Shown: one piece after another, positions 1-64,000 of the stretch
How the letters are laid out: every line of letters starts with the position of its first letter
Position numbering within the stretch: position 1 is the first letter of the stretch
Source: Cyanidioschyzon merolae
Taxonomy: Eukaryota
NCBI GenBank assembly: GCA_000091205.1
Contig: AP006501.2
Strand: one strand, 5' to 3'
Length of the DNA: 64,000 nucleotides
Translations under genes and position numbers: made by a program
The notes under the pieces: model-generated
Seen by the model: the letters and a program-made list of their open reading frames with translations, nothing else
What the model was told of the DNA's origin: nothing
Database searches by the model: none

Positions 1-41
1 TCTCCAATTGGAGCATTCTCCATAGCTAACGCATCGAACAC

Positions 42-1136
42 TTATGCTTCATCCTCATCTACACCAGATTCGAGTTCCAGCTCCTCGTCTGCCAGAGACT
101 GATGAACAGGTCTGGGGGCTTTGGCAGCGCTTCGTGCGCGCTGTTTTCGTCGCGTTCGCTTCCGCCCGCCGCGTCCACGTCGTTTTTCCCACGGGCGGGG
201 AACCGCAACCGGCCGCAAGTAATCATACAACAGAGGTGTCGTGTTCGATGCCTCTGTTGTATGCCACGCGGCGCAACGTGCTTCTTTGCGCCACAGGTCG
301 AGGAGCTCCGCGTGTGCCCGAGCACCCATTTCACCCCTGCGATCCGTTGTTGTGCTCTCAAAAAGATCGACCCGAGCCATGAGTGCGATGCTGTTCGCTA
401 TTTTTCGGGCAATGCACCGAATGCGCCGTACGTTTGTTTCCGATCCGACCGCACCTGCGTTTTCTAAACCTGCAAGAATCTCACGGAGAAGGCTGCATTG
501 AAAAATGGCCCCCCGTAGACACCGGGGGCCATAGAAAACGTACGTATCCCGCGCTCCGATGAGGCGCAACTGATCGGAAGGAAGTTTGGCCAAGGCCTCG
601 AGGCCGCCGCACTCTGCGAGCACTCGCACCGCAAAGTTCTTCCCCGTCAGTGCGCACAAGTTGGGCGCCACAAACTCCACTTGGTCAAGTAATCGCATCA
701 TGAGCTCTTTCTCTTCCATCAAAAAACGCTTACTTCTCTGAATCAGTCTTGCAACTTGCTCCCAATCAGTCAGTGGCGGACCCAGTCTCCGGAGCAGCAG
801 TGCAAGCCCCATGCTGACCTCTGGCGGCCACGAGCGCTCGCCAAGCACCGCTATGTCGATTGGTGGCGAACGGTTACCCAGAGCCTCAACGATTTCGAGT
901 CCAAAAACTGGATCGCTCGTCAGTGTTCCCAAGCCCGGTAAGCGTTGTTCATAGGCGGCAAGCACTTGTCGACAGATCTCGCAAAGCCGGGAGTGCGTCT
1001 CCCGCACCGCTGCAGCGTTCCTCTCGAACGTTCTTTTCGTTTCCGAAAGCGTTTCCGCAGAAAACTTTACATCCTTAACAACTTTTTGGGAATCTTGGCT
1101 GGTTAAAAGCGTCCTGGCAGAAACGCCAGTGCTCAT
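42..1136 (-). CDS. Nop-domain protein (NOSIC + Nop domains), Prp31/Nop56/Nop58 family with a Prp31-like short N-terminus
   Basis: The translation contains a NOSIC-like segment (AAAVRETHSRLCEICRQVLAAYEQRLPGLGTLTSDPVFGLEIVEALGN). It also has a Nop domain (VAPNLCALTGKNFAVRVLAECGGLEALAKLPSDQLRLIGA...RRIRCIARKIANSIALMARVD) and a basic C-terminal tail (KRRGRGGRKRTRRKQR). The ORF-track start at 1226 is GTG. The first in-frame ATG is at 1136. Confidence 0.6.
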   Translation of the reverse strand: MSTGVSARTLLTSQDSQKVVKDVKFSAETLSETKRTFERNAAAVRETHSRLCEICRQVLAAYEQRLPGLGTLTSDPVFGLEIVEALGNRSPPIDIAVLGERSWPPEVSMGLALLLRRLGPPLTDWEQVARLIQRSKRFLMEEKELMMRLLDQVEFVAPNLCALTGKNFAVRVLAECGGLEALAKLPSDQLRLIGARDTYVFYGPRCLRGAIFQCSLLREILAGLENAGAVGSETNVRRIRCIARKIANSIALMARVDLFESTTTDRRGEMGARAHAELLDLWRKEARCAAWHTTEASNTTPLLYDYLRPVAVPRPWEKRRGRGGRKRTRRKQRARSAAKAPRPVHQSLADEELELESGVDEDEA

Positions 1137-1367
1137 CAAACCCGAAAAGAGGCGACTGCAACTGCGGTATTTGTCGTAGGAACGGCAACGCGTTCCGACG
1201 CGTGCGTTGCACTGCGGCTCCAGCACAAACCTTCTTGTTGACGCGTATTACGTAGCACCACAGCGTTCTGACCTCGCCTCACGAGATTTTTACAGACTTG
1301 TTCGGTCGCAGTGGTAAGCCAAGACAGAGAAAACGGCACAGGCTTCGGGTGGACCGGGCAGAAGCCG

Positions 1368-2870
1368 ATGGTTTCCGCAGGCCCCCCTCAGCGAGCCTCA
1401 ACGGGTGGCGGCGGCGGCTCCGGCGGTGGCAGCAGCAGCAGCAGCGAGGACTCAATGAAACCTGCTGAGCTACCGGACCTTGCAGTTTGGCAGCCGATTT
1501 CACTGGTGCCTGCTCGCTTACGAAGTTCACGCCACAGCGTCTGGGACGCGAACGCGCTCGAAGACACGGTGTCGACGCTCGATGACCCCTGGTCGTTGCT
1601 CTCTGCAGCTTCGAAGCTTTTGGTGGAAAAAAGTCAGGGCAAGCGCCCGGAATCTGAGCAAGGCGCTCTCTACTCGCAGCGAGACGCAGACATAAGCGCT
1701 TTGGCTCCTGTGAAAGGTCTCCCACTTGAGTGGCTTCCGCAGCAGAGCCTTCGGAGCTTTGGCCTGCGAAACCTCGGAAACACCTGTTATGCCAATGCCG
1801 TTATCCAGGCGCTGCTGCATACGCCACCGTTGGTGCTGAAAGCGCTCTCCGATGGATGCGCCAGCGCCACTCCGCATACAGGCTTTTTCGATGCTATGGC
1901 AGCCTTCGTGCGTCTCTGCCGACAGCTGCTCGTTGTACGTCCCTCCGGAACGAATGCAGTTGCCCCGACGGAAATCATCCGCAACTTACCCGCAATCTGT
2001 CGAAGGTATCGAGTCGGACGGCAAGAAGATGCCCATGAGTTTCTCCGATTTCTCTTGGAGAGCATAGCGAGAAGCTGTAGTCGAAGGGGTGAGCGTCGTC
2101 TCCCTTCACAACAGGTCTCCAGTGATGAGCTGGTTGCTTCCGATTGTAATCATGGGACAGGTTGGATTACCCGCATTTTCGGAGGCCTACTCCGCAGTCG
2201 TGTCATATGTCGAACATGTCAGCACAAATCGTATCGAACTGAGCGGTTTTTGGACCTCAGTCTAGATTTTCGGCAGTCGGCCTCGATCTCCAAGTGCCTC
2301 GAACATTTCGCAGCGACGGAGTTGCTCGCAGGCCGAAATCGCTATGACTGTGCGGCATGCCACGGTTACAGCGATGCGGAGAAGCAAATCCGCATTCGAC
2401 AGGCTCCTGTTGTGCTCACGCTGCATCTGAAGCGCTTCCACGCGCTTCGAAAACTCTCTGGTGTTGTGCGCTTCTCCGAGTGGCTCGATCTGCGACCCTA
2501 TATGGCTGAGGAGTTTGTGGCAGGCCCTGTGATGTATCGACTGTTTGCAGTGATCGTACACGAGGGCCATTCGCTGTCCAGTGGCCACTACTATGCATTT
2601 GTTCGGAGTGCCAGTGGTGCCTGGTTGCGATGTGACGATGAGCACCTGTCACGAGTCGGTATAGGCTCGGTTTTCGCGCAACAGGCGTACTTGCTGTTTT
2701 ACTTACGCGTGGATGCTGTACCGGGCGAAAGCGCTATTGAGACTTCGGAGGTATCGACCGCAACATCTGAACCTGATACCAAAATCTCAGGTGGGGTTTC
2801 GACGGCCCCTGATTTCCAGGCGAGGCAAAGCAAAAAACCGCGATCAGAAGTGAAACGATTCGAGTCGTGA
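1368..2870 (+). CDS. ubiquitin carboxyl-terminal hydrolase (USP/UBP, peptidase C19)
   Basis: It carries the Cys box GLRNLGNTCYANAVIQALLHTPP and the His box GHYYAFVRSASGAWLRCDDEHLS. Gly/Ser low-complexity sits in the N-terminal region. The ORF-track start at 1311 is GTG. The first in-frame ATG is at 1368. Confidence 0.85.
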   Translation: MVSAGPPQRASTGGGGGSGGGSSSSSEDSMKPAELPDLAVWQPISLVPARLRSSRHSVWDANALEDTVSTLDDPWSLLSAASKLLVEKSQGKRPESEQGALYSQRDADISALAPVKGLPLEWLPQQSLRSFGLRNLGNTCYANAVIQALLHTPPLVLKALSDGCASATPHTGFFDAMAAFVRLCRQLLVVRPSGTNAVAPTEIIRNLPAICRRYRVGRQEDAHEFLRFLLESIARSCSRRGERRLPSQQVSSDELVASDCNHGTGWITRIFGGLLRSRVICRTCQHKSYRTERFLDLSLDFRQSASISKCLEHFAATELLAGRNRYDCAACHGYSDAEKQIRIRQAPVVLTLHLKRFHALRKLSGVVRFSEWLDLRPYMAEEFVAGPVMYRLFAVIVHEGHSLSSGHYYAFVRSASGAWLRCDDEHLSRVGIGSVFAQQAYLLFYLRVDAVPGESAIETSEVSTATSEPDTKISGGVSTAPDFQARQSKKPRSEVKRFES

Positions 2871-5739
2871 GTGTGTGTAGGCGTGCATCACACAGCGACT
2901 TGGAGAACTGTCTGGATTTGGTACGCGAGTCTAGCCGCAGTGACACCAATACTAGGTGATAATCTAAATAGGTTGTACCTGACGGTGCATCTAGAACGCC
3001 ATTTACAGCTTCCGAGACGTCCGTACTAGATGAATTTCCGGTATGGTTATAGATGAAGGCACATTTTGTAAGCACTTTTTTCCGCCAAGATATCCGGAAC
3101 AGGCTGCGCTCCTGTAAAGTTCCAGTTGTCGATATATTGGCGTTTTCAGCGAACCGCCTCGCGAGACCTGCGCGATTTCCTTTGAAGACTTGTGTTGAAG
3201 TGTATCGCTATGGCACGGTACCGCTCTGAACTCCGGACCGTCCTCCGGATTGCTCACGAGCGTGTCAGTTCAGGTTCATTCGCAAGTCATTGCGAGCTTC
3301 TGCGCTCCTCGAGCGACCTCTACTGAAACAGGTCTGTTTCCATTCCGTGCAACCGCCAGTGCCGATGACGAATCGCCTCTGGCTGTGGGTGCGGATCTCT
3401 TGAGCGATGCTCTACTCATTGGTCAGAGCCCGGTGTTCAAGGACTCGCAGCATTTGACCCGGATCCAACGCACCAGAAAGCGGAGGTAGAGCTAGGTTTT
3501 TTACCAGTCTCTATGTAGACGCAGCTTATAGTTTGCATTAGGCGCTTTGCTGACAGCCAGTTCCCGTTGCGCGCCAAGTGGTGCTGGATCCGATGCCATC
3601 TCGACGAGACTCGCGTAGCCTATGCAGCTGAGTCGATGAACTATGAATTGCCCGACGCTGAGCTGCTAAATACTATAAATAGATGTCTTTGCTCCTTGAC
3701 GCTAGCATCTTGCATTTCATGGTCAATACGAGCACGAAATCGATTGCTGCCCCTGAGAGTCATACGGACCCACGTGCAGCATCTGGTACATATGAAATCC
3801 TCTGGAAAAAGCCTTTTCCTGGGATATCTGGGGAGCATGGACATCCTTCCCAGCTGCTCAGCGGGGAATGGTAGGCACGTGCATTGCACCAGCACTTTCG
3901 CACTCAATGCCGCGACAAATTCGGGATACGAAAAGTGGCACGCGCCCGACGCATACATCACGAAAGGCTCTTGAGTGTAGCCCTCGTTCCATATCAGATT
4001 CAGATGGATCACTGAGGTGCTCGCGCTGTTCCCCAATGTCGACTCTTTTCAGAACTTTTTGGTGATGTACAGCCTACATTTTCGAAATGGATCAATAGGG
4101 GCTCACGAATTCATACGTATTTCTGGAATGCTCGGTCGCCGTTTTGGAGTGACTCTTTCGACGCGTTGCTGCTGGTATTAGTTGCTTCGCCATCATCAGG
4201 GCGATTCACGATGCTTTCGAACTAGGGTAAGAAACGTAATCGATATTATGATCCAGTTCACACCTGGGAGCTTCCACGCTTCCGCGTTGCATTCGTGCTG
4301 TATACCCAAATGACGTACTCTTCACGTTTGCGATCATTCTGTTTCAAGCGAACTTGTGGGCGCACAAATTGCAATACTGGATATTCGAGCAAGCAGAATA
4401 CTCGACGTCGTCCTTTGACGATTCCCTCACGTGCTCGTTTCAGAACAACACGGAGCGTCTTATTTCAAACAATCGTTTCGGGTGCAAACCCAAATTCTTC
4501 TCTGCTTGGGGCCATCGACGAAACCGCATTCCACAGCACAACGATACCTCTGCAAGTACATGCCCTCAATGGCTCACATCGTTTCCCTTTGAATGGGACA
4601 AGGTCTTGGACTTTTACTTCAGTCATCGCAGGGATCGTTTCCAGCGGAGTATGCGTAAACGCCGTACGCGAACGGCGCACAGACTGATCGAAGTCTCTCG
4701 AGTTCTTCTTTAGACTGGATTTCGCCTGCAGTACTTGTTTCATCATGGACCAGCACCCTCTCATGGAGCAGCACGCGCTTGCACGTCCAGAGTACAGGGT
4801 ACTCGCGAACAAGTCGGCCAGAGCAAGCTCGTGATTGCAGGTTACAGCATCCAGCGGGAAAACGGAGGTGCATCGGAGAGACACGTTTTGTATCCGTCGA
4901 CGGATTGTGCCGAGCGATGGAGAAAGCGTTCATCGGTCATGGAGCGCCCCACGAAGGTTGAGATACGATGGAAATATGGGAACACATGAGCGCTACAAAG
5001 AGCACACCGAAGCTGTATGCAAGGGACATGAAAATGGCAGGCGAACCCCGTAAGTCGTTATGGCAACCCTGGCATGAAATGCTTACAAAACAGCCGGGAG
5101 CGTCGGAATAAAAAACTTTAACGCTGCGATGAACATCACTTGACTGCTAATACTAGTAAAGAGAGGGAACTGAGTCACCAATGTATTTAGAGCCGAAAAT
5201 AAAAGAGAGTGAACGGCACTAATCACAGAAATCGTCCACAAATGCTTGTGTTGATATTCCACAAAAGAAGAAATTCAAACTTCGAATGTACACCCAAGTT
5301 ATATAAATAGACACGCTCCATTGTATCCCGATATGGCCGTATCCTCGGGTTGTGCACAGCATAGAGCGCGCCACAAAATTTCATCCCGCATGGAACACTG
5401 TCCAGCGACTGTGCCTGCTACCTGCTCACCCGGGGCATCGGAGCTGTATACCATCGGACGCCCCATGAGATGAAGCGTCTGCAGCGCCAGTCGACGGATG
5501 CGTGCCACCACGAGCATGGATGCACAAAAGTTCAATACGATCTATTTATGTACATTTTGGATCGAAATGGTTCTGCGCGGAGATACACGCACTGGCGCTT
5601 CTATCTCGGCAGCTACGGCCACGCGTCCGTGCCATCGCGAGCGCGCGGCTCTCGGCAGGCTGGACGTGAAATAGCTCAAATTTACGCCTTATCGAGTAGT
5701 TGTCCTTGCGTAGTCTCTGCTCCACAACCTATCTGACGC

Positions 5740-6126
5740 ATGGCAAACGAAGACAAACCGGGAGCAACCCAAGAAACTGGAAGAACTAGTCGACTGCAGG
5801 ATATGGCCGAGCGGTTCATGGCGGCGGGTGTCGGTACGTCGAGAGCCGGTTTCGACTTCGCACCGGAGGCAAACGAGACGAGCCCCGAGGGCGGGGTCCC
5901 GATCCCTGGGGCCGGTTCGCCACCTCGAAGTAGCAGTCCCATGGCTCGCTCACCCTCGCAAGATATCTGGAAACGCACCTTTCATCCTGGCGGTCGCTCG
6001 CCACCAGATCGCAGTCTTTTCGACAGTGCAAGAGAGCACGTCGAAGGCGCGGCTAGCGGTCAGAGTGTAAGTGAGATATACGCCCAGAAACGCAACCAAT
6101 ATTATGTTGCGCCTCGAAAGGACTGA
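5740..6126 (+). CDS. hypothetical Ser/Pro-rich small protein (weak)
   Basis: This is an ATG-initiated 128-aa ORF with no recognisable domain. It lies in a lower-GC stretch with few ORFs. It is listed only as a possibility. Confidence 0.15.
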   Translation: MANEDKPGATQETGRTSRLQDMAERFMAAGVGTSRAGFDFAPEANETSPEGGVPIPGAGSPPRSSSPMARSPSQDIWKRTFHPGGRSPPDRSLFDSAREHVEGAASGQSVSEIYAQKRNQYYVAPRKD

Positions 6127-7894
6127 AGATTTTCTGGTGGCCTTGGAAGCGTCTGAGAACGAATTGGGCGAAAACTCCTGGTGCGGCGAAACACGCGTCC
6201 GAACTAGGAAGCACCTAGTCTGGTGTCTACCGTGCGCGTCGATAGTGTCGATGCTTTAGCAACTTGCCGAGAGTCATGTTTTCATGACTTGCGTAAAGGG
6301 CTCTTTAGTGTTTTGGAAATGGACTCCTGATATGCCTTCTCGAACTGATGTCGTACCGATCCGAACTCGGAGCGGGACTTGCCGCGCGGTTGTTCGGCTC
6401 GCACGACTCCCCGCAAAGCGCGACGCATGGCGTGCAGGCTGCACTGTTAGCGTACCTGCGCGCTCACGTAGCGAGTCTTGAGGCCCTGTGGACGAGACAC
6501 GGGTTCAAATACAGGATACATAGATTCGAAGCGAGCCTCCGATCCACTTGAAGCGTCATCTCAATGCGAGCAACCCTTTCGACACAAGATTCCAGGATAC
6601 AGCTGGTCTGCTGCGCACATGACCAGAGCCACGGCGAGCGTCATGACTGCCACCTTGAGGTAGCGCAGCGTGTTTCTCACGAACGACCTCGGCCATGAGC
6701 CGCAGGTCACCAAGTCCACACTGGATATGCTCGCCGTAGCGACACGTGTGACGAATGCCGGCTCCCGCTGCCGTCAGCGGCGATAGCAGCTCTCGATATT
6801 CACGGAGCGTGAGATTGGTGTGCATGCATCAGCAGTTTCCCATAATGTATGGATAAAAGACTCGTTTGCTCGTCATTCACGGCTGGTGTCCTTGTGGCAA
6901 ATTCCGCGTTGTGACCGTTTTGCCCATATAGGCGCATCCAGAGACCGCTCGCGACGCATATATCTAGTCGAGGTACCGTCCAGCCTAAATATTGCAACAT
7001 GCAGATCACACTTATGTATTTCACACGTGGAAGCATTTTTTGCTCCAGTAACCACACAAGTGGAGATGGATCCTGGCTTCCACCGCGTATCGTTCCCATG
7101 TTACGAATGCAAGCGGATATTGGAGACAGAGCGTAGCGGCTGACACAAAGAGCGATTGGCGGAGCAAAGGGTAACTCTACCTCGACATTTGCAAGCACGC
7201 ATGACCAGCATATTGGCAACAAGACTTCCGTGTGCGGCCTCGCAAGCGATACTGGTGTGGCTTTTCTACGTGGAACCCCACCGTGAAGTGCACTAATCAT
7301 GCGGGCACGATGCGCAACCACGACGCTTCTAGTGTACGCTTGGGTGCGTTTCTCGAACGGATGACCTTAAGGTGCCACTGGGGCAAGCTCTTCTACGCCC
7401 ATTGCCAGTGAGGATTCCCCCTTACCATGAGAGGCGCGCCCTTGAGGGCCAGCACCTTTACCCATGTACGAGTATTCTCCTCTGCCAGATTTTTGAGCCT
7501 TCCAGCATCTCGTCGAACTGAGCTGGAGTGATTGGCCAGATACTGGCCTGTAGAACGCTCACGAACACAACGTGGGCCGGGTTCACGGCAAGAATGGAGC
7601 TCACTGGGGATGATTTCGCGCACGTCGCTTCTCCAGGACAACAACGTGCTTTGGAATGATACGCTTTGCATTCAGGGACTGGTCTAGACTTGTACTCCAT
7701 TCGAGCCGATGAGGCCAATCTCCCCTGAGCGAAACAGTGACGCCATAATTTCGGAGCATGCGCAAAGAAGCAGCGTAGGAAATGGGTCCAATGCTCATTC
7801 ATGGACTGAAAGGAGCATCATTCCCGCCGAATCCAACGCATATGTGTGCTCTCCTAAATCGATACTTGAGGCCGCTACAAACGCTTACCTGCTT

Positions 7895-8295
7895 GTTGTT
7901 GACCGGGAATTTCTCTGAAGCGCGGAGCTTCCGATGGCGATTGTGAATCCCTGTGCCGATCCATACTGCCGTACTTGTTGTTGACCGAGAATTTCTCTGA
8001 AGCGGGGAGCTTCCGATGGCGATTGTGAATCCCTGTCCCGATCCATACTGCCATACTTGTTGTTGACCGAGAATTTCTCTGAAGCGCGGAGCTTCCGATG
8101 GCGATTGTGAATCCCTGTCCCGATCCATACTGCCATACTTGTTGTTGACCGAGAATTTCTCTGAAGCGGGGAGCTTCCGATGGCGATTGTGAATCCCTGT
8201 CCCGATCCATACTGCCATACTTGTTGTTGACCGAGAATTTCTCTGAAGCGGGGAGCTTCCGATGGCGATTGTGAATCCCTGTCCCGATCCATACG
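7895..8295. repeat. 82-bp tandem repeat, ~4.8 copies
   Basis: The unit ttgttgttgaccgagaatttctctgaagcgGggagcttccgatggcgattgtgaatccctgtcccgatccatactgccatac is directly visible head-to-tail at ~7897, 7975, 8057, 8139 and 8221 with only a few substitutions. The array is intergenic. It generates the repeated peptide ORFs at 7799–8340 on the minus strand. Confidence 0.85.
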
Positions 8296-8914
8296 TCCGT
8301 TATGCGTCCACGCTCGGCGCATGCGATGACTCGTCGGCAAGAGGCCTTGTCAAGCTACATCGGGCACGTGAATCGATCCGTCGTTCGCCAAGACACCCAA
8401 ACACTCCACCAGACCTATGAGCGAGGGTCAAGCACAGCGGACCTTCTCCGGACCCACTCGTGAACTTCAGGGCAATTGCCTTGCTTCGTTTTCGTACTCC
8501 TGGGGCGAGCGACTCGCATGCAGTCTATGTTTGATAGCGGGATCACCAACCCCTGCACATTAGGCGCGCACGACAAGCTCGGCTCTCGTTGGAACACACA
8601 AAATCACAATAATTTCTGGGGAGCAGTATGTCTGGCATCAGGTGAAACTCGTACCTAGAGCGGTGAATCATGGATGCGCTGCGGTATGCAGATACCAATC
8701 CCGGAATCGGGGATCTCTTGTCAGTGGCATCGGTCTGTTGATCGAAAAAAAAAACTGAACCTCCACGAAATCGAGTTCAACGCGGCGCCAAATCATTCAA
8801 CGTCGTTTCTCTGCAACAGCACGCAACTACGGTACTGTTTCCAAGCAAGCCGGGGTCTGCTCTTGCCCCGCACTGCCGCCGCTGGAAAGAACTGCTTGTG
8901 TACCTGTTTCACCA

Positions 8915-10009
8915 ATGTCTTCCACTCACGCCAGCTTACAGGTTTCAGAGGATTCAGTGAAGAAGCCCCTGGTGGTGGAGCGTGGTAAAGATTGCGCCCC
9001 CTCAAGGCCGAGTCTCTGGAGGCGGCTCGTACAGCACGGCAGCGCAGAGTACGTCACCGTAGGGAGTATGTGTCTTAACTTTTTCTCCTCTACTTGTATT
9101 GTGGTCGCGAACAAGTACGCGATGGATTCCCTGGGTTTTCGTTATGGATCAACTCTTACGCTCTTTCACTTTATCTGTACCTCAGCGCTTCTATACGTCA
9201 GTTCGCGCTGTTTTGGCCTGTTTGAACGAAAGCCGTGCGAGCTCTACAAGGTGGCAAAGCTCGCTGCTGGCGCTGCGGGCTTTGTCGTGCTGACCAACCT
9301 CTCCCTTCAGTATAACTCTGTGGGCTTCTACCAAGTCATGAAAGTGATGACAACGCCGACAATAGTCGTGATCGAGGCTCTCTTTTACCAGAAGCAACTG
9401 GAGAACCGGCTGAAGCTAGCACTGACCCCGGTCTGTCTCGGGGTGGTGCTGACGACCGCTACGGACTTTCGACTCAACCTGCACGGGACGCTGATTGCCT
9501 CCGCTGGTGTTATTGTAACATCCTTGTACCAGATTTGGTCTGGAACGATGCAAAAGACGTTGCAGTTGGATGCCCTCCAATTGCAGTACTACACGTCGCC
9601 TATGAGTGCGCTTTTTCTGCTGCCTTTTGTACCGCTCATGGATAATTGGCGGCCTGGAAGTCCCGATAGCATCTTCGCCTATGCATTCACACCATATCGC
9701 CTGGGAGTGATTCTGATGACGGGCGTGCTGGCATTTCTCGTGAACATCAGCATCTTCATGGTCATCGGACGGACCAGCCCTGTCACCTATAATGTTCTTG
9801 GGCACGCGAAAACCGCAGTCATTATATCCAGCGATTTCCTCTTCTTTGGTCGTCCAAGAGATCTCCGAAATTTCGCTGGCGTGCTGCTCACCATGATCGG
9901 TGTGGTCTGGTACACGCATTTGAAGCTCGAAGACCAGCGTTCTGACGCCAAGTCAAAGGTGAATGATTCATCTGGATCGATTTGCAAGGCGAGCACTGCG
10001 AGTCCATGA
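8915..10009 (+). CDS. nucleotide-sugar / triose-phosphate transporter family (TPT, SLC35-like) membrane protein
   Basis: The start is an ATG. The protein has a multi-TM profile and the TPT-like core LSLQYNSVGFYQVMKVMTTPTIVVIEALFYQK. It is 364 aa, typical for Golgi NSTs. Confidence 0.75.
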   Translation: MSSTHASLQVSEDSVKKPLVVERGKDCAPSRPSLWRRLVQHGSAEYVTVGSMCLNFFSSTCIVVANKYAMDSLGFRYGSTLTLFHFICTSALLYVSSRCFGLFERKPCELYKVAKLAAGAAGFVVLTNLSLQYNSVGFYQVMKVMTTPTIVVIEALFYQKQLENRLKLALTPVCLGVVLTTATDFRLNLHGTLIASAGVIVTSLYQIWSGTMQKTLQLDALQLQYYTSPMSALFLLPFVPLMDNWRPGSPDSIFAYAFTPYRLGVILMTGVLAFLVNISIFMVIGRTSPVTYNVLGHAKTAVIISSDFLFFGRPRDLRNFAGVLLTMIGVVWYTHLKLEDQRSDAKSKVNDSSGSICKASTASP

Positions 10010-10919
10010 TTCCTCGCTGTGGGTGCGGATATCGCGGGGCAGGAGCAGTTGCGCGCTCCCCACGAGATGGATCAGAGGTTTCTCGGCGGGCGCTGCACCA
10101 TCCACAGCATATCTTCGTATTCGCCACAGCCGACACGCCCAGTCCTGATCGATAGATTCGTAAAACAGGTACTTGCCGGCCGGCTGTCTGCAGGAATCTC
10201 CGCATGTGTCACCGTTGACGAAGATGCAATCCTGCCTCCATCGGAAGCCGCGTATTGGCGGTTTAGCGATCTTCCTGTGACATAATTCGCTCGACGCTTC
10301 CGATGGGAGGCATCTCATATTTGAGACATCGGCAGTGCGAGACATTCCAGGCGAGGTAGCATGCAAGCGCGTCTGCGCACTACTGTGCAGTCAAACCATG
10401 CGGTCGGTGCGGCTCATTACTGTCTACAACGAGCAGGTCATGATGGGAGAAATCGAGCCCTCAAGGCACCTCGGGCTGCTGGGTTTAAAGCCCGAAAATG
10501 AAGCCGGAGCCCCCGGGCCATCGCGCGACACAGCACTCCATATCGCCGCGCAGGCAAGGATCATATTGTGCCTTGGGTTGCTCTGAATGCCGTCCGTATT
10601 CAGATCTCTGCAATCGACTAGACGAGCGCTGAATCCGCAGCTTACAGCCCAAGTCTGCGAGGTAAACAGTGGCTTTTCGATTGCCGCCCACCGCACCTGT
10701 GATCAGGATGCGCAACCGTTTGTATGATTGGCATCTGAGAGAAGGCGTCAAGAAGCGAGCCATGCGCCCTGCTTGGCCGTCGTGCCATACTTCGACCAGG
10801 GCGCACAGGTCATTCACCAAAGGTGATGCATCAGCTGTGAGACATACCCAGCCATAACGAATTTCTTTGGGCGCGGTTATAGCCGCCGGCAAGCGGTCTT
10901 CTAAAGGTGTCTTTCGCAC
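9968..10919 (-). CDS. hypothetical gene split over two frames (ORFs 10485..10919 and 9968..10366), unknown function
   Basis: Two same-strand ORFs are separated by a ~118-nt gap and a frame change. No family was recognised. The pair is either an intron-containing or a frameshifted gene. Confidence 0.2.
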
Positions 10920-11350
10920 ACTCCCGCCGATGCACTCATCGCTTCGCGAATGGTAAACAGAGTCTGCATACCAACCACACGCAAAAGATCCAGTAATGAA
11001 GCGCTTCTAAATCGGGTCGTGCATCGGCATCGGAGACGCTGCACTAAGGATTCCCAACAAAGAAGCACTTCTGAGCTGGAGCGTGCACCGACATTAGAGA
11101 GGCTGCAACGGTAGCTTTCAAACATTTTGGGCATATGAACCGTTCCGAGTACATGCAGACATTGCAGAACGGCCCCATCGCAATATGAATGCAATATGCA
11201 AGGCGGTACCCTAAAAACAGCCCGCTTCAGCGTCGATTGTGATACAGCGTCTCCTACGCATAGGATCGCAAGTTTTCATCTGCTGAGACCGCATGCCGAA
11301 TTCGCCGTCCACGCCGCCTTGAGATCCATTATGGGACACGATTCATGATG

Positions 11351-12424
11351 CTACGAAAAGAGGCGGCATAGGGCAGCTCGCTCAAGATTCGCTTCGATTG
11401 CCTTGGATGCCGACAGGTAGTACCATTCTTTCTTGCTCTGCCCAGTTAAGTAACTCTTTGCATCTCCGTATTCAAAGAAATAAGGTGGCCAGAGCACTCT
11501 TGTAGTCGCCTTGTTATATATGACATCCACATCCGCGACGCCTCCCGATTGAATAACCTTGTTCACATCGATTGTGCTCAGACTCGCGTCCAGACGAAAC
11601 CGCTGAAGAATCTGCTCTGCACCGAGCGCCGATATCGCGTATGCTGCAGTGCCATAAGTTAGATGCCGAATATGGGGCAGCACAAATCTCGCAGTACAAT
11701 TGATGCCCAGAGTCTCGAGCTTGAGTTCCTCAGAATAGCCAGCACGCAGCAGAGACACCAGCTTCAATTCCATCTGTAAGACTGGTCGGTCTTTGGTACA
11801 TGCTGCTGCAGCAAGATCGGCAACATTGCTTTCCCATAGCGGCAGAATTTCTAGCGAGGCGTCGTCTTCAAGTAAGAGCGCTGTTCGACAACCCGCACTG
11901 CGGACCCAGAGCAGTGCCAGTAAGTGCGAAACGGAGCACGCAACCTGCGCGTCTATTGACTCCAACTTGACCGGACCTGTGAACGCGAAGACGCGTTCCT
12001 GTCTTTCTGCCAAGGACCCAGTTTCGGCTATATCCCTTCGGTAAGCATCTTTCAGGTCCACCTCTGAAACGCCTTGCAGGTGCAGCACGTTCGGCTGATG
12101 AGCGAACCATTGAACGACTTGCGCGAGCCCCGGGCTCCGTGGCGTCTTCTCGAGGCCTACGACCACGAGACAGTGATCTTTTCTATCCAGCGATAGCTTT
12201 TCCAGAACCTGCTCCGTCAGTTCGTCACCTGTCTTCCAAAGGCGAAACGCGGGTTTCTCGAGTGCCGCGCTCACAGAAGGCAGCCGCCGCCGCTGCACGA
12301 AAAGGCGCCGGTGCAGCACCAGCGTTGCAGCGATGAGCACCAAGGCTACCAGAACAAGCACCCGCAGGACCCGCCTCGATAACGGTCGACAGACAAGATA
12401 TTCCATATTTTTGTCCTCACGCAT
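11351..12424 (-). CDS. glycosyltransferase family 25-like type-II membrane protein (paralog A)
   Basis: The start is an ATG. An N-terminal signal anchor LVLVALVLIAATLVL is present. The GT25-like motif is ACSVSHLLALLWVRSAGCRTALLLEDDASL. It is a clear paralog of the ORF at 39062..40120, sharing the blocks PGLA.VV.WF, SVSHLLAL.W and LWPPY. Confidence 0.55.
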   Translation of the reverse strand: MREDKNMEYLVCRPLSRRVLRVLVLVALVLIAATLVLHRRLFVQRRRLPSVSAALEKPAFRLWKTGDELTEQVLEKLSLDRKDHCLVVVGLEKTPRSPGLAQVVQWFAHQPNVLHLQGVSEVDLKDAYRRDIAETGSLAERQERVFAFTGPVKLESIDAQVACSVSHLLALLWVRSAGCRTALLLEDDASLEILPLWESNVADLAAAACTKDRPVLQMELKLVSLLRAGYSEELKLETLGINCTARFVLPHIRHLTYGTAAYAISALGAEQILQRFRLDASLSTIDVNKVIQSGGVADVDVIYNKATTRVLWPPYFFEYGDAKSYLTGQSKKEWYYLSASKAIEANLERAALCRLFS

Positions 12425-14256
12425 CCTACGAGCTCGGCGACCATACGCTCTGCAGCTTTCTTAGAGCCCTCCAAACTTCGGGGCTACACGTTTCGCACGC
12501 ATGGCGCCGCACCGGACACGTGTCGCATTCTCATACGAATCGCCAGTGCTCGATGTCGAATCGCCGACGGTGGCGTGTGCTGGGAAAGTGTCCATATGAT
12601 ACATGCTTGTTCTATCTTTGCCATTTATCTTCCTTGCGGGATGGATATTGATGTTCGGGCATGCGTCCATCATGCTTCATGCTCCGTCCAAGTACCATAA
12701 ACCAAACATTCTTTCGGATATACTGGTCATTCCGTATGTTCAATCGTGCACCAAGTGGCGGCCTTGCTGCGTCCCCAATAGCACCTGTACCGCTGGTACG
12801 GATCAAGTACGGAGACAGAACAGCTTTGCCACACCACTAAGAGCGTGGGCCCGAGGCCGAATGTATTCGAAAACCGGGCCGGGATTCGTGATCATGCTGG
12901 GAGCCTGTAAGCTGCGCAGACAAAAACTACTGCCTGTGGCAGCGCGAAGCGATGTTGTACGGGTCCAATGCGACCTGGACGACGCCCAGACGCAGCCGAT
13001 ATGCTCCTAGTCCCAGACTAAACTGCGTTGCGGACGAGCTGCTCAGGTGTTACTCCAACGTCCGCCAATGGGGACGCACGAAGCGTTTGCCCAGCAGACT
13101 CGTCGAGCTCGCGGGACCTTCCGCCTACAAGGTAGACTTTAGAATTTACGGAAAACATTGCCCGCTTTCAACGCATACCGTTGAGGGGAAAGAAATCGTT
13201 ATCTCATCGCTAGTTAGTGGTTCGTTTGTGTTCTTTACTATGAGGATCGTTCAACACCTCATCCGTCGTCGATGCTTTCTTCGTGCCCTCTCCTTTGCAC
13301 GAGAACAATGAATCTCCGAGCGGCATTCCAGATATCACTGCAGCGTGGCTGCTATCGCGAAGGTTCAGCACACTGTATCGGCCTTGTGTGACGTCTTGCG
13401 AACGTGCCCCTTGCGAAGGCGTGAGCAACGCAGGGTTGGGGCTCTAAATGCACTGAAAGATGCAGCGATGGAAACTGGAGTGAGGGAGCTGAGCGACCGA
13501 CCTCCCGTCGTACGTGGAACGTATTGAAACCCATCAAACAGAACGAAAGGGTAGCGTCGAATGTGCGTGTGGTGGACATCGATGAATTGCGGACGTCGAT
13601 CACGTGTTTTTGGTGCACAAGTTGCCTCCCGAAAATGACTGGGATGACGACGAGACTCATCACCAACGACGCAACGAAAGAAAAAGATTGATGTCGTGTA
13701 TTGCTCGGATCCCCAAAGTGCAGCTCCACTAGAGTGTCAGACGCCAGGGCAGAGGGTAATCTTCCAGCCGAGGCACCATATCAAACCGTGACAACAGTGG
13801 ATGCTCCAGCACTTTGTAGCTGTTAAAGATCAGAATGAGAGGAGGTCAACAACCTGCATCGCTTCGTCGCACAAGAGAAATTAGAAATCCAAGCCCAGAG
13901 GGAAAAAGCTTATAATCCTCCCATACCAGAGTTCTTGATACGAGAGAATGGCTGTTGTGTCCTGGGTCTCGTACACAACGAGCATGATGTACTCTGATAC
14001 AGCAATGAGACAGCATTGGTATCAGATCGTACGCAGAGCCTGGCGGAGGCACCCGCGAGCCGTCGCGAAGCGCAGCTCCTGATGCGCGCGTCGATGCTGC
14101 AATCTGAAAGCGGCGGCGGCATCGCGACGCTGCACCACAGAGACTGCTTCGAGACGTTCATGCCTTACTGCTGTGATTCACGAGCGCTTCACCATAACCG
14201 TGCCTTACACTGCGGAAAACTTTTGGGACTCTTGTAAAGAGTGGTCTGGTTCCTAG

Positions 14257-15438
14257 ATGGTGCTAAATATACCTCGGCCGTTGAGCAAGGTTGCGGGTCC
14301 GCGGGAGATTGTTCGTCAGTTCGTGCCGAGCTGGTTTGCAGTGACCATGGGTACGGGGATCCTGGCGGTAGTCATTAAAGACTTCCCGTTCCAGTTTCCG
14401 CACCAAGACGACCTCGGCTGGGCGTATTGGTTCTTTAACGTCGGATTGTTTGGGATCTTTTCGATTCTCTTTCTGAGCCGATGGATTTTTTTCTTTAACG
14501 ACGCCATCCCAATGTTCCATCATCCTGTTCAATCCATGTTTCTTGGCGCTATTCCAATGGGTCTTGCAACAATCGTTAACGGGTTGGTGCTCTTTGGCAC
14601 GCCGCACTGGGGCAACAGTGCAACGATAGCGGCCATCGTGCTTTGGTTTGTGGATGTGGGCCTCGCGGTCCTTTGTGGGCTGCTTGTTCCGATATTCATG
14701 CTCACGACACATTCGCACGCTTTGGAAAGCATGAGCGCAGTCTGGCTTCTACCAGTGGTTCCTGGCGAAGTCGCAGCGGCCTCTGGAGGTCTCCTGCTCG
14801 CGGTCGTTCAGAACCAGCGGCTTGCTCAGAATATTGCGTTCATCAGCATGCTCTTATGGGGATTTTCGGTCCCGCTCTCAATGAGCATTTTGGTGATATT
14901 CTTCTTGCGTCTCGTACTGCACAAGCTACCGCCATCAGATCTAATTATTAGTTGTCTCCTTCCGCTGGGCCCGATAGGTACCGGGGCGCTAGCTGCCACC
15001 GAACTGGGACTCTACGCGAAGCGCACCTTTGAGAACAGCGGTTATGGCGTCTCCGCGACAACTTTCCAGAGCTTGGCCTCTGCCACCCCGGCAATTGCCA
15101 TGTTCGTTGCTACTGCTTTGTGGGGCTATGGCGTCTGGTGGCTGGTGATTGCCATTTTTGCAATCGGGCACACGCTAAGAAACCGACTACCATTTAATCT
15201 GGGATGGTGGGGTTTGATCTTCCCTCTGGGCGTGTTCACTGCATCAACAGCAGATCTTTACAAATTAACGGATTTCTATCTGTTTCGCATACCAGCAGCG
15301 GTGCTTATATGCATCCTATTCGTGCTGTGGTGGGTTGTTATGTTCCACACGGTGGTACGAGCTTATTCAGGGGAGTTATTTTATGCACCGTGCCTTGGAC
15401 CACGACAGGCTTGTACGCAAAACGAGCTTGAGATTTGA
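14257..15438 (+). CDS. TDT-family (TehA/Mae1/SLAC1-like) C4-dicarboxylate / anion transporter
   Basis: The start is an ATG. The protein has ~10 predicted TM helices. Its N-terminal signature WFAVTMGTGILAVV is typical of the tellurite-resistance/dicarboxylate transporter family. Confidence 0.7.
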   Translation: MVLNIPRPLSKVAGPREIVRQFVPSWFAVTMGTGILAVVIKDFPFQFPHQDDLGWAYWFFNVGLFGIFSILFLSRWIFFFNDAIPMFHHPVQSMFLGAIPMGLATIVNGLVLFGTPHWGNSATIAAIVLWFVDVGLAVLCGLLVPIFMLTTHSHALESMSAVWLLPVVPGEVAAASGGLLLAVVQNQRLAQNIAFISMLLWGFSVPLSMSILVIFFLRLVLHKLPPSDLIISCLLPLGPIGTGALAATELGLYAKRTFENSGYGVSATTFQSLASATPAIAMFVATALWGYGVWWLVIAIFAIGHTLRNRLPFNLGWWGLIFPLGVFTASTADLYKLTDFYLFRIPAAVLICILFVLWWVVMFHTVVRAYSGELFYAPCLGPRQACTQNELEI

Positions 15439-16082
15439 GTGGGTCATCTATGAATAGTCAGCTGCAGTCGATAAAGTATCCACATTGTCGAAGTGAACTG
15501 GCAACACTTATGAATCTGCGGTTCAAGAAAATCAGTGCTGGATTTCAGGCCGCTCCAGCAGGTGCAAACCTTACCGTCCTTGACGCGGAAGCACGCGGCT
15601 GTCAGCGCTCCATATGCAGTCGTGCTCACAGAGTGCCGGATCAGGTAACTTGCGTAGTTAAACAATTTAAATCAGTTCCGCATTCCAAGGTCCATGCAGA
15701 ATGAACTAGAAGCATAAGGAATACACGCATACCCGAGCTCGCGAACTGGTGCGTGACTAGTTTGTTTACGACCAAGATGCATAACAAAACTACCATTAAC
15801 TAGTTTTTTCCAGTGACAAACGTTTACTTAGGCCAGCGTTCTCCGAATATGCGCATTTTTTTCCATTGACAAAACTACCATTGACTAGTGGAATGCACGC
15901 CTCACTTGCCAACGCGCTGACCAGCGCTGATACCAGGACGCGCTGCTACGCAGCATCCGCTTCGGTGCTCCTAAACTTTAGGGCGATACTCCAGCGCTGT
16001 AGTGTTTGCTGGATCAGACCTGAATATGACTTAGTCAACTTTAAACGGTTCCTCTAGCGTCTTTCTCAATAGAGTTTTGAAG

Positions 16083-17369
16083 ATGCGGATCGCGAGAGGT
16101 GTTTTGTTCTGGCTGCTCTGTGTGAACTTTTGCTGGTGCCACTTATCCATCGGTGCGCTGCGGGCGGTACGAGCGATTTCCGTGTCTGAGGAAGTCTCGC
16201 TTCCAGGGTTTCGCCTCTTTCCTCGGGTTCCTCAGTCTGAGGCGAGTACTATTTTCTTTCGGGATCTGCTGCTCCCGAAAAAAACTTACAGTATCGACTG
16301 GAGCGCGGAAGCTTCGAGCCGATCGCTGACGAGTGGCTTGCGCAATGATAGAGGCACGTTTACGACAAGCGAGGGAAACGTTACGTACGTGCAGACGTTG
16401 CGGGACGCTGACGGACACCTCTATGTGTGTCGTGTACCAGCAGATGAGCCTGCAACGCCCAACAACGTTGAGACGGTATCCATGGATGTGGAATCGGAGC
16501 CTACCATCGATCTGGACGCGGCTCTGCAGAAACAGCTGAAGGACAAGTGCTTCTACCGGCAGGGAGGTTGGCGGGTGTTCGAGTTCTGTTTTCACAGGCA
16601 CGTGCGCCATTTTCACTGGGAGAGACGGCGCTCGATGCCTGCAGAGCGCGAGCGAATTCGTGCGGAGATTGAACAACTTCTGAAGGAGCACGTTTTCCCC
16701 GAAGGCCCGAATGGCGAACCTGGTAGAAAACGTTTCCTGCGGCTGCTGATACAGGCTCAACAAATACCACCTGACGGGAGCCTGAACCTCATCATCAAGG
16801 ACGAGGTCTGCATGGGCATGTACGATGAAGCACTCGACCGCGAAAGGATACGTAACGGCACGAATTTGATCACCAGTGGTGCCTTTTTCAGCGGGCGACG
16901 CTGGCAGGCACCCCCGCAAGCAACCAACGGTGCTGCGTCGCGCGTCGACCGTGGGTCGGACGCTGAGTACCGCCTGGAATCCGATGGACGTGTGCTCCCA
17001 GTTGCAGGGGAAGGTATCGGAAGCGCCGTCGCTTACTTGGTGCAACCGTATACGAGAGACGGGGATCATTGCGACATAACAGGACGTCCACGCCGCACGA
17101 TGGTACGCTACCGTTGCATTGAGGATGTTCCGCGGATTGCAATTTTCGATCCATCCCCCGTGGTAAGCTCGTTCATTGCCTCCGTGCATGAGCGAAGCAC
17201 CTGCGAATACGACCTCGTTTTTGTGACGGATGCGGTCTGCTCACATCCAGCTTTTGTTTCACCTGCACGCCATTCGGTGCCCGTTGTATGCGAACGCATG
17301 TCATCTGAGATGGAAGCGATAAACATTTCGCCGGGTAGCGCGCAGCATCCTGCTCTGCATCGTAGTTGA
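16083..17369 (+). CDS. OS9: OS-9/Yos9-like ER lectin with mannose-6-phosphate receptor homology (MRH) domain
   Basis: A signal peptide MRIARGVLFWLLCVNFCWC is present. MRH block CFYRQGGWRVFEFCFHRHVRHFH matches OS-9 (cf. OS-9 CLL..WWTYEFCYGRHIQQYH). Block CDITGRPRRTMVRYRCIED...STCEYDLVFVTDAVCSHPAF matches OS-9 (cf. CDLNGRPREAEVRFLC...SCSYVLTIRTPRLCPHP). The ORF-track start at 16077 is TTG. The ATG is at 16083. Confidence 0.75.
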   Translation: MRIARGVLFWLLCVNFCWCHLSIGALRAVRAISVSEEVSLPGFRLFPRVPQSEASTIFFRDLLLPKKTYSIDWSAEASSRSLTSGLRNDRGTFTTSEGNVTYVQTLRDADGHLYVCRVPADEPATPNNVETVSMDVESEPTIDLDAALQKQLKDKCFYRQGGWRVFEFCFHRHVRHFHWERRRSMPAERERIRAEIEQLLKEHVFPEGPNGEPGRKRFLRLLIQAQQIPPDGSLNLIIKDEVCMGMYDEALDRERIRNGTNLITSGAFFSGRRWQAPPQATNGAASRVDRGSDAEYRLESDGRVLPVAGEGIGSAVAYLVQPYTRDGDHCDITGRPRRTMVRYRCIEDVPRIAIFDPSPVVSSFIASVHERSTCEYDLVFVTDAVCSHPAFVSPARHSVPVVCERMSSEMEAINISPGSAQHPALHRS

Positions 17370-18109
17370 CGATGGTGCTGCTATGAACGTGATTCCTTTC
17401 CAATTGCGAAGACATGGGGATGAAAGGGAGTCAAATGCATGTGCGTCTCTGGTACAATGAGGCGAGCTGAGCACTGCGACACGCTCTGCGGGTTGTGATG
17501 TTCATGGTTCCCGGCTACTGCCCGGCTAGGATCTAGGGTTCGCGTCGCCTCCAAGACTCGCCACTTCGGCAGAATCACTCATGGACAATGATCACCTGAT
17601 GAAGATCGCATATTCGCTGGAGCATGCCTGACAGCTCTAGAGCCCGTCGATACGACGGGGGATCGCCTACTCGACGGGCACATGCGATTGGAGCATTCTC
17701 CTCGAGCGGTATGCCTTCACTGGGATCCGCGCTTCGCTGCGACTTGTGAGTACAGCGCGATATCCAGCGGAATTGTTGGTCCTGTGTCGTTGCTCCGTAG
17801 GCGTCGGCGCTTTCGAATGCTTTGCGCTCTGGTGAGCAGTGGTTATCCATATGACCGAGTGCATCCGTTCATGCTGGAACCTGGAAGGCAAGCTGGGGTT
17901 TATCTGGATGTGGAGACGCTTTCATCGCTCCGGTAGCCTGGGCATCTCCTGGGATACGTCTGCAATCCATGCAACTGCTAGAAGAGCAACGTCTTTTACC
18001 GGATCTGGATGCGGCGACGCTGTCATAGCTGCGGGTACCCTGGCCATCTTCTGAGCTACATTTGGACGGAGGCGCGGACTCATTTCATCAGAACACACGA
18101 AGCGCATCT

Positions 18110-20428
18110 TTAACGCCATTGAATGATGCTTAGACCGTCTCGAATAGGCAAAATGACCTGCGTAACGCGTGCATCTTCCAGTACGTGTTGGTTAAAGGCA
18201 TGAACCGCGTCCATGAGCTTCCGACTGCGTAGCGCGATGCGCTCTGCATGTTCGCCAAATTCAACATCCTCCATTTGGGCGTGTTTCTGCTTCCCGTAAA
18301 CAGGCCGAAACAGAACATTATCGACAAGCAACGCACCATTCGGAGATAAGAGTCTATGATCCAGGATGAAATCAAAGTAGGTGATGTACCGGCGCTTGTC
18401 AGCGTCGAGATATATGAGATCAAAAGGCGCAACAGCTTGGTCGCGGAAGCGCTCCAGTACATCCAAAACGGCGCCTCGGTGCAGCTCAATAGGCGCCAGC
18501 TGACCAGCAACACATTTGAAGAACTGCTCGGCGGTGTCTGCAGCGTTGGGGTCCTGCTCAACCGTCACCACAGTTTGGACGTGGTTCGGACCCATGGCGC
18601 CAGCAAAACACAACGTTGCATAACCGGTAAACGTGCCCAGCTCGAGCACACGTTGCGCTCGCAACAGCCTAGCGACCGCGTGCAGGACGGCACCTTGGAC
18701 AGGTCCACTCATCATGTGCGCGGCTTGCGGGAACTTGCGATGCGTCTCGGCCGCGAGCTCCCGCAGGATTGGTGCTTCGGTACCCCAGGGAGCGGTGCGG
18801 CTCATGGTCTGTGCGTACCAGTGCAGCTCATTGCTAGCGCTTGCGAGTGCAAGCTCGAGACCTCGCTGGCACTCGGGGCTACAGCATCCCGAGAGCCGGT
18901 GGCGACAACGTGCGCACTGGATCATCCGTCGATGGCAAGGTACATGCGCACAGTGCAAGACGTCCAGTGCTGGGGCACTGCACGTTTCACATCGGCTCAA
19001 AATATCATTCGTCACCGGGGTTTTGAGGCGTTCATCGAATACATAGATGGATCCTTTGAATTTGGGATCCCATCCTTGACGATGCGCCTCTGCGGCGTAC
19101 GAAACGACGCCGCCGGCAAGTCGCTCCACGCGTTGAAATCCGAGGCGGTTCTCCAGATAGGCAGCTGCTTTGACACAGCGAATTCCGCCTGTGCAAAAAG
19201 TGAGTATCCGTCGATCTCGAGGCTCGTTTGCTAGACGCGCCTCAAGCGCTTTCCAAGTCTCCCGGTAGGTGCGGGTGTTCAGGGGGCGAGCCTCAGCGCT
19301 CCCGAAAAATGTTCCAAGCTGCGTCTCGTAATCATTCCTCACGTCGATCAGAATGGCGTGCGGGTCTTCCAAAGCCTGATGCCACTCTGCCGGGCTCAGC
19401 TCTCGACCAGCTTGCGTCAGATCAAGCGGCTCCTTGAGACCGTCAGCGACGATTTTCTGCCGACAACGGATATGTAGGTTACGAAACGGAGGCTGTGCAG
19501 CGAATTGAGCTGCCGACAGCAACTGTGGATCCAAGTTCAGATAGACACCAGCGAGTTCAACCAGGTACGGAGACTCGGCTTCGAGCAACCGCTTCAACGC
19601 GTCGAGGCTACGCAGAGGAACTGCGACCTGCGCGTTGATGCCCTCCGGTGCTATGTAGATGCGACCGCGAATCGCCAGTGGTTTCAGGTAGAAACGTAGA
19701 CGAGAGGCGAGCTCTTCCGGCTCTGCAATGGGCACAAAGCGATAGAATGAAAGCATTTGGATATCTTCGTCTACGGCATCGAGCTCCTTGGCTGGATAAA
19801 ATGGCGGCAACATCCGTGCCCGCTGCCGTTCTCGTACCCCGTCGGTGTTTCGGGGCCGCTGTCGAAACTCCTCTATCATAGAATCGCTGATTTGCGGGTC
19901 GAAACGCAGATACAGAGGGGCTTTGGCTTGCCAAGCCTCTTTTAACAGTGCATCAGAGTCAACGAGCTCCAGCGAGTCTGGCCTGTGTGCAACAAGGACA
20001 ACGTGAAGCGGTGTGCCCTCGAGTCGTTGCAGCGCTGAGAAGCGTTCCCATATCCCTTTTCGAAGCAATTCAAGACTCGGCTCGGTTCCGGGAACAAAGA
20101 TGCGTCCTTTCCGGTCACTGGCCGCCACCCGAAGAGCAGCTCGTAGTTGCGGTGCTAAATAGACCCGAAATACCCACTGGGCACCCTGGAACTCGCGTTC
20201 TGGTTCACGAGTGCTTCCGGTCACATAAGCCAGATCCGGCACGTTTGCTGATAGGTGCCGAAGCACGCTCCGCTGCGACCGGCGACGGCATGCGGCGACC
20301 TTGAGACCTCGCCGAAACGCAAAACAGAAAGTTTTCGAAGGCGAACTTGTCCAGAAAGCGACGGGTTGTGCGAAAGCGACTGCCTTCAACTGTGTACACG
20401 GCGACATCCACAGCATGAGCAAACGCAT
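18110..20428 (-). CDS. fusion protein: TrhO/YceA-type rhodanese tRNA U34 hydroxylase domain + class-I family-3 O-methyltransferase (TrmR/CCoAOMT-like) domain
   Basis: The start is an ATG. A UPF0176/TrhO N-domain is present (MLSFYRFVPIAEPEELASRLRFYLKPLAIRGRIYIAPEGINAQV). A rhodanese domain with the catalytic Cys follows (ILTFCTGGIRCVKAAAYL) and then a Cys-rich tail. The C-terminal ~220 aa form an OMT family-3 fold (VLELGTFTGYATLCFAGAM...FDLIYLDADKRRYITYFDFIL...LLVDNVLF). Confidence 0.7.
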   Translation of the reverse strand: MRLLMLWMSPCTQLKAVAFAQPVAFWTSSPSKTFCFAFRRGLKVAACRRRSQRSVLRHLSANVPDLAYVTGSTREPEREFQGAQWVFRVYLAPQLRAALRVAASDRKGRIFVPGTEPSLELLRKGIWERFSALQRLEGTPLHVVLVAHRPDSLELVDSDALLKEAWQAKAPLYLRFDPQISDSMIEEFRQRPRNTDGVRERQRARMLPPFYPAKELDAVDEDIQMLSFYRFVPIAEPEELASRLRFYLKPLAIRGRIYIAPEGINAQVAVPLRSLDALKRLLEAESPYLVELAGVYLNLDPQLLSAAQFAAQPPFRNLHIRCRQKIVADGLKEPLDLTQAGRELSPAEWHQALEDPHAILIDVRNDYETQLGTFFGSAEARPLNTRTYRETWKALEARLANEPRDRRILTFCTGGIRCVKAAAYLENRLGFQRVERLAGGVVSYAAEAHRQGWDPKFKGSIYVFDERLKTPVTNDILSRCETCSAPALDVLHCAHVPCHRRMIQCARCRHRLSGCCSPECQRGLELALASASNELHWYAQTMSRTAPWGTEAPILRELAAETHRKFPQAAHMMSGPVQGAVLHAVARLLRAQRVLELGTFTGYATLCFAGAMGPNHVQTVVTVEQDPNAADTAEQFFKCVAGQLAPIELHRGAVLDVLERFRDQAVAPFDLIYLDADKRRYITYFDFILDHRLLSPNGALLVDNVLFRPVYGKQKHAQMEDVEFGEHAERIALRSRKLMDAVHAFNQHVLEDARVTQVILPIRDGLSIIQWR

Positions 20429-20673
20429 GAGAAGAGAACGTGTCTCGGAGACCCGATACCTCCCGTGTGTCTAGACGGAAGCCGTACCCCTGTTTCCCTT
20501 AAGCGCCGGTGCACGCGAACTCGTACCGAGTCGAGGCAACGACCAGACAAGCCGAGGTGCCGGTACGCTTTCACCAGCCTGTTCCGAGCTCCGAGTCCAA
20601 TCAGTGCAGAAAACTTTTACAACGGCGTTTCGTTACCCTCTGGGCAGTGCAGGTGCCACGAAATGAAGGAACT

Positions 20674-20679
<6 letters not shown>

Positions 20680-20711
<32 letters not shown>

Positions 20712-20712
20712 A
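20680..20712. repeat. (CAG)11 microsatellite
   Basis: The run cagcagcagcagcagcagcagcagcagcagcag is directly visible. It lies in the intergenic space upstream of the TrhO-fusion gene. Confidence 0.9.
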
Positions 20713-23599
20713 GTATGTCGCGGTGTAAGGTTCGCGGAAACGCGAGCCTGAGGCAGTCGGTATCCGCCGTCGAAGAGTTGGGTCCAAGCTTATGTGCGAT
20801 ACCTGCAGGTTCTGTGAGAAACTTCCTCCAACGCTTGTTTGTGTTTCTATAGCATCGGAGCTGCGAACCAGAGTCCAATGGATATGTGGATGCTATCTAT
20901 ACCCAGAGGGAGGTTTCCGATGTTCCGCAGACGCCTCCGGAACGCACCTACCCGTAGAACAATCGTCTTCTCGAGGGGTGCGCGTTGAACGAACTGGCAA
21001 CCGTCCCTGCGCCGAGCCTAACACCGGCTCTTGAAGCGGTGCTAAAAACTGCCTCCAAGTACCTGGTGCCGTCACCTGGGAAGTAGCACGGCGAGCAATG
21101 CTCTTAGCCGCCACTATCACAAGAGGAGCGCACTTGATACTGCTAGGTTTTGTGCGTGCACGAGCCAGTTGTCACAGCAAACTGCATACGTTTATGCGGT
21201 ACCCCGTCTGAAGAAGCCCTGCAAGATAGCTCTGGGTTCAGATGCCTATCGCCGAGGTCCTCCACATGCAGTAAAGCTGATTCGGATAGAAATCAGCCCG
21301 TGCTACGCCCGTGGCGGTTTGAAATAGAAGCAGCTCCATCTTGTGCACCTGGACCTAATCGCTAAACTTTCGGTCTCTTCCCAGCGTCACAAACAGCAGC
21401 CCCTGCGAGCGTTGGCTGCGACTGCATCCTTTTCCTCTTTCTCGTATTCGGCACGAAAGACGTCGGCCAATCTTTTGCCTCAAGGTGCATTGCCAGCAGT
21501 CGAAGGGCCGTGATAGCAGCATTCAAGTGTCAATTTCGTAGCTTCCCGCGGTTGTCTACACATCTGAAATGCAAGCGGATATTGCGCTTGACGAATCTTT
21601 GTCGTAGGCAGCCGAGGAACGCCCCTCGCAAAGGGTAACACTCGACTGTGGTCAGGCGCTCCTAAATATCCATCGAACCTCTTGATGTTCCGATTACCGC
21701 CCAGTTTTGCACGTAAACGGTTGGTTCATCGCCGGATACATGCCTTGGGCTGCTACAGATGGCTCTCAGCGATGCTCTCCTCGGTATTCGGGCACGCTGT
21801 CGTGTCCTTCGATCATGGGCTTCTTCTAAGTGGTCCCCAAGGTGCTGTCGCTGTCTGTTGTACAAGAAAGCGAACGGAGCCTCATTGAATACAGGATTTG
21901 TGGCACGGCACCTTGTTCATCATGGACCAAGTACCGGATGGTTAAATATATTTTTCGGAGAACAAGTTTACAAATTTCGATGCTTCTACGCAGCCTCTAC
22001 CCACGGCTGTGACGCATTTTTCTCCAGAAGCAATCGTAGTGATCACTGAGGGCAGAGTGCAAGACCCTTTTGCATGCAAACAAAAGAGACGATATCGTCT
22101 GGAAGTATATCTTGTGACAGGTATCGAGTTGCGGTCGACAACTGTTTCTTGAATGCACACAAAGAGAGAAGGGTTTCTTTTTAGAACGAACTCTACTATT
22201 TGAGGTGAAAGGTTCAGCGAACTTTCAACAAGATCTTGCGAGCAAGACTTCAAAGGACGAAGTCGAGTACTTTTCATTATATATCCAGCGACGTGAATCG
22301 CTCCACCGGAGAGTTGCCCTGAGACAGGAGGATCCAAAACTTGAGCGATACGTGATCGAATACGCAGCAAAATAGGGAAAGGAGAAACGCACAGGCTGTA
22401 AGAATGAAATCGGACCATGATAATAGCGGTTACACGAACTCTTGTTTGCGAGCATCGCAAATCATCTTGCTAATGACGGTGACGTAACGAAATCCAACGC
22501 AAACGCGTCGAATGAGCCAACCAGAAAAGTGCGGCGGAGAATCCTGAAACCATACATGAATCCATACGCCCCTCTCCCTCCAGTTCGATTTTCGAGGCTT
22601 TGCATCACAGAAAATAACTCAGGGGAGACTCGAAACGCAGGAACAGAACGACAAGCTGAGTGTTCTATTCTCGTCCGACGCAGGTGGTACCACGTGCATG
22701 AAGCACACAGGTCGGAAGCTGTCGCTTCATGGACAAGTGCCCGTGAATGCGCCAAGAGGTTTTGCCACGCACGTACAAATATATTTTTATCGTATGGAAT
22801 TCAGCACCAGTAGTTCCGCATCAGCACACATAACGCTGGCCAATGTTTCCGAAATGTGTCTATACCACTGCATTGAGCAACACCAAGCCTTCTCTCTGGG
22901 TTCATCCATGCTCAGTGCCAATTCAATACTCTGGGAAAGAAAGTCTGGGCTCGCTTCAGCCAGAGCACAACTGGCGATCACCGGTCGGATATCCTAGCTT
23001 CAGTTGCGCGTGACGCCACCTGCCGGGGCACTCGCCAAACATGGCTACCTAGTGCACCCTCTTGCAGCAAATGCTCATCACACTTTGATGTATTCGCAAA
23101 ATACCTCGTTCATAGCCTCGCTTCGCATAGAATGTCGGTCTTGGTCGCTGCCGGCGTTTAGCCTACTGAAATGTTTGCAGTATCGCCTGAGGCTCGGATC
23201 GACCAGGGCGCCTACCTTCCGTTCGGATACATTCCCGCGAAACGGATACGCACGCGGGGCCAGCACATGGTACACCTCTTCATTGGTGGATGACAAGCAA
23301 AAGCCCCGATCGCCAACCGACCATGCATTCCACACAGACACTTTTGTAAAGGAGTGATGCGGCGTGCAGCGCTCTTCCGAACAGCCACCTGTGTGCCACG
23401 CGCCGTGCCGCAACGGTACGCCTACCGACGTGCAGACGCTCCGAGTATAAGCCAGCGAACACGAGTCCCGATTCTGCGTCTGATGAATGACACCTCAACT
23501 GGCCGCCCCCAAAGATATTTTGAAGTGCCAATATATCTCCGTGTTGTGTCTGCGCATCGACGCTACAACTATGATTATCACGGACATTTACGGGCGACA

Positions 23600-24392
23600 C
23601 GACGCACGGTGCAACGTACGCAGTGATAGGTTTGTACAACGGAAATTATGGACCTTGGAACCTGTACGTAGGGTGACGAGCGATGGATGCTAACCAGCAT
23701 ACCGGTCTCCGTGCCACTATGAAGCATTCGTGGTTACGATAAACATCCTATCAAATAAAACAAGAACTTGAATAGAGCGAATCAGCGACGTACTGCACAA
23801 ACACGACGTTTGGAGCGGCAGATACGACGGAAATTATGGACCTTGGAACCTGTACGTAGGGTGACGAGCGATGGATGCTATCCAGCATACAGGTCCCCGT
23901 GCCACTATGAAGCATTCGTGGTTACGATAAACATCCTATCAAATAAAACAAGAACTTGAATAGAGCGAATCAGCGACGTACTGCACAAACACGACGTTTG
24001 GAGCGGCAGATACGACGGAAATTATGGACCTCGGAACCTGTACGTAGGGTGACGAGCGATGGATGCTATCCAGCATACAGGTCCCCGTGCCACTATGAAG
24101 CATTCGTGGTTACGATAAACATCCTATCAAATAAAACAAGAACTTGAATAGAGCGAATCAGCGACGTACTGCACAAACACGACGTTTGGAGCGGCAGATA
24201 CGACGGAAATTATGGACCTTGGAACCTGTACGTAGGGTGACGAGCGATGGATGCTATCCAGCATACCGGTCTCCGTGCCACTATGAAGCATTCGTGGTTA
24301 CGATAAACATTCTATCAAATAAAACAAGAACTTGAATAGAGCGAATCAGCGACGTACTGCACAAACACGACGTTTGGAGCGGCAGATACGAC
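23600..24392. repeat. 188-bp tandem repeat, 4 full copies
   Basis: The unit (…cggaaattatggaccttggaacctgtacgtagggtgacgagcgatggatgctatccagcatacaggtccccgtgccactatgaagcattcgtggttacgataaacatcctatcaaataaaacaagaacttgaatagagcgaatcagcgacgtactgcacaaacacgacgtttggagcggcagatacga) repeats with period 188. Unit starts are at 23640, 23828, 24016 and 24204. It generates the identical 63-aa ORFs at 23768, 23956, 24144 and 24332. The array ends ~100 bp before the lunapark-like gene ATG. Confidence 0.85.
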
Positions 24393-24473
24393 GCGCCATT
24401 GGAGACGCATATCTGGAGCGTTCGCGGTATCGCTTGCGCTGCGCAGGCTGTGGGAAACTGCTTGTACTTGCCC

Positions 24474-25784
24474 ATGGGTTTTCTATGGTGGTTGGGTATG
24501 GGATCAAGTCGTGAACCGCGCGAGAGTCGCCGACTAGCGCGTCTCGAGAAGCGCATATCGGTTCTCAGTGGTCGACTCGAGGCTTGGCGACGACGGAAAG
24601 AGCGAACGCTAGCCGCCTTCCGCCTTTACGCCTTCTTCTTTGTGTGCATCTGGACTGCTTACGCCTTTACTTTCAATGACTTGTTGTTTCTGGGGGCATT
24701 TGCGAATAGCAGGCTCAGGGCTGTTCTCGTGCTGTCGACGAGTGGTGGTGCATACCTCTTTTTGTACAAGATCGCTTCGCTCTGGTATCGTTGGCGCATC
24801 GAGTCCGCCGAGGAGAGACTTGCCAAGTATCGGGAAGAAAAGGCCGAGCTTTTAGAACAGCTGAAAGAAAGCACCCGGTTCTACGAGACAATAAAGCTGC
24901 TGGAGAAGTACGGTGGTGTACCGGACGCGCTTCGCCCGATCAGCAGCGCGGAAGAGTCGAGGGCAGCGTCTCCAACGGCAACATCTGGCACACCTGGAGC
25001 AGTGCGGGCACCTGGAGAGCAAGAAACAGCTTCCAGCTCGGGCGTTGCATCACCTAGCGCAGGCACGAGTGGTTCTCCGAGAAGCTCTACAATTGCCCGC
25101 TTGACCAACCGCGTCGTTGATGTCCTAACCAAGGACGAAGAGGACTGGGATGAGCCCCAGACTGCCCGTGAAGCGTTCCTTATAGGACGCCTGCGCGAAA
25201 TGCGGGAAGCGCTCACACGTGAGCACAGCCAGCGTCTTCAGCTGCAACGTGCCCTCGAGAGCCTCGAACGGCAGCTGTGCGACTTACGGTCGCCGTCACA
25301 TCCAGAGCCTGCAGCATGCCCTTCGGATCCTTCTAATCTGGAAAACAGGCGGATACCAGAGAACAATCCCGAGACTTCTGGCAGAGGTGTGAAGGCGGCA
25401 GCAGTCACCCTGTCCACGAGCAAGGCTGGTTCTCTTCATATGGAGGACGCGGGCGTGTCACCGATCACTGGTCATGGACAGCGACGTGGCGTCTTGAATA
25501 ATTCCCCAACTGAGCCGGTGTCGCGAGCACAGCTCAACGACGAACCCATGGATTCAGTATTGAGCTCCAGCGTGGATAGGTCAGCCCTGTCGCTGCACAA
25601 ATCGAACGAGGATGAATCCGAAATCTGTGCACAGCGCAGCGGGCATCCACGGCAACCCAGCACTGAGCAGAGCGGTACTCCCATTGGGCACGGCCCATCG
25701 AGCGGATCGCGGAACGAGTCGCCTCTGCAGACGATGCAAAAGCTCCGCCGCCAGCGCCTAAACCCTTCTCGTACAGAGCGCTAA
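24474..25784 (+). CDS. lunapark-like membrane protein (N-terminal Gly2, coiled coil–TM–TM–coiled coil), no zinc finger detected
   Basis: Candidate starts are MGFLWW at 24474 and MGSSREP at 24498. The architecture is RLARLEKRISVLSGRLEAWRRRKER (coiled coil), then two hydrophobic helices (LYAFFFVCIWTAYAF / AVLVLSTSGGAYLFLY), then a second coiled coil (ERLAKYREEKAELLEQLKESTRFYETIKLLEKYG). This mirrors Lnp1/lunapark. The Cys4 zinc finger expected downstream is absent, so the call is tentative. Confidence 0.35.
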   Translation: MGFLWWLGMGSSREPRESRRLARLEKRISVLSGRLEAWRRRKERTLAAFRLYAFFFVCIWTAYAFTFNDLLFLGAFANSRLRAVLVLSTSGGAYLFLYKIASLWYRWRIESAEERLAKYREEKAELLEQLKESTRFYETIKLLEKYGGVPDALRPISSAEESRAASPTATSGTPGAVRAPGEQETASSSGVASPSAGTSGSPRSSTIARLTNRVVDVLTKDEEDWDEPQTAREAFLIGRLREMREALTREHSQRLQLQRALESLERQLCDLRSPSHPEPAACPSDPSNLENRRIPENNPETSGRGVKAAAVTLSTSKAGSLHMEDAGVSPITGHGQRRGVLNNSPTEPVSRAQLNDEPMDSVLSSSVDRSALSLHKSNEDESEICAQRSGHPRQPSTEQSGTPIGHGPSSGSRNESPLQTMQKLRRQRLNPSRTER

Positions 25785-27144
25785 ATGAATCGGAAAACGC
25801 ATCTTGGTGCCCTGGTTGGTGCAAGCACCTCTGGATATGGACTCGAATCGCTGACCAATGTCAGGGCTGCGATCATTCCGCGTCTACACGGGCAGCGAAC
25901 GAGATGCGTTGTCCAGGTGGTGGTGTATAAGATGCCGCCAACGTAAATTGTCGGAGTGCCCAGGGATCGTTGTATTCCTGATCAAGTGTGCTCGACCGGC
26001 CAGTTGGATGGCGCTGCGCTCACTTGGCGAATCTCCCAACTCTTTGGAGGGGATACGTTGCCGGTCGCCTGTTCGGATGTGGGGCGTTCATTCGCAGGTG
26101 GCCGGCTAGAGAAGCATCGCGGAGGTTCCCCAGATCGACGTGCGGCGCTCGATGACGCTTTCATAGACTGAATGTGGGCTGGGACCTGCCCCGCAACAAC
26201 GACTCTATTTGCGGCACTTGGCCAGTTCGTCCAGGAGAATGCGTCATTTGGCCGTCCTACTTGGAAAGACTCCTAGTCGTGTGCATCGCGGGTTTTCCCA
26301 ACCACGGGAAACAACCCAAGCGCTCCATCGAAAATGCTTTGGAATAAAATTTGAACCACGACATGCACACGAACATTCGCAGCGCATACCAGATTTCCCA
26401 GCAACAGCGTGACATAAAGTGGGCAACTGCGTATGCTGCTAGCGTTCGTTCCTCATATATTCAGATAGCAGCAGCAAAGAAAGGAGACCAACGCGTATGC
26501 TGCCGCTCAAGCACCGATACAGTGTCCACCACAACATGCACGAGGGACCAATCTTCCTGTCTGAGCGGGTTACAGTACTGCGAAAGTGCGGGAGCATCCA
26601 AGGACAGGCGACTGCTGGTTTGTTGTCTTGCTCACGAGTGGTCCCGCTTAGCGTCAGCAGCATCGACAGTGGCACACCCACCGATGTGGCAATACGTCGC
26701 TGGTAGCACTCTGTTCATTCGCGTGCACGGCTGGGAATCGGTAGAAACTGTGGTTGCAGGCGTGGTATCCGGGGATCTCAACATGCAGCTTGTCGTATCC
26801 AGCCCCATATCGTCACTCCTGGAACGAGGTGATGCCTGTGTGCATACAGAGTCATTCACGAAACCTTGCAACGCCACCGAAGCGCTGCTGTAGAGACGTG
26901 TCTGCCTCATGATACGGAAAATAATCGTGCGCGTATACTTTTCCAATATACTGAGCACATTTCCCGTTAGCACAGACAAGTTCGATGGACGGGTATGACA
27001 GTGCGTGCTTTTGTTTCCATTTGGTCGTTGCAAATCACCCGTTAGCATAGACTAGGTCGATATACAAGCGCGAACGTACGTACCTTCGTTTCCATGTGTT
27101 GTTCACACATCTCTTGTTTGCCTAGACTAGGTTCTTTCGTCGAG

Positions 27145-28641
27145 TCAGTGGGGTACTGCACCAGTGGGATCCGGCGGATTCGACTCTTGTCTATCGTATT
27201 GATGAAAGGCGCCCTCTCCGATGAGCTTTTGCGCAAACAGATGATCATAGATACGATACGCTTTCTTGTCGTCAATACCGAGCAACAGGCGTACATCTTT
27301 TCGACGGACAGCGCCTGTGCGAGCGTTCTCGCGCAAGAGGATCTCTTTGCACACCAGGTACTGGTGCGGCGAAAGTCGCAGACCAGCACAGAGCTCGGTC
27401 TCACTCCTTGTCAAGAGTTCGATGCCATCCGTACAAAAGAGCTCTGGTCCAGACTGGCGTCGGAGACTGCTCACTTGCCCATTCCAGTACGCATACAGAT
27501 CAATGCCGTTCACTTTCAGCACGCGTTCACGAATTTGCTCGGCATCCGGTCCCGTGAGCGCACCATGTACTCGCTGCAGCAGTTCTTCTGAAGGCAACAG
27601 TCGACGACCGACCCCTGGGGTAAGTTTTGAAACGTCCACAAACGCTGCTGCCGCTGCCAGCTGCGTCGCCTGCAACTGCACTCGAGCTTGATAGAGCGCT
27701 TCGATGCGCTCTCGCAAATGGCGTTCACGAAGCATCCCTAACAGAAGATCTTCGTGAATTTGAGGGTTGAGCGAATGCCGAAAAAATGGTTTCGAGTGCT
27801 CCCAGAGGTCACGCAGATCTGGACTCATGGCTTTCTCTACACGACTCTTAGCCTTCAGGTCACAGAAACCAGAACCCAGGGCGAAGCGTTTGCGCTCGAC
27901 CCGCTCATCGAGGCAGTGATTGTAGATCTCCATGACGCGGGTCTTGAGTTCAACGTCACGAGCGTTTTCCGTGCGTTCGATTTCCATGTCTGCCACGATT
28001 TCCTCCCTTTCGTTATCCCATTCGTAGATAAAGTCACCACGCTTCGGCATGTATCCCGACATTTCATCAATGGTGTACTCGTGCATCACTTTGAGACTTT
28101 TCGGGTCTGGCTCGGGTAGCTCTTGAATTTCTTGGGTAGCAGGTCGCGGCAGCAATGTTGGACGAAAGATATCCGCGATTCCTGTTGGTGTGGCCTCCAG
28201 GTAAACACGCGTATAATGCAGTTCTGCGTAGCGTGCATTCTTGCCGCCTCCGATCATGGTCGAAACATCGGACCAGTTGCCGATGCCGTAGTATTCGAGC
28301 GCTTCGAGGAGACGTTCCTCCTCAGCACCCGTCCAGCTCTCTTCGAAAACGTCCACATCTACGACCTCCAAAACTCGGTAATCGTGATTGGAACGATGAT
28401 CATCAGTTTCTGCTCCGATGGAGAAACAGTCAATACAGAGGTCGTACTCGACGCAGACCGCACATCGAATGCGGACGGTGTCTGAGATATCCCGAGCGCA
28501 GTTGTTACAGTGGTATCTGCCTGAAGTGCTCGTTACCGGTTGTTTGGATGACTTGCGAGCACCTCCGCGACGTTTTCGGGAGCGTTTCACATCGATATCC
28601 GCAACGTCACTGCTAGCAGAGTGCCCTGCAGTGGAGTCCAT
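27145..28641 (-). CDS. ADA2: transcriptional adaptor ADA2 (ZZ zinc finger + SANT + SWIRM)
   Basis: The start is an ATG. A ZZ finger YHCNNCARDISDTVRIRCAVCVEYDLCIDCFSIGAETDDHRSNHDYRVL is present. The SANT domain is WTGAEEERLLEALEYYGIGNWSDVSTMIGG. A C-terminal SWIRM-like segment is LLTRSETELCAGLRLSPHQYLVCKEILL. Confidence 0.85.
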   Translation of the reverse strand: MDSTAGHSASSDVADIDVKRSRKRRGGARKSSKQPVTSTSGRYHCNNCARDISDTVRIRCAVCVEYDLCIDCFSIGAETDDHRSNHDYRVLEVVDVDVFEESWTGAEEERLLEALEYYGIGNWSDVSTMIGGGKNARYAELHYTRVYLEATPTGIADIFRPTLLPRPATQEIQELPEPDPKSLKVMHEYTIDEMSGYMPKRGDFIYEWDNEREEIVADMEIERTENARDVELKTRVMEIYNHCLDERVERKRFALGSGFCDLKAKSRVEKAMSPDLRDLWEHSKPFFRHSLNPQIHEDLLLGMLRERHLRERIEALYQARVQLQATQLAAAAAFVDVSKLTPGVGRRLLPSEELLQRVHGALTGPDAEQIRERVLKVNGIDLYAYWNGQVSSLRRQSGPELFCTDGIELLTRSETELCAGLRLSPHQYLVCKEILLRENARTGAVRRKDVRLLLGIDDKKAYRIYDHLFAQKLIGEGAFHQYDRQESNPPDPTGAVPH

Positions 28642-29890
28642 TGGTGAACGTGGCGCCTGTAGCCGTGCTCTAGTATGTACTGAATCACAACGCTAGAGCG
28701 GAACACTAGATAAAACTGTACAAGCGCTAACAGCGCTAAAAAGGCAGCCGCTAGCGTCCGTGAAACGCTCGGTGGTCTTCACCACCAGACGGGAAACGAG
28801 TGCCTCGTTGTTACAACGGACACCTCGTTCACAAAACGCTCAGTCGAAACAGCAGAGACGCGCGCTTTCCCACCGAATACGATGAAGTCAGAAAAGGTCG
28901 CTCAGTCTCGCTATGGAGTCAGCGGCACACAGCGTAACAACGTCCACACCGCCGAGTACTCCCAGCTGGTGCGCTAACTGTGGGTGTACCCGCTGCTAGC
29001 AGGTGCCTCCCAGGCTCTCTAGAGACCTCGTGAGTTTCTTTCCGAGAAGCGTCGCTCAGCTCAGTCCTGTTCTGTGCACGGAACGTATTGGGTCGCGGTT
29101 GCCGCTGTCTGAAACCTAGCCAAAGCGCACCACCTTGAACTTTGACCCTTTTCGTGCCTAGGGGTCGTCCACAGGTAGGCACTGTTGTGGCGTGTTCGCC
29201 GCAGAGTTTTCCACGTTTTGGCTTTTATTGGCAAAGCGGAACGAGTTTCGTTGAGTTTGCGTTCCTGAGGCAGGTACGCTCAGGTTCTGTACCAGAATTA
29301 AGAGAATCAGGGGAATACCTATAGGAACTGCACAATATTAGATGCATACCCGCCTCCAGGCGTTATGATCTTGTAGAGCTATTCGAAGGTGGAAAACGTG
29401 TACGCTCCTTACGAAACACGTGTTTCGTTGCCAAGACTCTTCTAAGGAATAGGTGACTGCGATCAGCAATAACGCTAACGAAAAGGCGTGTGGCTCGAGT
29501 TAACCAAGATCAGCAAGCGTCCTTTTCACGGAGTAGGTGCGTGCTATTACCAGCAACGTTAACTAAAAGGCGTGTGCTCAGGTTTTGCAACGGGAAACGC
29601 GTTGCCTTTCCCGGGAACTTCGAGAACGCGCTCAATAACGTCTGAGGAAAGCACATTCGTTTCTGCGGGAGAAGCGTCACACTTACGTCGTTCTCGTTTC
29701 CGTCGGTGCCAGAACAGAGAGGAACCTCGTGAAACGAGATCGGCTTCCTATTCATACTCAAAAGCTCTGGTCCCGTGTACACATACGAGGGCTCAAGCAG
29801 CTCACCAAGGCGTCTCTCTGGACCGCTCAACGTGCGACGGCCTCCGCACTGCCTGCGTTGCCACCAGCACTCAACATCTGTAACGGTGCC

Positions 29891-32800
29891 ATGTGCCCAG
29901 AGACAGCTACGCCTCCGCAGGACGCCACTGCTGCGGCCGCATCGGAGACCTCGGGACCCCGAACGGGCTGCTGCTCCACAAGCCTGCAACATATGCCGCC
30001 CGGGCAGCAGCATGATACATATCTCTGTCGTTCGCAAATCATACCACTCCTGGAATGGATCGAGAGCGTCTCGGATTGTATGCTTGGAAACGCGAGTGGT
30101 AACCGCGTGGACGGCTGCTGCCCAAAGGCGACGGATGTGAACACCAGTCCCGCACCTAGAATACCTGATGCGAAAGGCGGGTATCAACGAATCAAAAGCA
30201 ATTCCTTGACATCAGAAGCGCTGTGCACGGCTCTCCATGCCCTGACAGAGGCTCGAACTCCAGCTGCCTTCCATGCCTGCACTCGACAAGCTTTTGGCAA
30301 GCTCATTGAAACCACGAGAGCGTATGTCGTAAGCGATACTCGTGAGGCGCCCGCGAACATGTTAGAACTTTTGCTCGATGTACTTTTGCTCACGGAGGTG
30401 GTTCTGTTTGGGAGCAATCTCATCTCCTCCTCGTTGCAGTGCACCTGGGTTACTTGGCTCGACCGGTGGCTCACCGTCTGGTTGGAACGCTGGGCCGCGG
30501 TACCGCGAAACACGGACGCTAGTGCTGCTGTGCGCCAGGTATACCAGCAAGCACGGTTGAGAGACGTGCTTTACGCATGCGAAACTGTCGCATCTGGTGC
30601 ATGTCAAACGGGAAAGAACCTAGCATTCGCTTTCGAGCGTTTGTCGTTACATCGAGCTGCTGGGGTAACCTCGCACGTATCGGGTACGGTGCATCAGGCA
30701 GGGTTGGTGACTCATGCCCTGTTGCATCCCGACTCCAAAACATCTCCGAGCGGCACGACGCTTCCGGGAAGCGCAGCGATGCTGGGTATCGAAAGCTGCC
30801 GCTCGTTATTGACGACTCAGGAGCCGCTTACGTCAAGCAGCAGCGGAGTCAGGCATTGTTCCACGGGCCGTGCTTCCGATTCGTGCTCGAATGCACACGA
30901 AGCACCAGCTACTAGAGCAGATGCGCACATGCTATTGCACGACGAGTTCCGGCAAGCCGAAGTTGACCTGGTTCGAGAATCCGCTGGCAACCATGCGGTA
31001 ATACCTGCTCCGAACGCGCTTACGTCCACCTTGAGCACGCAGCAATCTACCACGGACGACGCTCGGAGCGGCTTTGTCTCGACCTGTGCCGTAGGAGCAC
31101 TACCGCCGTCGTCGCCGACGTCGTCGTCGTCGTCGTCGACACCAACACCTCAACAGGAGGCGATATCCGCAGCGTGTGCTGCAGCACCAGCCGAGAGCGC
31201 TTGTGCACTGGATCATTCAACGCGAGCGAGTGCCTGGATGTGGCTTTTGGTTGTTCTTGGGCACCTGAGAGGCCCGCAGTCGACACCGTTTCCAATCGAA
31301 GATGATAGAAATGAGGCCGGTGTCTTGCTCTGGATGGCCTGCCTGGAACCGGTACAACTCCGCGGCCTCTACGCGCTCAGCAAGAGCAGCATCTTCCGCG
31401 ATGCTCTGCATCAGCATAAGAACTGGAATGAGTACGTTCCTCTACTGGTTCATGCCTCACTGCGGGAGTATGAAGCATTGCTCGCTGCGCGTTGTCGCCT
31501 AGAGCCATTCACAGTGGAGACAGCCATGGCCGAAGCTTCCACGCAGTGGAGGCTCCCTCCTGAGCTGTGCGATGACGTTGCTCGCTGTGCTTGTCGTCTT
31601 GCGAGTGAAGTGACTGGCCCAAGCAGCGTGCCGGTGCTTATGTCGCTGCTCTGTAACGAAACTGTGCCTCGAAGCGTCAGCTGGAACGCGGCAAAGTCCC
31701 TGGCGCTGCTCGACATTCGAGACGGCATAGCACCGTGGCATCGTCTGGAATGTCAGCGTCTGACTGCCTTCAGTCAGCTCGCTTATCTGCGGAGCAGGCT
31801 CGAGCATGACACCGAGGCTACACGAGAACTGCAAACAGGAACGGAGGAGGCCTCAGCGGTCTCTGCAGATTCGACAGAGGATCCCAGTGTACCAGGAAGG
31901 GCACTGGCTACTGTTGCCCGCGCTGCTGATCCTGCTGATGCTGGTGCTTCTTCAGAGGCGTTTTCCAGAAAGGAGCCGCAGCATTCCTGTTCCTGGCTCG
32001 CCAGTGCGGCACAGACGCTCGAGCGACTCCATCACGAGCATCCCACAGACCGTACGCTTCGCACGGTTGCAGCGGAAACACTTGCTTTGCTGGTAGAAAG
32101 AATTCCAGGTCAGCGATATGCCGAAGCGTTACTCCTGCGGCTGTTGATGGAGAGCACCGATCTTCCGGATCGCTTCTTTCAACAAAGCATTCAGAAAATG
32201 CATCGAGAGACGCTGGTGAGCGCCTGTACGTTGCCGATGCTCCAACAGATCTGGAGCAAATGCTGCAGCCTCATGCCCTGTCACTTTCGCTTCCTCCGTA
32301 TCATGGTCCAGGAAAACGGTGTCGATGCGATGCACGAAACTGCAGACGAGCTGCTGCAGCGGGCGCTCTTGGCATTGAATGACCATTCCATGATGTTGGT
32401 CAAGAGCGCTCTCGGCTTTCTGGAGGCTTGGTACCTCGCGGAGAAGCGTTTGCGAGCGAGAGGCGCGTCGATACCGACTTCGCGTCTTCTTGTCCGGATT
32501 GGTTGTTTCCTCCAGGAGTTTCTTGCTCGGAGTCCAGCGGAGCGCTATGTGTCCGCATCCAGACTGGGCGTCACGCTACTTCCGATGCTGCTGCGACACG
32601 GTGCTACCGTTCGGGAGCTCTGGGAGTGCCTCTGCGGGGCGCGTGACCCCAGAGAAGGCTCCCTGGAAACCACGACGGGCGCTCCACAGGTTTCTGGGAA
32701 GCACTGCGATTCTTCGGCTGATAGAACGCACGAGCACCAGCACCAGCATGAGCAAGTGCGGGAACGCTTCCATCGTGTCTTGGAAGGGAGCACGCTGCCG

Positions 32801-35800
32801 TACTTGTTGCTGCTGGTGACGGTCGCGCTCGTGCGAGCACGTGTCGTCACGCGCGTCGAACTTGTTGTTGTTGATGATGTCGAGAGCAACATCGGCGCAA
32901 CTGAGTATCAAGTTTGTGGCGAGCATCGCCAACATTATCTTACAGCACCCAAGCACGCTGCCCAGTGCCTTTTTGTGCCGCAATGGCTTGCCCAGTGGGC
33001 GCTCGCGCACGCCGAGGACACCATCGCCCTGGATGCCTTGTATCTTCTCACGCAACCGAATGTTCTGACGACTGCACCTATTCCATTAGGGCATCTGCAG
33101 CTACTGCTGGAGGCATTGCCAGCCTTGACTGTAGGCACGCTTGCACCGAAATCGACGCAGATGTTGCGTCAGTTCTTCATCAAATACATGGGTCCAGCTT
33201 GCCAGGCGCTGGTGCAGGGCTCTGGCTTCTGGGCGAGCGTCGGCTTCCTGCCAGGTACGGACTCGGCTGCGCAGGTACCTGACGCCGAGAGCTGGTCTGC
33301 CAAGCGTTCCGGTACATTGTCGAGAACGCGACCGGAGGAAGCCTTAACGAAAGCGGATGCAGAAGCTGCAGCAGCAGAAGCAACATTCCTGTCCCAGACT
33401 CGAGATGTGAACGTATCAGCAAAAGCAACGGCAGCAGCGGGGCCAGGCACGGCACCGGGAATGCAAAATGCCTCTGCTGTTGATATTGAAAGTAATGAAG
33501 TCATTTCCAGCAACCGCGATCTTTACGCTATACAGCTCGTGCGTTTTCTCAAGAGCTGGGTCCGTTTGCTGACGCTTCAGATCGGGCCTGGGGTGGGCCT
33601 GACCAGACGCCTCGCGGCAATATCTCTCTTGGAATCACTACCCGTGCAAGTCTGGCGATTCGTGGAGCACCAGTGTCCGCAACATATCCGTATCATGGAG
33701 GACTGCATCGCTGTCGCACTGGGGTGTCTTCTGGATCCCTATGACAGCATCCGGGTGCGGGCATGGGCGTTGCTTCGTAACCTTGCAGCCTACGCTGACC
33801 TGAACACGGTGATGAGGGTGCTCGTACCTACGGGGTCTGTTCTGGTACGTTCCTGGACGCGCAGGAAAGCGGACTCGGGAGCGCTTCTTCTGCGGACAGC
33901 TGTCATGTTCATGGACAAGGCTGCGAGCCCCAGGGCCTTGGGCAAGCTTGATGTTTCCCGCATATCACTGTGCAACGGGGTCGGCACACCAGCACAGGAG
34001 GCTCCCTCGCGAGTTACGCTACTGGAGGCACTCGCTACGATCCTTGCAAACGTTGACATCAAAAGGCATGGGGTCGTCCTTACCCTGCGGTATTTGCTGG
34101 ACGATTGTATGGATTCGGCAACGGGGCGATGGATCCAACCTCCCAAACCCAGTTTAGCCTCGTTGACGCGTCTGAGTCAGGCGTGCATTACCTTAGAGGA
34201 GCGCTGTTCCGCTCTATTCGCTACTCAGCACGATGGTTATGAGGCAGCTCTGCAGACGGACCCGCTTTCTGAGGACGAAGCGTTTGCGTCTACGGCGTCA
34301 GCGGAAGACACCCAAGACAGAGCCCATTGGGAAAACCAAACGAGCAACACCTCTCTAGTTGCTTCTGCAGAATTGGCGTACGATGCCGACGCAGAGGAAC
34401 GCGTAAGCGACGACTCTCAGGCAACCTGCGCAGAGTTTGCGCGACGCAGCACGCAGCACGGCGTCTTTCTCATCATCAGGGAGATTTGCTATATCACCAG
34501 CATTATCATCAGACTTCTGTTGGATGAATTTCATCCTGAGGAAAGCCTGGATGAGGCTTTCGTGGTTCCAAGTACCGCAGATTGGGTAGTAGGCGCTGCG
34601 GTATCGGTATCGCCGGCTACTGTTGCCGCTCTGGTCGAGTTTCTCACTGATTTTCTAGCGGGAATGCTGTTGCGCTATCGACATAGTGGTATTTGTGGCC
34701 ACGCGTCGATCTGTTGGCGGTCTGTCTGCAAGCAGTTGGTGAAGCATACCGACCCAGCGCTGCGGGCGCTTCCCAACCGGTGTCTGGACCTCATTGTACA
34801 ACGTCTGCACCACGGAGGTTTCGCTGTGCTGCGGCGCTCGGCAGGGCTTGCTTACCTTGTCCAGGGTGTCGTTGCGGCTTCCGCGAATTCTCCCTTGGAT
34901 GCACTTGTCGATGTGCTCTTGCGGATGGCTCGCTCCTGGTGCGACGGGCAAGCGCTTGGCAGTGTGCATGCGATGCACATCCTTCGTGCGCTCCTGCAGG
35001 ACGCATCCTTGACGCAGCGCACTGCACATCTCGTGCCGTTGGCGTTCCAGGTGGCTCTAGACGGATTCCAGGGCACTGCTCCGTGGATGATTCGTAACGC
35101 TGCGCTGCTTCTGTTGGCTGCCTGCATCCAGCGTATCCTAGGTGGTCAAATCGTCCAGGGCGCCACGGCATTCCGCGTGACAAACAAGACGAACAGAAGT
35201 CATGAACAGGGAAGCTCGGAGCGCACACTGCACGACTTGCCTGGACTCCAGACTCGATCAGGAGCCCGAACGCGTATAACTGATACCAATACCCAGGCGT
35301 TTCGTCTCGAAGCGTACTGGGAAGAGCCCCTGGTGCTCGTCCAGTCTCGCGCACTCACCATGGATGTTTTCCTTTCGCGCTACGCCGGAATCCTGGAGTC
35401 GTTGTGTCGTTTACTGCAGCAAGCGGCGGCGTCGACAACGTCAGCTTCTGTGCATCCTGGTGCTTTGACGGCTGTGTATCCAGTTCTTGTGCTGCTGTCG
35501 CGGTTAGCGCCCTTGTCGACGTCCACCGACGAGTTGGGCGATGGCGCTGCTTCATCCGCTGTCGCTTTTCCTGATCGACCAGAGGCGTTGTGCTTTAGCG
35601 GTCGCCGCTCTGTTCTTCGAATTCTGCTGGAGGCTGTAGAGCGTCTCACTGTCAGTGCTGAGGGTGCCGTTCGCAGGAAAGCCGCGCTCTGCTGGGCTAG
35701 GATCTGGCAAACCTGCTGCAGTGCGGATGCAGCTCCATGCCTGTGGCCGGACGATAGTACCGATGCTGCCGCTGTTCAGGGGATTATCTTGCGGCTTCGC

Positions 35801-37900
35801 TATTTGCAGGCCGTGGGCGCATGCCCATCCAGTGTTCGGGAGGCCTTTCAGAAACGTTTCAACCCAGAGAGCTTCGCGAGACGTTTCGGATTAGATGCCA
35901 CCATCGAGGCACTGCGTCTGTATGGAGAATTCGGGCTGCAGACAGAACCGTCCCAGTGGCTCTCCTTCTGCTCCTGGGCGGTGCGTCTGGCCTCCACGGA
36001 CGCCAGTGTACCAGCCATGATCATGGCTGCTTTAGCGCTGCGGCGTTTCTGCGGAGCCTGTAGCGCCGCATGCGCTATCCTTGACGACAATGAGTACGCG
36101 GAGGAGGCTCTTCGCAGTGCCGGTCCGACGTTCGCAGCGCGGTTCGAAATGAACGCCGCGCATGAGGAGCGGGTACCAGCGTCGTGTACAGACGCACTTG
36201 TGCTTTCGTATCTGTACTCTGTAGCGGCGACATGTCCTTTACCAGAGTTGGTCGCTACTGCACTGCAGCTTGCTCAGGAGCGATCACTGGGCGGTATTCC
36301 GTCGGCCTGGATACCGCTTTTGCTGCGCCAGCTGCGCTACAGCTCGAACCTCTGTGTGTTGGCGGCAGCTTTGCGCTGGATAATCCAAACGTCACCAGAT
36401 CATCCTGCATTTTTCCCCGCTGTTTGGCGGCACTACCTGGCAGCTGCACACACGAGTACCACACTCGGCGACCTGGCCTTGGAAGCGCTTGGTAGTTTGG
36501 TCCACGATGCCCCCCGGGCACGCCAGTGGGTCCAAGCCCTCGAGGCGCTGAGGCACTCAGCGTACGCAGGAACCCCACAGGCACCCCGCGTTTCAGTTGA
36601 ACGTCGCCTGGCAATGACTCGTTCGTTGCAAAGGGCGTTTTGCTGCAATTACTGGAGGATGCCGGAACGCACTCTCGCAGCATTTTTTTGGAGCGAGCGC
36701 CTACGCATCCACGGGGTCTGCTGGCGCCTTCTCGGTGACGACGAAGAGATCGTCCGGTGCGAGGCTCGCCGTGCTGTGGCTCTTTTCTGGGGACAGCCTC
36801 TGTATGCGACGCTTCGCCGGGGCTACCTCGAGCAGCAACTTGCGAGGGATCTCGTGTACGCAATCCTCCAAGAGCAAACCGAGATGATTCCTGCACCCTA
36901 TAATACAGACGACGCAGCGCTATCCACGTACTTGATTGGTACGTGTATTGGGGCGGTGCATCAGCACAACTCGTTTTCGAGCCAAGTATCGGTTCAGGCT
37001 GCGTTAGAAGGACAGAGTACCATGGAAAGACAACGTTGCCAGAGCAGATCTGGACCTGGGTATTGGCATCTATTGTATAGTTCTGATGATCTGCATGTAT
37101 CTGACGTTGAACCGCTTTCTGCTGAACAGCTAGCGCTCTACGTACAAGTGATGCTGAAGCAGGCGCGCAATGGACGTCTATGTGTTGGCGGCTCTGGAGA
37201 GGCGATGTCTATACAAGGTGCGTTCAGCGCGCATGCAAATCTCTTTCGGATACCGGATGCTGTGTCTGCCAGGTTCAGTGACAAACGTGCACTGCCACAA
37301 ACGCCGTCATCGGTACCATGGGCTGCGTCCCAAGCGCCACTTCATGGACAGGGATTTGTCGATTTCGGGCAGCACGTCCGAGGCTACGCTTTGGAGACTG
37401 TGCGTGCATCTTTTCGGGAACTTTTTGTGGAGACGCTGAAGGCGGCGGCCTCGGAGGCATCTGCGCCTCCAGCTGAGCTGCGGGAGTCAGTTCCTCGCTG
37501 TCCTACAGACGAACGTGCCTTTTCATATGCATCGCTCACCGGTGCAGATTCGCGTCTGGAACAGCTTGTGAAAGGTCAGTTTCAGGCAATGCAGGTGCCT
37601 GACGTCTTTTCCAAGCGGTATCGTCTCTGGATGCAGCGAGTGATGGGTTTAGAGCATACAGAGAGCGCGTCGTTGGACGAGTTCTCTGAACTTGATCTGG
37701 CACCAGCGCTCTGGCGGTGGAGTCGGTGTACGACACAGCAAATGCTTTGTCCTCAACGTGCCAATGCTTTGCGTGACGTGGAGGAAGAAAGGCATTCCGC
37801 CGCTCGTGCTTCTTGTGAAACAGTGATATCGAACACAGACGATCAGCCTGTTTGGTATCTGCTTCCAGTGAGCAGAATTGGCGTCAAAGAGAATCTATAG
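29891..37900 (+). CDS. giant (~2,670–2,720 aa) single-exon helical-repeat (HEAT/ARM-like) protein of unknown function
   Basis: An uninterrupted 8.2-kb ORF cannot be chance at this GC content. It is Leu/Ala-rich with amphipathic-helix periodicity throughout. Ser/Thr/Pro low-complexity inserts occur (SSPTSSSSSSTPTPQQ, encoded in part by a (GTC)n run at ~31115). The ORF-track start at 29729 is GTG. The first ATG is at 29891. No catalytic motif such as a kinase, HECT, RING or peptidase was recognised. Confidence 0.6.
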   Translation: MCPETATPPQDATAAAASETSGPRTGCCSTSLQHMPPGQQHDTYLCRSQIIPLLEWIESVSDCMLGNASGNRVDGCCPKATDVNTSPAPRIPDAKGGYQRIKSNSLTSEALCTALHALTEARTPAAFHACTRQAFGKLIETTRAYVVSDTREAPANMLELLLDVLLLTEVVLFGSNLISSSLQCTWVTWLDRWLTVWLERWAAVPRNTDASAAVRQVYQQARLRDVLYACETVASGACQTGKNLAFAFERLSLHRAAGVTSHVSGTVHQAGLVTHALLHPDSKTSPSGTTLPGSAAMLGIESCRSLLTTQEPLTSSSSGVRHCSTGRASDSCSNAHEAPATRADAHMLLHDEFRQAEVDLVRESAGNHAVIPAPNALTSTLSTQQSTTDDARSGFVSTCAVGALPPSSPTSSSSSSTPTPQQEAISAACAAAPAESACALDHSTRASAWMWLLVVLGHLRGPQSTPFPIEDDRNEAGVLLWMACLEPVQLRGLYALSKSSIFRDALHQHKNWNEYVPLLVHASLREYEALLAARCRLEPFTVETAMAEASTQWRLPPELCDDVARCACRLASEVTGPSSVPVLMSLLCNETVPRSVSWNAAKSLALLDIRDGIAPWHRLECQRLTAFSQLAYLRSRLEHDTEATRELQTGTEEASAVSADSTEDPSVPGRALATVARAADPADAGASSEAFSRKEPQHSCSWLASAAQTLERLHHEHPTDRTLRTVAAETLALLVERIPGQRYAEALLLRLLMESTDLPDRFFQQSIQKMHRETLVSACTLPMLQQIWSKCCSLMPCHFRFLRIMVQENGVDAMHETADELLQRALLALNDHSMMLVKSALGFLEAWYLAEKRLRARGASIPTSRLLVRIGCFLQEFLARSPAERYVSASRLGVTLLPMLLRHGATVRELWECLCGARDPREGSLETTTGAPQVSGKHCDSSADRTHEHQHQHEQVRERFHRVLEGSTLPYLLLLVTVALVRARVVTRVELVVVDDVESNIGATEYQVCGEHRQHYLTAPKHAAQCLFVPQWLAQWALAHAEDTIALDALYLLTQPNVLTTAPIPLGHLQLLLEALPALTVGTLAPKSTQMLRQFFIKYMGPACQALVQGSGFWASVGFLPGTDSAAQVPDAESWSAKRSGTLSRTRPEEALTKADAEAAAAEATFLSQTRDVNVSAKATAAAGPGTAPGMQNASAVDIESNEVISSNRDLYAIQLVRFLKSWVRLLTLQIGPGVGLTRRLAAISLLESLPVQVWRFVEHQCPQHIRIMEDCIAVALGCLLDPYDSIRVRAWALLRNLAAYADLNTVMRVLVPTGSVLVRSWTRRKADSGALLLRTAVMFMDKAASPRALGKLDVSRISLCNGVGTPAQEAPSRVTLLEALATILANVDIKRHGVVLTLRYLLDDCMDSATGRWIQPPKPSLASLTRLSQACITLEERCSALFATQHDGYEAALQTDPLSEDEAFASTASAEDTQDRAHWENQTSNTSLVASAELAYDADAEERVSDDSQATCAEFARRSTQHGVFLIIREICYITSIIIRLLLDEFHPEESLDEAFVVPSTADWVVGAAVSVSPATVAALVEFLTDFLAGMLLRYRHSGICGHASICWRSVCKQLVKHTDPALRALPNRCLDLIVQRLHHGGFAVLRRSAGLAYLVQGVVAASANSPLDALVDVLLRMARSWCDGQALGSVHAMHILRALLQDASLTQRTAHLVPLAFQVALDGFQGTAPWMIRNAALLLLAACIQRILGGQIVQGATAFRVTNKTNRSHEQGSSERTLHDLPGLQTRSGARTRITDTNTQAFRLEAYWEEPLVLVQSRALTMDVFLSRYAGILESLCRLLQQAAASTTSASVHPGALTAVYPVLVLLSRLAPLSTSTDELGDGAASSAVAFPDRPEALCFSGRRSVLRILLEAVERLTVSAEGAVRRKAALCWARIWQTCCSADAAPCLWPDDSTDAAAVQGIILRLRYLQAVGACPSSVREAFQKRFNPESFARRFGLDATIEALRLYGEFGLQTEPSQWLSFCSWAVRLASTDASVPAMIMAALALRRFCGACSAACAILDDNEYAEEALRSAGPTFAARFEMNAAHEERVPASCTDALVLSYLYSVAATCPLPELVATALQLAQERSLGGIPSAWIPLLLRQLRYSSNLCVLAAALRWIIQTSPDHPAFFPAVWRHYLAAAHTSTTLGDLALEALGSLVHDAPRARQWVQALEALRHSAYAGTPQAPRVSVERRLAMTRSLQRAFCCNYWRMPERTLAAFFWSERLRIHGVCWRLLGDDEEIVRCEARRAVALFWGQPLYATLRRGYLEQQLARDLVYAILQEQTEMIPAPYNTDDAALSTYLIGTCIGAVHQHNSFSSQVSVQAALEGQSTMERQRCQSRSGPGYWHLLYSSDDLHVSDVEPLSAEQLALYVQVMLKQARNGRLCVGGSGEAMSIQGAFSAHANLFRIPDAVSARFSDKRALPQTPSSVPWAASQAPLHGQGFVDFGQHVRGYALETVRASFRELFVETLKAAASEASAPPAELRESVPRCPTDERAFSYASLTGADSRLEQLVKGQFQAMQVPDVFSKRYRLWMQRVMGLEHTESASLDEFSELDLAPALWRWSRCTTQQMLCPQRANALRDVEEERHSAARASCETVISNTDDQPVWYLLPVSRIGVKENL

Positions 37901-39061
37901 CGTAACCGATTCGCAGGCATTGTTCCGCCCCTGGTTGAAAGGGCATGACTGTATTGTACGGATGGATATCCGCCCATGCGTGAGATACAGGATAGAAAGC
38001 ATCTTGCACTATCATGGACATATCTATGCATTCATAGAGGCTTACACGCATAGAGCCGTCTAGCGGCCTGGGGGCATGCATCCAATGATGGATAGATGAT
38101 CGGACGCACGTTTACGTGTCCATGCGTGAGCAACAGAATAGGAAGCATCTTGGATGCTGTTATACTTTAATAGACATATCTGTAGTCTGACTGCTTGTGC
38201 GCGCTTCTACCGTGCCTCCGACGCGATCCGAATCCGAAGCCTGCGGCTGGCGAGATGATAGCGTTTGGTTTGATCGGGATGTACCTGCTATTCGAGTCCC
38301 TGTTTTAGATCGAAACTGTGTGTTTGTAAATGATTTTCTAGGCTGATTAGGGCGATGTTATTATGAAAACATTCTTTCTGACTGAGCGTGCGCTCCGCTA
38401 AACAAGTCCTCGACGACTCCTTCCGATACGGCCTCGAAACGACCAGCGGTGTTGCCCAGTCGTGCAAAGTGCCTCGATCGCTCGGCGACGTGTGCAAACA
38501 TTTCGTATTCGCAACCTGCTGTGCTTCGCCCAGAATGCTGTTTCAGGCTCGGCATTGTCATAGCTTGGCGACTGAACTAGAATCCAAGAAACTGTCGGAT
38601 AAATTGGGTAGCTTCTACGCTCAATCTGGATATATTCAGATATGAATCGCCAATCATGCAAACCACGGAGGGAAAGTATTGAATCGCCCGAATGGTATCT
38701 ACAACGCCGAAGCACACATCCCTATAGATCAAGCAGCAGTTTCAGAGGCAATGCGCATTCACAACAGCACATCTCTCGTATGGATCGATGTTGCCCATTT
38801 TGGACTGCTCTGGGCACCGCGCATAGTGGCTACGTCGCCAAGCCTTGTTCAGAGGCTCCAGGTACAGATGCACATACTGGCTCATTCCGCTCGAATCTCC
38901 TATCCATATAAGGGCGATCGCTGTTCATGTTCATGTCGAAAAACATGTGGGTATCGCACGCGCCAGTTTGAGGGCGACGTGGATGCAAGGCACCAGAACA
39001 TCTCGCGTCTGCTTCATGCGCTGAGGTCAAGTGAGCAAAGGTACTGCTCCGTGACGCGCGC

Positions 39062-40120
39062 TCACGACCGCGAGTACGCGTGCCCCAGTGCCTGTTTGTA
39101 CGCGTCATAACCCAGAAAGGCACAAGCTGACGCCTGTCGAACGTTGACGGCCATGGCGACCAATGCCGAGGCATGATGCACGTTCTTATGCCAGTTTTGT
39201 TCGCCACTGCTCCACGCCACGCTGGATGAGGAGCTCCACTCCATGGCGTATGGTGGCCACAGGAACATGGTTGTATCGCGACTGAACAGGAGGTGCGCGT
39301 CCGGTGCCGAGGACATCGTCATCACTTTGCTCACATCAATGCGATCCCCGTCTCCAAACTTTCGCAAAAGCCCTTCTGCACCGGCACGAGACATGAGATA
39401 CGCACCTGCACCCCATGTGATGAGGTCGCGATGGCGGATCCAGTAGCGGTCTGTGCAGTTCAGAGGCAACTCCTCGAGTCGAAGGTCACCTGAGGCGCCA
39501 TTCTGGAGATGGAACGCATCCAATTTAAGCTCGAGCTGCAGTACGAGACGGTCTGGAGCGCGGAGGTCCTTGGCGAGAGCCGCTAACGGCTTGTTCCAAA
39601 AGGGAAGCAGGTCCAAGGAAGTGTCGTCCTCAAAGACAGCAATTGAGGTGCAACCAGACCGAACCATCCATTGAAGTGCAAGCAGGTGCGATACAGAGGC
39701 AGCAGCAACGTTACTGACGCTCGTGACGTGATCAGGGTTCGAGAAATAGAGCAGGTTTGAGCGTCGGGCGAAACCCAAGGTTCGCAAACTATCAGCTGTC
39801 AAGCCGCGCACGTAACGCACTTTCCACTTTTGGCCTGCACCGAACCACTCAACCACTTTCGCGAGCCCGGGGTACCTCGGTTTCGAATTGAGGCCTATAA
39901 TAGCTGTGCAGTGCCCGGGAGTGCCAATAGAGAGCAGACGCGCAACCTGTTTCCGTGCGGTATCGCCAGAGGACAGCTGTTCCAAGTCAGGTGTTTGTAT
40001 ACTGCGAACGCTGAGCCACTTCAAGAGACCGATCCCCAACAATCCTAGCAGAGCGAACAACAGCACAATCGTTCGTCTCCGGTTATGGAAGCCGTCGCTC
40101 ACAATCAGACTGGGAACCAT
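39062..40120 (-). CDS. glycosyltransferase family 25-like type-II membrane protein (paralog B)
   Basis: The start is an ATG. A signal anchor IVLLFALLGLLGIGLLKWL is present. The motif is ASVSHLLALQWMVRSGCTSIAVFEDDTSL. It aligns over its full length with the 11351..12424 ORF at roughly 35% identity. Confidence 0.55.
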   Translation of the reverse strand: MVPSLIVSDGFHNRRRTIVLLFALLGLLGIGLLKWLSVRSIQTPDLEQLSSGDTARKQVARLLSIGTPGHCTAIIGLNSKPRYPGLAKVVEWFGAGQKWKVRYVRGLTADSLRTLGFARRSNLLYFSNPDHVTSVSNVAAASVSHLLALQWMVRSGCTSIAVFEDDTSLDLLPFWNKPLAALAKDLRAPDRLVLQLELKLDAFHLQNGASGDLRLEELPLNCTDRYWIRHRDLITWGAGAYLMSRAGAEGLLRKFGDGDRIDVSKVMTMSSAPDAHLLFSRDTTMFLWPPYAMEWSSSSSVAWSSGEQNWHKNVHHASALVAMAVNVRQASACAFLGYDAYKQALGHAYSRS

Positions 40121-40814
40121 GCCGTACCACTAGTCTAGCACCGCGGGTTCCCGTAGAAAGCGAAACATGTGTTTTCTATGGGATGCGTTTGGCAAAGGCG
40201 CTGCTGCGACAGGGGCGCATTCCCGGAACGCAGCCCTCCAATTTTATACAATAAAGTATCTATGCATACAGTTTGGTACGAGGTTCTATCGAATGAGGCG
40301 CATCGCTCACCGATACGCGAAGTAGGTACAGAAAAGTACATAGATGTCTAGTATGGATCCGCAAGCGATGCAGCGGATGGTTGCTTCCGTCCAGCTTCCA
40401 GGTATGGGCAAAGATATACACTTACGTGCCAGCCCCTTCTGGCAGTACTCTGCAACCAATTCTCCATTTCCCATGAAGTCGTATGTTAGCTTTCTAAGCC
40501 CTTGTACGTGGACGTGACCATGTAAGTTGTGTACCTGCCAAGACGGTTCAATAATGAGCAGTTATCGTGGGTAAGCAACAGGTCTGGTTGCTTTGAGCCG
40601 TCTACGCTGCCTTTCAGTGGTGGTAATTCGGGTGCTGTCCTGCAGACACCCGGAATAGAACGCCTGCTGCTCCGAGTAGCCTTGTCGAAACCTGTTCCTT
40701 TCTGGGTCGCAAGACTACGGAGTTTCTTCTTCAATTCGACAAGGGCAATTGAGGTGCAGGCTCAGAGTGAAGTAGAGCTGGTGTGTGCTGCTTCCTCGCT
40801 ACTAAAAAAGCACT

Positions 40815-41531
40815 ATGAGGAAGCGTCCGTGTTCGGGTTTCAGCGTCACCGCCGGGCGCCCCGTTGTGGTGTGGGTGACACCAGACTGTTTCTGCCGAAA
40901 GCCCTACCTGCCCTCCGTGGCCCGTAGAAGGATCGACTGCCCTGCTCAACAGAAAGAAAGTAGCTCGGCTAACGAAAGCGTCGTCACTCCAGACTGGGTC
41001 ATCGTCCGTGATCGAACAACATGTGTCGCGGAGCGCGCTGAAGTAGTTGAGCAGCTGGGCGCCCATGGCGCTATTCTCCATGCTGGCCATCAGCTCTGTT
41101 TTGAAGAATACTCTACAGGAGTGAGGCGGCTGCACATGCCATGGCGGCTCTTTCGAAAAAGCATTCACGAACCGGAGATGCGCGCTGCCCTGGCACAGTT
41201 TGAGGTTCTCGGTACATCGGTGCACTCGGTCTCGGAAGCGCTTTTTGCCGCAGAGACTGGTCTGGTCTCGTACCTGCTTGTGGGGACGATGTTCGCAACC
41301 GCGTCGCATCCCGAAAAAAGCAGCCCCGAATTCATAGAGGGAATACCTCTCATGCGGGCCGTATCTCAGGCACTGTCTACGTCATCGCTTCATCTTTATG
41401 GCATTGGTGGTATAACCCCGGGAAATATCAATCAAGTTCTCGAAGCGGGTGCACACGGCGTTGCTACCATTCGGAGCATCGTTCCAGTTCTGGAATATGT
41501 GGCGTGCAAGTACGAGAATCATAGTGTGTGA
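40815..41531 (+). CDS. thiamine-phosphate synthase (ThiE)/TenI-family protein
   Basis: The start is an ATG. The C-terminal half (GIPLMRAVSQAL…LHLYGIGGITPGNINQVLEAGAHGVATIRSIV) matches the ThiE/TenI TIM-barrel phosphate-binding region (cf. IPVVAIGGI.peN..evl.aGAdGvAvvsAI). Confidence 0.6.
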   Translation: MRKRPCSGFSVTAGRPVVVWVTPDCFCRKPYLPSVARRRIDCPAQQKESSSANESVVTPDWVIVRDRTTCVAERAEVVEQLGAHGAILHAGHQLCFEEYSTGVRRLHMPWRLFRKSIHEPEMRAALAQFEVLGTSVHSVSEALFAAETGLVSYLLVGTMFATASHPEKSSPEFIEGIPLMRAVSQALSTSSLHLYGIGGITPGNINQVLEAGAHGVATIRSIVPVLEYVACKYENHSV

Positions 41532-42047
41532 TTGTTTGACGGCTTGCGGTCCTCGTGCGTAGCCACCATTCGTAAAATCTGCATGAATGCTTCCAAGCCT
41601 CTAGGTATGCGTGGATGCAAATAAGCAACGGGAAGGATCGCTTCAGTTGGCGGATCTGGAAATATAGCAAGATGCGGAGGGCGCAAGCCAAAACCGCTGA
41701 GCGTCGCTCCCTGGAATGACGCCAATGTGGTGCATCGTGCGCCTCCGCCCTCCAATGCACTCACCGGATAATATAGTGTAGGGGCGTCTTGGCACAAAAA
41801 TGTACGCAGCCAGAGCAGAAATGGGCCACTTGCTCGTTGAATCTGCAGAACAGCTGCGCCTCTGGTGAATATTCGGCAAGGAAGAAACTTTTCCTTCCAC
41901 CGCGGCATACATCTGCTCGACACTACAGGTAGCGTCTTGCTTGTTGTCTTCCAGTAGAGGCAATACTGATCCAATGGATCCGCTGAGGCCGACAGCATCC
42001 AGTGTATGGCACTGAAAAAGCGCGAAAGCGCCGCAATGCGTACCTCT

Positions 42048-42665
42048 TCACGCTGTATCTGAGCTCGCATCATTTGCGATCCGTCCGTTCTGCGTTCGTG
42101 CTAGTAGCTGCACCCTTTGAAAAATGCGTGTGGCACGAGTCATACCGACATGATCCACGATTTCAGCGAAGGAAGGGATGCCCGCGCGGCTTCGAGCACC
42201 GTCAAGAGCCTTGCGGGCAACTTGAACATACCAGTCCGGCGTTAGCTGCGCAACTCTGGTCATTCCCTGAATAGAGGGCGACTGGGAGACCACACCGTAT
42301 GAGAGCTGTGTTGGTGGGCGCTGCTTGTTACCCAAGCTATTGATCAAGTAATCGAGACGTTCCCGAATCTCGCGTGGGCTTTGGTTGCTAAGCTCCAACG
42401 TGCGTTCGTACCCGTTGCGGTAGCGTCCAATGGCGAGCGGATGCCGTCGTGCTCGCCGCTCCACGGAAAACTTTACATCTGGATGCTGCCGCGCGTACGA
42501 GAATAGCTCGCTAGATAAAAACGACCGGATACCTCCAGAAGAGCCTCCAAAAGTGCAAAAGAGAATGCGAACCTGTTCTATTCGAAGATGTTGTGCGGCA
42601 GGAGATAGCTTGGCACCCGCAGAAGTAACAGCATCAGCCGCTGCCGCACCAGAAGAGAGGCTCAT
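42048..42665 (-). CDS. mitochondrial ribosomal protein L43 (mL43; L51/S25/CI-B8 thioredoxin-like domain)
   Basis: The start is an ATG. The segment LRIEQVRILFCTFGGSSGGIRSFLSSELFSYARQHPDVKFSVERRARRHPLAIGRYRNGYERTLELSNQSPREI matches MRPL43 (cf. L.LhYCksGGSSrGtReFv...hPgV.fyV.pr...hP.lvaeYlNGrerv..L.n.s..ev). Confidence 0.55.
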   Translation of the reverse strand: MSLSSGAAAADAVTSAGAKLSPAAQHLRIEQVRILFCTFGGSSGGIRSFLSSELFSYARQHPDVKFSVERRARRHPLAIGRYRNGYERTLELSNQSPREIRERLDYLINSLGNKQRPPTQLSYGVVSQSPSIQGMTRVAQLTPDWYVQVARKALDGARSRAGIPSFAEIVDHVGMTRATRIFQRVQLLARTQNGRIANDASSDTA

Positions 42666-43394
42666 CGCCGTGTACCACTGCTCAGGGGCAGCTCAGCACC
42701 CTGCTCACACGAGCGCTTGCTACGTTGTGCTTCGTCTAAGAGCTCTGCAATAGAAACAATACAAATGCGCGTACGCTCCGCGTTCGCTCGTCCAAACAAT
42801 CCGCTTCGGCTGAGTTGTTGTGCCCAGAGCGTGGCTGAAAACTCAGTCCCGATGTAGCGCCCGTGACCCACGACTCGTTCCTCTGCGTACTACCAGAAAC
42901 GCAGCTCGAGCAACTGCCACACAATCTAGCCAACCTAAAGTCCCAGTTCCTGTTATTGAGGCGGGATTGTCGCAGCAAAGGCAGCGCTCCTGCTCCCACC
43001 GTTTCGCTCCTCGGCGTGTTGTCAGGAAAACTGCTCCAGCGACTGCAGGACCGATCAGTGAACCTTCGAGTGCTAGTCCCTGCTTCCGGCACGCACGACA
43101 GCTCAATGCAAGTCGGGGAGTGCTTGTGGCACACGCACACCGGGCTCCGCAAAAACTAGAAGAAAACGGTTGTTTTCGAAGATACTGGCGAAGTTGAAGT
43201 TCAGACTTTTCGACAGAGCGTTGCTCGTCGTGGACTGGCGATTTACAGAGCGCATTTTCCGGAGCATTTCGTTGCCGCGCTTTGCAACAACTACTAAAAG
43301 CGACGTGCTTTGAAGCACGCTTGCACTTCGCTCTATGAAAAACATTATTTAGGTGCTTCTCTTGTTGCTGAATCGCCGTGTGAAATCGAAAACC

Positions 43395-44309
43395 ATGGCG
43401 AACTACTTGCACTCTACCCAAAGACGGTATTGGACGTTTGCTTCTGTTGAGGAGCTCGAAAGGCTTCGAGCAGCAGCTCGTTCCCGCTACGCACACAAGT
43501 ACCCACAGCGCGAACGGATAGATCCTGAAACAGAAGCCAAGTTCCGTCTAGCGTGTGCTTACCGTTTGTACCAGCTGGCACGGGCAGAGCCTGTGTCTTT
43601 GCCTAGGTACGTGGCAGCGACGGCTGTTACGCTTTGGAAGCGTTTCTGTTTGTACAACTGTTTTCTTGAGTGGGATCTCAACGTTTTGCTCCCAACGCTT
43701 GTCTACATCGCCGCGAAAGTGGACGAGAACTATCGATCTGCAGCACAAGTATCCCAAGAACATGAGCGACAAATCCTTGCAATGGAACTACCGCTTCTGA
43801 GCAGTATTCATTTCCAGGCGGTCTGTCACCATGCGTATCTCATCATTCGAGCGGAATTTCCAAAATTTAGCGACTGGTCCCGTGTGGACGAGGCGGTGAT
43901 TCGCACAGATAGCGCTCTGCTCATGTCGCCGGCGTCGTTTGCCCTGGTGATTCTCGGACGAGAGCTCGGTGGTCGGCATGTTCTCTGGGAAAATAACGAA
44001 AAAGAGCGTGAGCGCTGCTTCCACATTTTTGAGAATGCGATGCAAGGTACCGCCGATTTGTTTGAGTCTAGCGGAGCCGGGTTGGATGCCCCACGGTCGC
44101 CAGCTCTCGAAGAGGCATTTCAGAAGCTTTACGAGTGGTACCTTAGAAATCGTGATCCGCTGCTAGACAAAGACTCAGCCGAGTCACTGCACCGCCAGGA
44201 GCAGGAAAATCGACATCTCGAACGGCAGCGAAGGAGGCATATGCGCGCAATGGAGGAGGAGGAACGAAAACGACGGACCCTGCTCTCATCGGGTGTCGTC
44301 GACCCGTGA
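43395..44309 (+). CDS. CCNH: cyclin H (CDK-activating kinase cyclin subunit)
   Basis: The N-terminus MANYLHSTQRRYWTFASVEELERLRAAARSRY closely matches cyclin H [30 protein letters not shown]. A cyclin box follows. The ORF-track start at 43353 is GTG. The ATG is at 43395. Confidence 0.75.
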   Translation: MANYLHSTQRRYWTFASVEELERLRAAARSRYAHKYPQRERIDPETEAKFRLACAYRLYQLARAEPVSLPRYVAATAVTLWKRFCLYNCFLEWDLNVLLPTLVYIAAKVDENYRSAAQVSQEHERQILAMELPLLSSIHFQAVCHHAYLIIRAEFPKFSDWSRVDEAVIRTDSALLMSPASFALVILGRELGGRHVLWENNEKERERCFHIFENAMQGTADLFESSGAGLDAPRSPALEEAFQKLYEWYLRNRDPLLDKDSAESLHRQEQENRHLERQRRRHMRAMEEEERKRRTLLSSGVVDP

Positions 44310-46115
44310 CACATGCATGCGGCAGCCTTATGTATGGGTTGCTCGGAAAACGCGAGCGCAATATATGCTGTGGAAAAGTCCGCTCAGCTGTGAAAGCAAC
44401 GCAGTAGCGCAGCTGCGCGAGCATCCTGAAGAGGCACTCGAGTGCATAAGATCGAACCCGAAATTGAACCTGATAGGTCGTTCTTGGAAACAAGCTTCTC
44501 TACCCGCGTCGGATTATGAGGCAAAGGAGGACAGCTTGCAATGTTCCCGCTTTTTGATTTTTTCGAACTTTTGTCGATGTACTCCCTGGAGGTTCGCTCT
44601 GCATCAGTTAGGGCCCACGGATCCATACATAGTGCTAGGATGGCCAATCGTCTGTTCGGAGAGGCTCCTTCGACGCCATGCCGCTGGAATTCGTTACGTC
44701 ACCGGAATCGAGATAGTTCGCGATGCCTCTCACGGGAGATTCGTAAACTAACCGACAGCATTATTCATTTCATAAACAGTAACCTCCACGCGTCTTCGTT
44801 CCTTAATTGGGATATGTTGAAATCACACATTCCTCAGGTTTTCGATTTATCTGTTTCCAGACAAACTGTGTTCGAAGCGATTTTGCGACCCAGAATCGAC
44901 AACCAAAAAAATCGTCGGCATACATAAACAACTTGTTCACAAGTTCACGCCAAAAATTCCCTGAATGTATTAGGTCAAACTATCGATTACAATGTAATGT
45001 CAAAACCTCTTTGTTTTCTGCCATGAAAGGAACGGATTCTCCAGCAGGAGGGCAAAGCTGATTGAATACGCTCTCCAAGGCTCCCTTGCCTTCTGCTCAC
45101 GTAGGAAACGGTAACCGACTCGGAGCTGAATTATCGCAGCGATCGCTTGCGGTAGAGAGCGCGTGAGCGCTTTGCACGAGTGCTCGTAGACGTATCGAAA
45201 TTTTTCGACGTTATTTCGAGACTTGGATCGCATGAATGTAGTAATTTCACTCTGAACAACATTGCGTTCCACAAATTCTCTATCGAATGCAACAAAGTGC
45301 GGTTGCGTGTACAGCGGACGGAGTATCCACCATTGGGACATTCCAGAAGTGCCCGAGGATCTGAAGGTGCGGCACCGGGTGCAGAAACGGAGCAGGGTAT
45401 CAAAGCGAGTATTTCGTACCGGTCAAGGACGTGAACCGGGCGATGAAGCGAGCGTCTACGCACCGAAGTTTTGAGCTCGGAGGAGGCGTTGTTGTGGACG
45501 TCTGGGAACAGCTGAGCATCGTCAAGTATCACGGATGCGATGGGCAAACAGAGGTGATCTCCGACGAGGATCAAATTTGCAAGATTAACGTAAATCACGA
45601 TACCTGCTTGTACATGAAATGCGCCACTAACATCGGCAAGCTGAATATTCGGCACCAATATGCCGCCATCAACATCCTTCGACTGGTGATACCACAGCTG
45701 GAGGGTCACGCGTGATCGGCCTATTTAAATCTGGTACGAGAGACAGGGAGAGGGAGCAGTCGCAGAATATGCCCTCAGAAACTGGTGTCTATCATCCTAG
45801 GAAGACACCCAAGCACAAGTGCGCGCGCCCGATACAGTTTAACGGAATCTGTGACATATTATTCTGGCATGGATCTAGGTCGACGCTGTGGACAAGCGGG
45901 ACACGATGCTCGAGTGATGCTATTTACAGGAAATATCAGAAGGTCAGGCGTTGTTACGCTGATTTCCTCGAGTCTTCTTTCGGCCGCGATTTGGATGTGA
46001 CATCAAAAGCGCTCTTCCAGAACGGCCTATAGAGCACTCGCTCACGGAGAACAGCGGTGTAGAGTCAATAAAAGACGAGCGCCTTGCGTCACTATTCGAC
46101 ACCCTGAATACACAG

Positions 46116-47459
46116 TCAACGAGCCTGCGGCATGCCATCGGATCCCGCCTGGGCCTCTACGGCGCGATGCACGGTGATCTCGTGACGTGCTAACCATCGT
46201 TTCATCTCCTCAAAGGTGACCATCATAATACCAGACGCTGGAATCACCTTCGCCACTCGTGGCAAGGCACCGCGAAAGAGCCCCGGAACGCCCTCTTCGC
46301 GGAGCAGCTGCCGGATTGCCGGCCAGAATCGCATCACGAGAGATGGCTTCTCGCGCGTGTCCAAATGCGAAGGCGTCTGACCCGTGAGCGCCTTTGCGGA
46401 TATTCGCACACCTGGCCACGATTGATTTCGAGTCTTGACCACATCGGCCGGATTGGTTACCACAGCGGCAACCATGCCGGCAGTGACGCCAGAGAAAAAA
46501 TGGTAACTACTCCGTGTCGCAGCCGATTGTTCCCAGTTTTCAAGAATAGAGCGCTTCGCTGCTGAATTCGCGTCCACTGGGGAGGTGGTAGCTTCGTGCA
46601 TCATCCTGGATCGAGCGACTTTGAGAGACTCATAAACGCCCCAATAGATCGCAGAAAATGGAGCATCACGCCATAGAGTTGCGGCGAGGCCGGTCCAGAG
46701 TGCTCGAACACCGCCTCCTTCACGCAAAGTGCATCGCAGCGTTTCCCAGATCGTGCCTCCATTAGCCTGCATGGATGTACGCACCAGTTCAAGAGGCGAA
46801 ACAGCAGTTGCCACGAGACAGCGCACTGCTGCACCTGTGAAAGGCGCCACGAACAGTGGATCCGCAAGCCGACTGTCTGCTGGGCTGTAGCGCAGGATCA
46901 GTTGCGTGCCCTGCTCGTACAGCCCAAAATACAGACCAGTCGCAGGCACTATGGTCAAAATAGAGGCACTGAGCCCACGCCAAAGACCCGTCACACCAGC
47001 AACCCTTACAATGGACGCAATGGTTCCCCAGACTGTGGGTTGCAGCCGCCGCACTGTCGCTTCCAGCGCGCTCCGTGCCGACACCAGACGCTCGGAAGCA
47101 CACAAGTCACTGTGTTGCACGCCGACGTCATTTTTACGTAGCAAGTCCCCAACCTGGCTGCCACCTGGTCCGAGACTTCGCACCGCTGCTTGAAGTGGCG
47201 AGATCGTCGCAGCTTCGCCAACTGGGCCGGGTTCATTTGCCATAGCCGCCCAGGAGCTGGAGTATTTGCCACACCTGGGGCACACGCTGCCGCTCGGTTC
47301 ACGAAAGCTCAGGCGATTCTTGTAAGCCTCGACATTTTGGTTCTGCATCGCCACCTTCACAACGTCGATGGGGTTCAGAACAACTGCCGTAACCAAAGCG
47401 CCGGTAGAAGCAGCAACAACGGATTGCCAGAGCGGCAGCTGAGTCTCCCGCTTCTCCAT
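46116..47459 (-). CDS. mitochondrial carrier family (SLC25) protein with an extended Cys-containing first matrix loop (SLC25A39/40/Mtm1-like)
   Basis: Three carrier repeats with P-x-D/E-x-x-K/R signatures are present (PIDVVKVAMQ, PLELVRTSMQ, PADVVKTRNQ). A long insert after helix 1 contains CPRCGK. The ORF-track start at 47462 is GTG. The ATG is at 47459. Confidence 0.8.
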   Translation of the reverse strand: MEKRETQLPLWQSVVAASTGALVTAVVLNPIDVVKVAMQNQNVEAYKNRLSFREPSGSVCPRCGKYSSSWAAMANEPGPVGEAATISPLQAAVRSLGPGGSQVGDLLRKNDVGVQHSDLCASERLVSARSALEATVRRLQPTVWGTIASIVRVAGVTGLWRGLSASILTIVPATGLYFGLYEQGTQLILRYSPADSRLADPLFVAPFTGAAVRCLVATAVSPLELVRTSMQANGGTIWETLRCTLREGGGVRALWTGLAATLWRDAPFSAIYWGVYESLKVARSRMMHEATTSPVDANSAAKRSILENWEQSAATRSSYHFFSGVTAGMVAAVVTNPADVVKTRNQSWPGVRISAKALTGQTPSHLDTREKPSLVMRFWPAIRQLLREEGVPGLFRGALPRVAKVIPASGIMMVTFEEMKRWLARHEITVHRAVEAQAGSDGMPQAR

Positions 47460-47971
47460 CACGCCACTGTTGAACCGAACAGCCAGAACTCATTCGGTTG
47501 CTGCGATTTTCTCCCAAACACACACCTTGACGCTCGTATATCGCTCGTAAGTTGTTCGTAAAGTGCTCAGTAAGGCTTGTACCAACGGTTTCGCTCCAAC
47601 ATCAACAGCAGCGGCAACAGTTGCGTTTCCAAAGCCTTTCCAGTCTCGGGCGACAACGCGATATAGGTCGCTGCTGTGGGCGTGATCGCCGCTCCTCGTT
47701 TCGTCCACGCACACCTAGACAGACGTTCTGTCTCGCCTTGCGCACTTGGAGCAGCACACACAGCGTCGTTGTGCTTTGAGGTGCTGAGCTGGGTACCTTC
47801 TGATCCTTCACGTCCGATCAGGTGAGGCGGGGGTTTTCGAAGAGTCAATTATTGAGTGGACGGAGAACGCTGTGCGGCACTGACTTCGTCGAGTGCGTCG
47901 CTGACGGACGTGCTACGTGTTGCTCGAAGCGCCTCTGTGCTCGTTCGCCTCAGGACGAGTAATCCACCACC

Positions 47972-49363
47972 ATGAGCGTATCTTGTGGACGGCGGATCTT
48001 TTCAGACATTGTGCGTCAAGTACGCACGTTTGCTACCGTGGGCGTAGACGCTCGCTCGCTTGCAGGTACACGCAACGCCACGGTCTGGCGATCGTACCGC
48101 ACGACGACGTTGCAGTACCCGCGGCTTTGGGAACTGCGCGCTTCGCGCTTCCTCTCAGGTGAGGCGGTGGAGGCGAGTGCAAGCAAACGCAAGCCCCATC
48201 TGAATGTTGGCGGTATGGGTCACGTTGACCATGGGAAAACTACGCTCGCGGCAGCGATTACGAAAGTGCTCGCCGAGACTGGTGGAGCCCGGTACACTGC
48301 TTACGAAGAGATTGACAAGGCACCGGAGGAGCGCGCCCGCGGGATCACGATCAACGCTTCGCATCTCAAATACGAGACTCCATCACGTTCGTATGCACAT
48401 GTCGATTGCCCTGGGCATCGAGACTTTGTGAAGAACTTTATCACGGGTGCGGCACAGGTCGACACCGCGATTCTCGTGGTCAGCGGCCCGGACGGCCCGC
48501 AGCCGCAGACTCAAGAGCACGTACTGCTATCGAAGCAGGTAGGTGTTCCGAACTTTGTTGTATACCTGAACAAATGTGATATGGTCGACGATCCGGAACT
48601 TTTGGACTTGGTCGAATTAGAGGTGCGTGAACTACTCAGCAAGTACGAATACGATGGCGACAACGTGCCGATCGTGCGGGGCTCTGCCCTGAAGGCATTG
48701 CAGGGCGATCAGAGCGAGCTTGGCTGTGGGTCCATCCACAAGCTCCTGGAGATTCTCGACAAGGTCCCAATACCCAAAAGAGACCTTGAAAAACCGTTCC
48801 TGATGCCCATTGAAGATAGCTTTAGCATTACTGGCCGAGGAACGGTGGTTACGGGACGCGTGGAGACCGGTATCCTACGCCCTGGTGATGAAATCGAAAT
48901 CGTCGGACTTCGTCCTCCCGAGGTAGCACCAATGCGCACGATCGTCACCGGTATCGAGACTTTCAAGCAGTCGCTTCCTTACGCAGAGGCTGGCGAGAAT
49001 GTTGGCTGTCTGCTTCGCGGGGTCAAGCGCGAAGACGTGTTGCGCGGTCAGGTTCTAGCGAAACCGGGAACCTCCAGAGCGCACCGCAAGTTCGAGGCTG
49101 ACGTTTACATTCTTACTCAGGAGGAAGGCGGCCGCCATACACCATTCTTCAGCAACTATCGTCCTCAATTCTTCGTGCGGACTGCAGATGTCACAGGACG
49201 CTTCCTTCTGCCGCCAGAAGTGGAGATGTGCATGCCAGGAGATCGCGTACGATGCGCTGTTGAGCTCATCTATCCGGTCGCGCTGCAGGAAGGCTTACGT
49301 TTCGCTGTTCGTGAGGGCGGCAGGACCGTCGGTGCTGGGTTGGTTACGAAAGTCATCGAGTAA
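47972..49363 (+). CDS. TUFM: elongation factor Tu, mitochondrial (nuclear-encoded, with presequence)
   Basis: The start is an ATG. The G-domain motifs are [18 protein letters not shown] and NKCD. The mitochondrial-type signature is [13 protein letters not shown]. An N-terminal Arg-rich extension of ~60 aa precedes these. Confidence 0.9.
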
Positions 49364-50267
49364 ACTGCTGTGGATTTCTGCTGACGAGCATGCTACGAGT
49401 GCGAGTATTTCGTCTTGTCTGAACAGATACGAGGCCACGTGCTTTCGCTTCCACGCCGGGCGAGAGTCATTTGCCCAGGGTCTTGCAGTTGTTGGTGACG
49501 GGCTTTGGCTCTGTCACTGAAAATAGGACGTTTCACGTGGATATTAGGGACCGAAACGCTTCGTGCACTGCAATGAATGCATCGTGGGAATCTCTGCTGT
49601 GTACTCTGCGAACAGAATATTGCCTGCACGACACCGCGCAGCACCAGTACGCACAACCGTGTGGCGACGGTGTGTAGAGTCGGGTTCAGACGTCGATAGC
49701 TGTTCCGCTCGAAGGCCTAGAGCCCAAATCGATGCCGTGTATGTTCGGCAAGTTGCGTCGCGAATCACTTCGAACGATCTCCGGCATCATTCCTCGGAAC
49801 ACCAGACTGGTGTTCTAACGCTAGAGCAGTCCCATTACTGCGTCTGTGTTCGGATCCTAAAACAATTCCTGCAATCCTGATGGACATAGGTTTTGCCTGC
49901 GGCAGTCGGAGGACTCGAGTCGACGTTCTTCCTCCGACAAGCTGCACCGCAATGCTGTCTCCATCATATGCTGAGTCTTGTCGACCAGAAGAGGCACTCT
50001 GGGTGCTTGGACTTAAGGGTAGCTAGCGACTTTGTATCCGTGCAAATCAAGCACAAGAAGAATCAACAAGGTCATTTAAAAGAGCTTCGTCAGCAGAGCC
50101 GTCGTCGAAGGGGGATATTCTCTCGCCAGGCGACGCCTATTCCCGCGCCACATGCCAGGGTACCGTTTATGCCAATGAAGCTCTCTCGATGTTGGCGCTC
50201 AGAACAAGACCGGTTTCAGAAGCTTCTTCCGAGAAGTTGAAGGGCACCCCGCTCCTTCTGCACGTCT

Positions 50268-50780
50268 TCACGACTCTTCCAACGTCTGGCGAACAAGGCT
50301 TCGAACCCGCCGTCGGTACGCATCGGGTTGTTCGCGCCACTCCTTAGCAGCATCTATATTCGCGGGTGATTCGTCATTCGGGGACGCGAGCATGCTGATC
50401 ACAGATAGTAGAATCGACTCAACAGTATGAACAGGTGACCAACGTTCGCCGGCCATTTCATACCCGTGTGGGTCGTCACCCGGAGGATGCAGAATGCTGA
50501 TGCAAACTTCGCCGTTTCGGTAAACGTTCGGATGCCAGGGTATTGGCGGCAAAAACCTCATTCTTGGCGGCAACATAGGGTACTCCGGTGGAAACGTAAG
50601 CTCCGCTCGAAACAGGCCCCCCTCGAAGGGCGTGTCTGGAGGGCCCAGCACCGTAACAGCCCAACGGAAGGGATCGTCCTCCGAAACGAGTCCCGCGCTG
50701 AAACCGTCCACGGAGCTCTTATTCAAGTCCCGAAGTTGACGGGTGAGAAGCAGCGCCGCACGCGAAGAGTTCGCGCTCAT
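50268..50780 (-). CDS. ubiquitin-conjugating enzyme E2, UBC7/UBE2G-type
   Basis: The UBC fold contains the active-site sequence HPNVYRNGEVCISILH followed by the UBC7-specific acidic loop PPGDDPHGYEMAGERW. The ORF-track start at 50915 is an extension. The first conserved Met, starting MSANSS, is at 50780. Confidence 0.8.
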   Translation of the reverse strand: MSANSSRAALLLTRQLRDLNKSSVDGFSAGLVSEDDPFRWAVTVLGPPDTPFEGGLFRAELTFPPEYPMLPPRMRFLPPIPWHPNVYRNGEVCISILHPPGDDPHGYEMAGERWSPVHTVESILLSVISMLASPNDESPANIDAAKEWREQPDAYRRRVRSLVRQTLEES

Positions 50781-50818
50781 TGTCTCCGCTGCTAGCGAAC
50801 GCCTTTCAAAAAAAAGGT

Positions 50819-50892
50819 TGCTCCCGGCAGTGTACAGTAGCGGCGAGTGACCCGCCCTAGACGAGACGTCTCCAACTGAGGTGCAGACGCCT
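50819..50892. repeat. left copy of ~74-bp direct repeat flanking the Fanzor-like locus
   Basis: The left copy reads gctcccggcagtgtacagtagcggcgagtgacccgccctagacgagacgtctccaactgaggtgcagacgcctg. The copy at 54371..54444 reads gctgcccgcggtgcacggtagtggcgagtgacccgccctaaacatgacgtctccaactgacgtgcagacgcttc. They are ~85% identical and in the same orientation. Both are preceded by A-rich tracts. Confidence 0.6.
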
Positions 50893-51002
50893 GTCGGGCT
50901 TTCTCGACCGGCCACTTACTACTCTTTTCCATTCTTGTCTCATATAATTCCACTTTGAGCGATTGTCCAACGAAGTTCTCTCGTGTCTAAGCTGTAGGTC
51001 TA

Positions 51003-53347
51003 TTACCCGTCACCGCGCATTTTTCTCATATTGATTGCGGAGTTAAAGTCTCGGTTCACGAAATCCATTCGTTTCTTGCCATCACTGGATGTACTTACTA
51101 CGGCAAGTTGTCCGAGAACTTTCGCCCTCCTTTCCATTTGCTCTTCTGTCAGCGCTCCGTACTTTGCTATTTCCTCAGGGCTCCTCTGGCACTTTTCCAT
51201 CTTCACTCTCTGAAGTGTACAACCCAGCTCATGGTGAGTATAGGACGTTCGAAACTCCTCTACCCGTATCATAACGAAACGACGTGCGCACTCCTTGTAC
51301 ACCCTCGTCGTTGGAGCTAGCGTAGTTCCTTTTTGGGTCTTCCAGCGCCCTGCTCGATACGCTACTACGAGCCTCTGACTGTCATCCTCCATCAAGGCAC
51401 TCAGCTGATTGAAAAAATTCGCGACCGCCCGCTGCTTCCCACAATACAAATTCATTCGCAAACGAGCCCACCGGGGCTTGGTATACTCTTTCCACAGCGT
51501 ATCCCAGTGCGCCATGCGAACTTCCATGACTTTCCGAAAAGCTTCAAAGTCCGCTCCTCGGCAAGTCACCTAGCTCCAAGCTTCCAGGTGATCTTTCATT
51601 CCTGAAATCCATGTCTCGATTTTCTTCCTCGCATTCATGATTCCCGAGTCTTGATAGTATCTCCCTCTCGAGAACCTCAAAAGACGCATGTCTTTCTGAC
51701 GTAAGTTACCATCAGTACCATCTTCCGCACGCTTCAATGCTGCGATGGTAATGATATTCGTATTCCCAGGGTCCGCGCCAACGACAAAGTCGTTATCTAG
51801 CACTCTCTGGGTCGCAGGGCCCACCTTCTTGTCTTCTTCATGCTTCACCGCGTCAACGACAAGGTCTTTATCCTGCATTTCCTGCGTCGTAGAATCCGCC
51901 TTCTTCGCATCTTCATCCTTCGCCGCGTCAACGATAAAGTCGTTATCCTCCACCGCCTGCGTCGCAGGACCCGCCTCTTGGTTTTCTTCATGCTCCTCTG
52001 CGTCAACGGCAAGCTCGTTATCCTCCACCTCCTGCGTCGCAGGACCAGCCTCCAGCTCATCTTCATCGTTCGTCACGCCAACGACAAGGTCGTTATAATG
52101 CACCTCATGCATCGCAGGATCCGCCTCCTACTTTTCTTCAGCCCTCGTTCCGGGCGCAGCCGATGGAGGGACTGGACGATCTTTCTTCAACCGTCGATAG
52201 TGTACGCACACGGTTACTCCATCGGTTTCGATCATCCCAGTGAGCTACTTTTGCTTGCTCGTTTTGAGACGTTTGAAACCGAAGATATTCTTCCAGTACG
52301 TCTCCCGGTTTTCGCCGGTGAAGTGCTCCCTACTAATATTGAACTCCGCACTGATCTCCTTTATGATGCCGTAAAGGACCGCGGAGTCGATCGTCATAAA
52401 ATGAGCCTTGATGTTGCACAACGGAACGACATTGAAGCACTCACCCAATAGGAAAGCCTTCCGTCTCTCCCATTCTTCATTTTTCCTCACTCAGCTTCAT
52501 CTCCGCTTTGCGTTCGAGCTCTCGGCCCAGAAACACAAAATACCGCCGGAAGATGCGATAGTATCTTTCCTTATCTTTTTTCAACTCTGATATCTTGTCT
52601 GTTGGATTCACCAGCCCCAAGACTGCACGATGCTCTTGTATAGCCGCACGGGTTACAGATACTTCATTCGTGCTCCTTTTTTGACGTCTTCTTGTCGACG
52701 AATTCGACGTAATCTTCATGCTGGCGATCTTTCGTGATGCCACTGATGATCGACCATATCCCCTTGCGAGAGATGCCCGGGTTGAGTGCAAACGCGGTGC
52801 GTATCATGAAACATGCGAGGTTCTCTGTCAAATGGTTCTTCAGGTTCGTGATGTACTTCATTGCCCCATATGTGTAAATATGCGAGTCACCCCTGCGCCG
52901 AGCACCCTCGAAGCGGAATACCGCGAAGTTTTCGTGGAGAGTATGCATTAGCACATTTTCCCTCCACGTTCCCGCTGTACCATGCATCAGGTATCGAAAA
53001 GACGTCTTGTCGAAGAACTCGCCCGGAATCTCGACCGTTTCCATCTGCGTCATTTGTTCGTACATCTCCCTCGCCAAATGCATCAGTCCGGAAGACGCCT
53101 TGGCAATACTCTTGGAGTACGAGTCGACATGCTTTCTGATAGCGTCTCGCAACTTTTCCGTATAGGGATGCTTGATATGTCCAAGAAGAGAGGTTTTCAC
53201 CACTATCTCGTGGTACAGTTGTCGTTCTTGCAGCCTTCGACGTAGGGCCTCCCATTTTGCTTCTTTTTCTTTTGCTCTTCGTCGGGACTCGGCACTGTAT
53301 TTGTTTTTCTGGCAGCCGGCGACAATGGCGCTTCAGGATCGTGGACT
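51003..53347 (-). pseudogene. degraded Fanzor/TnpB-like RuvC nuclease gene (eukaryotic OMEGA/TnpB homolog), interrupted by stops and frameshifts and containing an acidic tandem-repeat block
   Basis: Consecutive minus-strand ORFs at 52664..53203, 52477..52791, 52245..52490, 51570..52112 and 51003..51569 are collinear. A RuvC-I-like segment [16 protein letters not shown] lies at ~52200. A TSxxC pre-zinc-finger motif FVMIRVEEFRTSYTHHELGC lies at ~51230. The RuvC-III motif KKRMDFVNRDFNSAINMRKM lies at ~51030 (cf. TnpB/Fanzor RDxNAAxNI). ORFs 51570..52112 and 51003..51569 are in the same frame, separated by a single TGA. No ATG precedes the N-terminal frame. Confidence 0.55.
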
Positions 53348-54370
53348 TGCTTTTTCATAGCTCTCCTTTTTTAGGTATTTTCGAAAAAGAACGCTCTTTG
53401 AACCCTTCTGTTATATACTGCGAAAAAGTACTTGACTAGACTTGTTTGAGGGCTGAAACAAAAATGAACTGAAAGACTTTACTTGGCTAAGAGCTCAACG
53501 GAAATCCAACTTTTTCTGGCAGAACAACACGCTCGTTACTAGGATCGCGTTTCCCTTCAACGGCGGCATGCGCGTCGTGTCAGTTCACTGCCTGATCTCC
53601 GAGGCGTGCTCCCTGAGCGCGATGCGTGCACCGCGCGAGACGCTGCACCGATCCATGAAGGACACGTGTCCGACACCGCCTTGGCATATGCGTATTCGCA
53701 CCGCACTGCAGCTGGAATAAAGTATCGTAGATTGGAAACTCACGTAGAATGATCTCTTGCCATAGGCTCTGGCGGCGGTGCCAACGCTACTGCCCATCGC
53801 AGTACCGACCTGACGTACAAGGGGATTTTGGGGCCTGGCGAGATACCCCTCGACGCTTCTATAAAAAGCGTTGCGTTCTCTGCGGCTTACGCTTGTGTGG
53901 ATAAGGAAAACATTATTCTACTCAATGGGATTTTCGTTAGTTTTATTGATCGTAAACAAACAAGGCACGATAGGATTCCTGAACACGGATACACGTTTAA
54001 TCCCGGTGCTTGTTATGCATGCGGCACGGACGCTGGAATAACGAACTGACCTGAGTTGTGCTTCTATCCTGCGTCACGTTCTGGAACTGATGGCAGATCA
54101 AGTCATTTCCATGCTATCGTCGTTGTCCAAGTTATGGCGCCCGCTACTCTCCCGGATCCTGTGATCTTGGGAGAGGCATAGCATACATAGAGCGTTCATA
54201 CGTGGCACAGCACTTGACCAACGCATCTCACCTGGAACGATCGAGGAACCCGCCAAAAAAAGCATACTGAATTCTGATCTACTCTTTAAGATTAGTTTCA
54301 GGAGACTAACCCATACATCGAGCCCGGAAGAGACACAGCCGACAAAAAATGCTTTTGAAAAGAAAAACGC

Positions 54371-54444
54371 TGCTGCCCGCGGTGCACGGTAGTGGCGAGT
54401 GACCCGCCCTAAACATGACGTCTCCAACTGACGTGCAGACGCTT
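54371..54444. repeat. right copy of ~74-bp direct repeat flanking the Fanzor-like locus
   Basis: See the left-copy entry for the alignment. This copy lies 3,552 bp downstream in the same orientation. Confidence 0.6.
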
Positions 54445-54827
54445 CCAAAATAACATACCACCGGAGGAAATTCCCTTATACCTCCTCTACGGTATTCGTC
54501 GGAGAGCCACGTCGACGTTCGTGAACGGTCGTTTAGATATCTGAGCGCAGCACTGCGGAACCCTTGGCACTAACTGCTGATGAGGTTGTTGATGGGAAGC
54601 ATAGGAGTTTTGCCTAGTTTCTCAGAAAGACATTGAGCACTTGTGCTAGATGTGCTCAACGCTATGCAGTGTACGGGAGATATAGGTCAGACTCTGGACA
54701 ATTGACGGGCGATCACTCTTGCAGCTACGCAAAAGAGGTTTTTGACTGGATACGCATGGTTGAGCGAACGTCTCTAGTTGGTGGCGCGTTCAGCAGCTTT
54801 GCACCAGAGGAAATCTAATGCAAGAAA

Positions 54828-55903
54828 ATGCAAGCTCTTTTCGTTTTTGTCCCGTTGTACCAGGAAAGACACATTGTTCGCGCGCGCGCTGCAACTCGAG
54901 CACGGTTCCCGCTACGTACCGCACGTGACGGGTGCTTCGCAGACGGACAATGCCACCACTGTCAGCATCCGCTTCCCTTGTTAGTGCAGCCCTCGCCTGT
55001 AGCACGCCGGCACCACGCTCTGCATCTTCGTATGGGCCCGAAACAGTCGCAGGTCGCCGTGATCACTGGCGCGTCCTCTAGAGTCGGTCTGTATTCCGCT
55101 CGCGCTCTGATCAGCAAGGGCAACTGGCACATCGTCATGGCATGTCGTGACGTCGACCGGGCGGAACGCGCAGCAAACAGCGTGAACCTTCCAAAGGACG
55201 CCTATACAGTGCTGCATTGTGATCTGGCTGATTTCGCCTCTGTGTTGAAGTTTGCGAGAGAGCTATCGAGTGTGGCGCGCGTGGATCACCTGGATGCCCT
55301 GATCTGCAATGCCGCACTCTGGCATCCGCGGGACAAGAAACCGCTTCTCACGGTGGACGGCATCGAGAAGGCCATACAGGTTTGCTATCTGAGCCATTTG
55401 CTTATATGTCGGAGGCTATTGCCGAAGCTGAAAGTATCGCGCGGGCGCATTGTGTTTCTGACGACTCAGACCCATTCGCCGAATTCGTTGCCGGGAAAGA
55501 TTCCCCCGCAGGCTCGTCTCGGTGACTTGTCTAGTCTAGCCGCGGGGCTTGGTCCGCGGACGACGGGCATGGTGGACAGTGGCCCGTTTGAGCCCACAAA
55601 AGCCTACAAAGACGCCAAAGCCGCGAACGTTTTATCAATGAAGGCGCTCAGTGATCGATACGGCCGCGACGGGGTGACCTCTGTGGCGATTTTCCGGGAT
55701 GTGTCGCCGACAGCAACCTCTTCCGCGAAAAGCGTGGCTGGTTCCGATACGTATTCTTCCCGATTCTTCAGAAGTATATCACTCCGCAATACGTTCCGAA
55801 TGACGAGGCCGGCCGCCGTGTAGCCGAAGTGGCGACCCAGGGACAGTTCCCGGACTCGGGCTCGTATTATCAGTGGCGTGGCAAATATACGTATGGGGGA
55901 TAG
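54828..55903 (+). CDS. POR: light-dependent protochlorophyllide oxidoreductase (LPOR, SDR family) homolog with an apparent 1-nt frameshift near 55695
   Basis: The LPOR alignment runs full length. VAVITGASSRVGLYSARALISKGNWHIVMACRD matches ViTGASSGLGLaTAKALAetGkWHViMACRD. The LPOR-specific insertion loop (…PPQARLGDLSSLAAGL…KAYKDAKAANVL) is present. In frame 0 the ORF reads …GVTSVAIF, then the homology continues in frame +2 as PGCVADSNLFREKRGWFRYVFFPILQKYITPQYVPNDEAGRRVAEV… (cf. [47 protein letters not shown]). It ends at TAG 55901–55903. One C missing from ttcc(c)ggg at ~55695 explains the shift. The ~68-aa N-terminal extension MQALFVFVPLYQERH… resembles a transit peptide. Confidence 0.75.
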
Positions 55904-56182
55904 AAGACCGAACCGCAGGTTATTGAACCAACGTAAGAAATCGACAAGGCAGATCAGCTTTACGAACTGAGTCTTGATCTGATCGACCAGGCGTTACGGA
56001 GGCGAGGCCTAAAGTCGAATTACTTGGCCCCTGTCTAAGGTTTGTTAGTGATGAAAATGAGATGCGGGCTTCGGAGCGCAGACCGCTGCGTCAAGGACGG
56101 ATGTGGGAGCAACAGCGTAACGATGAGACGACACCCCACTGTCACAATCGGATAGCGGACGGATGGGTGGGCACACCTCCTG

Positions 56183-57804
56183 ATGTGGAGAACCAAAATT
56201 GCTTCGCAAGTCAGAAAGCGTACTGCAGTAGTGATTAATATAGCTATAGCTATGACCTACTTCGCATCGAATGCGCCAGAGACTGCCAACTGTGGTCGTT
56301 CAAGAGGGCAGAGCGCGTTTATTTGGGTAATTTTGTGCGGTGAAGAATACGGCAATAGAAGCGCACTTGCAGACGTTTGAACGATCTGTGGGTATTCGAT
56401 ATCAAACTGGGTCAACGGGCGTGGATTAATGGAAGCTCGGTAGTGAATACTCTAGCAGTATATGGGGCATTGAGCGAGTCAGGCCCGAATAGTGTACCAA
56501 GTACTCGCTATGGATCAGCTTTCTGGGACACTAGTAGGACTGATCCGATCGTATTTGTTGGAAATGGATACATAAACACGAGCGGCAGTGACTTTCTCAA
56601 TGATGTCTTTGCATTAAAGAAAACATTCCCTACTCCAACACCAAAAACTTCGCGGACACCTACCCCCATCTGCTCCAATGAGCTCTGCGGATCTCCAGGA
56701 CAGTGCATCAACCAGGACGCTTGCGAGCAAGTCGGGTGCTGCTTTAACTCCCAGACGAACGCTTGCACCCTGAAGAGCGTCTCAGCGGCGTGCAGCGCTG
56801 TTGAAGTGACGCAGCGCGTCACCTGCGGCTGGAGCTACATCTACCCCGACGAGTGCACTGCGATACCGGGATGCTGCTGGCAGCCCACAGCGAACGGCAT
56901 CCTGGCACCCTGGTGCTACTACGACATCAACCATGCACCGCAGGCTTCCGTAGCGCTGCAGGAGATGCAGGCACCGGTTCCCGTCTGCGCATCACCGGGA
57001 GCGCAGCGCCAGCCATGCGGCGACGCGGGTATCAACCAGTTTACCTGCTATGCCCAGGGCTGCTGCTACGACTCGCAGGCGCAGAACCAGTGGGTGCAGA
57101 ACGGCAAGCAGCAGAGCGACTTTGCGTCGAACCCGTACTGCTTCCAGCCTGAGAAGACGTGCGCGGTGGGCGAGTTTGAGCGCCAGCCGTGAAATAACGT
57201 GGTGAATCAGAACCAGCAGCGGAGCAACAATAACATCAACAGTAGCCAGTTTGTGCGTCTGCTGAACACGGTCCTTTACGGAGAGCAGCACGGGACGCCG
57301 CGCACGAGCTACGCGTCGCAGCAGTGTCTGGAGGCTGGTTGCTGCCTGGGGATCGGCAACGAGTGCTTCCAGCCGGTTACCGAGTATGTTTGCCAGACCT
57401 ATGGGTATGCGTCGAACTCGCTGAGCGGCACGACCGGCAAAGTGTCGAACTCGACGTATATTCCATGCGGCTCCGAGTGCTGCAACGCCGAGACGCAGAA
57501 CTGCACGTAAAACCCGTTCAGTAACAACAATAACCAGCAACTGCAGCAACAGCAGGTGCTGTTGCCGTCATTCTGTGTGTGCAAGGACCCTACAGTTCAG
57601 TCCGGGACGTACCTGATCGCTTCGGATAACCTTGTGCACAAGGTGCGTTGCTGCCGCTCTGGCGAGGAGTGCATCAACAACAAGTGTATGATGATTAGTC
57701 CTACGCCGTCTCCGAGTGCCGTTATTGCGACTGCAACTGCGTCTGCAAGTGCGTTGGTATTGGTGTCGACCTCGACGCGTGCCTCAGCAAGTACTTCAGT
57801 ATGA
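56183..57804 (+). pseudogene. Kelch-like + triple trefoil (P-domain) cysteine-rich, S/T/P-rich membrane/secreted protein gene, disrupted by one 1-nt frameshift and two in-frame stops
   Basis: The ATG at 56183 is followed by a hydrophobic anchor AVVINIAIAMTYFASNA and a Kelch-type repeat (RGQSAFIWV…GNRSALADV). The frame shifts at ~56376, where gacgttt(t)gaac is missing one T, and continues NDLWVFDIKLGQRAWINGSS…VPSTRYGSAFWDTS. Three trefoil domains follow. The third is CASPGAQRQPCGDAGINQFTCYAQGCCYDSQ…NPYCFQP. It carries R-x-x-CG and GCC(Y/F)D and ends in CF, the WCF position of the consensus. The same frame continues through a TGA at 57190 and a TAA at 57508 into more Cys-rich sequence. It ends with a Ser/Thr/Ala tail. 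Confidence 0.45.
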
Positions 57805-58487
57805 ACCACTGCGTAGACGGCAGCTATCTGTACGGCCCCGCGCGCGCGAACACAGAACTAAAACATGTTTCAGTTATTGGTATATTGATTCCATGAGGAA
57901 CGTGGTTGTACAATATAGTTCGCACGTGCATGCACGCAACCTTCCAGTCCGGGTTGGGGGCCCACAATCCAATGTTGAGGGTATCTGGACACCAAACTTA
58001 GCCCTAGACTGGACATCGACAAATATGCAGATGGCCTGCAGAAAGAGGGAGTTTTTCGTACTGCGTCATAGCGGGCCGGGTCCGAATGTGCGACGGGCAC
58101 GCCATTAGCCTTTTTCGATATTTGGACTCTGCAAGGGTATTTGAAACACGACTGCGGCGTAGACTGCTACTTTGTATTGCCATTACGAGAGCGCCTTCAT
58201 GAAACTCGGTAGCAGACGCTGCAAAATATCTTTGTCCATTTATGATAGAAATGTCCTGTTGCGGGAGCGCCGTGCGCAGATCTGCGTCATTCAGACGGCG
58301 GTGCTTGACGCGCTCCCGTGCTGCTTACCTCAGAATACTTCGTGGAGGCTCGTAGTGGTACGGACGGAGACAGCAGTGACAACAGTACCAGCAGCTGGAG
58401 GCTCTCCTATCCCTGTAGATAGTAAGCAACTCGTTTCTCTGGGAGGCGTTTACTTTTGACTGGTGCAGAACCCCTTTCGTATCCTAT

Positions 58488-60677
58488 ATGCGAAAAAGGT
58501 ATTTTTCTATTGTGAGACTCCTGGTTATAGTATTGGTTGTGTCGGGAACACACACAGTTCGTGGAGTTTTGTCCGCAGAGAATACTGTATTATGGACCTG
58601 GATCGGTGGTAGTAGCTCTAACGGCAGTTCAGGTAGCTACGGTGTTCAGGGTGTGCCGAACACCAGCAACGTGCCTCCGGCGCGGTACGGTGCGGCCTTC
58701 TGGACCGGCGCTGACGGGGTGCTCTGGTTGTTTGGTGGTGGCAGCGACTTGAGAGACGTCTTCGGTGATCTCTGGAACTACAATCTAAGCACGTTCTCTT
58801 GGACCTGGGTTGGAGGCTCTGCATCCCTCAACTCTGGAGGGGTATACGGCTCCCTCGGAGTTCCCAACAAGAGCAACTATCCGCCTTCGAGGACGGAATC
58901 CGCTGCTTGGAGTGACAGCAACGGAAACCTTTGGTTATATGGAGGCTGGAATTTGAACTTGGGCTATAGTGATATGTGGATGTATAATGTATCGTCGGGC
59001 GAGTGGACATGGGAGCAGGGATCCAACAAGACCAATGTTTCCCCGACATATGGTCCTCTTGGGAACTCGTCTGCAAGCAACACGCCTGGCGCTCGTTTCC
59101 AACCCGCGACCTGGGTTGGCCTAGATGACCAGTTTTATCTCTTTGGTGGATTTAGTCCTAGTGGTACGTATTACGGTGACTTGTGGCAGTACAACACAGT
59201 GACCAACGAATGGAGCTGGATAGGTGGCACTCAACAGCTGTCTCCCTCTGGAAGCTATGGTGCGTTTCGCCAGGCATCGCCGAACAGTTATCCCGCTGGA
59301 CGTTTCGGAGCCACCTCGTGGCGAGACCTTGATGGGAACTTTTGGCTATATGGCGGTTTGGGAGAGATTGACGCAGTTGGCAGCTTTCTCAATGATTTAT
59401 GGCTGTACAATATCAGCTCCAAAGAATGGACTTGGATGTCTGGAGATGACAGTGTTGGCTCAAATGGGGCAGTATACGGCGAGAAAGGAGTGCCGTCATC
59501 GAGCAACACTCCGGGGTACAGATCCGGTTCCTCTGGATTTGTAGACTCGTCAAACACTCTGTATCTCTTCGGTGGTGTTTCACGCGGCGTCTGCAACGAC
59601 CTGTGGACGTTCAATATAACGAGTCTTGAATGGACTTGGGTAGACGGTGACGATACAACGAATGGAGCCTATAGCTACGGCGAGGTTAACAAGACAAGCA
59701 ATACAACGCTTCCACCTCCGCGATACGATGCAGTTCTTTGGAATACCGATCAAAACGACCCGGTCCTATTCGGAGGCCTCGGTAGCTCAGGTAGCTATAA
59801 CGACCTCTTCACATTATACATCGCAGCACCGACGCCTACACCGACCGCAACACCGACTCCGACGGCCTCACCGACGCCCTCCGTTACTGCAGCACGGTCG
59901 GCAACGACAAATGTGACGCAGACCGCTGTAGGCGAAGGCTCTGCGGTCTGCTTCCCCGCGGATGCCTCGGTGCTGATCGATGGTCTGGGCAACCATCTGC
60001 AGATAAGCGAGCTTCGATCAGGTATGGCCGTGATGGGCGTCAATGGGCGCGGGCAACTGGTCGAAGATAGTGTACTAGGATGGTTGCATAACGAGCCCGG
60101 CGCTACTGCAGAGATTCTGGCGATCAAGACGCTTTCCGGAAAGCAGCTGCGTCTGACGAGACAGCATCTGGTATATCGAGTGATCGAACACTTTAGAGAC
60201 TTTGATAGTATGATGACCACTTTCTCGTGTATTTCACAGAAGCAGCAGCAGCAGCATCAGAAGCACATACGTCGGAGCCTTGAGTTGGGTACCACCGCCG
60301 TTGAGGCAGTTTTCGCGGAAGATATCCGCGTTGGCGACGCTCTGCTGGACGTTGCTGCGCACCTGCCGGACCCCGTGGTGGCAATCGAGACAGTAGTTAC
60401 GCACAATGGTCTCTATGCGCCGTTGACTCGCTCAGGGCGCCTTGTGGTCGACGGCGTTCTCGTGAGCTGCTACGGGACGTACGCATCGCATGCCGTGGCC
60501 CATGCAGTGTTGTGGCCTGCGCGGGTCGATGCTCTGCGCAAGGTATGGACATCAGGGCTCGGCACAGAGGGTATTGTGGGTATCATGCCATACGCAGAAA
60601 GGCTCTATCACATTTGGACGAGTGCAGCACGTGTTTTAACGGAGGCTCGCGTAAGTGTTGTAGTTGCAGCCTGCTGA
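58488..60677 (+). CDS. Hog-type protein: signal/anchor + 6-blade Kelch beta-propeller + Thr/Pro linker + C-terminal Hint (Hedgehog/intein-like autoprocessing) domain
   Basis: The start is an ATG. The N-terminal hydrophobic segment is IVRLLVIVLVVSGT. Kelch repeats recur about every 50 aa with a W.W(I/V)GG…YG..G…P.RyG…W…g.L(W/Y)l(F/Y)GG…DLW.YN motif. A linker APTPTPTATPTPTASPTPS follows. The Hint domain starts at Cys (nt 59949). CFPADASVLIDGLGNHLQISELRSGMAVMGV…ILAIKTLSGKQLRLTRQHLVY matches Hedgehog CFPGSATV.leqGGtK.vkdL.pGDrVLAad…ie…t.ltltAaHLlF. NGLYAPLTRSGRLVVDGVLVSCYG matches GaYAPLTaqGtiLinrVLASCYA. Confidence 0.75.
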   Translation: MRKRYFSIVRLLVIVLVVSGTHTVRGVLSAENTVLWTWIGGSSSNGSSGSYGVQGVPNTSNVPPARYGAAFWTGADGVLWLFGGGSDLRDVFGDLWNYNLSTFSWTWVGGSASLNSGGVYGSLGVPNKSNYPPSRTESAAWSDSNGNLWLYGGWNLNLGYSDMWMYNVSSGEWTWEQGSNKTNVSPTYGPLGNSSASNTPGARFQPATWVGLDDQFYLFGGFSPSGTYYGDLWQYNTVTNEWSWIGGTQQLSPSGSYGAFRQASPNSYPAGRFGATSWRDLDGNFWLYGGLGEIDAVGSFLNDLWLYNISSKEWTWMSGDDSVGSNGAVYGEKGVPSSSNTPGYRSGSSGFVDSSNTLYLFGGVSRGVCNDLWTFNITSLEWTWVDGDDTTNGAYSYGEVNKTSNTTLPPPRYDAVLWNTDQNDPVLFGGLGSSGSYNDLFTLYIAAPTPTPTATPTPTASPTPSVTAARSATTNVTQTAVGEGSAVCFPADASVLIDGLGNHLQISELRSGMAVMGVNGRGQLVEDSVLGWLHNEPGATAEILAIKTLSGKQLRLTRQHLVYRVIEHFRDFDSMMTTFSCISQKQQQQHQKHIRRSLELGTTAVEAVFAEDIRVGDALLDVAAHLPDPVVAIETVVTHNGLYAPLTRSGRLVVDGVLVSCYGTYASHAVAHAVLWPARVDALRKVWTSGLGTEGIVGIMPYAERLYHIWTSAARVLTEARVSVVVAAC

Positions 60678-63600
60678 GCTGGCAATCTGCCCTGCAGGAC
60701 AGGGGCGAACAGTACCGATGGTACCACTCTAGGTGCTGCTTTTTCTGCCATAGGATAGTGTTTGAGCAATGATGGTAAAACGCGCTCTATCGCGAAAAAG
60801 CATCCCGCAGCATATTGCCAGGCATTTTTGATATGTGATGGTACCAGATCCACTTATATAAACGAGCGGAGTTGCAAAGAAGTATTCGTGTGTGTGAAAT
60901 CGAGGCACGCCGCGAAATACAGTTTTATGTACCAAGATGTACTGTAGCGCCAATACTTGCGGAGAGCAATAGCAGCAGCTGCCGGTTACATGAGACTGAG
61001 TGAGCAGAGGTTTGCATGCATCTATGCTTCGAAATAGTATTGTGGCTGGGGAGTTGTGGAGCGCTCCGCTCGAATATACATTCAGATATGAAAATTGGCT
61101 CTTAGCACTGGGGCGTGGTTCTTGGAACGGTGCAGTGAGAGCGATAAGGATTTCACAGTTGGGAAGATACGAGAAAAATCTATGAAAATTGTTTCAAGAA
61201 AGAAGAGCTGTATTGAATGCAATATGATCAAGATTCGCGACTGAATGTGGAGAAATAGAATTGGTTATAGTCGTACAATTCTACAGCTCCTGCAGTGGAA
61301 AGCATGAAAACGGAAAGTTATAAGGCCAAGGAGTAAATATCTCACGGTTATTCCGTTGATGCACTGCAGATGAGAAGGACTGCCAGGAAAAATATCGGCA
61401 GTGAAATGAACCTGGCTGTCAGTAGACTTCACTAGAAAGAACGTAACCACAGCCTGATCCCCATAGTTATAAGGCAGAGTGTACTGTGCCAGAGGCTCTG
61501 CACACTGCTCCAAACTTTGTGTAAGAAGATGTTTATATTTATGTTCTGGTGCCCTGGAGGGTGCACAGTATGTATATACTTCATAATTAATGTAAAGCAA
61601 GTTCCCGTGCTGATGAGCTCAGTCGTGCCAGTCCTGCTGATCGCACAAGGCAGCCTACTGGTAGCAACAAACCGGTGCTTATGGAACGATCGACCTGAAT
61701 GGGCCTGTCGCCACGACTCCGACCGACGAGGCGTACCGCAGAGCGAATCCTGCATACAGTGGAGCTAGTCAGAAAGTCCATGATGTAAGTCTAGATGAAG
61801 CTCAAGTGGGCGCGCGACATTCAACTGGTACCTTGGAGTTTGCTACAGTCTCGTCCTGACAAGCTCCGAGTCAGCCGCGGTACACGCGTTTGGAGTTGTT
61901 CGAGTTCTGGCTCTAGTGCGTTTATCGGCATAAACCGCTACATGTCCGGAGTGAGCTACAGGTGAAGCCAGTCTGTGCTTTGTGGATACGCAGCAGCCAG
62001 CATGTGCCAGGAGCTGCATCCGGTAAACTCTGGGTCATAAGGAATGAAGGCGAGACGCCAAGCAGCAAGCTTTGAACAATAAACAAGAGGCAAGGACGCT
62101 AAGGTCAGAGTTTGGGTGCTCGCGATCTTTGCCTCCAACCAAGCATCCCTGAAGCAGCCGCAAGCAGACTTGTATGGGCGAAAAGCTCATTGTCATATCG
62201 GGGCCAGCTGCTCTTTGATGCCGAGGCGGCGCGGTGGCTGATTCCGCCTTCCAGGAACGGTAGCGCGGAACAGTGCTATTGCTACTCTAGAGATGTGTAG
62301 GGGCAATAACTAGACAGATTAGTGAACAGTGGTTCGTGAATTCAGTGTACGCGTACAAGAAAGAGCATAGGGAACAGTGTTGTGCGTGAATCCAACAAAT
62401 CAGAATACAGACCAGAAAAAGAGGCCTCGATCATGGTCTGTTTCTAGTGCACATGTGGTTCCCTGCATTCTGCCCTGCGACAATGTGTTCATTCCTGTAA
62501 ACAATCTATATGGATGGTAAACAATGTTGGATCTCAGCTTGTATGAGAATATGCCTGGTACCGCAAGCACTACCGAGGCGATGCGCTGAGGTGCATTGCT
62601 AGACCCTAAAGATCGGCACGGGGGAAGAGTAATCAGCTGTACTGGATCTTCTCAACTTCACTGGAAACGGTATCCGAGTCGGAATGCAGAATACGGGTCG
62701 GCAGCAGAGAAACAGATATAACGTACGCTTAGCGCCTGTGGATGCTTATGGTAAGGACGCGAAGCTAGACGTACATTCAAATACTGAATGGACCCAACAA
62801 ATTATATCCATGTACCTTGTCTGAACAACCACGGCACGCGCATCGATACGAAGGGTCGCTTTCCCGTATAAGGCGATTCCTCCGGAAGCCTGCCCTGTCG
62901 ACGTGCGACGCGCAGCTGCTGTTCGCAGTGGCGCCAAGTCCGGTCTGCTGCGTGCTGCATAGCGACCGCGCAAAGTGATTACGAGCGCCTCCTACACAAT
63001 GATCGGTAAGCCGAAAAGGAGATTGGAGCTCCTAATAGAAGTAACGTGCCCACCGCTACTGTATTGCTGCCTGAGACCCAAGGGCCGGGTCGTCTTTTTT
63101 TTCCAACATTGCTCTCGGATCATCCATGAATCGGATCCACACGCAGGCAACAACAGGTCCCGGACCTACAAGCTGTCGACGAAGAAACCGCACCAGAGTC
63201 GCCTGGAAGCTAGCCACTAGCAAATTTGAGCTTAGTTACGGCTAGTGCTAGGAACGCTGACAGGGAAGAGATAGAGTTGCAACTGAGAAGATGTTCCAAA
63301 AAAGATATGTAGCTTTGTGCTTGCAGCTGAGTAGGGTGACTTACAGCAAGTTCATAACAATGAAAGAAATACGAACAATGATGACTACTGTGGATATTCG
63401 GAAAGCTCTGAAACGCGGTGGATATGAATGTATGGACGAAGGGCTTGCAAACAACGATCAAAATCGTGTGAAGAAACACGATGAGGATAGTAGAGTTCCT
63501 AAGCGGAGCAAACAACGCACACAGCCACTGTGCTGGTCTGAAGTCGCAGATAATTGAAAGCTCAACAATACCAAGCCATGTGCAAATGTAAGGCCATTCT

Positions 63601-64000
63601 TTAGGTACGAAGGGAACACAATTCGCCAAGAATATAAGCAGAAATATATCGAAAATAACATGAAAAGAGCACTTTCTTTGTTCGGTTAAGATATTTGTGT
63701 GACAATGGAGACAACCTAGCACCGAAAAAGCAGCATTTAAGTACTGTGAGATGTTGAGAGAAGAAAACGGGAACAAAATATGGTGAAGAACGACACAAAC
63801 GAGAGCAACGAAAGCTCGCGGGCGATTCAGACCACGAGCGACAGCCGGGGCCCAAAAAATAGGAAACTACGAGGCGGTCACGCTAAAATGCATCGATAAT
63901 ACTGCGCGTACTGGAGTATCCAGGTGGCAACACACAGAAATATGATGAAAAAGATTCCCTTCGGACCAATCGCTAGAGACATTAATACTGGAATGGGGGG

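Follow-up and report, generated by a model that had tools for sequence, protein, structure and literature searches.

A single reading frame encodes a four-domain protein

The window analysed here is a 64,000-nucleotide stretch of Cyanidioschyzon merolae contig AP006501.2, and the locus described is one uninterrupted open reading frame (ORF) within it that begins with ATG (Table 1). The frame is closed by a stop 15 codons before this ATG, so no further 5' extension of the 772-residue ORF is possible. The translation is identical at 772/772 positions (100%) to the C. merolae 10D protein XP_005539069.1/BAM83033.1, the record of which is named 'hypothetical protein, conserved'. A Pfam search finds four domains in the order UPF0176_N, Rhodanese, Rhodanese_C and Methyltransf_3. 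The ORF, the domain content and the identity to the reference confirm the central claim of that annotation, namely that a TrhO and a family-3 O-methyltransferase (OMT) occupy one continuous chain. The motifs that it named are also where it placed them: CTGGIRC at residues 412-418, RVLELGTFTGY at residues 593-603 and DADK at residues 675-678. No tRNA genes were found in the window, and therefore a local link to a substrate is absent.

Table 1. Features of the TrhO-OMT locus (positions in the window; aa, amino acid residues of the encoded protein)
Feature	Positions	Strand	Basis
Whole ORF, 772 aa plus stop	18110..20428	-	ORF list; identity to XP_005539069.1 / BAM83033.1
aa 1-82, disordered presequence-like region, probable organellar (plastid) targeting peptide	20183..20428	-	Composition; pLDDT
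aa 84-192, conserved beta-grasp (ubiquitin-like) module without Pfam match	19853..20179	-	
aa 193-222, linker, low confidence	19763..19852	-	pLDDT; orthologue alignment
aa 224-326, UPF0176_N (acylphosphatase-like) domain of TrhO	19451..19759	-	Pfam PF17773, E 4e-21
aa 345-446, rhodanese domain	19091..19396	-	Pfam PF00581, E 4.7e-8
aa 412-418, CTGGIRC active-site loop (E. coli C200-C206)	19175..19195	-	Sequence; orthologue alignment
aa 458-521, Rhodanese_C, Cys-rich	18866..19057	-	Pfam, E 1.4e-15; aligns to 9j5o carboxy terminus
aa 551-769, class-I SAM-dependent, cation-dependent O-methyltransferase (Methyltransf_3)	18122..18778	-	Pfam, E 1.8e-30
aa 730-737, RIALRSRK, basic segment aligned to TrmR K177-R181	18218..18241	-	Two alignment methods

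A chain of this kind could also arise as an artefact, through a frameshift, a misassembly or a read-through that links two genes, but we consider the chance of this to be negligible. The ORF is continuous and identical to the model in the finished reference genome; more than 50 orthologues from dozens of species, complete MMETSP transcripts among them, have the four domains in the same order; and in the AF2 model of the full protein the linker is helical and unbroken. The frameshift that the first-pass annotation had held open can thus be set aside.

The TrhO half

TrhO, also called YceA or YbfQ, is an oxygen-dependent tRNA U34 hydroxylase with a human homologue, TSTD2. Residues 224-521 form a complete TrhO module, and we regard this assignment as solid. 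The protein scores 187.9 bits against the NCBIfam TrhO equivalog NF001133 (cut-off 170; match over residues 226-470), and the best relatives of known structure are the TrhO structures 9j5o (E 3.5e-39) and 4f67. UPF0176_N is placed directly amino-terminal of the rhodanese domain, as in TrhO, and a basic strand, HIRCR, lies at residues 319-323, in which R321 and R323 are the equivalents of E. coli K112 and R114 when mapped through the 4f67 and 9j5o alignments. The residues essential in E. coli TrhO (C200, T201, G203, R205, K112 and R114) all have counterparts in the C. merolae protein (C412, T413, G415, R417, R321 and R323), and these counterparts, like the CTGGIRC loop as a whole, are invariant in 30 fusion orthologues. 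The Rhodanese_C domain contributes a cluster of C480, C483, C493, C498, H499, C505, C508, C516 and C520, the cysteines of which are near-invariant among orthologues; the pattern suggests a putative metal-binding site.

The architecture described in the first-pass annotation, with a rhodanese catalytic cysteine and a Cys-rich carboxy terminus, is therefore borne out by the Pfam matches, the NF001133 score and the essential residues; its description of the amino-terminal domain as 'ACT-like' needs correction, since this domain is instead the acylphosphatase-like UPF0176_N. The C. merolae protein has in common with TrhO/YceA all three domains, the active-site loop and the basic-strand residues, and differs from stand-alone TrhO in the attached OMT and in the presequence and beta-grasp domain that stand in front. 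It also has an 'EG[VI]NAQ' motif in common with Bacteroidota TrhO, in place of which Bacillus has EGINGT and Legionella EGVNGG.

The beta-grasp module

An extra region of about 230 residues in front of TrhO had been noted at first pass without further description; it is present, and consists of a presequence followed by a conserved beta-grasp domain. In the predicted structure, residues 84-192 adopt the beta-grasp fold, and the module carries a family motif, LR..L.LSGREKRGRVF. It is connected to the TrhO half by a linker, at the position of which diatom orthologues have a poly-Pro stretch (DPNAPPPPPPP). MoaD/SAMP1 are among the structural neighbours of the model, with CIDE-N and PB1 scoring equal to or above MoaD.

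A rhodanese fold with a catalytic cysteine, next to a domain with MoaD/SAMP1 among its neighbours, could also be read as a TSTD-type sulfurtransferase together with a MoaD/Urm1-like sulfur carrier as its partner. We consider this very improbable. The carrier role was rejected because the beta-grasp domain is amino-terminal and internal to the chain, with no free carboxy-terminal Gly-Gly, and so cannot be a thiocarboxylate carrier; CIDE-N and PB1 match it at least as well as MoaD does. A generic TSTD-type rhodanese, which the first-pass annotation had kept as an alternative, is contradicted by the full TrhO architecture, that is, by the TrhO-specific UPF0176_N domain, the basic strand and the equivalog score above cut-off. 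In a TrhO-OMT enzyme, the beta-grasp domain would have an accessory role, making contacts with other proteins or with RNA.

The O-methyltransferase half and its relation to TrmR

The equivalents of the SAM and Mg residues G62, E85, D133, K136, D159 and N160 (TrmR numbering) are all present in the OMT half. The first-pass annotation had called this half TrmR-like, and it does have the family-3 fold, D133, D159, N160, K136 and Glu-85 in common with TrmR/YrrM of Bacillus subtilis (5zw3/5zw4; clade 2gpy, 3ntv, 8k1f). The set D133, D159, N160 and K136 does not discriminate TrmR, since it is common to all family-3 OMTs; the same catalytic core is found in SynOMT (3cbg), the Coxiella enzyme 3tr6, the TomG-like 5n5d, the 213-residue OMTs of Flavobacteriaceae and plant caffeoyl-CoA OMT (CCoAOMT; 1sui). 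The nucleoside 5-hydroxyuridine (ho5U) is chemically methylatable by family-3 OMTs, and TrmR is distinguished by tRNA recognition, its substrate being ho5U in tRNA and not the free nucleoside.

The TrmR-specific tRNA-binding arginines are R86, R90 and R178 (Ryu et al. 2018), and TrmR K177-R181 make contacts to the tRNA backbone. Only Arg-178 is kept in the C. merolae protein (R734), which has Gln for Arg-86 (Q625) and Ala for Arg-90 (A629). Within the fusion family Arg-178 is found in 18/18 members, Glu-85 in 17/18, Arg-86 in 14/18 and Arg-90 in 0/18; validated TrmR-clade chains vary too, with M90 in 3ntv and I86 in 8k1f. Arg-178 falls within an RRxRK segment, scored by column read-out from hmmalign beside a second alignment method, that is missing from SynOMT, 3tr6, 2hnk, SafC, 3r3h and the Flavobacterial OMTs. 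In the predicted structure RIALRSRK begins a long helix (residues 726-751) that follows a disordered insertion loop (residues 706-725; pLDDT <50). In TrmR, too, the helix after the insertion loop carries Arg-178 and a basic residue at 181; the loop of the C. merolae protein is longer and acidic, and TrmR, unlike the fused enzyme, is a stand-alone homodimer.

In raw similarity the OMT half scores 75-80 bits with the generic bacterial catechol-type OMTs 3tr6, 5n5d and 3cbg, and is nearer to these than to TrmR (5zw3, 44 bits); 8gxn scores 53 bits and 1sui 40 bits. The highest pairwise similarity is to Flavobacterial OMTs, at 35-40% identity. Catechol OMTs differ in having Asp where the C. merolae protein has Glu-85, and have neither the RRxRK segment nor a fusion to RNA enzymes. 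In a neighbour-joining (NJ) tree with 200 bootstraps, limited sampling and saturated distances, the TrmR clade is recovered at 100%, the OMT domains of the fusion family group as one clade at 52-72%, and the two appear as sisters at 7-10%; 1sui is the most distant group. The OMT half appears, from these comparisons, to form a clade of its own that is separate from plant CCoAOMT and not demonstrably a TrmR orthologue. What stands of the label 'TrmR-like' is the basic segment with Arg-178; the missing R86 and R90, the score to 5zw3 and the support for the sister grouping speak against it. As for the other affiliations considered at first pass, clustering with plant CCoAOMT is contradicted by the tree and the 1sui score, and a catechol-type affiliation holds as far as raw similarity goes.

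These observations bear on a second interpretation, in which ho5U is formed by TrhO while the fused OMT belongs to the generic catechol type and has another target (a small-molecule catechol, a hydroxylated nucleoside or another RNA hydroxyl), so that the tRNA product is ho5U or some other derivative and not 5-methoxyuridine (mo5U). Family-3 OMTs are promiscuous, the top similarities are to small-molecule OMTs (TomG-like 5n5d, SynOMT 3cbg and 7cvu), R86 and R90 are absent from the C. merolae protein, and the closest stand-alone relatives adjoin aromatic-catabolism genes; the Olleya OMT, the nearest such relative examined, adjoins 3-hydroxyanthranilate-pathway genes and has no trhO neighbour. 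We nevertheless judge this interpretation unlikely, given that the TrmR-like basic segment is conserved in 18/18 members of the fusion family and missing from small-molecule OMTs, that OMTs of this clade also occur in fusions with SpoU-class RNA 2'-O-methylases (P0248, P0250), and that the known fates of tRNA ho5U are O-alkylations only. In addition, the fusion has been stable over more than 1 billion years of red-lineage evolution, which argues for consecutive steps.

Distribution and origin of the fusion

The first-pass annotation presented the fusion as a pathway not usually discussed for eukaryotes, and this overstated its novelty. YceA(TrhO)-TrmR fusions of Phytophthora sojae, P. ramorum and Phaeodactylum tricornutum led to the discovery of TrhO (Sakai et al. 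2019, Nat Commun 10:2858; PMC6599085), where the fusion served as functional-linkage evidence for TrhO and TrmR and where xo5U-type modification in eukaryotes was proposed. In that study the fusion was only a comparative-genomics clue, the species were called 'bacterial', and red-algal members, the beta-grasp module, targeting signals and the relation of the OMT to TrmR did not feature. The Phaeodactylum and Phytophthora fusions have the same order on one chain as the C. merolae protein, TrhO and then family-3 OMT; the Phytophthora proteins are known here from the publication alone. Cluster members carry the JGI pipeline label 'sulfurtransferase / O-methyltransferase YrrM'.

The named members found in our analysis are red algae (Cyanidioschyzon, Cyanidiococcus, Cyanidium, Pyropia and Rhodosorus), diatoms, Phaeothamnion, Chrysophaeum, a pelagophyte, Chattonella and Vitrella, all of which have red-derived plastids. 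Diatom orthologues align over 89-100% of the C. merolae protein at 31-37% identity, and those of Nitzschia, Seminavis and Thalassiosira, among others, have all four Pfam domains plus the amino-terminal module. What is new here is the extension of the fusion to red algae, pelagophytes, raphidophytes and chromerids, the bipartite plastid-targeting signals in diatom orthologues (see below), and the beta-grasp domain.

Both halves look Bacteroidota-like rather than cyanobacterial, so that descent from the endosymbiont gives no argument for a function in the plastid. A possible precursor operon, sought as a Methyltransf_3 ORF within 6 kb of Bacteroidota trhO, was found at 0/80 loci. Tandem double-OMT proteins that top an exhaustive profile search were rejected as a clue to ancestry, their scores being inflated by the presence of two domains. 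By acquiring a basic RNA-binding segment like that of Firmicute TrmR, the OMT may have come to act on tRNA in an independent event.

Targeting and compartment

The first 64 residues of the C. merolae protein contain no Asp or Glu, and include 8 Arg, 8 Ala and 7 Ser; in the predicted structure residues 1-82 have a pLDDT of about 30-45. An amino-terminal hydrophobic core occurs in 28/57 full-length orthologues versus 20% of shuffles, and 15 of those 28 have an A/S-F junction (for example GASA-FQQ, VAS-FQP and VEA-FTP, the hyphen marking the junction). The Pyropia orthologue begins MSAFAVV. A reading of diatom amino termini as short mitochondrial-type presequences was rejected, since the full sequences have signal peptides with A/S-F junctions. 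From such features, the C. merolae enzyme probably serves the chloroplast.

The same bifunctional chemistry could instead operate in mitochondria, or in both organelles through dual targeting. Plastid-lacking Phytophthora oomycetes also carry the fusion, and so the function need not be plastid-specific; the Arg/Ser/Ala-rich, acid-free presequence of C. merolae fits either organelle, and its amino terminus has no clear Phe motif like the MSAF of Pyropia. On the other hand, the signal peptide plus A/S-F junction of many ochrophyte orthologues is diagnostic of the complex-plastid route rather than of import into mitochondria, and the named lineages found here all have red plastids. We regard a mitochondrial or dual location as the less probable one, with some weight nonetheless, and take the plastid as the working assignment below.

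Proposed function and implications

Our analysis suggests, with moderate confidence, that the protein is encoded in the nucleus, is directed to an organelle and combines two activities in the modification of the tRNA wobble uridine, most likely making mo5U34 on plastid tRNAs. In bacteria, this wobble base is made by TrhO and TrmR. The protein would first be imported, most likely into the plastid. There the TrhO module (UPF0176_N, the rhodanese CTGGIRC loop and Rhodanese_C) would hydroxylate U34 of family-box tRNAs with O2, giving 5-hydroxyuridine, and the tethered Mg2+/SAM-dependent family-3 OMT would methylate the 5-OH to give 5-methoxyuridine (mo5U34). The modified base would let four-codon boxes be read more broadly and more stably where translation relies on a reduced set of tRNAs.

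Synechocystis RNA contains mo5U. Work on the green chloroplast of Chlamydomonas reinhardtii did not find xo5U, and U34 of the quartet boxes is regarded as unmodified there; a preprint on Arabidopsis chloroplast tRNA modification does not mention xo5U. A literature search on mo5U or ho5U in plastids, diatoms, red algae and oomycetes returned nothing relevant, and no tRNA or nucleoside mass spectrometry. Tentatively, we propose that red-lineage plastids (red algae, ochrophytes and chromerids) may keep a bacterial-type mo5U34 on family-box tRNAs, installed by a single imported beta-grasp/TrhO/OMT enzyme with Bacteroidota-like halves. If true, this would depart from the 'unmodified U34 superwobble' model based on green chloroplasts, and the presence of mo5U on plastid tRNAs would limit the view that four-codon boxes are decoded by unmodified U34 (PMC8877259) to the green lineage.

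Annotation also needs care in this family: 'caffeoyl-CoA O-methyltransferase' is the automatic name given to the OMT half or to fragments of it, and under this name algal phylogenomic surveys may take the OMT half for a lignin-pathway gene. C. merolae has one plastid and one mitochondrion, its introns are few, and its genes can be targeted efficiently. The question of xo5U-type wobble modification in eukaryotes (Sakai et al. 2019) becomes testable in this organism.

The TrhO-OMT gene and its distribution

The fusion protein is encoded by one uninterrupted ORF with an in-frame stop 15 codons 5' of the ATG, and the reference gene model of Cyanidioschyzon merolae 10D (XP_005539069.1 / BAM83033.1) coincides exactly with it, at 772/772 identity; this match places the window in the nuclear genome of this red alga, which has almost no introns. 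The ORF listing and Pfam recovered the ORF and domain order described in the first-pass annotation (see table), and the motifs that it quotes are also in place. The protein is labelled 'hypothetical protein, conserved' at NCBI and 'Rhodanese domain-containing protein' in UniRef, and the JGI pipeline names members of its cluster 'predicted sulfurtransferase/predicted O-methyltransferase YrrM'. In the 5' flank, about 33 nt (window ~20672-20705) consist of a GCN-type trinucleotide repeat; plus-strand translation (frame of ORF 20255..20728) gives Ala x11, and the upstream frame of the fusion gene gives Cys x10.

Features of the window and domains of the fusion protein
Feature	Position	Strand	Remark
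Triose-phosphate-transporter family protein	8915-10009	+	
ORF without Pfam match	11351-12424	-	one of three, 357-461 aa
SLAC1-type anion channel	14257-15438	+	
ORF without Pfam match	16077-17369	+	one of three, 357-461 aa; signal-peptide-like N-terminus
TrhO-OMT fusion ORF	18110..20428	-	772 aa; ORF listing
UPF0176_N	aa 224-326		Pfam, E 4e-21
Rhodanese	aa 345-446		Pfam, E 4.7e-8
Rhodanese_C	aa 458-521		Pfam, E 1.4e-15
Methyltransf_3	aa 551-769		Pfam, E 1.8e-30
ORF without Pfam match	24399-25784	+	one of three, 357-461 aa
ADA2 transcriptional adaptor	27145-28641	-	
THADA/Trm732 ORF	29729-37900	+	2723 aa; DUF2428, TPR_Trm732_C

The THADA/Trm732 ORF, about 9 kb from the fusion gene, encodes another anticodon-loop modification factor, Trm732 being the cofactor of Trm7 in 2'-O-methylation of tRNA position 32. 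Their proximity is probably a coincidence in a eukaryotic genome.

Homology searches found the same four-domain order in Cyanidiococcus (73% identity), Cyanidium (55%), Pyropia and Rhodosorus, and also in many diatoms, Phaeothamnion, Chrysophaeum, a pelagophyte, the raphidophyte Chattonella and the chromerid Vitrella, all of them lineages with a red-derived plastid. Several of these orthologues are complete transcripts, and the identical order across many lineages shows that neither a frameshift nor misassembly created the fusion, which is genuine and ancient. It has also been described before: a yceA-trmR fusion was stated for Phytophthora sojae, P. ramorum and Phaeodactylum tricornutum, and served as a clue for identifying YceA as TrhO, by Sakai et al. 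2019 (PMC6599085), who also took eukaryotic trhO homologues to suggest xo5U-type modification in eukaryotes. Neither the architecture nor its functional reading is therefore new; the red-algal members, an extra N-terminal domain and the targeting signals go beyond that work. The Results of PMC6599085 term the three species, all eukaryotes, 'three bacterial species', which may be why the eukaryotic or organellar implication went undeveloped. Bacterial TrhO proteins show two further fusion types, with an RluA-type pseudouridine synthase ahead of TrhO (for example, in Pirellulaceae) and with glutathione S-transferase domains (Acidovorax); the proteins of both types are P0079, P0082, P0083, P0085, P0086, P0089 and P0080, P0087.

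The TrhO half

The NCBI equivalog model for oxygen-dependent tRNA uridine(34) hydroxylase (TrhO) matches the fusion protein at 187.9 bits, above its curated cut-off of 170, and the nearest solved structures are the TrhO proteins 9j5o (E 3.5e-39) and 4f67. Mutagenesis of E. coli TrhO identified as essential C200, T201, G203 and R205 in the CTGGIR loop, plus K112 and R114 on a basic sheet. Their counterparts, C412, T413, G415, R417, R321 and R323, are invariant among 30 aligned fusion orthologues; the Cys-rich cluster of Rhodanese_C is likewise conserved. By these sequence criteria the N-terminal and middle part is a TrhO, as initially proposed, and would be expected to hydroxylate U34.

The methyltransferase half

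The 'TrmR-like' assignment of the OMT domain is less straightforward. Phmmer searches of PDB sequences give the domain 75-80 bits against the generic cation-dependent OMTs 3tr6, 5n5d, 3cbg (SynOMT) and 7cvu, but only 44 bits against B. subtilis TrmR (5zw3), 37 against 8k1f and 40 against alfalfa CCoAOMT. In a neighbour-joining tree (200 bootstraps), the fusion OMTs form a separate clade (52-72%) that groups with the TrmR clade (100%) and Bacteroidota OMTs, away from SynOMT, SafC and CCoAOMT; fusion and TrmR clades are sisters in only 7-10% of bootstraps. The clustering with plant enzymes that the first-pass annotation raised as a possible objection is thus not seen, and the domain is no plant-type CCoAOMT; the scores and tree are compatible with TrmR orthology without establishing it. 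P0212, a 231-aa fragment in the same 90% cluster as the fusion protein, is auto-named 'caffeoyl-CoA O-methyltransferase', and C. merolae was scored as having a genomic CCoAMT in a lignin-pathway phylogenomic survey (PMC4455696 Table 1); that entry may be the fused tRNA-enzyme domain.

The closest stand-alone relatives are 213-aa Bacteroidota proteins (35-40% identity). The stand-alone Flavobacterial OMT nearest to the fused domain, from Olleya, matches SynOMT and CCoAOMT better than TrmR by score. It lies directly downstream of genes for 3-hydroxyanthranilate dioxygenase, an ACMSD-like Amidohydro_2 protein and an aldehyde dehydrogenase (contig L001, region 3950-6642), with no trhO in the contig neighbourhood examined. 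These 3-hydroxyanthranilate-pathway neighbours suggest a small-molecule, catechol-type substrate for the Olleya enzyme.

TrmR contacts the tRNA backbone through R86, R90, R178, R181 and K136, of which R86, R90 and R178 were reported as TrmR-specific (Ryu et al. 2018). In an L-INS-i alignment including the 5zw3 chain, against which the TrmR sequence was confirmed, the catalytic core (G62, D133, K136, D159, N160) is universal. Glu-85, an Asp in CCoAOMT-like enzymes, is common to TrmR and 17/18 fusion members; Arg-86 is present in 14/18 (Gln in C. merolae), Arg-90 in none and Arg-178 in 18/18. The last lies in an RRxRK segment (RIALRSRK in C. merolae, aa 730-737) that aligns with TrmR K177-R181 and is a gap in SynOMT, 3tr6, 2hnk, SafC, 3r3h and all the aligned Flavobacterial OMTs. 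The same placement came out of hmmalign with an independent profile. In the AF2 model a disordered insertion loop leads into a long helix that begins with this segment, mirroring the loop of TrmR that orders when the anticodon stem-loop is bound.

Rv0187, a generic family-3 OMT, converts free ho5U to mo5U and leaves ho5U in tRNA untouched, whereas TrmR does the reverse; thus the chemistry belongs to the fold in general, and what sets a TrmR apart is recognition of tRNA. The fused OMT has a TrmR-like basic segment and is joined covalently to TrhO, a binder of the same anticodon loop. Together, the basic segment, the tether and the generic chemistry support a TrmR-like function. The 'TrmR-like' label holds for the mechanism and for part of the diagnostic residues; it does not stand for a demonstrated orthology.

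The same OMT clade appears to occur in a second, undescribed RNA-enzyme fusion. Two metagenome/Logan proteins, P0248 (723 aa) and P0250 (769 aa), join a SpoU-class RNA 2'-O-methylase (PF00588), nearest to RlmB/TrmH yet under cut-offs, to a Methyltransf_3 domain of this clade that is a close relative of the C. merolae OMT (227-230 bits for the domain). Both keep the basic segment (RRMLK, KRRRR), and their fusion to RNA methylases is a separate line of evidence for an RNA substrate; in P0250 there is, in addition, a plastid-type SAA/FVP junction. Uncharacterised marine-metagenome proteins of 475-553 aa (P0226-P0232, P0236, P0237, P0239), each with two Methyltransf_3 domains in tandem, lead the exhaustive profile search.

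The N-terminal region and targeting

The extra N-terminal region, 223 residues long, resolves into a presequence and a conserved domain. Asp and Glu are absent from residues 1-64, where Arg, Ala and Ser abound, and residues 1-82 are predicted to be disordered (AF2). Residues 84-192, conserved from red algae to diatoms and without a Pfam match, are predicted to adopt a beta-grasp fold (pLDDT > 90). Its internal position in the chain rules out a role as a MoaD/Urm1-type thiocarboxylate carrier; the domain may serve oligomerisation, partner binding or RNA contact. Ochrophyte orthologues add a highly basic helix (NQELVERRLEVAREKRQAR...) ahead of this domain and a poly-proline linker (DPNAPPPPPPP) behind it, both absent from red algae, and carry two lineage-specific inserts in the OMT domain.

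A hydrophobic core (Kyte-Doolittle 2.0 or more, first 45 residues) occurs in 28 of 57 full-length orthologues, compared with only 20% of composition-matched shuffles; many core-less orthologues are visibly truncated gene calls. The core ends in an [AGSCT][FWY] junction in 15 of the 28 (for example, GASA/FQQ, VAS/FQP, VEA/FTP, TTA/FQQ, VTS/FQF). Import into diatom plastids uses an 'ASAFAP' motif with Phe at +1 as a bipartite targeting signature, and these junctions carry that signature. The Pyropia N-terminus, MSAFAVV, resembles a red-algal Phe-type transit peptide. Diatom N-termini look mitochondrial only where an alignment display hides their extensions. The C. merolae presequence alone would be compatible with plastid or mitochondrion. 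Because of these targeting features and the red-plastid phyletic pattern, the plastid is the best-supported predicted site, although the oomycete fusions (PMC6599085) mean that the function need not be plastid-bound.

Origin and implications

Among the matches listed, the nearest bacterial TrhO proteins are almost all from Bacteroidota (34-41% identity across some 300 residues that take in the Cys-rich tail), in a scan with one pattern, EG[VI]NAQ, that is common to the fusion and Bacteroidota lineages and may favour them; the nearest stand-alone OMTs are likewise from Bacteroidota. None of 80 trhO loci examined has an OMT gene within 6 kb, and thus no operon-type precursor was found in those loci. 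Cyanobacterial ancestry is not indicated by these comparisons; mo5U does occur in Synechocystis RNA.

The initial reading was largely right, apart from novelty (2019) and TrmR orthology, with its N-terminal part now refined. We favour, with moderate confidence, a bifunctional, organelle-targeted and most likely plastid-targeted enzyme that would make mo5U34. Literature searches turned up no description of ho5U or mo5U from algae or plastids. Our analysis predicts that red-lineage plastids carry mo5U34, a departure from the green-lineage picture, and C. merolae would make the question of xo5U in eukaryotes directly testable.

What the first reader, a model, noticed from the sequence alone, without database searches (positions are those of the whole stretch)
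50819..54444. Degraded Fanzor/TnpB-like RNA-guided-nuclease gene bracketed by 74-bp direct repeats next to the UBC7 promoter
Collinear minus-strand ORF fragments carry the three RuvC hallmarks in the right order. They are a hhhDxG RuvC-I-like strand, a V..V.E.yTS..C pre-zinc-finger segment, and a C-terminal NRDFNSAINM (RDxNAAxNI) RuvC-III motif. This is the Fanzor/TnpB signature. The locus is bounded by two ~85%-identical 74-bp direct repeats 3.55 kb apart, each preceded by an A-rich tract. The left copy sits only ~40–110 bp upstream of the UBC7-type E2 start codon. The gene is decayed: a single in-frame TGA joins two ORFs, several frame changes occur, and no initiator ATG precedes the N-terminal frame. 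The zinc-finger cysteines are largely lost. Together this looks like the relic of a Fanzor-carrying transposon inserted into a housekeeping-gene promoter region. The ~110 bp between the nuclease stop (51003) and the left repeat (50893) would be the expected position of an omega-RNA / right-end scaffold.
Basis: partly seen in the sequence, partly recalled or inferred. Interest (0 to 1): 0.65.

Follow-up and report, generated by a model that had tools for sequence, protein, structure and literature searches.

The report
Dead Fanzor1 transposon copy (CMe-1A)

Summary
The window is Cyanidioschyzon merolae 10D nuclear DNA. The minus-strand ORF fragments are a decayed copy of the Fanzor1-bearing repeat CMe-1A, which Bao & Jurka described in 2013 (about 150 copies, 3,169-bp consensus). 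The published consensus, positions 649-3169, aligns to window 53620-50800 at 84.8% identity. Against it, the copy has 5 frameshifting indels and 4 premature TAG stops. The start ATG (53358), the three catalytic codons and the natural stop (50857-50859) are all still recognisable.

Family membership is solid. A profile of relatives hits the solved Fanzor1 structures PpFz, SpuFz and GtFz (E = 1.7e-19 to 6e-7). A confident AlphaFold model of an intact relative finds the same three by fold.

The 74-bp direct repeat is real (84% over 83 nt), but it does not mark transposon ends or a target-site duplication. The left copy is the element's own last ~100 nt, including the final 11 codons. The right copy is a rare solo copy of that tail, 0.7 kb upstream of the family core.

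The tail can fold into three hairpins and sits where Fanzor guide RNAs are encoded. Covariation support is weak and there are no RNA data.

The element ends 5-20 nt before the UBC7 ATG.

Verdict: already known, low interest.

The parts
50800..53620 (-). Decayed core of a CMe-1A repeat (the Fanzor1-bearing element of C. merolae). It aligns to published consensus positions 649-3169.
   Evidence: Global alignment to the consensus from Bao & Jurka 2013, supplementary file 2: 84.8% identity over 2,513 columns. The same limits appear in coverage by about 60-90 other copies.
50857..53358 (-). Fanzor1 pseudogene, from the family start ATG (53358-53356) to the family's natural stop TAG (50857-50859). 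It is broken by frameshifting indels near 53254 (-1), 52682 (+1), 52484 (-2), 51024 (+1) and 50937 (+1), and by premature TAGs at 52245-47, 52128-30, 51570-72 and 50987-89.
   Evidence: Codon-by-codon mapping of the 734-aa consensus ORF onto the window; tblastn with intact relatives; six-frame translation.
51762..51779 (-). RuvC-I motif GADPGN, with the catalytic Asp codon retained.
   Evidence: This Asp is invariant in the 54-sequence family alignment.
51348..51368 (-). Canonical RuvC-II position. The family has VVAYGAG (Gly in place of Glu, the 'rearranged' Fanzor site); the window copy has VVAYRAG.
   Evidence: The rearranged site is described in PMC10530073.
51243..51263 (-). Alternative catalytic Glu motif. 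The family has VDEFRTS; the window has VEEFRTS, with the Glu codon retained.
   Evidence: This Glu is invariant in alignment A4.
51036..51056 (-). RuvC-III motif. The family has NRDFNAA; the window has NRDFNSA, with the Asp codon retained.
51773..52147 (-). Five 75-bp tandem units (25-aa acidic repeats) inside the ORF. The published consensus has one unit, so the window carries +75 and +225 bp, both in frame.
   Evidence: The number of units differs between relatives.
50786..50892 (-). It holds the last 11 codons, the stop, and about 60-70 nt of non-coding tail. It is predicted to form three hairpins: H0 50892-50864, H1 50859-50838 and H2 50823-50797. It is the candidate omega-RNA scaffold and/or right transposon end.
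   Evidence: It equals consensus 3073-3169. Alignments of 38-46 copies. Per-copy folds show the same three hairpins in most copies. Mean z = -1.4, against about 0 for upstream coding windows. Covariation is weak. Homology with the L090 copy runs to about 50786.
54334..54446 (-). It starts at the first base of hairpin H0 and has no Fanzor coding sequence upstream of it.
   Evidence: 84% identity to consensus 3073-3168. It is one of only 3 solo sites among 100 module sites; the other two are its own paralogous or duplicate versions in L058 and L065.
53621..54333 (-). Leader or spacer of unknown nature. It replaces the TE-N2_CMe-like first ~640 nt of the published consensus. A few other copies share it (L030 to 54061, L090 to at least 54183, L058 and L065 throughout).
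50268..50780 (-). UBC7-type E2 ubiquitin-conjugating enzyme gene (host gene, context only). Its ATG lies 5-20 nt beyond the element's 3' end.
   Evidence: Pfam UQ_con, E = 1.7e-44; translation. The same arrangement is present in 10 environmental contigs at 98.4-99.3% identity.

Best explanation
The locus is a dead, fixed copy of CMe-1A, the old multi-copy Fanzor1-bearing repeat of Cyanidioschyzon merolae.

Shown:
- The DNA is 85% identical to the published consensus from consensus position 649 to its last base.
- Its 734-codon ORF is destroyed by 5 frameshifts and 4 TAG stops.
- The protein family belongs to Fanzor1, the eukaryotic branch of the TnpB/Cas12 RuvC nucleases. It has the RuvC-I Asp, the 'rearranged' RuvC-II (Gly at the canonical site plus an alternative Glu about 35 residues on) and the RuvC-III Asp.
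- The '74-bp direct repeat' is the family's 3'-terminal ~100-nt module. It is present once as the true end of this copy and once as a solo copy 3.55 kb away.

Inferred from characterised Fanzor1 and TnpB systems:
- In intact family members, the 3' module overlaps the last 11 codons and runs to the right end of the element. It would be transcribed as the scaffold of an omega-RNA.
- The guide of that RNA would be the host sequence just beyond the end. The Fanzor1-RNA complex would then cut sites that match that guide next to a transposon-adjacent motif.
- I put about 0.5 on that role for the module. It may equally, or also, be the cis-acting right end needed for mobilisation.

This copy can no longer make the nuclease. 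Its only plausible present-day effect is passive: its tail now forms almost the entire sequence upstream of the UBC7 start codon.
For: - Organism: the mitochondrial EF-Tu ORF in the window is an exact match to C. merolae 10D BAM83042.1.
- Known family: Bao & Jurka 2013 (PMC3627910) describe CMe-1A as about 150 copies, about 80% identical to the consensus, about 3 kb, no TIRs, TSD undetermined, 734-aa Fanzor1.
- Direct alignment: consensus 671-2193 matches window 53597-52076 at 83.6%. Consensus 2117-3169 matches 51852-50800 at 85.1%. Consensus 3073-3168 matches 54446-54351 at 84.4%.
- The global alignment gives 84.8% identity, with the indel and stop inventory.
- Family size: 287 and 138 close protein relatives, and 346 loci in metagenome contigs.
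- Fanzor1 membership by sequence: the C. merolae-only profile finds 1,505 cluster representatives at E <= 1e-3. A 54-sequence profile that includes them hits PpFz1 9cf0 (1.7e-19), SpuFz1 8gkh (5.2e-11) and GtFz1 9cer (5.8e-7).
- Fanzor1 membership by fold: an AlphaFold2 model of relative P0145 (pLDDT 83, pTM 0.78) has those same Fanzor1 structures as its top 7 Foldseek hits (E = 2e-12 to 2e-8, TM up to 0.60). TnpB and Cas12 follow far behind.
- Tail module: it is conserved to the element end in all copies and gives three hairpins in most copies. It has lower folding energy than coding controls.
- The terminal hairpin exists in two different sequence versions that both pair: CGTTCGA/TCGAACG and CGTTTTTC/GAAAGACG.
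- Literature: Fanzor guide RNAs map to the 3' region abutting the right end. They can overlap the C-terminal codons (17 aa in GtFz1), and gene-less copies exist, namely Spizellomyces 'ghost loci' and 20 extra fRNA copies in Chlamydomonas.
Against: - Direct Pfam scans of the window fragments and of intact relatives give no TnpB/OrfB hit. Distant relatives give only sub-threshold PF07282 hits.
- phmmer and the family-only profile found nothing in the PDB.
- The clade lacks the CCCC zinc finger found in TnpB and SpuFz1.
- For the omega-RNA role: RNAalifold on the last 325 nt found almost no consensus structure.
- Covariation on the three hairpins does not exceed shuffles for 4 of 5 measures, although 81% of cells pair against 37-60% in slid controls.
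- Rfam has no match, and there are no expression data.
- The 5' limit of this copy is not defined. Family copies carry at least 5 different upstream segments.
Confidence: 0.93

Rival explanations
1. The two 74-bp repeats are the termini (LTR-like ends or a long target-site duplication) of a 3.6-kb Fanzor-carrying transposon that inserted into the UBC7 promoter.
For: The repeats are real, in direct orientation, 3,552 bp apart and far beyond chance. The same arrangement of solo tail, leader and Fanzor copy recurs in L058 at about 82% identity.
Against: - The left repeat lies inside the element as defined by the published consensus. It contains the last codons and the stop.
- 97 of 100 tail sites have no upstream partner.
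- L030, which shares the same leader, has no solo tail upstream of it.
- About 0.7 kb between the right repeat and the family core is absent from most copies.
- The repeats are only 84% identical, no closer than any two family copies are to each other.
Confidence: 0.04
2. The conserved 3' module is not a guide-RNA scaffold. It is only the cis-acting right end, a set of sub-terminal hairpins recognised by an unknown transposase. This would resemble IS200/IS605 ends or a Helitron 3' hairpin, or the 3' tail a partner retrotransposon uses. The solo copy would then be a severely 5'-truncated insertion.
For: - The 3' end is constant while the 5' regions vary.
- There is a strong terminal hairpin 10-15 nt from the end.
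- Bao & Jurka call CMe-1A non-autonomous and of unknown class.
- Nothing but the Fanzor1 gene is encoded in the consensus.
Against: - In every Fanzor and TnpB system tested, the right-end region also encodes the guide RNA, so the two roles are not exclusive.
- No Helitron-type CTRR end appears in the alignment.
- Solo or truncated tails are rare, effectively one event in about 0.9 Mb, unlike elements mobilised through a 3' tail.
- No transposase or reverse transcriptase was found next to the copies examined, though this was not searched systematically.
Confidence: 0.35
3. The repeat is a host regulatory element, a promoter or 5'-UTR motif of housekeeping genes, and only coincidentally lies next to the Fanzor relic.
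For: The left copy ends 5-20 nt before the UBC7 ATG. The arrangement is fixed in all 10 environmental orthologous contigs.
Against: Every other occurrence found is the end of a Fanzor1 ORF: 97 of 100 sites. It is the terminal 96 nt of the published transposon consensus. The right copy is not followed by any gene.
Confidence: 0.02
4. The gene is still functional, and the stops and frame changes are bypassed by read-through, programmed frameshifting, introns or assembly errors.
For: The catalytic codons are all retained. All four premature stops are the same codon, TAG.
Against: - Five separate indels of -1, +1, -2, +1 and +1 plus four stops are spread over 2.5 kb.
- Independent environmental assemblies of the same locus, at 98.4-99.3% identity, show the same fragmented ORF pattern of 172-188 aa and 180 aa pieces.
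- Most other family copies are broken as well. Only 1 of 80 loci has an open frame longer than 700 aa.
Confidence: 0.01

Closest known systems
CMe-1A / CMe-1 (Fanzor1 element and protein of Cyanidioschyzon merolae; Bao & Jurka, Mobile DNA 2013, PMC3627910)
   Same: Same organism. The copy is 84.8% identical to the consensus over positions 649-3169. It has the same ORF layout (ATG, 25-aa repeat, RuvC motifs, ...HVSWRRFV* end) and the same 3' terminus. Like the typical member, which is about 80% identical to the consensus, it has no TIRs and no recognisable TSD.
   Different: - This copy lacks the first ~640 nt of the consensus (the TE-N2_CMe-like part) and has a different leader.
- It carries four extra 75-bp repeat units.
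- It is a pseudogene.
- It has a solo copy of the 3' tail 0.7 kb upstream.
Experimentally characterised Fanzor1 nucleases: SpuFz1 (PDB 8GKH), PpFz1 (9CF0) and GtFz1 (9CER)
   Same: The family profile and the predicted fold of an intact relative match these proteins best. They share the RuvC-I Asp, the rearranged RuvC-II Glu and the RuvC-III Asp. They also share a conserved structured 3' region that overlaps the last codons, as in GtFz1.
   Different: - Only about 13-16% identity.
- No CCCC zinc finger in the C. merolae clade.
- An acidic 25-aa tandem-repeat insertion just upstream of the RuvC-I motif.
- No IR-bounded transposon.
- Neither an omega-RNA nor nuclease activity has been shown for this clade.
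Bacterial IS200/IS605 TnpB with omega-RNA (e.g. ISDra2, PDB 8H1J)
   Same: Distant fold similarity of the RuvC core (rank 9). The expected logic is the same: a guide RNA encoded at the 3' end of the gene and the right end, with the guide supplied by the flanking DNA.
   Different: No TnpA partner. The protein is much larger, with a long N-terminal region. The catalytic Glu is relocated. The host is eukaryotic and nuclear.
Gene-less guide-RNA copies: Spizellomyces 'ghost loci' and the 20 extra fRNA copies in Chlamydomonas
   Same: The right repeat (54334-54446) is a copy of only the 3' module, with no nuclease gene attached.
   Different: Ghost loci keep both IRs and about 550 nt. Here only about 113 nt are present, expression is unknown, and such solo copies are rare (effectively one event in the DNA sampled).

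Membership tests
CMe-1A repeat family (Bao & Jurka 2013) | Nucleotide similarity to the published 3,169-bp consensus, at the level typical of members (about 80%) | tested here: met
   84.8% over 2,513 aligned columns; consensus 649-3169 aligns to window 53620-50800.
CMe-1A repeat family (Bao & Jurka 2013) | A 5' segment of about 635 bp shared with TE-N2_CMe | tested here: not met
   Consensus 1-648 has no match at this locus; its only match in the window is at 12634-13236. 16 of 47 family copies likewise lack it, and 8 carry it inverted. It is therefore variable within the family rather than strictly defining.
CMe-1A repeat family (Bao & Jurka 2013) | No terminal inverted repeats and no recognisable target-site duplication | tested here: met
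   No inverted repeat joins the ends. The direct repeat is the element's own tail plus a solo tail, not a TSD.
Fanzor1 (eukaryotic TnpB-superfamily RuvC nuclease) | Significant sequence-profile similarity to established Fanzor1 proteins | tested here: met
   Family profile A4 hits PpFz1 at 1.7e-19, SpuFz1 at 5.2e-11 and GtFz1 at 5.8e-7. C. merolae sequences are linked to the other members of A4 at E = 1e-45 or better. Direct Pfam and phmmer searches were negative.
Fanzor1 (eukaryotic TnpB-superfamily RuvC nuclease) | Fanzor1 fold (REC/WED/RuvC architecture) | tested here: met
   The AF2 model of intact relative P0145 (pLDDT 83) has SpuFz, PpFz and GtFz as its top 7 Foldseek PDB hits (E = 2e-12 to 2e-8, probability 1.0, TM 0.44-0.60). 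The test used a relative, not the broken window copy.
Fanzor1 (eukaryotic TnpB-superfamily RuvC nuclease) | Catalytic triad with rearranged RuvC-II: RuvC-I Asp; Gly or Pro at the canonical Glu position plus an alternative downstream Glu; RuvC-III Asp | tested here: met
   The family has GADPGN, VVAYGAG, VDEFRTS and NRDFNAA. The Asp and Glu are invariant and the RuvC-III Asp nearly invariant across 54 relatives. The codons are retained in the window. The definition of the rearranged site comes from PMC10530073.
Fanzor1 (eukaryotic TnpB-superfamily RuvC nuclease) | CCCC zinc finger between RuvC-II and RuvC-III. This is typical of TnpB and SpuFz1 but not strictly defining, because the founding paper already lists CMe-1 as a Fanzor1. 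| tested here: not met
   0 of 23 relatives have two CxxC pairs in that segment. The C. merolae family has ...THHELGCTLQRVEMEKCQ... only. This is a clade trait, not decay of this copy.
Fanzor1 (eukaryotic TnpB-superfamily RuvC nuclease) | Intact ORF, i.e. a functional nuclease, at this locus | tested here: not met
   5 frameshifts and 4 premature TAGs. The locus is a pseudogene of a family member, not a working member.
Fanzor1 (eukaryotic TnpB-superfamily RuvC nuclease) | Associated omega-RNA (fRNA) transcribed from the 3' end / right end, with its guide beyond the end | tested here: inconclusive
   The tail is conserved, three hairpins are predicted in most copies, and mean z = -1.4. However, the covariation signal is weak, the alifold consensus is poor, and Rfam has no hit. 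Expression cannot be tested with these tools.
IS200/IS605-type TnpB transposon | An adjacent TnpA (Y1 or serine) transposase gene | tested here: not met
   The consensus and the window copy encode only the Fanzor1 ORF. Pfam gives no transposase domain on any neighbouring ORF fragment.
   97 of 100 tail sites have no upstream partner. The 3 solo tails are a single paralogous group.
Helitron-like rolling-circle element (considered because the 3' end is constant with a hairpin, the 5' end is variable, and there are no TIRs or TSD) | A 3' hairpin followed by a CTRR terminus, a 5' TC start, and insertion between A and T | tested here: inconclusive
   A 3' hairpin is present about 10-15 nt from the end. 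However, the terminal consensus is ...GGCGTTGNTGGTG, with no CTRR. The 5' end is undefined, and no Rep/helicase was sought.

The most novel reading that the evidence does not exclude
The 3'-terminal three-hairpin module may still be transcribed, both at the end of this dead copy and as the solo copy at 54334-54446. It would then act as an omega-RNA for Fanzor1 protein supplied in trans by the few intact CMe-1A copies. At this locus its guide would be the first ~20 nt beyond the element, which is the UBC7 5' leader and start codon. Alternatively, or in addition, the module has been co-opted as the core promoter or 5' UTR of this housekeeping E2 gene.
Probability: 0.07. Interest if true: 0.55.

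Novelty: already known. Interest (0 to 1): 0.15.

Why it matters
It matters little. The family, its copy number, its consensus and its Fanzor1 assignment were published in 2013. The function of Fanzor1 as an RNA-guided nuclease was shown in 2023. This copy is a pseudogene.

What the analysis adds is mainly correct annotation:
- The true gene limits are 53358-50857.
- The 'bracketing repeats' are the element's tail plus one solo tail.
- The zinc-finger loss is clade-wide.

Two side observations could be followed up cheaply with existing C. merolae RNA data:
- A candidate ~100-nt guide-RNA/right-end module with three hairpins is conserved across the family.
- A transposon relic now supplies essentially all sequence upstream of the UBC7 start codon in a very compact genome.

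Tried and rejected
- Pfam on each ORF fragment and on five intact relatives gave no TnpB, OrfB or Fanzor family. The precomputed tag PF26935 (DUF8286) was not reproduced.
- phmmer of the window translation and the C. merolae-only profile against PDB sequences gave no hits. Hits appeared only after distant relatives from the 1.84-billion-protein library were added.
- AlphaFold2 on the shallow family-only alignment failed (pLDDT 37), so that model was not used. The 54-sequence alignment gave pLDDT 83.
- The search for an empty (pre-insertion) UBC7 site failed. All 10 contigs encoding the identical UBC7 protein carry the element, and most break inside it, so exact termini could not be read from a filled/empty pair.
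It was redone with a trimmed alignment.
- RNAalifold on the last 325 nt of 46 copies gave -3.4 kcal/mol and 11 pairs, which is uninformative.
- A hand-defined three-helix structure was tested by pair counting. Pairing is high, but covariation is not above shuffles except for the number of pairs with double changes (8 vs 4.5 +/- 1.4; 11 of 500 shuffles reach it). The two versions of the terminal hairpin pair in different registers, so column-wise counting understates them.
- Rfam on 50000-55500 at E <= 1 gave nothing.
- The idea that solo or 5'-truncated tails are common, as expected for retrotransposon-like mobilisation, was rejected: 3 of 100 sites, all one group.
- The idea that L065 is an independent paralogue is uncertain. 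Its identity profile is patchy and its 3' flank matches other contigs at 96%, so it may be a chimeric metagenome contig.
- Caveat: the 80 comparison loci come from metagenome contigs of Cyanidioschyzon-like populations and include the same locus from several samples. After removing tails more than 95% alike, 45 of 72 remained. The counts are therefore not independent insertions.

Full report
**Origin of the window.** The 463-aa ORF at 47972-49360 is an exact match to the mitochondrial EF-Tu of Cyanidioschyzon merolae strain 10D (BAM83042.1 / XP_005539078.1). The window is therefore nuclear DNA of this red alga. Its neighbours are ordinary host genes:
- a mitochondrial carrier (46116-47462);
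- the UBC7-type E2 (50268-50780, Pfam UQ_con E = 1.7e-44);
- a short-chain dehydrogenase (54828-55823).

**The observation.** The direct repeat is real. Positions 50808-50890 and 54360-54442 are 84% identical over 83 nt, and blastn extends this to about 95 nt at 82%. Its two conserved cores occur exactly twice in the 64 kb, against 0.01 and 0.00 expected.

Between the repeats, the minus strand carries ORF pieces in three frames. These contain GADPGN, VEEFRTS and NRDFNSA in that order.

Several details in the finding are wrong:
- The stop between the two large ORFs is TAG, not TGA.
- The family start ATG is present at 53358.
- The reading frame does not end at 51003. After a frameshift it continues into the left repeat.

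**It is a known element.** A literature search for Fanzor plus Cyanidioschyzon led to Bao & Jurka 2013 (PMC3627910). They list one Fanzor1 family in C. merolae, CMe-1A:
- about 150 copies, each about 80% identical to the consensus;
- about 3 kb long, with no TIRs and TSDs not determinable;
- a 5' 635 bp shared with another repeat, TE-N2_CMe.

Their supplementary files give the 3,169-bp consensus and the 734-aa CMe-1 protein. Aligned to the window:

| Consensus positions | Window positions | Identity |
|---|---|---|
| 671-2193 | 53597-52076 | 83.6% |
| 2117-3169 | 51852-50800 | 85.1% |
| 3073-3168 | 54446-54351 (the right repeat) | 84.4% |
| 38-636 (TE-N2-like part) | 12634-13236, not at this locus | 79% |

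A global alignment gives 84.8% identity over 2,513 columns.

**State of the gene.** I mapped the consensus codons onto the window.
- The ATG is at 53358.
- Frameshifting indels lie near 53254 (-1), 52682 (+1), 52484 (-2), 51024 (+1) and 50937 (+1).
- Premature TAGs replace codons 373, 412, 498 and 692, at 52245-47, 52128-30, 51570-72 and 50987-89.
- In-frame changes are a 3-nt deletion and four extra 75-bp repeat units. The tandem array is at 51773-52147.
- The family's natural stop, after ...HVSWRRFV, is the TAG at 50857-50859, inside the left repeat.
- The catalytic codons survive: Asp in GADPGN, Glu in VEEFRTS and Asp in NRDFNSA.

The gene is clearly dead. Ten environmental contigs of the same locus, at 98.4-99.3% identity, show the same fragmentation. 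All of them carry the insertion.

Most other copies are broken too. Among 80 related loci, only one has an open frame longer than 700 aa.

**Is the family really Fanzor/TnpB?** Direct tests are negative:
- Pfam finds nothing on the fragments or on intact relatives.
- phmmer and a C. merolae-only profile find nothing in the PDB.

The family is large. There are 287 and 138 close relatives of the C-terminal and N-terminal halves. The C. merolae profile also finds 1,505 cluster representatives at E <= 1e-3 in a 1.84-billion-protein library, many of them 600-700 aa long. Four of ten of these give sub-threshold PF07282 (Cas12f1-like TNB) hits.

A 54-sequence alignment of these relatives has an invariant RuvC-I Asp and alternative Glu, and a nearly invariant RuvC-III Asp. 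As a profile it hits three solved proteins:
- Parasitella Fanzor1, 9cf0, E = 1.7e-19;
- Spizellomyces Fanzor1, 8gkh, E = 5.2e-11;
- Guillardia Fanzor1, 9cer, E = 5.8e-7.

AlphaFold2 with the shallow family alignment failed (pLDDT 37). With the 54-sequence alignment it gave pLDDT 83 and pTM 0.78 for relative P0145.

Foldseek against the PDB returns SpuFz, PpFz and GtFz as the top seven hits. Their E-values run from 2e-12 to 2e-8, with probability 1.0 and TM up to 0.60. TnpB and several Cas12 types follow at E of about 0.02 or weaker.

The motif pattern is the 'rearranged' RuvC-II site described for Fanzors (PMC10530073): Gly at the canonical RuvC-II position (VVAYGAG), with a Glu about 35 residues later (VDEFRTS).

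The one atypical feature is the lack of the CCCC zinc finger. None of 23 relatives has two CxxC pairs in that segment.

**What the repeats are.** I compared the element with 80 related loci from metagenome contigs.
- Coverage is high from about 53620 to about 50800, then falls to zero.
- A separate peak of 45 matches covers 54350-54446.
- Alignments of the 3' ends show that all copies share the same tail through ...GTCTAGGGCG...CGCCACTACTGTACAC...hairpin...GCGTT, plus about 10 nt.

The left repeat is therefore simply the tail of this copy. It holds the last 11 codons, the stop and about 60-70 non-coding nt. With the most similar subfamily copy (L090), homology runs to about 50786. That is 5 nt before the UBC7 ATG at 50780. 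The published consensus ends at 50800.

The right repeat begins exactly where the tail's first hairpin begins (54446). It has no Fanzor coding sequence upstream of it.

Of 100 tail sites in about 0.9 Mb, only three are solo. These are this one and its counterparts in L058 (a paralogous block at about 82% identity) and L065 (92%, possibly a chimeric contig).

The 0.7 kb between the right repeat and the core (53621-54333) replaces the TE-N2-like leader of the consensus, and only a few copies share it. One of these, L030, has no solo tail upstream of it.

Family copies carry at least five different upstream segments. The TE-N2-like segment is in consensus orientation in 23 of 47 copies, inverted in 8 and absent in 16.

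The repeats therefore do not delimit a transposon and are not a target-site duplication.

**The tail as a candidate guide-RNA or right-end module.** In most copies, the last ~100 nt folds into three hairpins. In the window these are H0 50892-50864, H1 50859-50838 and H2 50823-50797.
- Mean folding z-score is -1.4 for the tail, against -0.2 and 0.0 for the two upstream coding windows.
- The terminal hairpin occurs in two sequence versions that both pair: CGTTCGA-CTT-TCGAACG and CGTTTTTC-TTTT-GAAAGACG.
- Formal support is weak, however. RNAalifold on 325 nt finds almost nothing.
- For the three helices, 81% of cells pair, against 37-60% when partners are slid. Only the count of pairs with double changes exceeds shuffles, at 8 vs 4.5 +/- 1.4.
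- Rfam has no match.

In characterised systems, the Fanzor guide RNA is transcribed from the 3' region abutting the right end.
- It can overlap the last codons (17 aa in GtFz1).
- It carries a 14-21-nt guide from the flanking DNA.
- Gene-less copies exist, namely 'ghost loci' in Spizellomyces and 20 extra fRNA copies in Chlamydomonas.

By position and layout, the CMe-1A tail is the obvious candidate for this RNA, and the solo copy resembles a gene-less guide locus. This is inference. The tail may equally be only the cis-acting end needed for mobilisation.

**Verdict.** The locus is nevertheless a routine, previously catalogued repeat copy, and the proposed anatomy does not hold: neither bracketing termini, nor an omega-RNA between 'stop' and repeat, nor zinc-finger decay.

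Novelty: already known. Interest is low.

The only points worth a quick look in existing RNA data are:
- whether the tail module is expressed;
- whether UBC7 transcription starts inside it.

Noticed in passing
window 12634-13236 (+): A solo copy of the TE-N2_CMe-like repeat, 79% identical to CMe-1A consensus positions 38-636, with no Fanzor gene attached. In 47 family copies this segment sits in consensus orientation 23 times, is inverted 8 times and is absent 16 times. It therefore behaves as a separate unit that often lies next to the Fanzor core.
   Followed up: partly
window 50780-50800: The Fanzor element ends 5-20 nt before the UBC7 start codon, so nearly all of the UBC7 5' leader or promoter sequence is transposon-derived. 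The arrangement is fixed in all 10 environmental contigs of this locus (L004-L013, 98.4-99.3% identity).
   Followed up: partly
window 51773-52147 (-): A 75-bp tandem repeat encodes an acidic 25-aa unit (consensus roughly KHEDEKEAxPATQEVxDNDFVVx) just upstream of the RuvC-I motif. There are five units here and one in the published consensus, and between one and five in relatives. The AF2 model is disordered there (pLDDT below 50, residues 264-303 of P0145).
   Followed up: partly
family alignment A4 (relatives of the window protein); window 51060-51240: The whole Fanzor1 subclade around the C. merolae family lacks the CCCC zinc finger found in TnpB and SpuFz1. None of 23 relatives has two CxxC pairs between the alternative Glu and RuvC-III. 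Most have a conserved RGLLWC.ST motif instead.
   Followed up: partly
window 50850-55677 vs L058:3-4903 and L065:2-4545: A block of about 4.8 kb recurs at about 82% identity in another contig (L058), with a different 3' flank that starts exactly at the element's end. The block comprises part of the SDR gene, the solo tail, the leader and the Fanzor copy. L065 is 92% identical, but patchily so, and may be a chimeric metagenome assembly. This suggests either a segmental duplication or recombination at Fanzor tails.
   Followed up: partly
window 52245-47, 52128-30, 51570-72, 50987-89: All four premature stops in the pseudogene are TAG, and the natural stop is TAG as well. No explanation was sought.
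   Followed up: no
window 58488-60677 (+) and 56377-57192 (+): A 729-aa ORF combines Kelch repeats with a C-terminal Hint (Hedgehog/intein-type) module. A neighbouring 271-aa ORF has trefoil (P-type) domains. Both are unusual-looking host genes unrelated to the finding.
   Followed up: no
window 53918-54049 vs 15672-15803: There is weak similarity (67% over 132 nt) between the leader upstream of the Fanzor core and a distant site in the window. This may be another low-copy repeat.
   Followed up: no
L002:1775-7402: Two CMe-1A copies lie head to head, about 660 bp apart, and share one TE-N2-like segment between their 5' ends. This is why that segment appears in both orientations relative to the Fanzor gene.
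   Followed up: partly

Follow-up and report, generated by a model that had tools for sequence, protein, structure and literature searches.

LPOR and the subtelomeric elements of Cyanidioschyzon merolae

Chromosome ends of the red alga Cyanidioschyzon merolae carry repeated subtelomeric elements, and the original description (Nozaki et al. 2007, BMC Biol 5:28; PMC1955436) names among their genes E, P (NADPH:protochlorophyllide oxidoreductase), T (trefoil) and H (hedgehog). In the same paper, PH elements are listed at 6L, 7R, 8L, 8R, 11L, 14R, 18R and 19R, the telomere unit of this organism is given as AATGGGGGG, and the chromosome ends of strain 10D are said to have been finished by PCR cloning. 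A later study of subtelomeric duplications in Cyanidiales (Cho et al. 2023, Nat Commun 14:10) describes Kelch, trefoil and hedgehog as a shared family, and this family is also present at 19R. Both papers, in the text consulted, treat P as a gene without giving the state of decay of individual copies, whereas we report here that the P gene of 19R, and probably also its T gene, are pseudogenes.

The por genes of strain 10D used by Hunsperger et al. (2015) are CMD190C, CMG217C and CMN338C, none of which is located on chromosome 19, and chlL, chlN and chlB are listed there as absent from the plastid genome of C. merolae. Light-dependent protochlorophyllide reductase (LPOR) hence is essential to this alga, while the copy at 19R is itself redundant. 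In the main texts of the literature, we found no mention of the three gene IDs.

The right end of chromosome 19

The DNA that we analysed, a stretch of 64 kb that is referred to as the window in the following, ends in a telomere repeat. From approximately 50.3 kb onwards, it contains a ubiquitin-conjugating E2 gene, a 75-bp tandem repeat, an LPOR copy, a trefoil frame, a Kelch-Hint gene and ~3.3 kb without a recognised gene, followed by the telomere. The features surrounding the LPOR copy are the following.

50800–63991, no strand: repeated element of the subtelomere (the 19R "PH element"; Nozaki 2007, PMC1955436), parts of which are found again with 75–96% identity on at least 40 metagenome contigs
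56359–57801, plus strand: trefoil-domain ("T") reading frame with an in-frame TGA at 57190–57192 and TAA at 57508–57510, probably a pseudogene
58488–60677, plus strand: Kelch + Hint ("hedgehog", "H") gene, an intact ORF of 729 aa
63992–64000, plus strand: telomere repeat unit AATGGGGGG, the end of the window

That the window is chromosome end 19R follows from the telomere unit, from the order of its genes (E2, POR, trefoil and Kelch-Hint) and from the PH element that Nozaki et al. list for 19R, and the LPOR copy, which lies ~8 kb from the right telomere of chromosome 19, is its P gene. The last ~13 kb of the window resemble the PH element of Nozaki et al. in that they are adjacent to the telomere, contain both POR and Kelch-Hint and have homologous copies elsewhere. 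The homology to metagenome contigs spans ~50.8–56.3 kb, in some of them extends to ~60 kb, and is mostly found at contig ends. An earlier note on this DNA, made from the letters alone, had deduced a photosynthetic host from the presence of a POR gene. This was correct, because the organism is the red alga C. merolae 10D, and a 463-aa mitochondrial EF-Tu ORF at 47972–49363 is identical to BAM83042.1 of this strain.

The decay at this chromosome end extends beyond LPOR into the neighbouring T frame, which is probably a second pseudogene of the 19R subtelomere. This frame lacks an ATG in its first open stretch as well as most Kelch repeats. The site of its TGA is TGC (Cys) in six other copies, and that of its TAA is TAC (Tyr) in five. 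Both stops are reproduced in the metagenome copy L007, which is 97% identical there.

Some further observations concern the remainder of the element. For the 729-aa Kelch-Hint ORF, there is no identical product in the protein-position index, such that the annotated model may differ or be absent. The 75-bp tandem repeat (51773–52147; 5 copies, ~74% matches) has a conserved position in many metagenome copies, and the overlapping ORFs on both strands that contain it gave no hit in Pfam. A 95-bp direct repeat with 82% identity occurs at 50798–50890, the inner edge of the element, and at 54348–54442, just upstream of LPOR. L016 and L020 are among the metagenome copies that match 50798–50890 at the 95-bp repeat upstream of LPOR, and this direct repeat could be a recombination junction. 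There are no tRNA genes in the 64-kb window.

Identity of the LPOR copy

The LPOR copy of 19R comprises the following parts.

54828–56038, plus strand: the whole LPOR pseudogene, 403 codon positions that are co-linear with the intact 403-aa LPORs of C. merolae and include one frameshift and two in-frame stops
54828–55031, plus strand: N-terminal extension, codons 1–68, corresponding by homology to the plastid transit peptide in the intact paralogs
55065–55088, plus strand: NADPH-binding motif, reading TGASSRVG, with the Arg codon AGA at 55080–55082
55464–55598, plus strand: segment corresponding to the part of PORB with the LPOR-specific insertion (TQTHSPNSLPGKIPPQARLGDL...FEPT), retained according to the PORB alignment
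55605–55619, plus strand: catalytic YKDAK (YxxxK), retained and aligning with YKDSK of PORB
55690–55698, plus strand: frameshift site TTTTCCGGG (T4C2G3), with a change from frame 0 to +2 at 55694
55901–55903, plus strand: in-frame TAG, which is GAG (Glu) in the intact copies
55934–55936, plus strand: in-frame TAA, which is TAC/TAT (Tyr) in all other copies

Several lines of evidence agree that this is an LPOR homolog, as the earlier note had proposed, and not a short-chain dehydrogenase (SDR) of the RDH11–14/WWOX type. When the repaired protein was used to search the PDB, LPOR structures matched at E-values of 6e-72 (Arabidopsis PORB, 7JK9/9TL6) to 2e-60, with cyanobacterial LPORs at ~1e-61, as compared to 2e-10 for the best SDR that is not an LPOR. 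The alignment to PORB crosses the frameshift as well as both stops and ends at most three residues short of the PORB C-terminus. Furthermore, the LPOR family TIGR01289 matches at 1.4e-85, the next family at 2e-22. The nearest named proteins are all red-algal protochlorophyllide reductases, the closest of them outside the Cyanidiophyceae being those of Chondrus, Agarophyton, Pyropia and Gracilaria with ~51–56% identity.

With TIGR01289, the repaired protein scores 287.5 bits, the intact LPORs of C. merolae and Cyanidiococcus 310–315 bits and that of Chondrus 342.7 bits. Since the intact Cyanidiophyceae LPORs likewise fall below the curated equivalog cut-off of 331.35 bits, this cut-off is not diagnostic for the Cyanidiophyceae, and the informative figure is the deficit of ~23–25 bits that the 19R copy shows relative to its own intact paralogs.

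In comparison with the LPORs of plants and cyanobacteria (PORB, 7JK9/9TL6; Thermosynechococcus/Synechocystis, 6L1H, 6RNV and 6R48), the 19R copy is co-linear across the whole mature enzyme at ~45–50% identity. It shares with them the YxxxK motif with both its catalytic Tyr and Lys, the PGC(I/V)A segment, and the segment at 55464–55598, which aligns without large gaps to the part of PORB that is known to hold the LPOR-specific insertion absent from other SDRs. However, unlike in these enzymes, the frame is broken, the region of the C-terminal helix is cut by stops, and the Gly of the cofactor motif is gone.

Intact LPOR genes and the transit peptide

Two intact LPOR genes of 403 aa are found elsewhere in C. 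merolae 10D, namely CMG217C on chromosome 7 (P0138/BAM79708.1) and CMN338C on chromosome 14 (P0137/BAM81403.1), and both are ~92% identical to the 19R copy. They have the same length in codons, the same start and the same transit-peptide region as the 19R copy. The ends listed with PH elements by Nozaki et al. include 7R and 14R next to 19R. The earlier note had reserved the term pseudogene for the case that a second POR copy was lacking. This condition proved to be misplaced, since CMG217C and CMN338C are intact and CMD190C exists in addition, and the 19R copy is a pseudogene nonetheless.

The third gene, CMD190C on chromosome 4, is unusual in itself. The sequence given in the supplement of Hunsperger et al. 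(2015), as well as the protein P0009, read PTKAFKDAK, with Phe replacing the catalytic Tyr of YxxxK, and carry several other unusual replacements. Judging from these residues, CMD190C may be catalytically impaired too, though it is counted as a por gene.

The N-terminal extension of the 19R copy, which begins MQALFVFVP, is homologous to the N-terminus of a paralog annotated as "chloroplast precursor". The earlier note had likened it to a rhodophyte-type transit peptide on account of the Phe residues at positions 5 and 7. Phe5 is retained in the intact paralogs as well as in the orthologs from Cyanidiococcus (MNAMFV), Cyanidium (MAFI) and Chondrus (MAFV), and therefore is conserved in red algae, whereas the residue corresponding to Phe7 is Ser in the intact paralogs, which makes Phe7 specific to the lineage of the 19R copy. 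A rhodophyte-type transit peptide is a reasonable reading of this segment, which is a relic feature of a dead gene.

Four lesions

Starting from the ATG at 54828, frame 0 can be read up to ...GRDGVTSVAIF, the last Phe codon of which is 55692–55694. From 55694, frame +2 reads PGCVADSNLFREKRGWFRYVFFPILQKYITPQYVPNDEAGRRVAEV..., and the LPOR text in this frame is PGCVADSNLFRE...QKYITPQYV...EAGRRVAEV. With an intact C. merolae LPOR as the query, tblastn placed residues 1–289 in one frame and residues 289–403 in the next, and no residue was missing. The change of frame within a continuous LPOR homology, as noticed earlier, is thus evident both from direct reading and from the gapless two-frame alignment. 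The tract at this site is TTTTCCGGG (T4C2G3) in the 19R copy and TTTTCCCGGG or TTTTTCCGGG (T4C3G3 or T5C2G3) in intact homologous copies. One base hence was lost from the T/C run at 55690–55695. That a base is missing had been recognised before, but it need not be the C that was proposed, since a T from a TTTTT run is equally possible.

Restoring this base had been expected to yield a full-length enzyme ending at 55903, but this end is wrong. The TAG at this position is a nonsense substitution of the GAG found in the intact paralogs, and the homology continues for ~35 further codons, such that the earlier single-frame reading, a method whose limits become visible here, took one of the lesions for the end of the gene. 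The terminal TAA of the co-linear LPOR frame is at 56036–56038, and the resulting total of 403 codons equals the length of the intact paralogs. Within the ~35 codons lies the second nonsense codon, the TAA at 55934–55936. The remaining lesion affects the cofactor motif, where the Gly-rich sequence TGASSGxG is not kept, because the AGA at 55080–55082 encodes Arg in place of a Gly (GGG/GGA) that is present in every other copy and ortholog covering the site. The TAG, the TAA and the Gly-to-Arg change are new relative to the earlier note. In the intact paralogs CMN338C and CMG217C, the four sites read Gly, FPGC in frame, Glu and Tyr.

As a consequence of the frameshift and the two stops, an uninterrupted LPOR frame is absent from the 19R copy. 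Translation from the ATG gives 331 aa, of which 289 are LPOR residues and 42 are out of frame, and neither the PGC(V/I)A strand nor any of the C-terminal third is part of this product. Going by what is known about LPOR structure and function, no active enzyme should arise from it, and light-driven protochlorophyllide reduction by the 19R copy would not be expected. The possibility raised earlier that the gene is inactive is borne out by the frameshift, the two nonsense codons and the damaged cofactor motif.

The protein sequence has also changed in other places. In an alignment of the 19R copy, the two intact paralogs and the orthologs from Cyanidiococcus and Cyanidium, the 19R copy carries 17 unique replacements at sites that are otherwise invariant in Cyanidiophyceae, as compared to one in each of the intact paralogs. 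When Chondrus is added, the numbers become 9 for the 19R copy and 0 for both paralogs. The 19R copy differs from CMG217C and CMN338C in these 17 replacements as well as in the 1-nt deletion, the two nonsense codons and the Gly-to-Arg change.

A full-length enzyme could in principle be obtained from the sequence as it stands if the lesions were recoded, either by a programmed −1 frameshift, with Phe-tRNA moving from UUC to UUU, together with readthrough of the stops, or by a variant genetic code. If tRNA-Phe slipped by −1 on A-UUU-UCC, CCG (Pro) would indeed come next and the result would be exactly ...AIFPGC..., and the homology does run on through both stops. However, the zero frame contains no X-XXY-YYZ heptamer, the folding of the 92 nt downstream is no better than that of shuffled sequences (z −0.60), and even with frameshifting, the two stops would still need readthrough. 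The intact paralogs, furthermore, are read in a single frame and have sense codons at both stop positions, from which it follows that the lesions are derived and are not conserved signals. We consider recoding scarcely credible. Its two specific forms were rejected, the frameshift on account of the missing heptamer, the missing downstream structure and the lack of conservation of the shift in the paralogs, and a code with TAA and TAG as sense codons because ordinary stops end long neighbouring ORFs, among them the 463-aa EF-Tu that equals its annotated protein, because the paralogs have sense codons at these sites, and because the organism is C. merolae.

Copies of the element in metagenomes

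For comparison, we used 43 contigs carrying the LPOR of this element that came from a scan of JGI metagenomes (loci L005–L047; e.g., Ga0078972, Ga0080006 and Ga0207433). These contigs stem from a repeat family, and they could be chimeras themselves. In most of the 43, LPOR is located at or near the end of the contig, and in one case it is found at both ends of a 76-kb contig (L021/L022), which is the signature of a multi-copy repeat. Stops and/or frameshifts are present in 18 of the 20 full-length copies from hot-spring metagenomes. They occur at differing positions, which is the pattern expected from the neutral decay of a repeat family, and natural Cyanidioschyzon-like populations thus hold many dead LPOR copies.

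Two of the four lesions of the 19R copy have counterparts among these contigs. The TAG, in a distinctive GGGGGATAG context, is common to L005, L011, L015, L018 and L032. The exact T4C2G3 tract is also present in L024, and L020, which is the closest copy with 96% identity over 5 kb, has a T3C3G3 tract of equal length and the same shifted ORF of 331 aa. The other two lesions, the Gly-to-Arg change and the TAA, occur in no copy but that of 19R, and thus in a single reference sequence. Contigs L001–L004, which bear the EF-Tu gene, end at ~51.4–52.6 kb in window coordinates and hence inside the repeat, such that they are of no use for confirming the lesions. No independent assembly identical to the 19R LPOR locus was retrieved, and no identical independent product is on record for the 331-aa frame-0 ORF, the 263-aa ORF starting at Met69, the 729-aa Kelch-Hint ORF or the two intact NCBI LPORs. 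We also considered that the shared TAG might mark the end of a shorter but functional allele, and rejected this because every copy with the TAG has further stops or shifts.

These copies are also relevant to the suggestion of the earlier note that the frameshift might be a sequencing error, in which case the gene would be functional and its model would only need manual repair. A single-base shift in a T4C2G3 run is at a typical site for errors of sequencing or assembly, PCR cloning was used to finish the chromosome ends (Nozaki et al. 2007), and the start codon, the transit peptide, YxxxK and the LPOR-insertion segment are all preserved. However, after repair of this base, the two in-frame stops and the Gly-to-Arg change would remain, and it is implausible that finished Sanger sequence should contain four independent errors within 900 bp. 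Independent assemblies again show the TAG and the shortened tract, and the excess of unique replacements at invariant sites (17 versus 1) speaks of accelerated protein change. An error thus is highly improbable as an explanation, and we regard the lesions as biological, since the TAG is found in five independent contigs, the T4C2G3 tract in L024, the same shifted ORF in L020, and the stops of the T frame in L007.

Constraint and timing of inactivation

Pairwise dN/dS between the 19R copy and metagenome-contig DNA of the intact type is 0.26–0.35 at a dS of ~0.12–0.23, these being averages over both lineages. Together with the fact that nearly all replacements are polarised to the 19R lineage, this suggests relaxed selection and not neutrality throughout. 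A ratio of this size, instead of one near 1, further suggests that constraint acted, or that conversion had a homogenising effect, during much of the divergence, and that the inactivation is relatively recent.

It might be asked whether the 19R copy, though enzymatically dead, is still in use, be it as a regulatory or decoy RNA, as a plastid-imported truncated Rossmann-domain protein of 331 aa, or as a conversion donor for the active LPORs. The ATG and the transit-peptide region are intact, the 331-aa ORF persists and is present in the same shifted form in L020, the mosaic similarity described below suggests exchange among copies, and pairwise omega is below 1. However, 289 codons of open frame are no more than a young pseudogene would be expected to keep, the motif for the cofactor is damaged, and the lesions of the sister copies are different and non-overlapping, which speaks for neutral decay rather than for a conserved truncated form. 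The chromosome ends of C. merolae, moreover, are enriched in repressive H3K27me3 (PMC5405695). A non-enzymatic role of the 19R copy has no positive support, and we deem such residual use very unlikely.

Origin of the 19R copy

In bins of 200 bp, the region upstream of LPOR and the 5′ half of LPOR are 94–100% identical to L020, L016 and L031. From ~55.5 kb on, the closer copies are L032, L011, L025 and L008, followed by L024 and L007. This mosaic is consistent with an exchange between chromosome ends, be it by ectopic recombination or by gene conversion, though chimeric metagenome contigs are also possible.

We conclude that the 19R locus is very probably a non-functional copy of a nuclear gene for plastid LPOR that arose by duplication, and not by retro-processing, within a multi-copy subtelomeric PH element. 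Segmental duplication of subtelomeres and ectopic recombination would have spread the element from one chromosome end to another, and LPOR, its transit peptide and start codon included, would have been copied along with it. With the enzyme being supplied by intact paralogs elsewhere, the 19R copy would have been free to drift, and it has accumulated the 1-nt deletion in the T/C run, the two nonsense substitutions, the Gly-to-Arg change and many replacements at otherwise invariant residues. The mosaic similarity to different sister copies suggests that gene conversion between chromosome ends may be continuing.

A more far-reaching scenario would be that the LPORs at chromosome ends form a birth-and-death family, in which most copies of a given genome are dead but exchange segments by ectopic gene conversion, such that the reservoir of pseudogenes diversifies or repairs the few active copies. 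The mosaic similarity of the 19R copy, the differing lesions of its sisters and a pairwise omega well below 1 are compatible with such a reservoir, which we nonetheless consider unlikely. If it were true, a core photosynthesis gene would have an architecture in the style of contingency genes, and this for the sole route of the cell to chlorophyll, given that the plastid genome contains no DPOR genes.

The duplicated pseudogene that we favour has little significance beyond annotation hygiene. The subtelomeric element itself has been known since 2007. In annotations, the 19R locus should be marked as a pseudogene that has four lesions, and it should neither be given a repaired coding model nor be entered as a functional por copy in tallies of red-algal LPORs. 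More generally, subtelomeric copy counts in Cyanidiophyceae can overstate functional dosage, since most LPOR copies in hot-spring metagenomes are broken as well.

An open reading frame of full length can also be deceptive in this family. Locus L016 and the proteins P0006, P0140 and P0141 present a 403-aa ORF of the 19R-type lineage that contains an out-of-frame stretch of 33 codons (GDLCGDFPGMCRQ...SDSS), generated by a +1 insertion followed by a compensating −1 deletion. Gene callers have named it protochlorophyllide reductase, and yet, as far as can be judged from its reading frame, it is very likely non-functional.

Follow-up and report, generated by a model that had tools for sequence, protein, structure and literature searches.

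The question raised by this locus is whether the trefoil-domain frame between a protochlorophyllide reductase (POR)-like gene and a hedgehog-like (Hog) gene is a working gene obscured by errors in the reference, or the remains of one. The sequence-only reading made earlier had described a cysteine-rich trefoil gene disabled by a frameshift and two in-frame stops. We analysed the whole stretch of 64,000 nucleotides, hereafter called the window, which, as deduced from the order of its genes and from the PH elements known in the literature, probably represents the right end of chromosome 19 of the Cyanidioschyzon merolae 10D nuclear genome. Three of its ORFs match 10D proteins exactly. Our conclusion is that positions 56377-57804 (+) are very probably a 5′-truncated pseudogene of a Kelch+trefoil (K+T) gene residing in a subtelomeric PH element. 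Both this family and its Kelch+Hint (K+H) counterpart are already described. The T, P and H genes as well as eight PH elements (6L, 7R, 8L, 8R, 11L, 14R, 18R and 19R) were reported from C. merolae subtelomeres (Nozaki 2007); subtelomeric duplications of K+T and K+H genes and the Thr/Pro linker were described later (Cho 2023), and 15 TFF-like and 17 Hog genes have been counted in this alga (Plant Cell 2026). The presence of trefoil domains, which the earlier reading regarded as notable, is thus not new, as genes for both trefoil factors and hedgehog have been on record from the subtelomeres of C. merolae since 2007. The features of the locus are compiled in Table 1.

Table 1. Features of the trefoil copy and its neighbours (positions in the window)
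Feature	Position	Strand	Evidence
Protochlorophyllide-reductase-like short-chain dehydrogenase, "P" of PH, broken	54828..56038	+	Pfam adh_short
Upstream 65-codon ORF, unsupported as part of the gene	56183..56380	+	shuffled controls
Residual Kelch blade, the sixth and last of the propeller	56377..56625	+	tblastn vs Hog; blastn vs L004
Short Pro/Thr-rich linker (FPTPTPKTSRTPTP)	56626..56667	+	aligns with Thr/Pro linkers of Hog, P0192, P0038, P0046
Trefoil-like module 1, shortened, seven cysteines	56671..56766	+	PF00088 18.4 bits alone, profile positions 12-33
Trefoil module 2, canonical six-cysteine P-domain	56791..56922	+	PF00088 43.8 bits, E 2.4e-11
Trefoil module 3, canonical cysteines, long third loop	56986..57144	+	PF00088 31 bits, E 2.3e-7, positions 1-43
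In-frame TGA for conserved Cys codon (TGC)	57190..57192	+	alignment to relatives
Cysteine-rich C-terminal region	57193..57700	+	alignment to intact relatives; no Pfam match
In-frame TAA for conserved Tyr codon (TAC)	57508..57510	+	alignment to relatives
Tail rich in Ser/Thr/Ala, with the stop codon usual in the family (TGA 57802-57804)	57701..57804	+	aligns with P0002, P0192, P0038 tails
Intact Kelch+Hint (Hog) gene, 729 aa, "H" of PH	58488..60677	+	Pfam Kelch families; Hint PF01079 E 5e-33

The frame beginning at 56377 is derived from coding sequence, as it comprises two stops in 476 codons where approximately 13 would be expected by chance. It runs to the TGA at 57802-57804, and the TGA and TAA at which the sequence-only reading had read through are its sole interruptions. 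In-frame ATG codons were found only at 56965, 57688 and 57691, and upstream of the trefoils the frame possesses neither a start codon nor a signal peptide. The description as a disabled, cysteine-rich trefoil gene proved correct.

The search with the Pfam Trefoil profile (PF00088), which had been proposed as a check, yielded 67.1 bits (E 1.3e-18) in three stretches of the segment 56377-57189 and exceeded the gathering threshold curated for this family (21 bits). Of the three modules claimed, modules 2 and 3 also surpassed this threshold individually; module 1 alone fell just below it (18.4 bits), and it is conserved across all relatives aligned. Modules 2 and 3 display six of six cysteines with the spacing C...R..CG...C...GCC(F/W/Y)...(W/Y)C(F/Y), and these cysteines are invariant across eight aligned sequences. 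When solved structures were searched by phmmer, only TFF2, TFF3, TFF1 and the trefoil of maltase-glucoamylase were matched, TFF2 being the best (E 8.4e-7), and module 2 matched both porcine TFF2 domains with all six cysteines aligned. The AlphaFold2 model is of low confidence (mean pLDDT 60.3, pTM 0.39); in a fold search with this low-confidence model, the plausible PDB matches (probability of at least 0.25) were all trefoil proteins or trefoil-bearing chains, with an E value of 8e-4 for 1pos and a TM-score of 0.68 (rmsd 2.3 A) for TFF1. The same six-cysteine P-domain occurs in vertebrate TFF1, TFF2 and TFF3 as well as in GH31 glucosidases and in ZP1. In this unicellular red alga, by contrast, the domain is combined with a propeller, a linker and an extra cysteine-rich region, and in the window copy module 1 is shortened and module 3 has a long loop. 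For the trefoil likeness, possible convergence rather than common descent has been suggested (Plant Cell 2026). A possible fourth module (QQCLEAGCCLGIGNECF) was rejected on account of its lacking a Pfam match.

Similarity of the window to intact K+T genes is detectable from 56376 on and, as to the propeller, comprises the last Kelch blade only. The intact gene on the metagenome contig L004 is 77% identical over 56376-56642 (blastn), and the blade matched residues 370-459 of Hog, i.e., its last blade plus linker, with 38% identity (tblastn, E 4e-16). No Pfam family, including Kelch_1 to Kelch_6, was found at E<=1 with the 88-aa segment 56377-56640 alone, and the Kelch homology of the blade is based on the pairwise matches to Hog and the K+T genes and not on a profile. 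Hence, from the one and a half Kelch repeats of the earlier reading one blade was confirmed. The half repeat further upstream, seen by eye (LCGEEYGN ~ FGGGGNAN, APETANCGR ~ APTNYPGGR), had to be rejected. It was tested by local DNA, local peptide and anchored semi-global alignments against shuffled controls, and 44 to 226 out of 500 shuffles reached the score observed for the 56183-56380 peptide versus Kelch blades, which is not above chance. The DNA of this segment was likewise non-significant in the window and marginal in two other copies; marginal upstream Kelch signals (2 to 6 out of 500 shuffles) were restricted to L001 and L006. Nor could an N-terminal anchor be supported, since the upstream ORF does not resemble the true signal peptide of intact K+T genes; its second codon is TAG in L001 and its hydrophobic stretch holds charged residues in L002. 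The suggested paralogy with the N-terminus of Hog was retained in so far as both genes share Kelch propeller and linker sequences and differ in their C-terminal domain, but the shared part is the last blade and linker of Hog.

Judged from the intact relatives, the layout of the parent gene is a signal peptide, a six-blade Kelch propeller, a Thr/Pro/Ala-rich linker, three trefoils, a cysteine-rich region and a Ser/Thr/Ala tail, and the family would encode secreted or surface proteins. The 901-aa protein BAM79243 is an intact paralogue in strain 10D, and on L004 an intact ORF of 908 aa runs from the signal peptide through six Kelch blades, the linker and the trefoils to the tail. Homologues exist in Cyanidiococcus (897 aa) and Cyanidium (869 aa), the K+T and trefoil-only genes of the Cyanidiales including BAM79243, BAM79920, CCYA04G1438 (Cyanidiococcus), CDCA06G1732 and CDCA10G3079 (Cyanidium); those of 10D are named "similar to trefoil factor". 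Over the shared part, protein identity amounts to 82-89% with the two 10D paralogues, 70% with Cyanidiococcus and 51-58% with Cyanidium. Alignments with P0192, P0038 and P0046 extended over 409-475 residues (51-82% identity) and revealed a collinear linker, three trefoils and cysteine-rich C-terminal region in the window copy, which also has the last Kelch blade, the Pro/Thr character of the linker and, probably, the subtelomeric setting in common with K+T genes. Its linker is much shorter than those of intact family members. In contrast to the intact genes, however, the window copy is devoid of a start codon, the signal peptide and approximately five blades of the propeller, its frame is interrupted by two nonsense codons, and a conserved cysteine is replaced by serine (DPTVQS instead of DPTKQC in six aligned relatives). 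It thus represents a fragment, and not an intact member, of the family. According to the scenario we propose, the copy would have lost the promoter-proximal part together with start codon, signal peptide and roughly five blades, and later would have been hit by nonsense substitutions at a Cys codon (now TGA) and at a Tyr codon (now TAA) and by the loss of the further cysteine.

The codon at 57190 is TGC in L001, L004 and L006 and encodes Cys in P0192, P0161, P0038, P0046 and P0009, and the one at 57508 is TAC in the same three contigs and encodes Tyr in all intact relatives examined; on these alignments, each stop arose by a point substitution in a conserved codon. Sequencing or assembly errors in the 10D reference, which would leave the gene functional, might be invoked because the lesions are single-base changes in an otherwise very well preserved frame. 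Yet the identical TGA and TAA recur in the independent metagenome contigs L002 and L005 and, therefore, are not sequencing errors, so that the re-sequencing recommended for them is not needed. The T supposed to be missing from a homopolymer at 56376 is not demonstrable as an error either, as its position is the exact onset of similarity to intact Kelch+trefoil genes and the frame arrangement recurs in four out of four other PH-type copies and is thus common to all five. As, moreover, no start codon or signal peptide precedes the trefoils and the finished 10D genome is 100% complete (Nozaki 2007), we consider such errors extremely improbable. Hardly any probability remains for a full-length product obtained by decoding the TGA as selenocysteine or by readthrough of both stops. 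A TGA in place of Cys is the classic signature of selenocysteine, and the TGA does lie exactly at a conserved Cys position, but neither a SECIS element nor any other Rfam family was matched between 55500 and 61500 at E<=1, and selenocysteine would not explain the TAA. Readthrough is opposed by the missing start codon and signal peptide, by the loss of another conserved cysteine and by additional, unrelated stops and frameshifts in sister copies, namely a TAG and a 2-nt deletion in L005 and a TAA, a TGA and two 1-nt deletions in L006. Finally, the stops could lie within short in-phase introns, or an upstream exon could be joined, so that a spliced mRNA would encode an intact protein. GT...AG pairs spaced by multiples of three can indeed be drawn by eye around 57189-57245. 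However, sense codons run through both sites in the intact relatives and the flanks are conserved (NAVNQNQQ..., NPFSNNNN...), and we therefore regard both stretches as coding sequence and not as introns. The preceding gene has the same orientation and its end is only about 145 nt away from the ATG at 56183, and introns interrupt fewer than 30 genes of C. merolae. Splicing can practically be dismissed.

Exchange between the copies probably has to be taken into account as well, since the trefoil part shows signs of gene conversion. Over a tract of 547-552 nt, the window and L002/L005 do not differ at a single position, the background mismatch rate being 7%. In its trefoil part the window copy resembles the intact gene of L004 (94.5% identity) no less than the other truncated copies (94.7-94.9%), whereas for the Kelch blade the identity with L004 drops to 76%. 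Trefoil-region dN/dS values ranged from 0.13 to 0.32 between the compared copies, including pairs of truncated ones; taken alone, they suggest purifying selection, but we would attribute them to exchange with selected intact copies. This mosaic identity, the identical tract and the low dN/dS could also be taken as indications that the truncated copy is kept because it is useful, either as a donor of gene conversion to intact K+T genes or as a transcribed regulatory RNA. We judge this unlikely, as exchange is expected among subtelomeric repeats as a passive process, lesions pile up independently in the copies, and no sign of a transfer from the pseudogene to an expressed gene, or of a benefit, was seen here. 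That the trefoil relics of several PH elements form a sequence reservoir which is converted into expressed K+T genes is slightly more doubtful still. Such conversion, if real, would generate variety in a family of surface or extracellular proteins belonging to the diploid, cell-walled stage, a situation distantly resembling the pseudogene archives of antigenic-variation systems.

Under the preferred reading of a truncated pseudogene, copies of the PH element would exchange sequence by gene conversion or recombination, and this may be the reason why the trefoil part is well preserved although each sampled PH-type copy is without a usable start and most of them carry disabling lesions of their own. 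From the sequence we infer that the window copy is neither expressed nor functional. Homologue searches retrieved no protein from its frame but only paralogues on other chromosomes, and a public gene index contained no exact match to the 271-aa ORF; the same applied to the 729-aa Hog ORF. BAM79920 (373 aa, MFKHACSDF...) is a truncated copy of similar kind annotated as a 10D protein, and some truncated copies may therefore be transcribed. Counter to the pseudogene view, L001 keeps a frame of 455 codons without a stop; this called ORF (P0002) contains no Met codon, and ATG-TAG occupies the position at which the upstream ORF starts. L001, L002, L005 and L006 were rejected as strict orthologues of the window, as their identity of 87-92% corresponds to the divergence between paralogous 10D elements and contigs of 99% identity exist in the metagenome of L005 and L006, where they end at the repeat boundary.

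The trefoil relic is flanked by the broken POR-like gene and the intact Hog gene, all three probably within one repeated PH element, and the order POR-like gene followed by hedgehog-like gene agrees with the PH elements described before (Nozaki 2007). Paralogous copies are 87-92% identical. The P gene exhibits a frame change near 55690 as well as a TAG at 55901 and a TAA at 55934, stops in place of which L001 and L002 have GAG and TAC. Window Hog is 91% and 87% identical to two 10D proteins on other chromosomes named "similar to hedgehog protein". The K+H proteins share with the trefoil copy a homologous Kelch propeller, the Thr/Pro linker and the probably subtelomeric element, and the K+T protein of L004 shows 37% identity to window Hog over its complete propeller; they differ in having an autoprocessing Hint module instead of trefoils and a cysteine-rich region, and Hog, unlike the trefoil copy, is intact. 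The unique sequence breaks off near 53.4-54.5 kb, and contigs 99% identical to the window all terminate at 53.4-53.8 kb, the start of the repeated element. The telomere repeat (AATGGGGGG) is absent from the 64-kb window. The neighbouring genes are not conserved in Cyanidium and Cyanidiococcus, and no trefoil relic was found upstream of the Cyanidiococcus Hog gene.

The finding is an ordinary one and of small importance beyond annotation. The published PH element is named after P and H alone; between these two genes it contains a trefoil-gene relic that had not been listed, and in the window P is broken too. Together with L004 the locus provides a clear case of reciprocal decay after duplication of a K+T and Kelch+Hint pair: in the window Hog has survived and the trefoil gene has been lost; on L004 it is the trefoil gene that has survived, with a decayed remnant of Hint downstream. 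The role of trefoil and Hog proteins in an acidophilic red alga and their origin are questions already present in the literature, to whose testability a pseudogene does not add. Database matches to the Kelch propeller are dominated by secreted Kelch proteins of bacteria.

Three long ORFs of the window were identical to annotated proteins of strain 10D (BAM83029, BAM83031 and BAM83042). It is nuclear DNA of Cyanidioschyzon merolae, a thermoacidophilic unicellular red alga, which uses the standard genetic code and whose genome contains introns only very rarely. Among the genes at its chromosome ends, Nozaki et al. (2007) described T (trefoil factor), P (protochlorophyllide oxidoreductase), H (hedgehog protein) and E (ubiquitin-conjugating E2), and defined "PH elements" at eight ends including 19R. 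The order E2, POR-like, trefoil relic, Hog is consistent with such an element, and this order and the published list are among the bases on which the window can probably be assigned to chromosome 19R. Telomere repeats of the type AATGGGGGG were not found inside the 64-kb window.

Features of the window and their positions
Feature	Position	Strand	Remarks
E2 gene	about 50.3-50.9 kb		first in the gene order
POR-like gene	54828-56038	+	"P" of the PH element
Trefoil relic	56377-57804	+	
Trefoil module 1	56671-56766		shortened; PF00088 18.4 bits when tested separately
Trefoil module 2	56791-56922		PF00088 43.8 bits when tested separately
Trefoil module 3	56986-57144		PF00088 31 bits when tested separately
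Hog gene	58488-60677		Kelch and Hint (PF01079, E 5e-33, Pfam)

The frame beginning at 56377 is open up to the TGA at 57802-57804, with the exception of a TGA at 57190-57192 and a TAA at 57508-57510. Since the trinucleotide frequencies of the window itself predict about 13 stops for a frame this long, we concluded that the sequence is derived from a coding region. The sequence-only reading had proposed trefoil domains and a Pfam search for them. This search, carried out with 56377-57189, yielded PF00088 in three stretches (67.1 bits, E 1.3e-18), and modules 2 and 3 also exceeded the cut-off of 21 bits when tested separately. A fourth trefoil-like stretch downstream of module 3 gave no Pfam match. 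Among solved structures, sequence matches were confined to TFF3, TFF1, the N-terminal maltase-glucoamylase trefoil and porcine TFF2, the last with E 8.4e-7 and an alignment of all six cysteines. From eight sequences, an AlphaFold2 model of low confidence was obtained (pLDDT 60); its plausible PDB matches were all trefoil proteins. The trefoil identification is sound.

A protein search detected close relatives in Cyanidium caldarium and in metagenomes from hot springs. The metagenome contig L004 harbors an uninterrupted ORF of 908 aa, in which a signal peptide is followed by six Kelch blades, a Thr/Pro linker, three trefoils, a cysteine-rich region and a Ser/Thr/Ala tail. According to cluster look-ups, the annotation of strain 10D itself includes paralogues under the name "similar to trefoil factor". 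One of them, BAM79243, is an intact Kelch+trefoil protein of 901 aa, while BAM79920 (373 aa) is a trefoil-only protein that begins within the last Kelch blade (MFKHACSDFLNDVF...), lacks a signal peptide and shows losses of cysteines. Kelch+trefoil proteins also occur in Cyanidiococcus (897 aa), together with Kelch+Hint proteins, and in Cyanidium (869 aa).

The region 56377-56667 is related to residues 370-459 of the neighboring Hog protein (38% identity, E 4e-16). Homology of a Kelch segment to Hog, as originally suggested, was thus confirmed, but not its N-terminal placement, because these residues represent the last blade continuing collinearly into the Pro/Thr linker. An additional half Kelch repeat and an N-terminal anchor had been proposed for the ORF 56183-56380, which a T missing at 56376 would have separated from the trefoil frame. 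In three tests with shuffled controls, this ORF showed no similarity above chance in the window; the same tests gave marginal signals for the half repeat in two other copies. The frame arrangement at 56376 is shared by all four other PH-type copies examined. In one of them (contig L001) the putative upstream ORF starts with ATG-TAG, and in another (L002) its hydrophobic stretch contains Glu and Asp. Moreover, only residues 390-883 of the intact L004 gene are matched by the window, from 56376 onward. Judging from these comparisons, we read 56376 as the approximate start of detectable Kelch+trefoil sequence rather than as a homopolymer slip in a continuous gene.

Both in-frame stops noted in the sequence-only reading were verified. 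In all intact relatives examined, the TGA at 57190 corresponds to Cys (ERQPCTNAV; TGC to TGA) and the TAA at 57508 to Tyr (QNCTYNPF; TAC to TAA). As the identical stops recur in L002 and L005, two metagenome contigs that were assembled independently, they are real alleles and not reference errors. A further conserved cysteine is lost in the window (DPTVQS versus DPTKQC in all six aligned relatives). Neither a SECIS element nor any other Rfam family was found in the relic region. ATG codons of the relic frame exist only at 56965, 57688 and 57691, none of them upstream of the trefoils. The adjacent POR-like gene, a short-chain dehydrogenase gene, is broken as well: compared with L001, its T-run near 55689-55692 lacks one base, so that the reading frame changes, and the codons GAG and TAC of L001 and L002 are replaced further on by TAG (55901) and TAA (55934). 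All four premature stops of the two genes (GAG to TAG, TAC to TAA, TGC to TGA and TAC to TAA) are G:C to T:A transversions, which could reflect a mutational bias or else coincidence.

From 37,970 onward, three metagenome contigs (L009, L010 and L011) shared 98.8-99.3% identity with the window, and all stopped within the 400-bp interval 53372-53775. Contig ends are expected there, at the border of unique sequence and the multi-copy subtelomeric repeat. L001, L002, L005 and L006 revealed only 87-92.5% identity to the window at 54-60 kb, the same divergence as that of paralogous Hog proteins within 10D; the window Hog shares 91% and 87% identity with two 10D "similar to hedgehog protein" entries on other chromosomes. 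Because of this divergence and the unrelated left flank of L005, these contigs were not regarded as strict orthologues but treated as copies of the PH element. The trefoil copy carries two stops in the window and in L002, three stops and a 2-nt deletion in L005, and two different stops and two 1-nt deletions in L006. L001 has no stops and a called ORF of 455 codons (P0002) without any Met codon. L004 mirrors the window: 3' of its intact trefoil gene, a decayed Hint-domain remnant resides at 3947-4320 (36-41% identity to Hog residues 605-729, with in-frame stops and a frameshift), whereas in the window Hog is intact and the trefoil gene decayed. Thus, the decay of a duplicated Kelch+trefoil/Kelch+Hint pair appears to have been reciprocal between loci.

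The dN/dS values of the trefoil region ranged from 0.13 to 0.32 between compared copies. The trefoil part of the window was 94.5% identical to intact L004, compared to 94.7-94.9% for L001 and L006, and the Kelch blade only 76% to L004. At 57300-57851, a tract of 547-552 nt including the TAA stop showed no mismatch to L002 and L005 at a background mismatch rate of 7%, indicating a probable recent gene conversion or recombination among element copies. Ongoing exchange of this kind among subtelomeric copies, intact selected ones included, would account for the good preservation and, on sequence grounds, is probably the simplest reading of it and of the mosaic identity. From the mosaic pattern, relics could conceivably, though with low probability, even act as conversion donors for expressed Kelch+trefoil genes.

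The feature marked in the sequence-only reading is real and its domains were correctly recognized. Rather than a new kind of gene, the region represents a relic with a truncated 5' end and nonsense codons, derived from a subtelomeric family that is already published. In Cyanidiales, according to Cho et al. (2023), the most prevalent subtelomeric duplications are those of Kelch+Trefoil and Kelch+Hint genes, joined via a Thr/Pro/Ala linker; for Cyanidioschyzon they counted 11 copies of Kelch+Hint. In a 2026 Plant Cell paper, 15 TFF-like genes, expressed mainly in diploid cells, and 17 Hog genes, expressed mainly in haploid cells, were reported for C. merolae, and a convergent origin of trefoil domains was discussed as possible. 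Our additions are descriptive: a trefoil relic unlisted within the published PH element, the nature of the segment shared with Hog, the coincidence of the supposed frameshift with the onset of similarity to the intact family, and the mosaic exchange.

For both propellers (58566-59816 in the window, and the Kelch region of L004), the nearest non-cyanidialean relatives were secreted Kelch proteins of bacteria, among them proteins of Holophagales and Bacteroidota proteins carrying T9SS sorting domains, at 35-43% identity over the entire propeller (E below 1e-150). This similarity hints at a possible origin of the propeller by horizontal transfer.

Upstream of the POR-like gene, five 75-bp units (74% matches) form a tandem array at 51773-52147 inside overlapping ORFs of both strands, where identity to L002 was just 77-79%. 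Downstream of Hog (60700-64000), the GC content drops to 0.485-0.50 and the sole ORF of at least 180 aa is located at 63210-63776 on the minus strand.

Follow-up and report, generated by a model that had tools for sequence, protein, structure and literature searches.

Hog proteins inside and outside animals

Hog proteins, which carry the Hedgehog-type Hint domain, have been described across protists, red algae included (Burglin 2008), and the non-metazoan ones (in red algae, mosses, alveolates, cryptophytes and others) place the Hog part after a lineage-specific secreted N-terminal region (Burglin 2008). An exhaustive profile search made here returned about 8,700 representative clusters of Hog-type proteins; together with the protist Hogs of Burglin (2008), that number contradicts the first-pass annotation of this DNA, which had called Hog proteins rare outside animals. 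In Cyanidioschyzon merolae there is a subtelomeric Kelch+Hint family ("K+H" or "K+Hog"), already published along with its linker and with expression chiefly in the haploid phase (Nozaki 2007; Cho 2023; Plant Cell 2026). Its members have been annotated since the genome papers (Nozaki 2007), and the C. merolae "hedgehog" genes have been reclassified in the literature as non-Hh Hog. For expression, the Plant Cell 2026 supplement gives CMF001C 10-14 TPM in the diploid and 367-420 TPM in the haploid phase, and CMC002C about 2 and about 207-225 TPM, respectively.

The reference chemistry is that of animal Hedgehog, for which the active site of the Hint domain, including the catalytic C143, has been defined (PMC12054796). 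Two Hedgehog variants bear on what follows: D46H/D303H keeps cholesterolysis and accepts a broader range of sterols, and D303A abolishes native autoprocessing, a defect that a hyper-nucleophilic sterol substrate rescues.

For the C. merolae genome the literature already covers the gene described here, from its architecture and subtelomeric amplification to its classification as Hog, and little is added to this as a finding; the novelty implied by the first-pass annotation gives way to the published record on family, architecture and classification. The value of the K+Hog family is as a test system: a full Hedgehog-type active site, a natural His base, a conserved tail and high expression in one phase come together in a transformable alga. 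To our knowledge, neither cleavage nor adduct has been determined for any non-metazoan Hog protein, and a literature search found no published cleavage or adduct experiment for red-algal or cyanidiophycean Hogs. The identity of the group on Val487, the residue before the predicted cleavage site, would tell whether sterol-linked anchoring is ancestral to Hedgehog signalling, and since C. merolae is genetically tractable, the lipidation reading is directly testable. Were sterol lipidation true, cholesterolysis in the manner of Hedgehog would be older than animals and would have served generally to anchor proteins at surfaces.

A Kelch+Hog gene at the right end of chromosome 19

The DNA analysed (the window) is 64,000 nucleotides long; positions below refer to it, and the gene with its parts, the telomere unit and the upstream trefoil frame lie on its + strand. 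The methods were Pfam, Rfam and tRNA scans, phmmer, tblastn, AF2 models, Foldseek and the profile search. Rfam and tRNA scans of the whole window gave no match. The neighbouring genes encode exact matches to C. merolae 10D chromosome 19 proteins (BAM83033, -35, -37, -38 and -42) and the very end of the window holds one telomere repeat unit, AATGGGGGG (63992-64000), which together place the window at the right end of that chromosome. Both the repeat unit and the place of 19R among the chromosome ends with PH elements are given by Nozaki (2007).

The gene itself (58488-60677, stop included) is an intact single-exon open reading frame that runs from ATG to stop over 729 amino acids, free of frameshifts and internal stops; its limits come from the ORF list, and from its stop codon to the terminal AATGGGGGG there are 3,323 bp. 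The encoded protein is a Kelch propeller with a Hedgehog-type Hint (Hog) domain, and the Kelch and Hint matches, by profiles and by models, are far above chance level. Five 10D paralogs that carry the annotation "similar to hedgehog protein" (CMF001C/BAM79404, BAM79709, BAM81404, BAM80407 and BAM82656), all subtelomeric, with the same architecture and a tail ending in AAC, match it at 88-92% identity over the full length, and it differs from them by point substitutions alone. K+H genes of Cyanidiococcus also share the architecture, at 43-45% identity. The protein is, close to certainly, a non-Hedgehog Hog protein of the C. merolae subtelomeric K+H family, namely the copy at the right end of chromosome 19. 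The order of Kelch propeller, mucin-like linker and Hog proposed at first pass is the one described as K+H by Cho (2023) and as K+Hog in Plant Cell 2026.

Counting genes from CMS497C/498C, the gene is probably CMS508C. The exact 729-aa protein is absent from the collection of 15 billion proteins searched, so the link to CMS508C is one that we infer. CMS508C belongs to Hog orthogroup OG0000014.

A POR-like SDR gene lies upstream (54828-55823), and the K+Hog gene has its place in the terminal element (PH element) shared among chromosome ends. Two inverted matches of 29-31 nt, at similar offsets, connect it with the Hint-coding region. They were rejected as chance matches: a tblastn comparison gave nothing there that codes for Hint-like sequence, and over 11 kb a few 12-mer seed hits would arise at random.

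A secreted Kelch propeller on a Thr/Pro-rich linker

The N-terminus looks like a cleavable signal peptide (aa 1-26; 58488-58565), composed of MRKR, a hydrophobic core and VRG, with V following the predicted cut. The hydrophobic stretch (aa 5-26, up to the same VRG) is the sole one in the protein. Its reading as a signal peptide comes from paralog CMF001C/BAM79404, which is identical over the first 29 residues and is scored SP(Sec/SPI) by SignalP 6 in the Plant Cell 2026 supplement. What had been taken at first for an N-terminal anchor is thus better described as a predicted cleavable signal peptide. All 13 N-glycosylation sequons (NxS/T) lie upstream of Cys488, 12 of them in the Kelch propeller, and the Hint half has 0.

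The cargo of the Hint domain is a six-bladed Kelch beta-propeller (aa ~33-443; 58584-59816). Several Pfam Kelch families match (for example PF24681 at 4e-36, and Kelch_4 with 5 stretches), the blade motifs W[TS]W and D[LM][WF] occur six times each, and the AF2 model of the propeller (pLDDT 70-92) matches, over aa 40-445, six-bladed Kelch propellers. The Foldseek matches include KLHDC3, LZTR1, KLHDC2 and Keap1, with target TM 0.7-0.8 for KLHDC3, LZTR1 and Keap1. The six blades counted in the first-pass annotation are borne out by motifs, profiles and fold alike. Among the 150 closest Hog representatives, the Cyanidiococcus K+H representative alone has Kelch cargo. The nearest non-cyanidiophycean matches to the Kelch domain are all bacterial or metagenomic, and no discussion of its horizontal transfer was seen in the relevant papers that a literature search turned up. 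Such a transfer may be considered, but the 36-39% identity recurs in several blade registers, and the similarity is therefore that of a common repeat consensus.

A Thr/Pro/Ala-rich linker (aa 444-487; 59817-59948) connects the propeller to the Hint domain and ends in GEGSAV487. Its 44 residues include 12 Thr, 7 Pro and 9 Ala, in agreement with the Thr/Pro-rich, mucin-like linker proposed at first pass and with the T/P/A linker already described for the K+H family (Cho 2023); its length differs among homologs. The composition suggests a mucin-like stalk, at whose C-terminus Val487 would carry any adduct.

The Hint domain and its junction

Pfam Hint (PF01079) matches aa 485-709 with E=5.1e-33 and 114.9 bits (cutoff 29.7), over profile positions 10-207 of 213, and phmmer against SHH (7e2i) gives E=2e-9. 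In the full-length AF2 model the Hint half reached a pLDDT of 20-30, and the domain was modelled alone, which gave 83-95 in the core. The top Foldseek matches of this model are the Drosophila Hh Hint domain (1AT0, E=1.2e-11, target TM 0.87) and 6TYY (E about 1e-11, target TM 0.87). Profile, fold match and alignments to Shh and Drosophila Hh place the Hint core at aa 488-666 (59949-60485). Profile and structure were among the checks proposed at first pass, and both agree with a Hint domain, the profile far above its cutoff.

The same alignments locate the active site. Cys488 takes the place of the Hint nucleophile C1, opposite the GCF of Shh and Drosophila Hh, and the predicted scissile junction is Val487-Cys488 (codons GTC TGC; 59946-59951). 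His534 (60087-60089) stands at the general-base position D46, in WLH as against FLD and FMD. T557 (60156-60158) and H560 (60165-60167) belong to the TxxH block, which reads LTRQHL here and aligns with LTAAHL and VTPAHL (T69/H72). C661 (60468-60470), in the SCY motif, is the equivalent of C143. The catalytic Cys, Thr and His expected at first pass are thus at their aligned positions, with C661 in addition, and the TxxHL and SCY blocks (LTRQHL and S660-C661-Y662) were likewise read correctly. Other details need correction: the supposed "L.pGD.V" motif is in fact LRSGMAV, and the junction given as Gly before Cys-Phe has Ala486-Val487 before Cys488-Phe489, so that the Gly-Cys-Phe processing site is missing. 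The bond proposed for cleavage, between the Cys of AVC and the Phe of FPAD, lies one residue too far, since the mechanistic bond joins Val487 to Cys488.

A similarity search with the Hint half alone gave 9 close relatives, and the wider Hog set came from the exhaustive profile search. C488, H534, T557, H560 and S660-C661-Y662 are invariant in a set of 9 family members, the most distant of which is 43% identical. Column statistics were taken over the 150 closest Hog representatives, with the counts for Cys1 and the following Phe made on the 139 aligned ones: Cys fills the C488 column in 139 of 139, and Phe comes next in 138. The residue before Cys is variable among the 150 (Val in 31, Gly in 40), the D46 column holds His in 113 and Asp in 34, and the C143 column holds Cys in 65 and Thr in 74. 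An exchange of Asp for His as general base was weighed as a novelty and dropped, His being the majority state in related Hogs; both His at this column and a variable residue at -1 are typical of non-metazoan Hogs. Unlike other red algae and mosses, which have Ser, Thr or Asp at motif J (Burglin 2008), the present protein keeps Cys. By alignment, then, the general base would be a titratable residue, His534, rather than Asp. The beta-branched Val at -1 may slow the acyl shift relative to the Gly of Hedgehog; Val is common there in Hogs.

Compared with animal HhC (Drosophila Hh 1AT0, human SHH), the domain has the Hint fold, the Cys-Phe start, TxxH, SCY and AH..P.R, and its predicted chemistry would be shared too: an N-S acyl shift, then attack by an activated hydroxyl. 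It differs in having Ala-Val rather than Gly-Gly before Cys, His rather than Asp as base and a 42-residue Gln-rich insertion, at about 24% identity. Unlike animal Hh, the protein carries Kelch cargo in place of the HhN "Hedge" signalling domain (there is no Pfam HH_signal match). Judged from its residues, it is not a bona fide Hedgehog ligand precursor, having neither HhN domain nor Gly-Cys-Phe.

With inteins and BIL domains it shares the Hint fold, the TxxH block and an expected first-step N-S acyl shift at Cys1. It departs from inteins in having no C-extein, terminal Asn or +1 nucleophile, and it ends in VVAAC after the tail. The intein N-terminal model TIGR01445 scores 21.4 bits, below its cutoff of 24.5, and fold matches to inteins and BIL domains have E-values 1000-fold weaker than those to Hh, although BIL domain 6y75 is among the structural neighbours. 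An intein reading was rejected on the missing C-extein and the score below cutoff.

Insertion, tail and the choice of acceptor

Two regions set the end of the protein apart. A variable Gln-rich insertion (aa 565-606; 60180-60305) follows directly after TxxH, where it appears as a gap in the Hh alignment and has no Hh counterpart; invariant columns make up only 5% of it, identity to the distant homologs is 19-41%, and its pLDDT is below 50. The tail (aa 667-729; 60486-60674), by contrast, is conserved and ends in an invariant Ala-Ala-Cys: 48% of the columns in its 63 residues are invariant, and helices are predicted in a low-confidence model (pLDDT ~50). Its start aligns with the Hh motif SCYA..AH...AP.R and onward, and the Pfam profile reaches into it (to 207/213). 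The tail is predicted to be the positional equivalent of the Hedgehog sterol-recognition or adduct-recognition region. Along the protein, the fractions of invariant columns in Hint core and tail (0.53, 0.55 and, for the tail, 0.48) are about twice that of the Kelch cargo (0.27).

The explanation that best accounts for these features overall is that the chromosome 19 K+Hog copy is secreted, that its Hint domain cleaves itself and that the Kelch fragment is lipid-anchored, which we consider probable. The signal peptide would bring the precursor into the ER, where propeller and linker would be glycosylated. The Hint domain would then carry out an N-to-S acyl shift at Val487-Cys488, with T557 and H560 assisting, and the thioester might be handed on to C661. 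That the 729-aa protein self-cleaves is likely, the residues being observed and their activity predicted from them. In a last step, the conserved tail would hold a nucleophile with a hydroxyl group, for which a membrane sterol is the most plausible candidate, and His534 would activate it. C. merolae is predicted to have a sterol pathway, and the sterol as acceptor is a tentative assignment that falls somewhat short of an even chance. By this route the Hint fragment would be discarded, and the propeller, on its mucin-like stalk, would be displayed at the plasma membrane with Val487 ester-linked to a lipid. Given that the paralogs are mainly expressed in the wall-less haploid phase, such a product would be a lipid-anchored coat or adhesion module of naked, acid-dwelling cells. 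The full proposition, that K+Hog is the first non-animal case of Hint-mediated lipidation, with a His-type Hog esterifying the Kelch-stalk to an algal sterol through Val487 and so coating the wall-less haploid cell, is a doubtful one. By our own reasoning, an ester-linked anchor may be short-lived at pH 1-2 and 40-45 C, which counts against lipid anchoring.

The tail and the base are also what weighs on self-cleavage that stops short of lipid transfer. Here the thioester would be hydrolysed, a soluble glycosylated Kelch propeller would be released to the medium or to a periplasm-like space, and the Hint domain would be a self-removing maturation or secretion module. The catalytic set for forming the thioester is complete, as this reading needs, many protist Hogs do without a C143-type Cys (Thr in 74 of 150), and Burglin (2008) coined the neutral term "adduct recognition region"; yet the ~63 residues after the Hint core are conserved like the catalytic core, which is hard to explain without recognition, and His534 is invariant even though hydrolysis alone needs no D46-type base in Hedgehog. 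We regard simple hydrolysis as unlikely.

More improbable still is transfer to an acceptor other than a sterol (another lipid, a glycan hydroxyl, or a protein amine as in BIL-type Hint), by which the propeller would become covalently joined to another surface component. What speaks against it is that the sterol-recognition region still opens with the SCY...AH...P.R motifs and that the nearest matches in sequence and fold are to Hedgehog HhC, not to BIL domains or inteins; 6y75 among the structural neighbours, the broader acceptor tolerance brought by the D46H swap in Hedgehog, and a tail that diverges from the animal SRR past its first ~25 residues speak for it.

An upstream trefoil remnant and the state of the gene

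Directly upstream of the K+Hog gene, within the same subtelomeric block, one frame (56377-57804) holds what is left of a last Kelch blade, followed by a TP linker and by P-type (trefoil) domains, as recognised from ORFs, Pfam Trefoil and tblastn. Pfam Trefoil matches at 1.3e-18, with 3 stretches on read-through, and by tblastn Kelch blade 6 and the linker share 35% identity with the K+Hog protein (E=2e-14). In-frame stops at 57190-57192 and 57508-57510 interrupt the trefoil reading frame.

Those two stops next door, a position 3.3 kb from the telomere and the absence of the exact protein from the public collection would fit a decaying or inactive copy, a redundant duplicate near the telomere whose expression or processing has ceased. 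The K+Hog frame, however, is full-length with neither frameshift nor stop, all its catalytic residues are intact, and its paralogs are highly expressed. Its own substitutions point the same way: 24 residues are unique to the chromosome 19 copy as against the five paralogs, 20 of them in the Kelch domain or linker (mostly in blades 3-4 and the linker) and just 1 in the Hint core outside the variable insertion. Decay of the gene is accordingly the least probable reading by a wide measure, and hardly to be expected.

The remnant belongs with the Cyanidiales subtelomeric Kelch+trefoil (K+T) proteins, which have the same type of Kelch propeller and T/P linker as K+Hog and differ in their C-terminal, Cys-rich trefoil domains, which stand where K+Hog has Hint. 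With trefoils in place of Hint, no autoprocessing would be expected of K+T proteins, and these are reported to be mainly expressed in the diploid walled phase (Plant Cell 2026).

A Kelch–Hint fusion

The Kelch plus Hint/Hog gene (K+Hog; 58488-60677, + strand) is an intact 729-codon open reading frame with both its ATG and its stop, and its product joins a Kelch propeller to a Hedgehog-type Hint domain, as the first-pass annotation had proposed. The fusion is real and far above chance. In Pfam, the Hint profile (PF01079) matches residues 485-709 (profile positions 10-207 of 213; E=5.1e-33; 114.9 bits, cutoff 29.7); several Kelch families also match, among them PF24681 (4e-36) and Kelch_4 (five stretches). 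Direct reading of the propeller (58584-59816, + strand) finds six copies of each blade signature, W[TS]W and D[LM][WF]. Searched against PDB sequences with phmmer, the protein hits human SHH (E=2e-9) as well as Drosophila Hh, and SAVCFPADASV falls on GGCFPGSATV in the alignment. Two details of the earlier reading need correcting: the junction given as G|CF or C|F is A-V|C-F, placing the predicted scissile bond at Val487|Cys488, and the motif rendered L.pGD.V is LRSGMAV.

The structure models agree with these assignments. In a domain-only AlphaFold model (aa 472-729) the Hint core is confident (pLDDT 83-95). The model most resembles the Hint domain of Drosophila Hh (1AT0, the best match) and the D46H mutant of that domain (6TYY), with E about 1e-11 and a target TM of 0.87; inteins and BIL domains rank lower. 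The full-length model is good only over aa 40-445, a region that matches the six-bladed Kelch propellers of KLHDC3, LZTR1, KLHDC2 and Keap1.

A described family

Calling this a Kelch-Hog protein was correct, and the protein is an already known object: Kelch + trefoil (K+T) and Kelch + Hint (K+H) fusions, the two halves joined by a Thr/Pro/Ala-rich linker, are the commonest duplicated subtelomeric genes of Cyanidiales, Cyanidioschyzon having 11 K+H copies and Cyanidiococcus 3 (Cho et al., 2023). The linker here has 44 residues (12 Thr, 7 Pro, 9 Ala). In sequence and fold, the protein has every feature by which the Cyanidiales K+H family and the Hint core of the Hog/Hint family are recognized. 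Its nearest relatives are five full-length C. merolae 10D "similar to hedgehog protein" entries (88-92% identity), followed by Cyanidiococcus "Hint domain-containing" proteins (43-45%). Following Burglin 2008, they have been reclassed as Hog proteins distinct from Hh; C. merolae has 17 Hog genes, the majority expressed in the haploid phase (Plant Cell 2026). Orthogroup OG0000014 holds 13 C. merolae genes, including CMS508C (Plant Cell 2026 supplement). Gene counting from CMS497C/498C places our gene at CMS508C; we infer this locus name because the exact 729-aa sequence is absent from the protein collection.

Outside Cyanidiales, the ~110 best matches to the propeller (58584-59816) are Kelch proteins that come without exception from bacteria (Bacteroidota, Planctomycetota, Sumerlaeota and others) or metagenomes, and many of them carry T9SS sorting domains. 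They are 35-40% identical to it, and against a Dinghuibacter protein this identity recurs in several blade registers. This likeness could reflect a bacterial origin or only a shared repeat consensus.

Active site and conservation

The Hedgehog Hint active site comprises C1, D46, T69, H72 and C143 (PMC12054796). The aligned residues are, in order, C488, H534, T557, H560 and C661, so that the anticipated catalytic Cys, Thr and His are all in place; the five are invariant in 9/9 family members, down to 43% identity. The first-pass annotation called Hog proteins rare outside animals; they are instead widespread (Burglin 2008), and searching 1.84 billion representatives with a profile (E<=1e-3) found about 8,700 Hog-type proteins. 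Among the best 150 of these, the general-base (D46) column holds His in 113 and Asp in 34, so the Asp-to-His difference is no anomaly. In experiments, Hedgehog with this change (D303H/D46H) retained its structure, its pKa and its cholesterolysis activity, and took a wider variety of sterols. In the same 150, residues before the Cys include Gly (40), Val (31), Ala (22) and Ser (16), and motif J (C143) has Thr in 74 and Cys in 65.

Bona fide Hedgehog proteins have an HhN domain and a Gly-Cys-Phe site; K+Hog has neither and is therefore not one of them. The intein reading was rejected: inteins carry a C-extein, which K+Hog lacks, and the intein N-terminal model scored under its cutoff.

Invariant columns are unevenly spread: they make up 27% of the Kelch region, 16% of the linker, 53% and 55% of the N- and C-terminal halves of the Hint domain, 5% of the Gln-rich insertion and 48% of the 63-residue C-terminal tail, so the autoprocessing module and tail are more strongly constrained than the cargo. 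The gene might be a silent, decaying copy, but this is unlikely because the frame is intact and the pattern of substitutions speaks against decay.

The Gln-rich insertion (aa 565-606; 60180-60305) lies right after the TxxH block and is modelled with low confidence; animal Hh has no such insertion, and in Cyanidiococcus both its length and its sequence are different. The C-terminal Ala-Ala-Cys (here aa 727-729; 60666-60674) is nearly invariant: it is shared, even at 43% overall identity, by all Cyanidiales K+H and Hint-only homologs complete at that end, save one with Val-Ala-Cys. It is absent from the two most distant Hogs.

Proposed processing

Secretory-pathway hallmarks are restricted to the N-terminal fragment (487 aa; 58488-59948, + strand). 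The only hydrophobic stretch is the N-terminus, previously called an anchor and most likely a cleaved signal peptide. Its first 29 residues are identical to those of the paralog CMF001C (BAM79404, our P0002), for which SignalP calls Sec/SPI (Plant Cell 2026 supplement). All 13 N-glycosylation sequons (NxS/T) precede Cys488, and the Hint-plus-tail fragment (242 aa; 59949-60674, + strand) has none. This asymmetry is consistent with a mature product that is glycosylated and a processing domain that is discarded.

The precursor would enter the ER and be glycosylated, an N-S acyl shift would occur at Val487|Cys488, and a hydroxyl nucleophile activated by His534 would resolve the thioester. The Hedgehog-type catalytic residue set is complete, and self-cleavage is likely. 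The conserved tail occupies the place of the sterol/adduct-recognition region, and a cycloartenol-route sterol pathway is predicted for C. merolae; a sterol would be a plausible acceptor, which we propose only tentatively. Its rivals are cleavage followed by hydrolysis only, and transfer to a non-sterol acceptor. CMF001C reaches 367-420 TPM in haploids vs 10-14 in diploids (Plant Cell 2026 supplement), and paralog expression in the wall-less haploid is in keeping with a propeller displayed at the cell surface on a mucin-like stalk and anchored by a lipid.

The chromosome end

Five neighbouring ORFs exactly match C. merolae 10D chromosome-19 proteins (BAM83033, 83035, 83037 [CMS497C], 83038 and 83042; record of 1,282,939 bp), and the 3' end of the window reads ...GGAATGGGGGG, the C. 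merolae telomere unit being AATGGGGGG (Nozaki 2007). Because of these neighbours and the terminal AATGGGGGG, the window is the right end of chromosome 19. Upstream of K+Hog lie a ubiquitin E2 gene, the gene of a short-chain dehydrogenase resembling POR, and a trefoil gene; E2, POR, trefoil factor and hedgehog protein genes are among those listed at chromosome termini, and 19R is named as an end with a "PH element", a shared terminal element (Nozaki et al.). The exact K+Hog (58488-60677) and POR-like (54828-55823) proteins are absent from a collection of 15 billion proteins in which the five internal neighbours are exact: either the public set lacks these subtelomeric copies or the assembly version differs there.

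A distance of 3,323 bp separates the K+Hog stop codon from the telomere repeat. In the intervening 3.3 kb (60678-63991) we found no long ORF, tRNA, Rfam match or internal repeats, and no nucleotide-level match elsewhere in the window. Directly upstream of the gene, a frame at 56377-57804 (+) encodes trefoil (P-type) domains preceded only by a TP linker and the last blade of a Kelch propeller. It lacks a start region and a signal peptide, and two in-frame stops (57190-57192 and 57508-57510) interrupt it; it looks like either a 5'-truncated, decaying Kelch + trefoil copy within the subtelomeric block or a short trefoil-only gene with a degenerate tail. Two inverted matches pair the POR-like gene with the Hint-coding region (55314-55344/59943-59973 and 55703-55731/60310-60338; 74-76% over 29-31 nt, similar offsets). 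A link was rejected: seed matches occur in the number expected by chance, and by tblastn the POR region holds no Hint-like coding sequence. Elsewhere, and not related to K+Hog, 29729-37900 (+) is a single intron-less, unusually long ORF of 2,723 aa with THADA/Trm732 domains (DUF2428, 4e-27).
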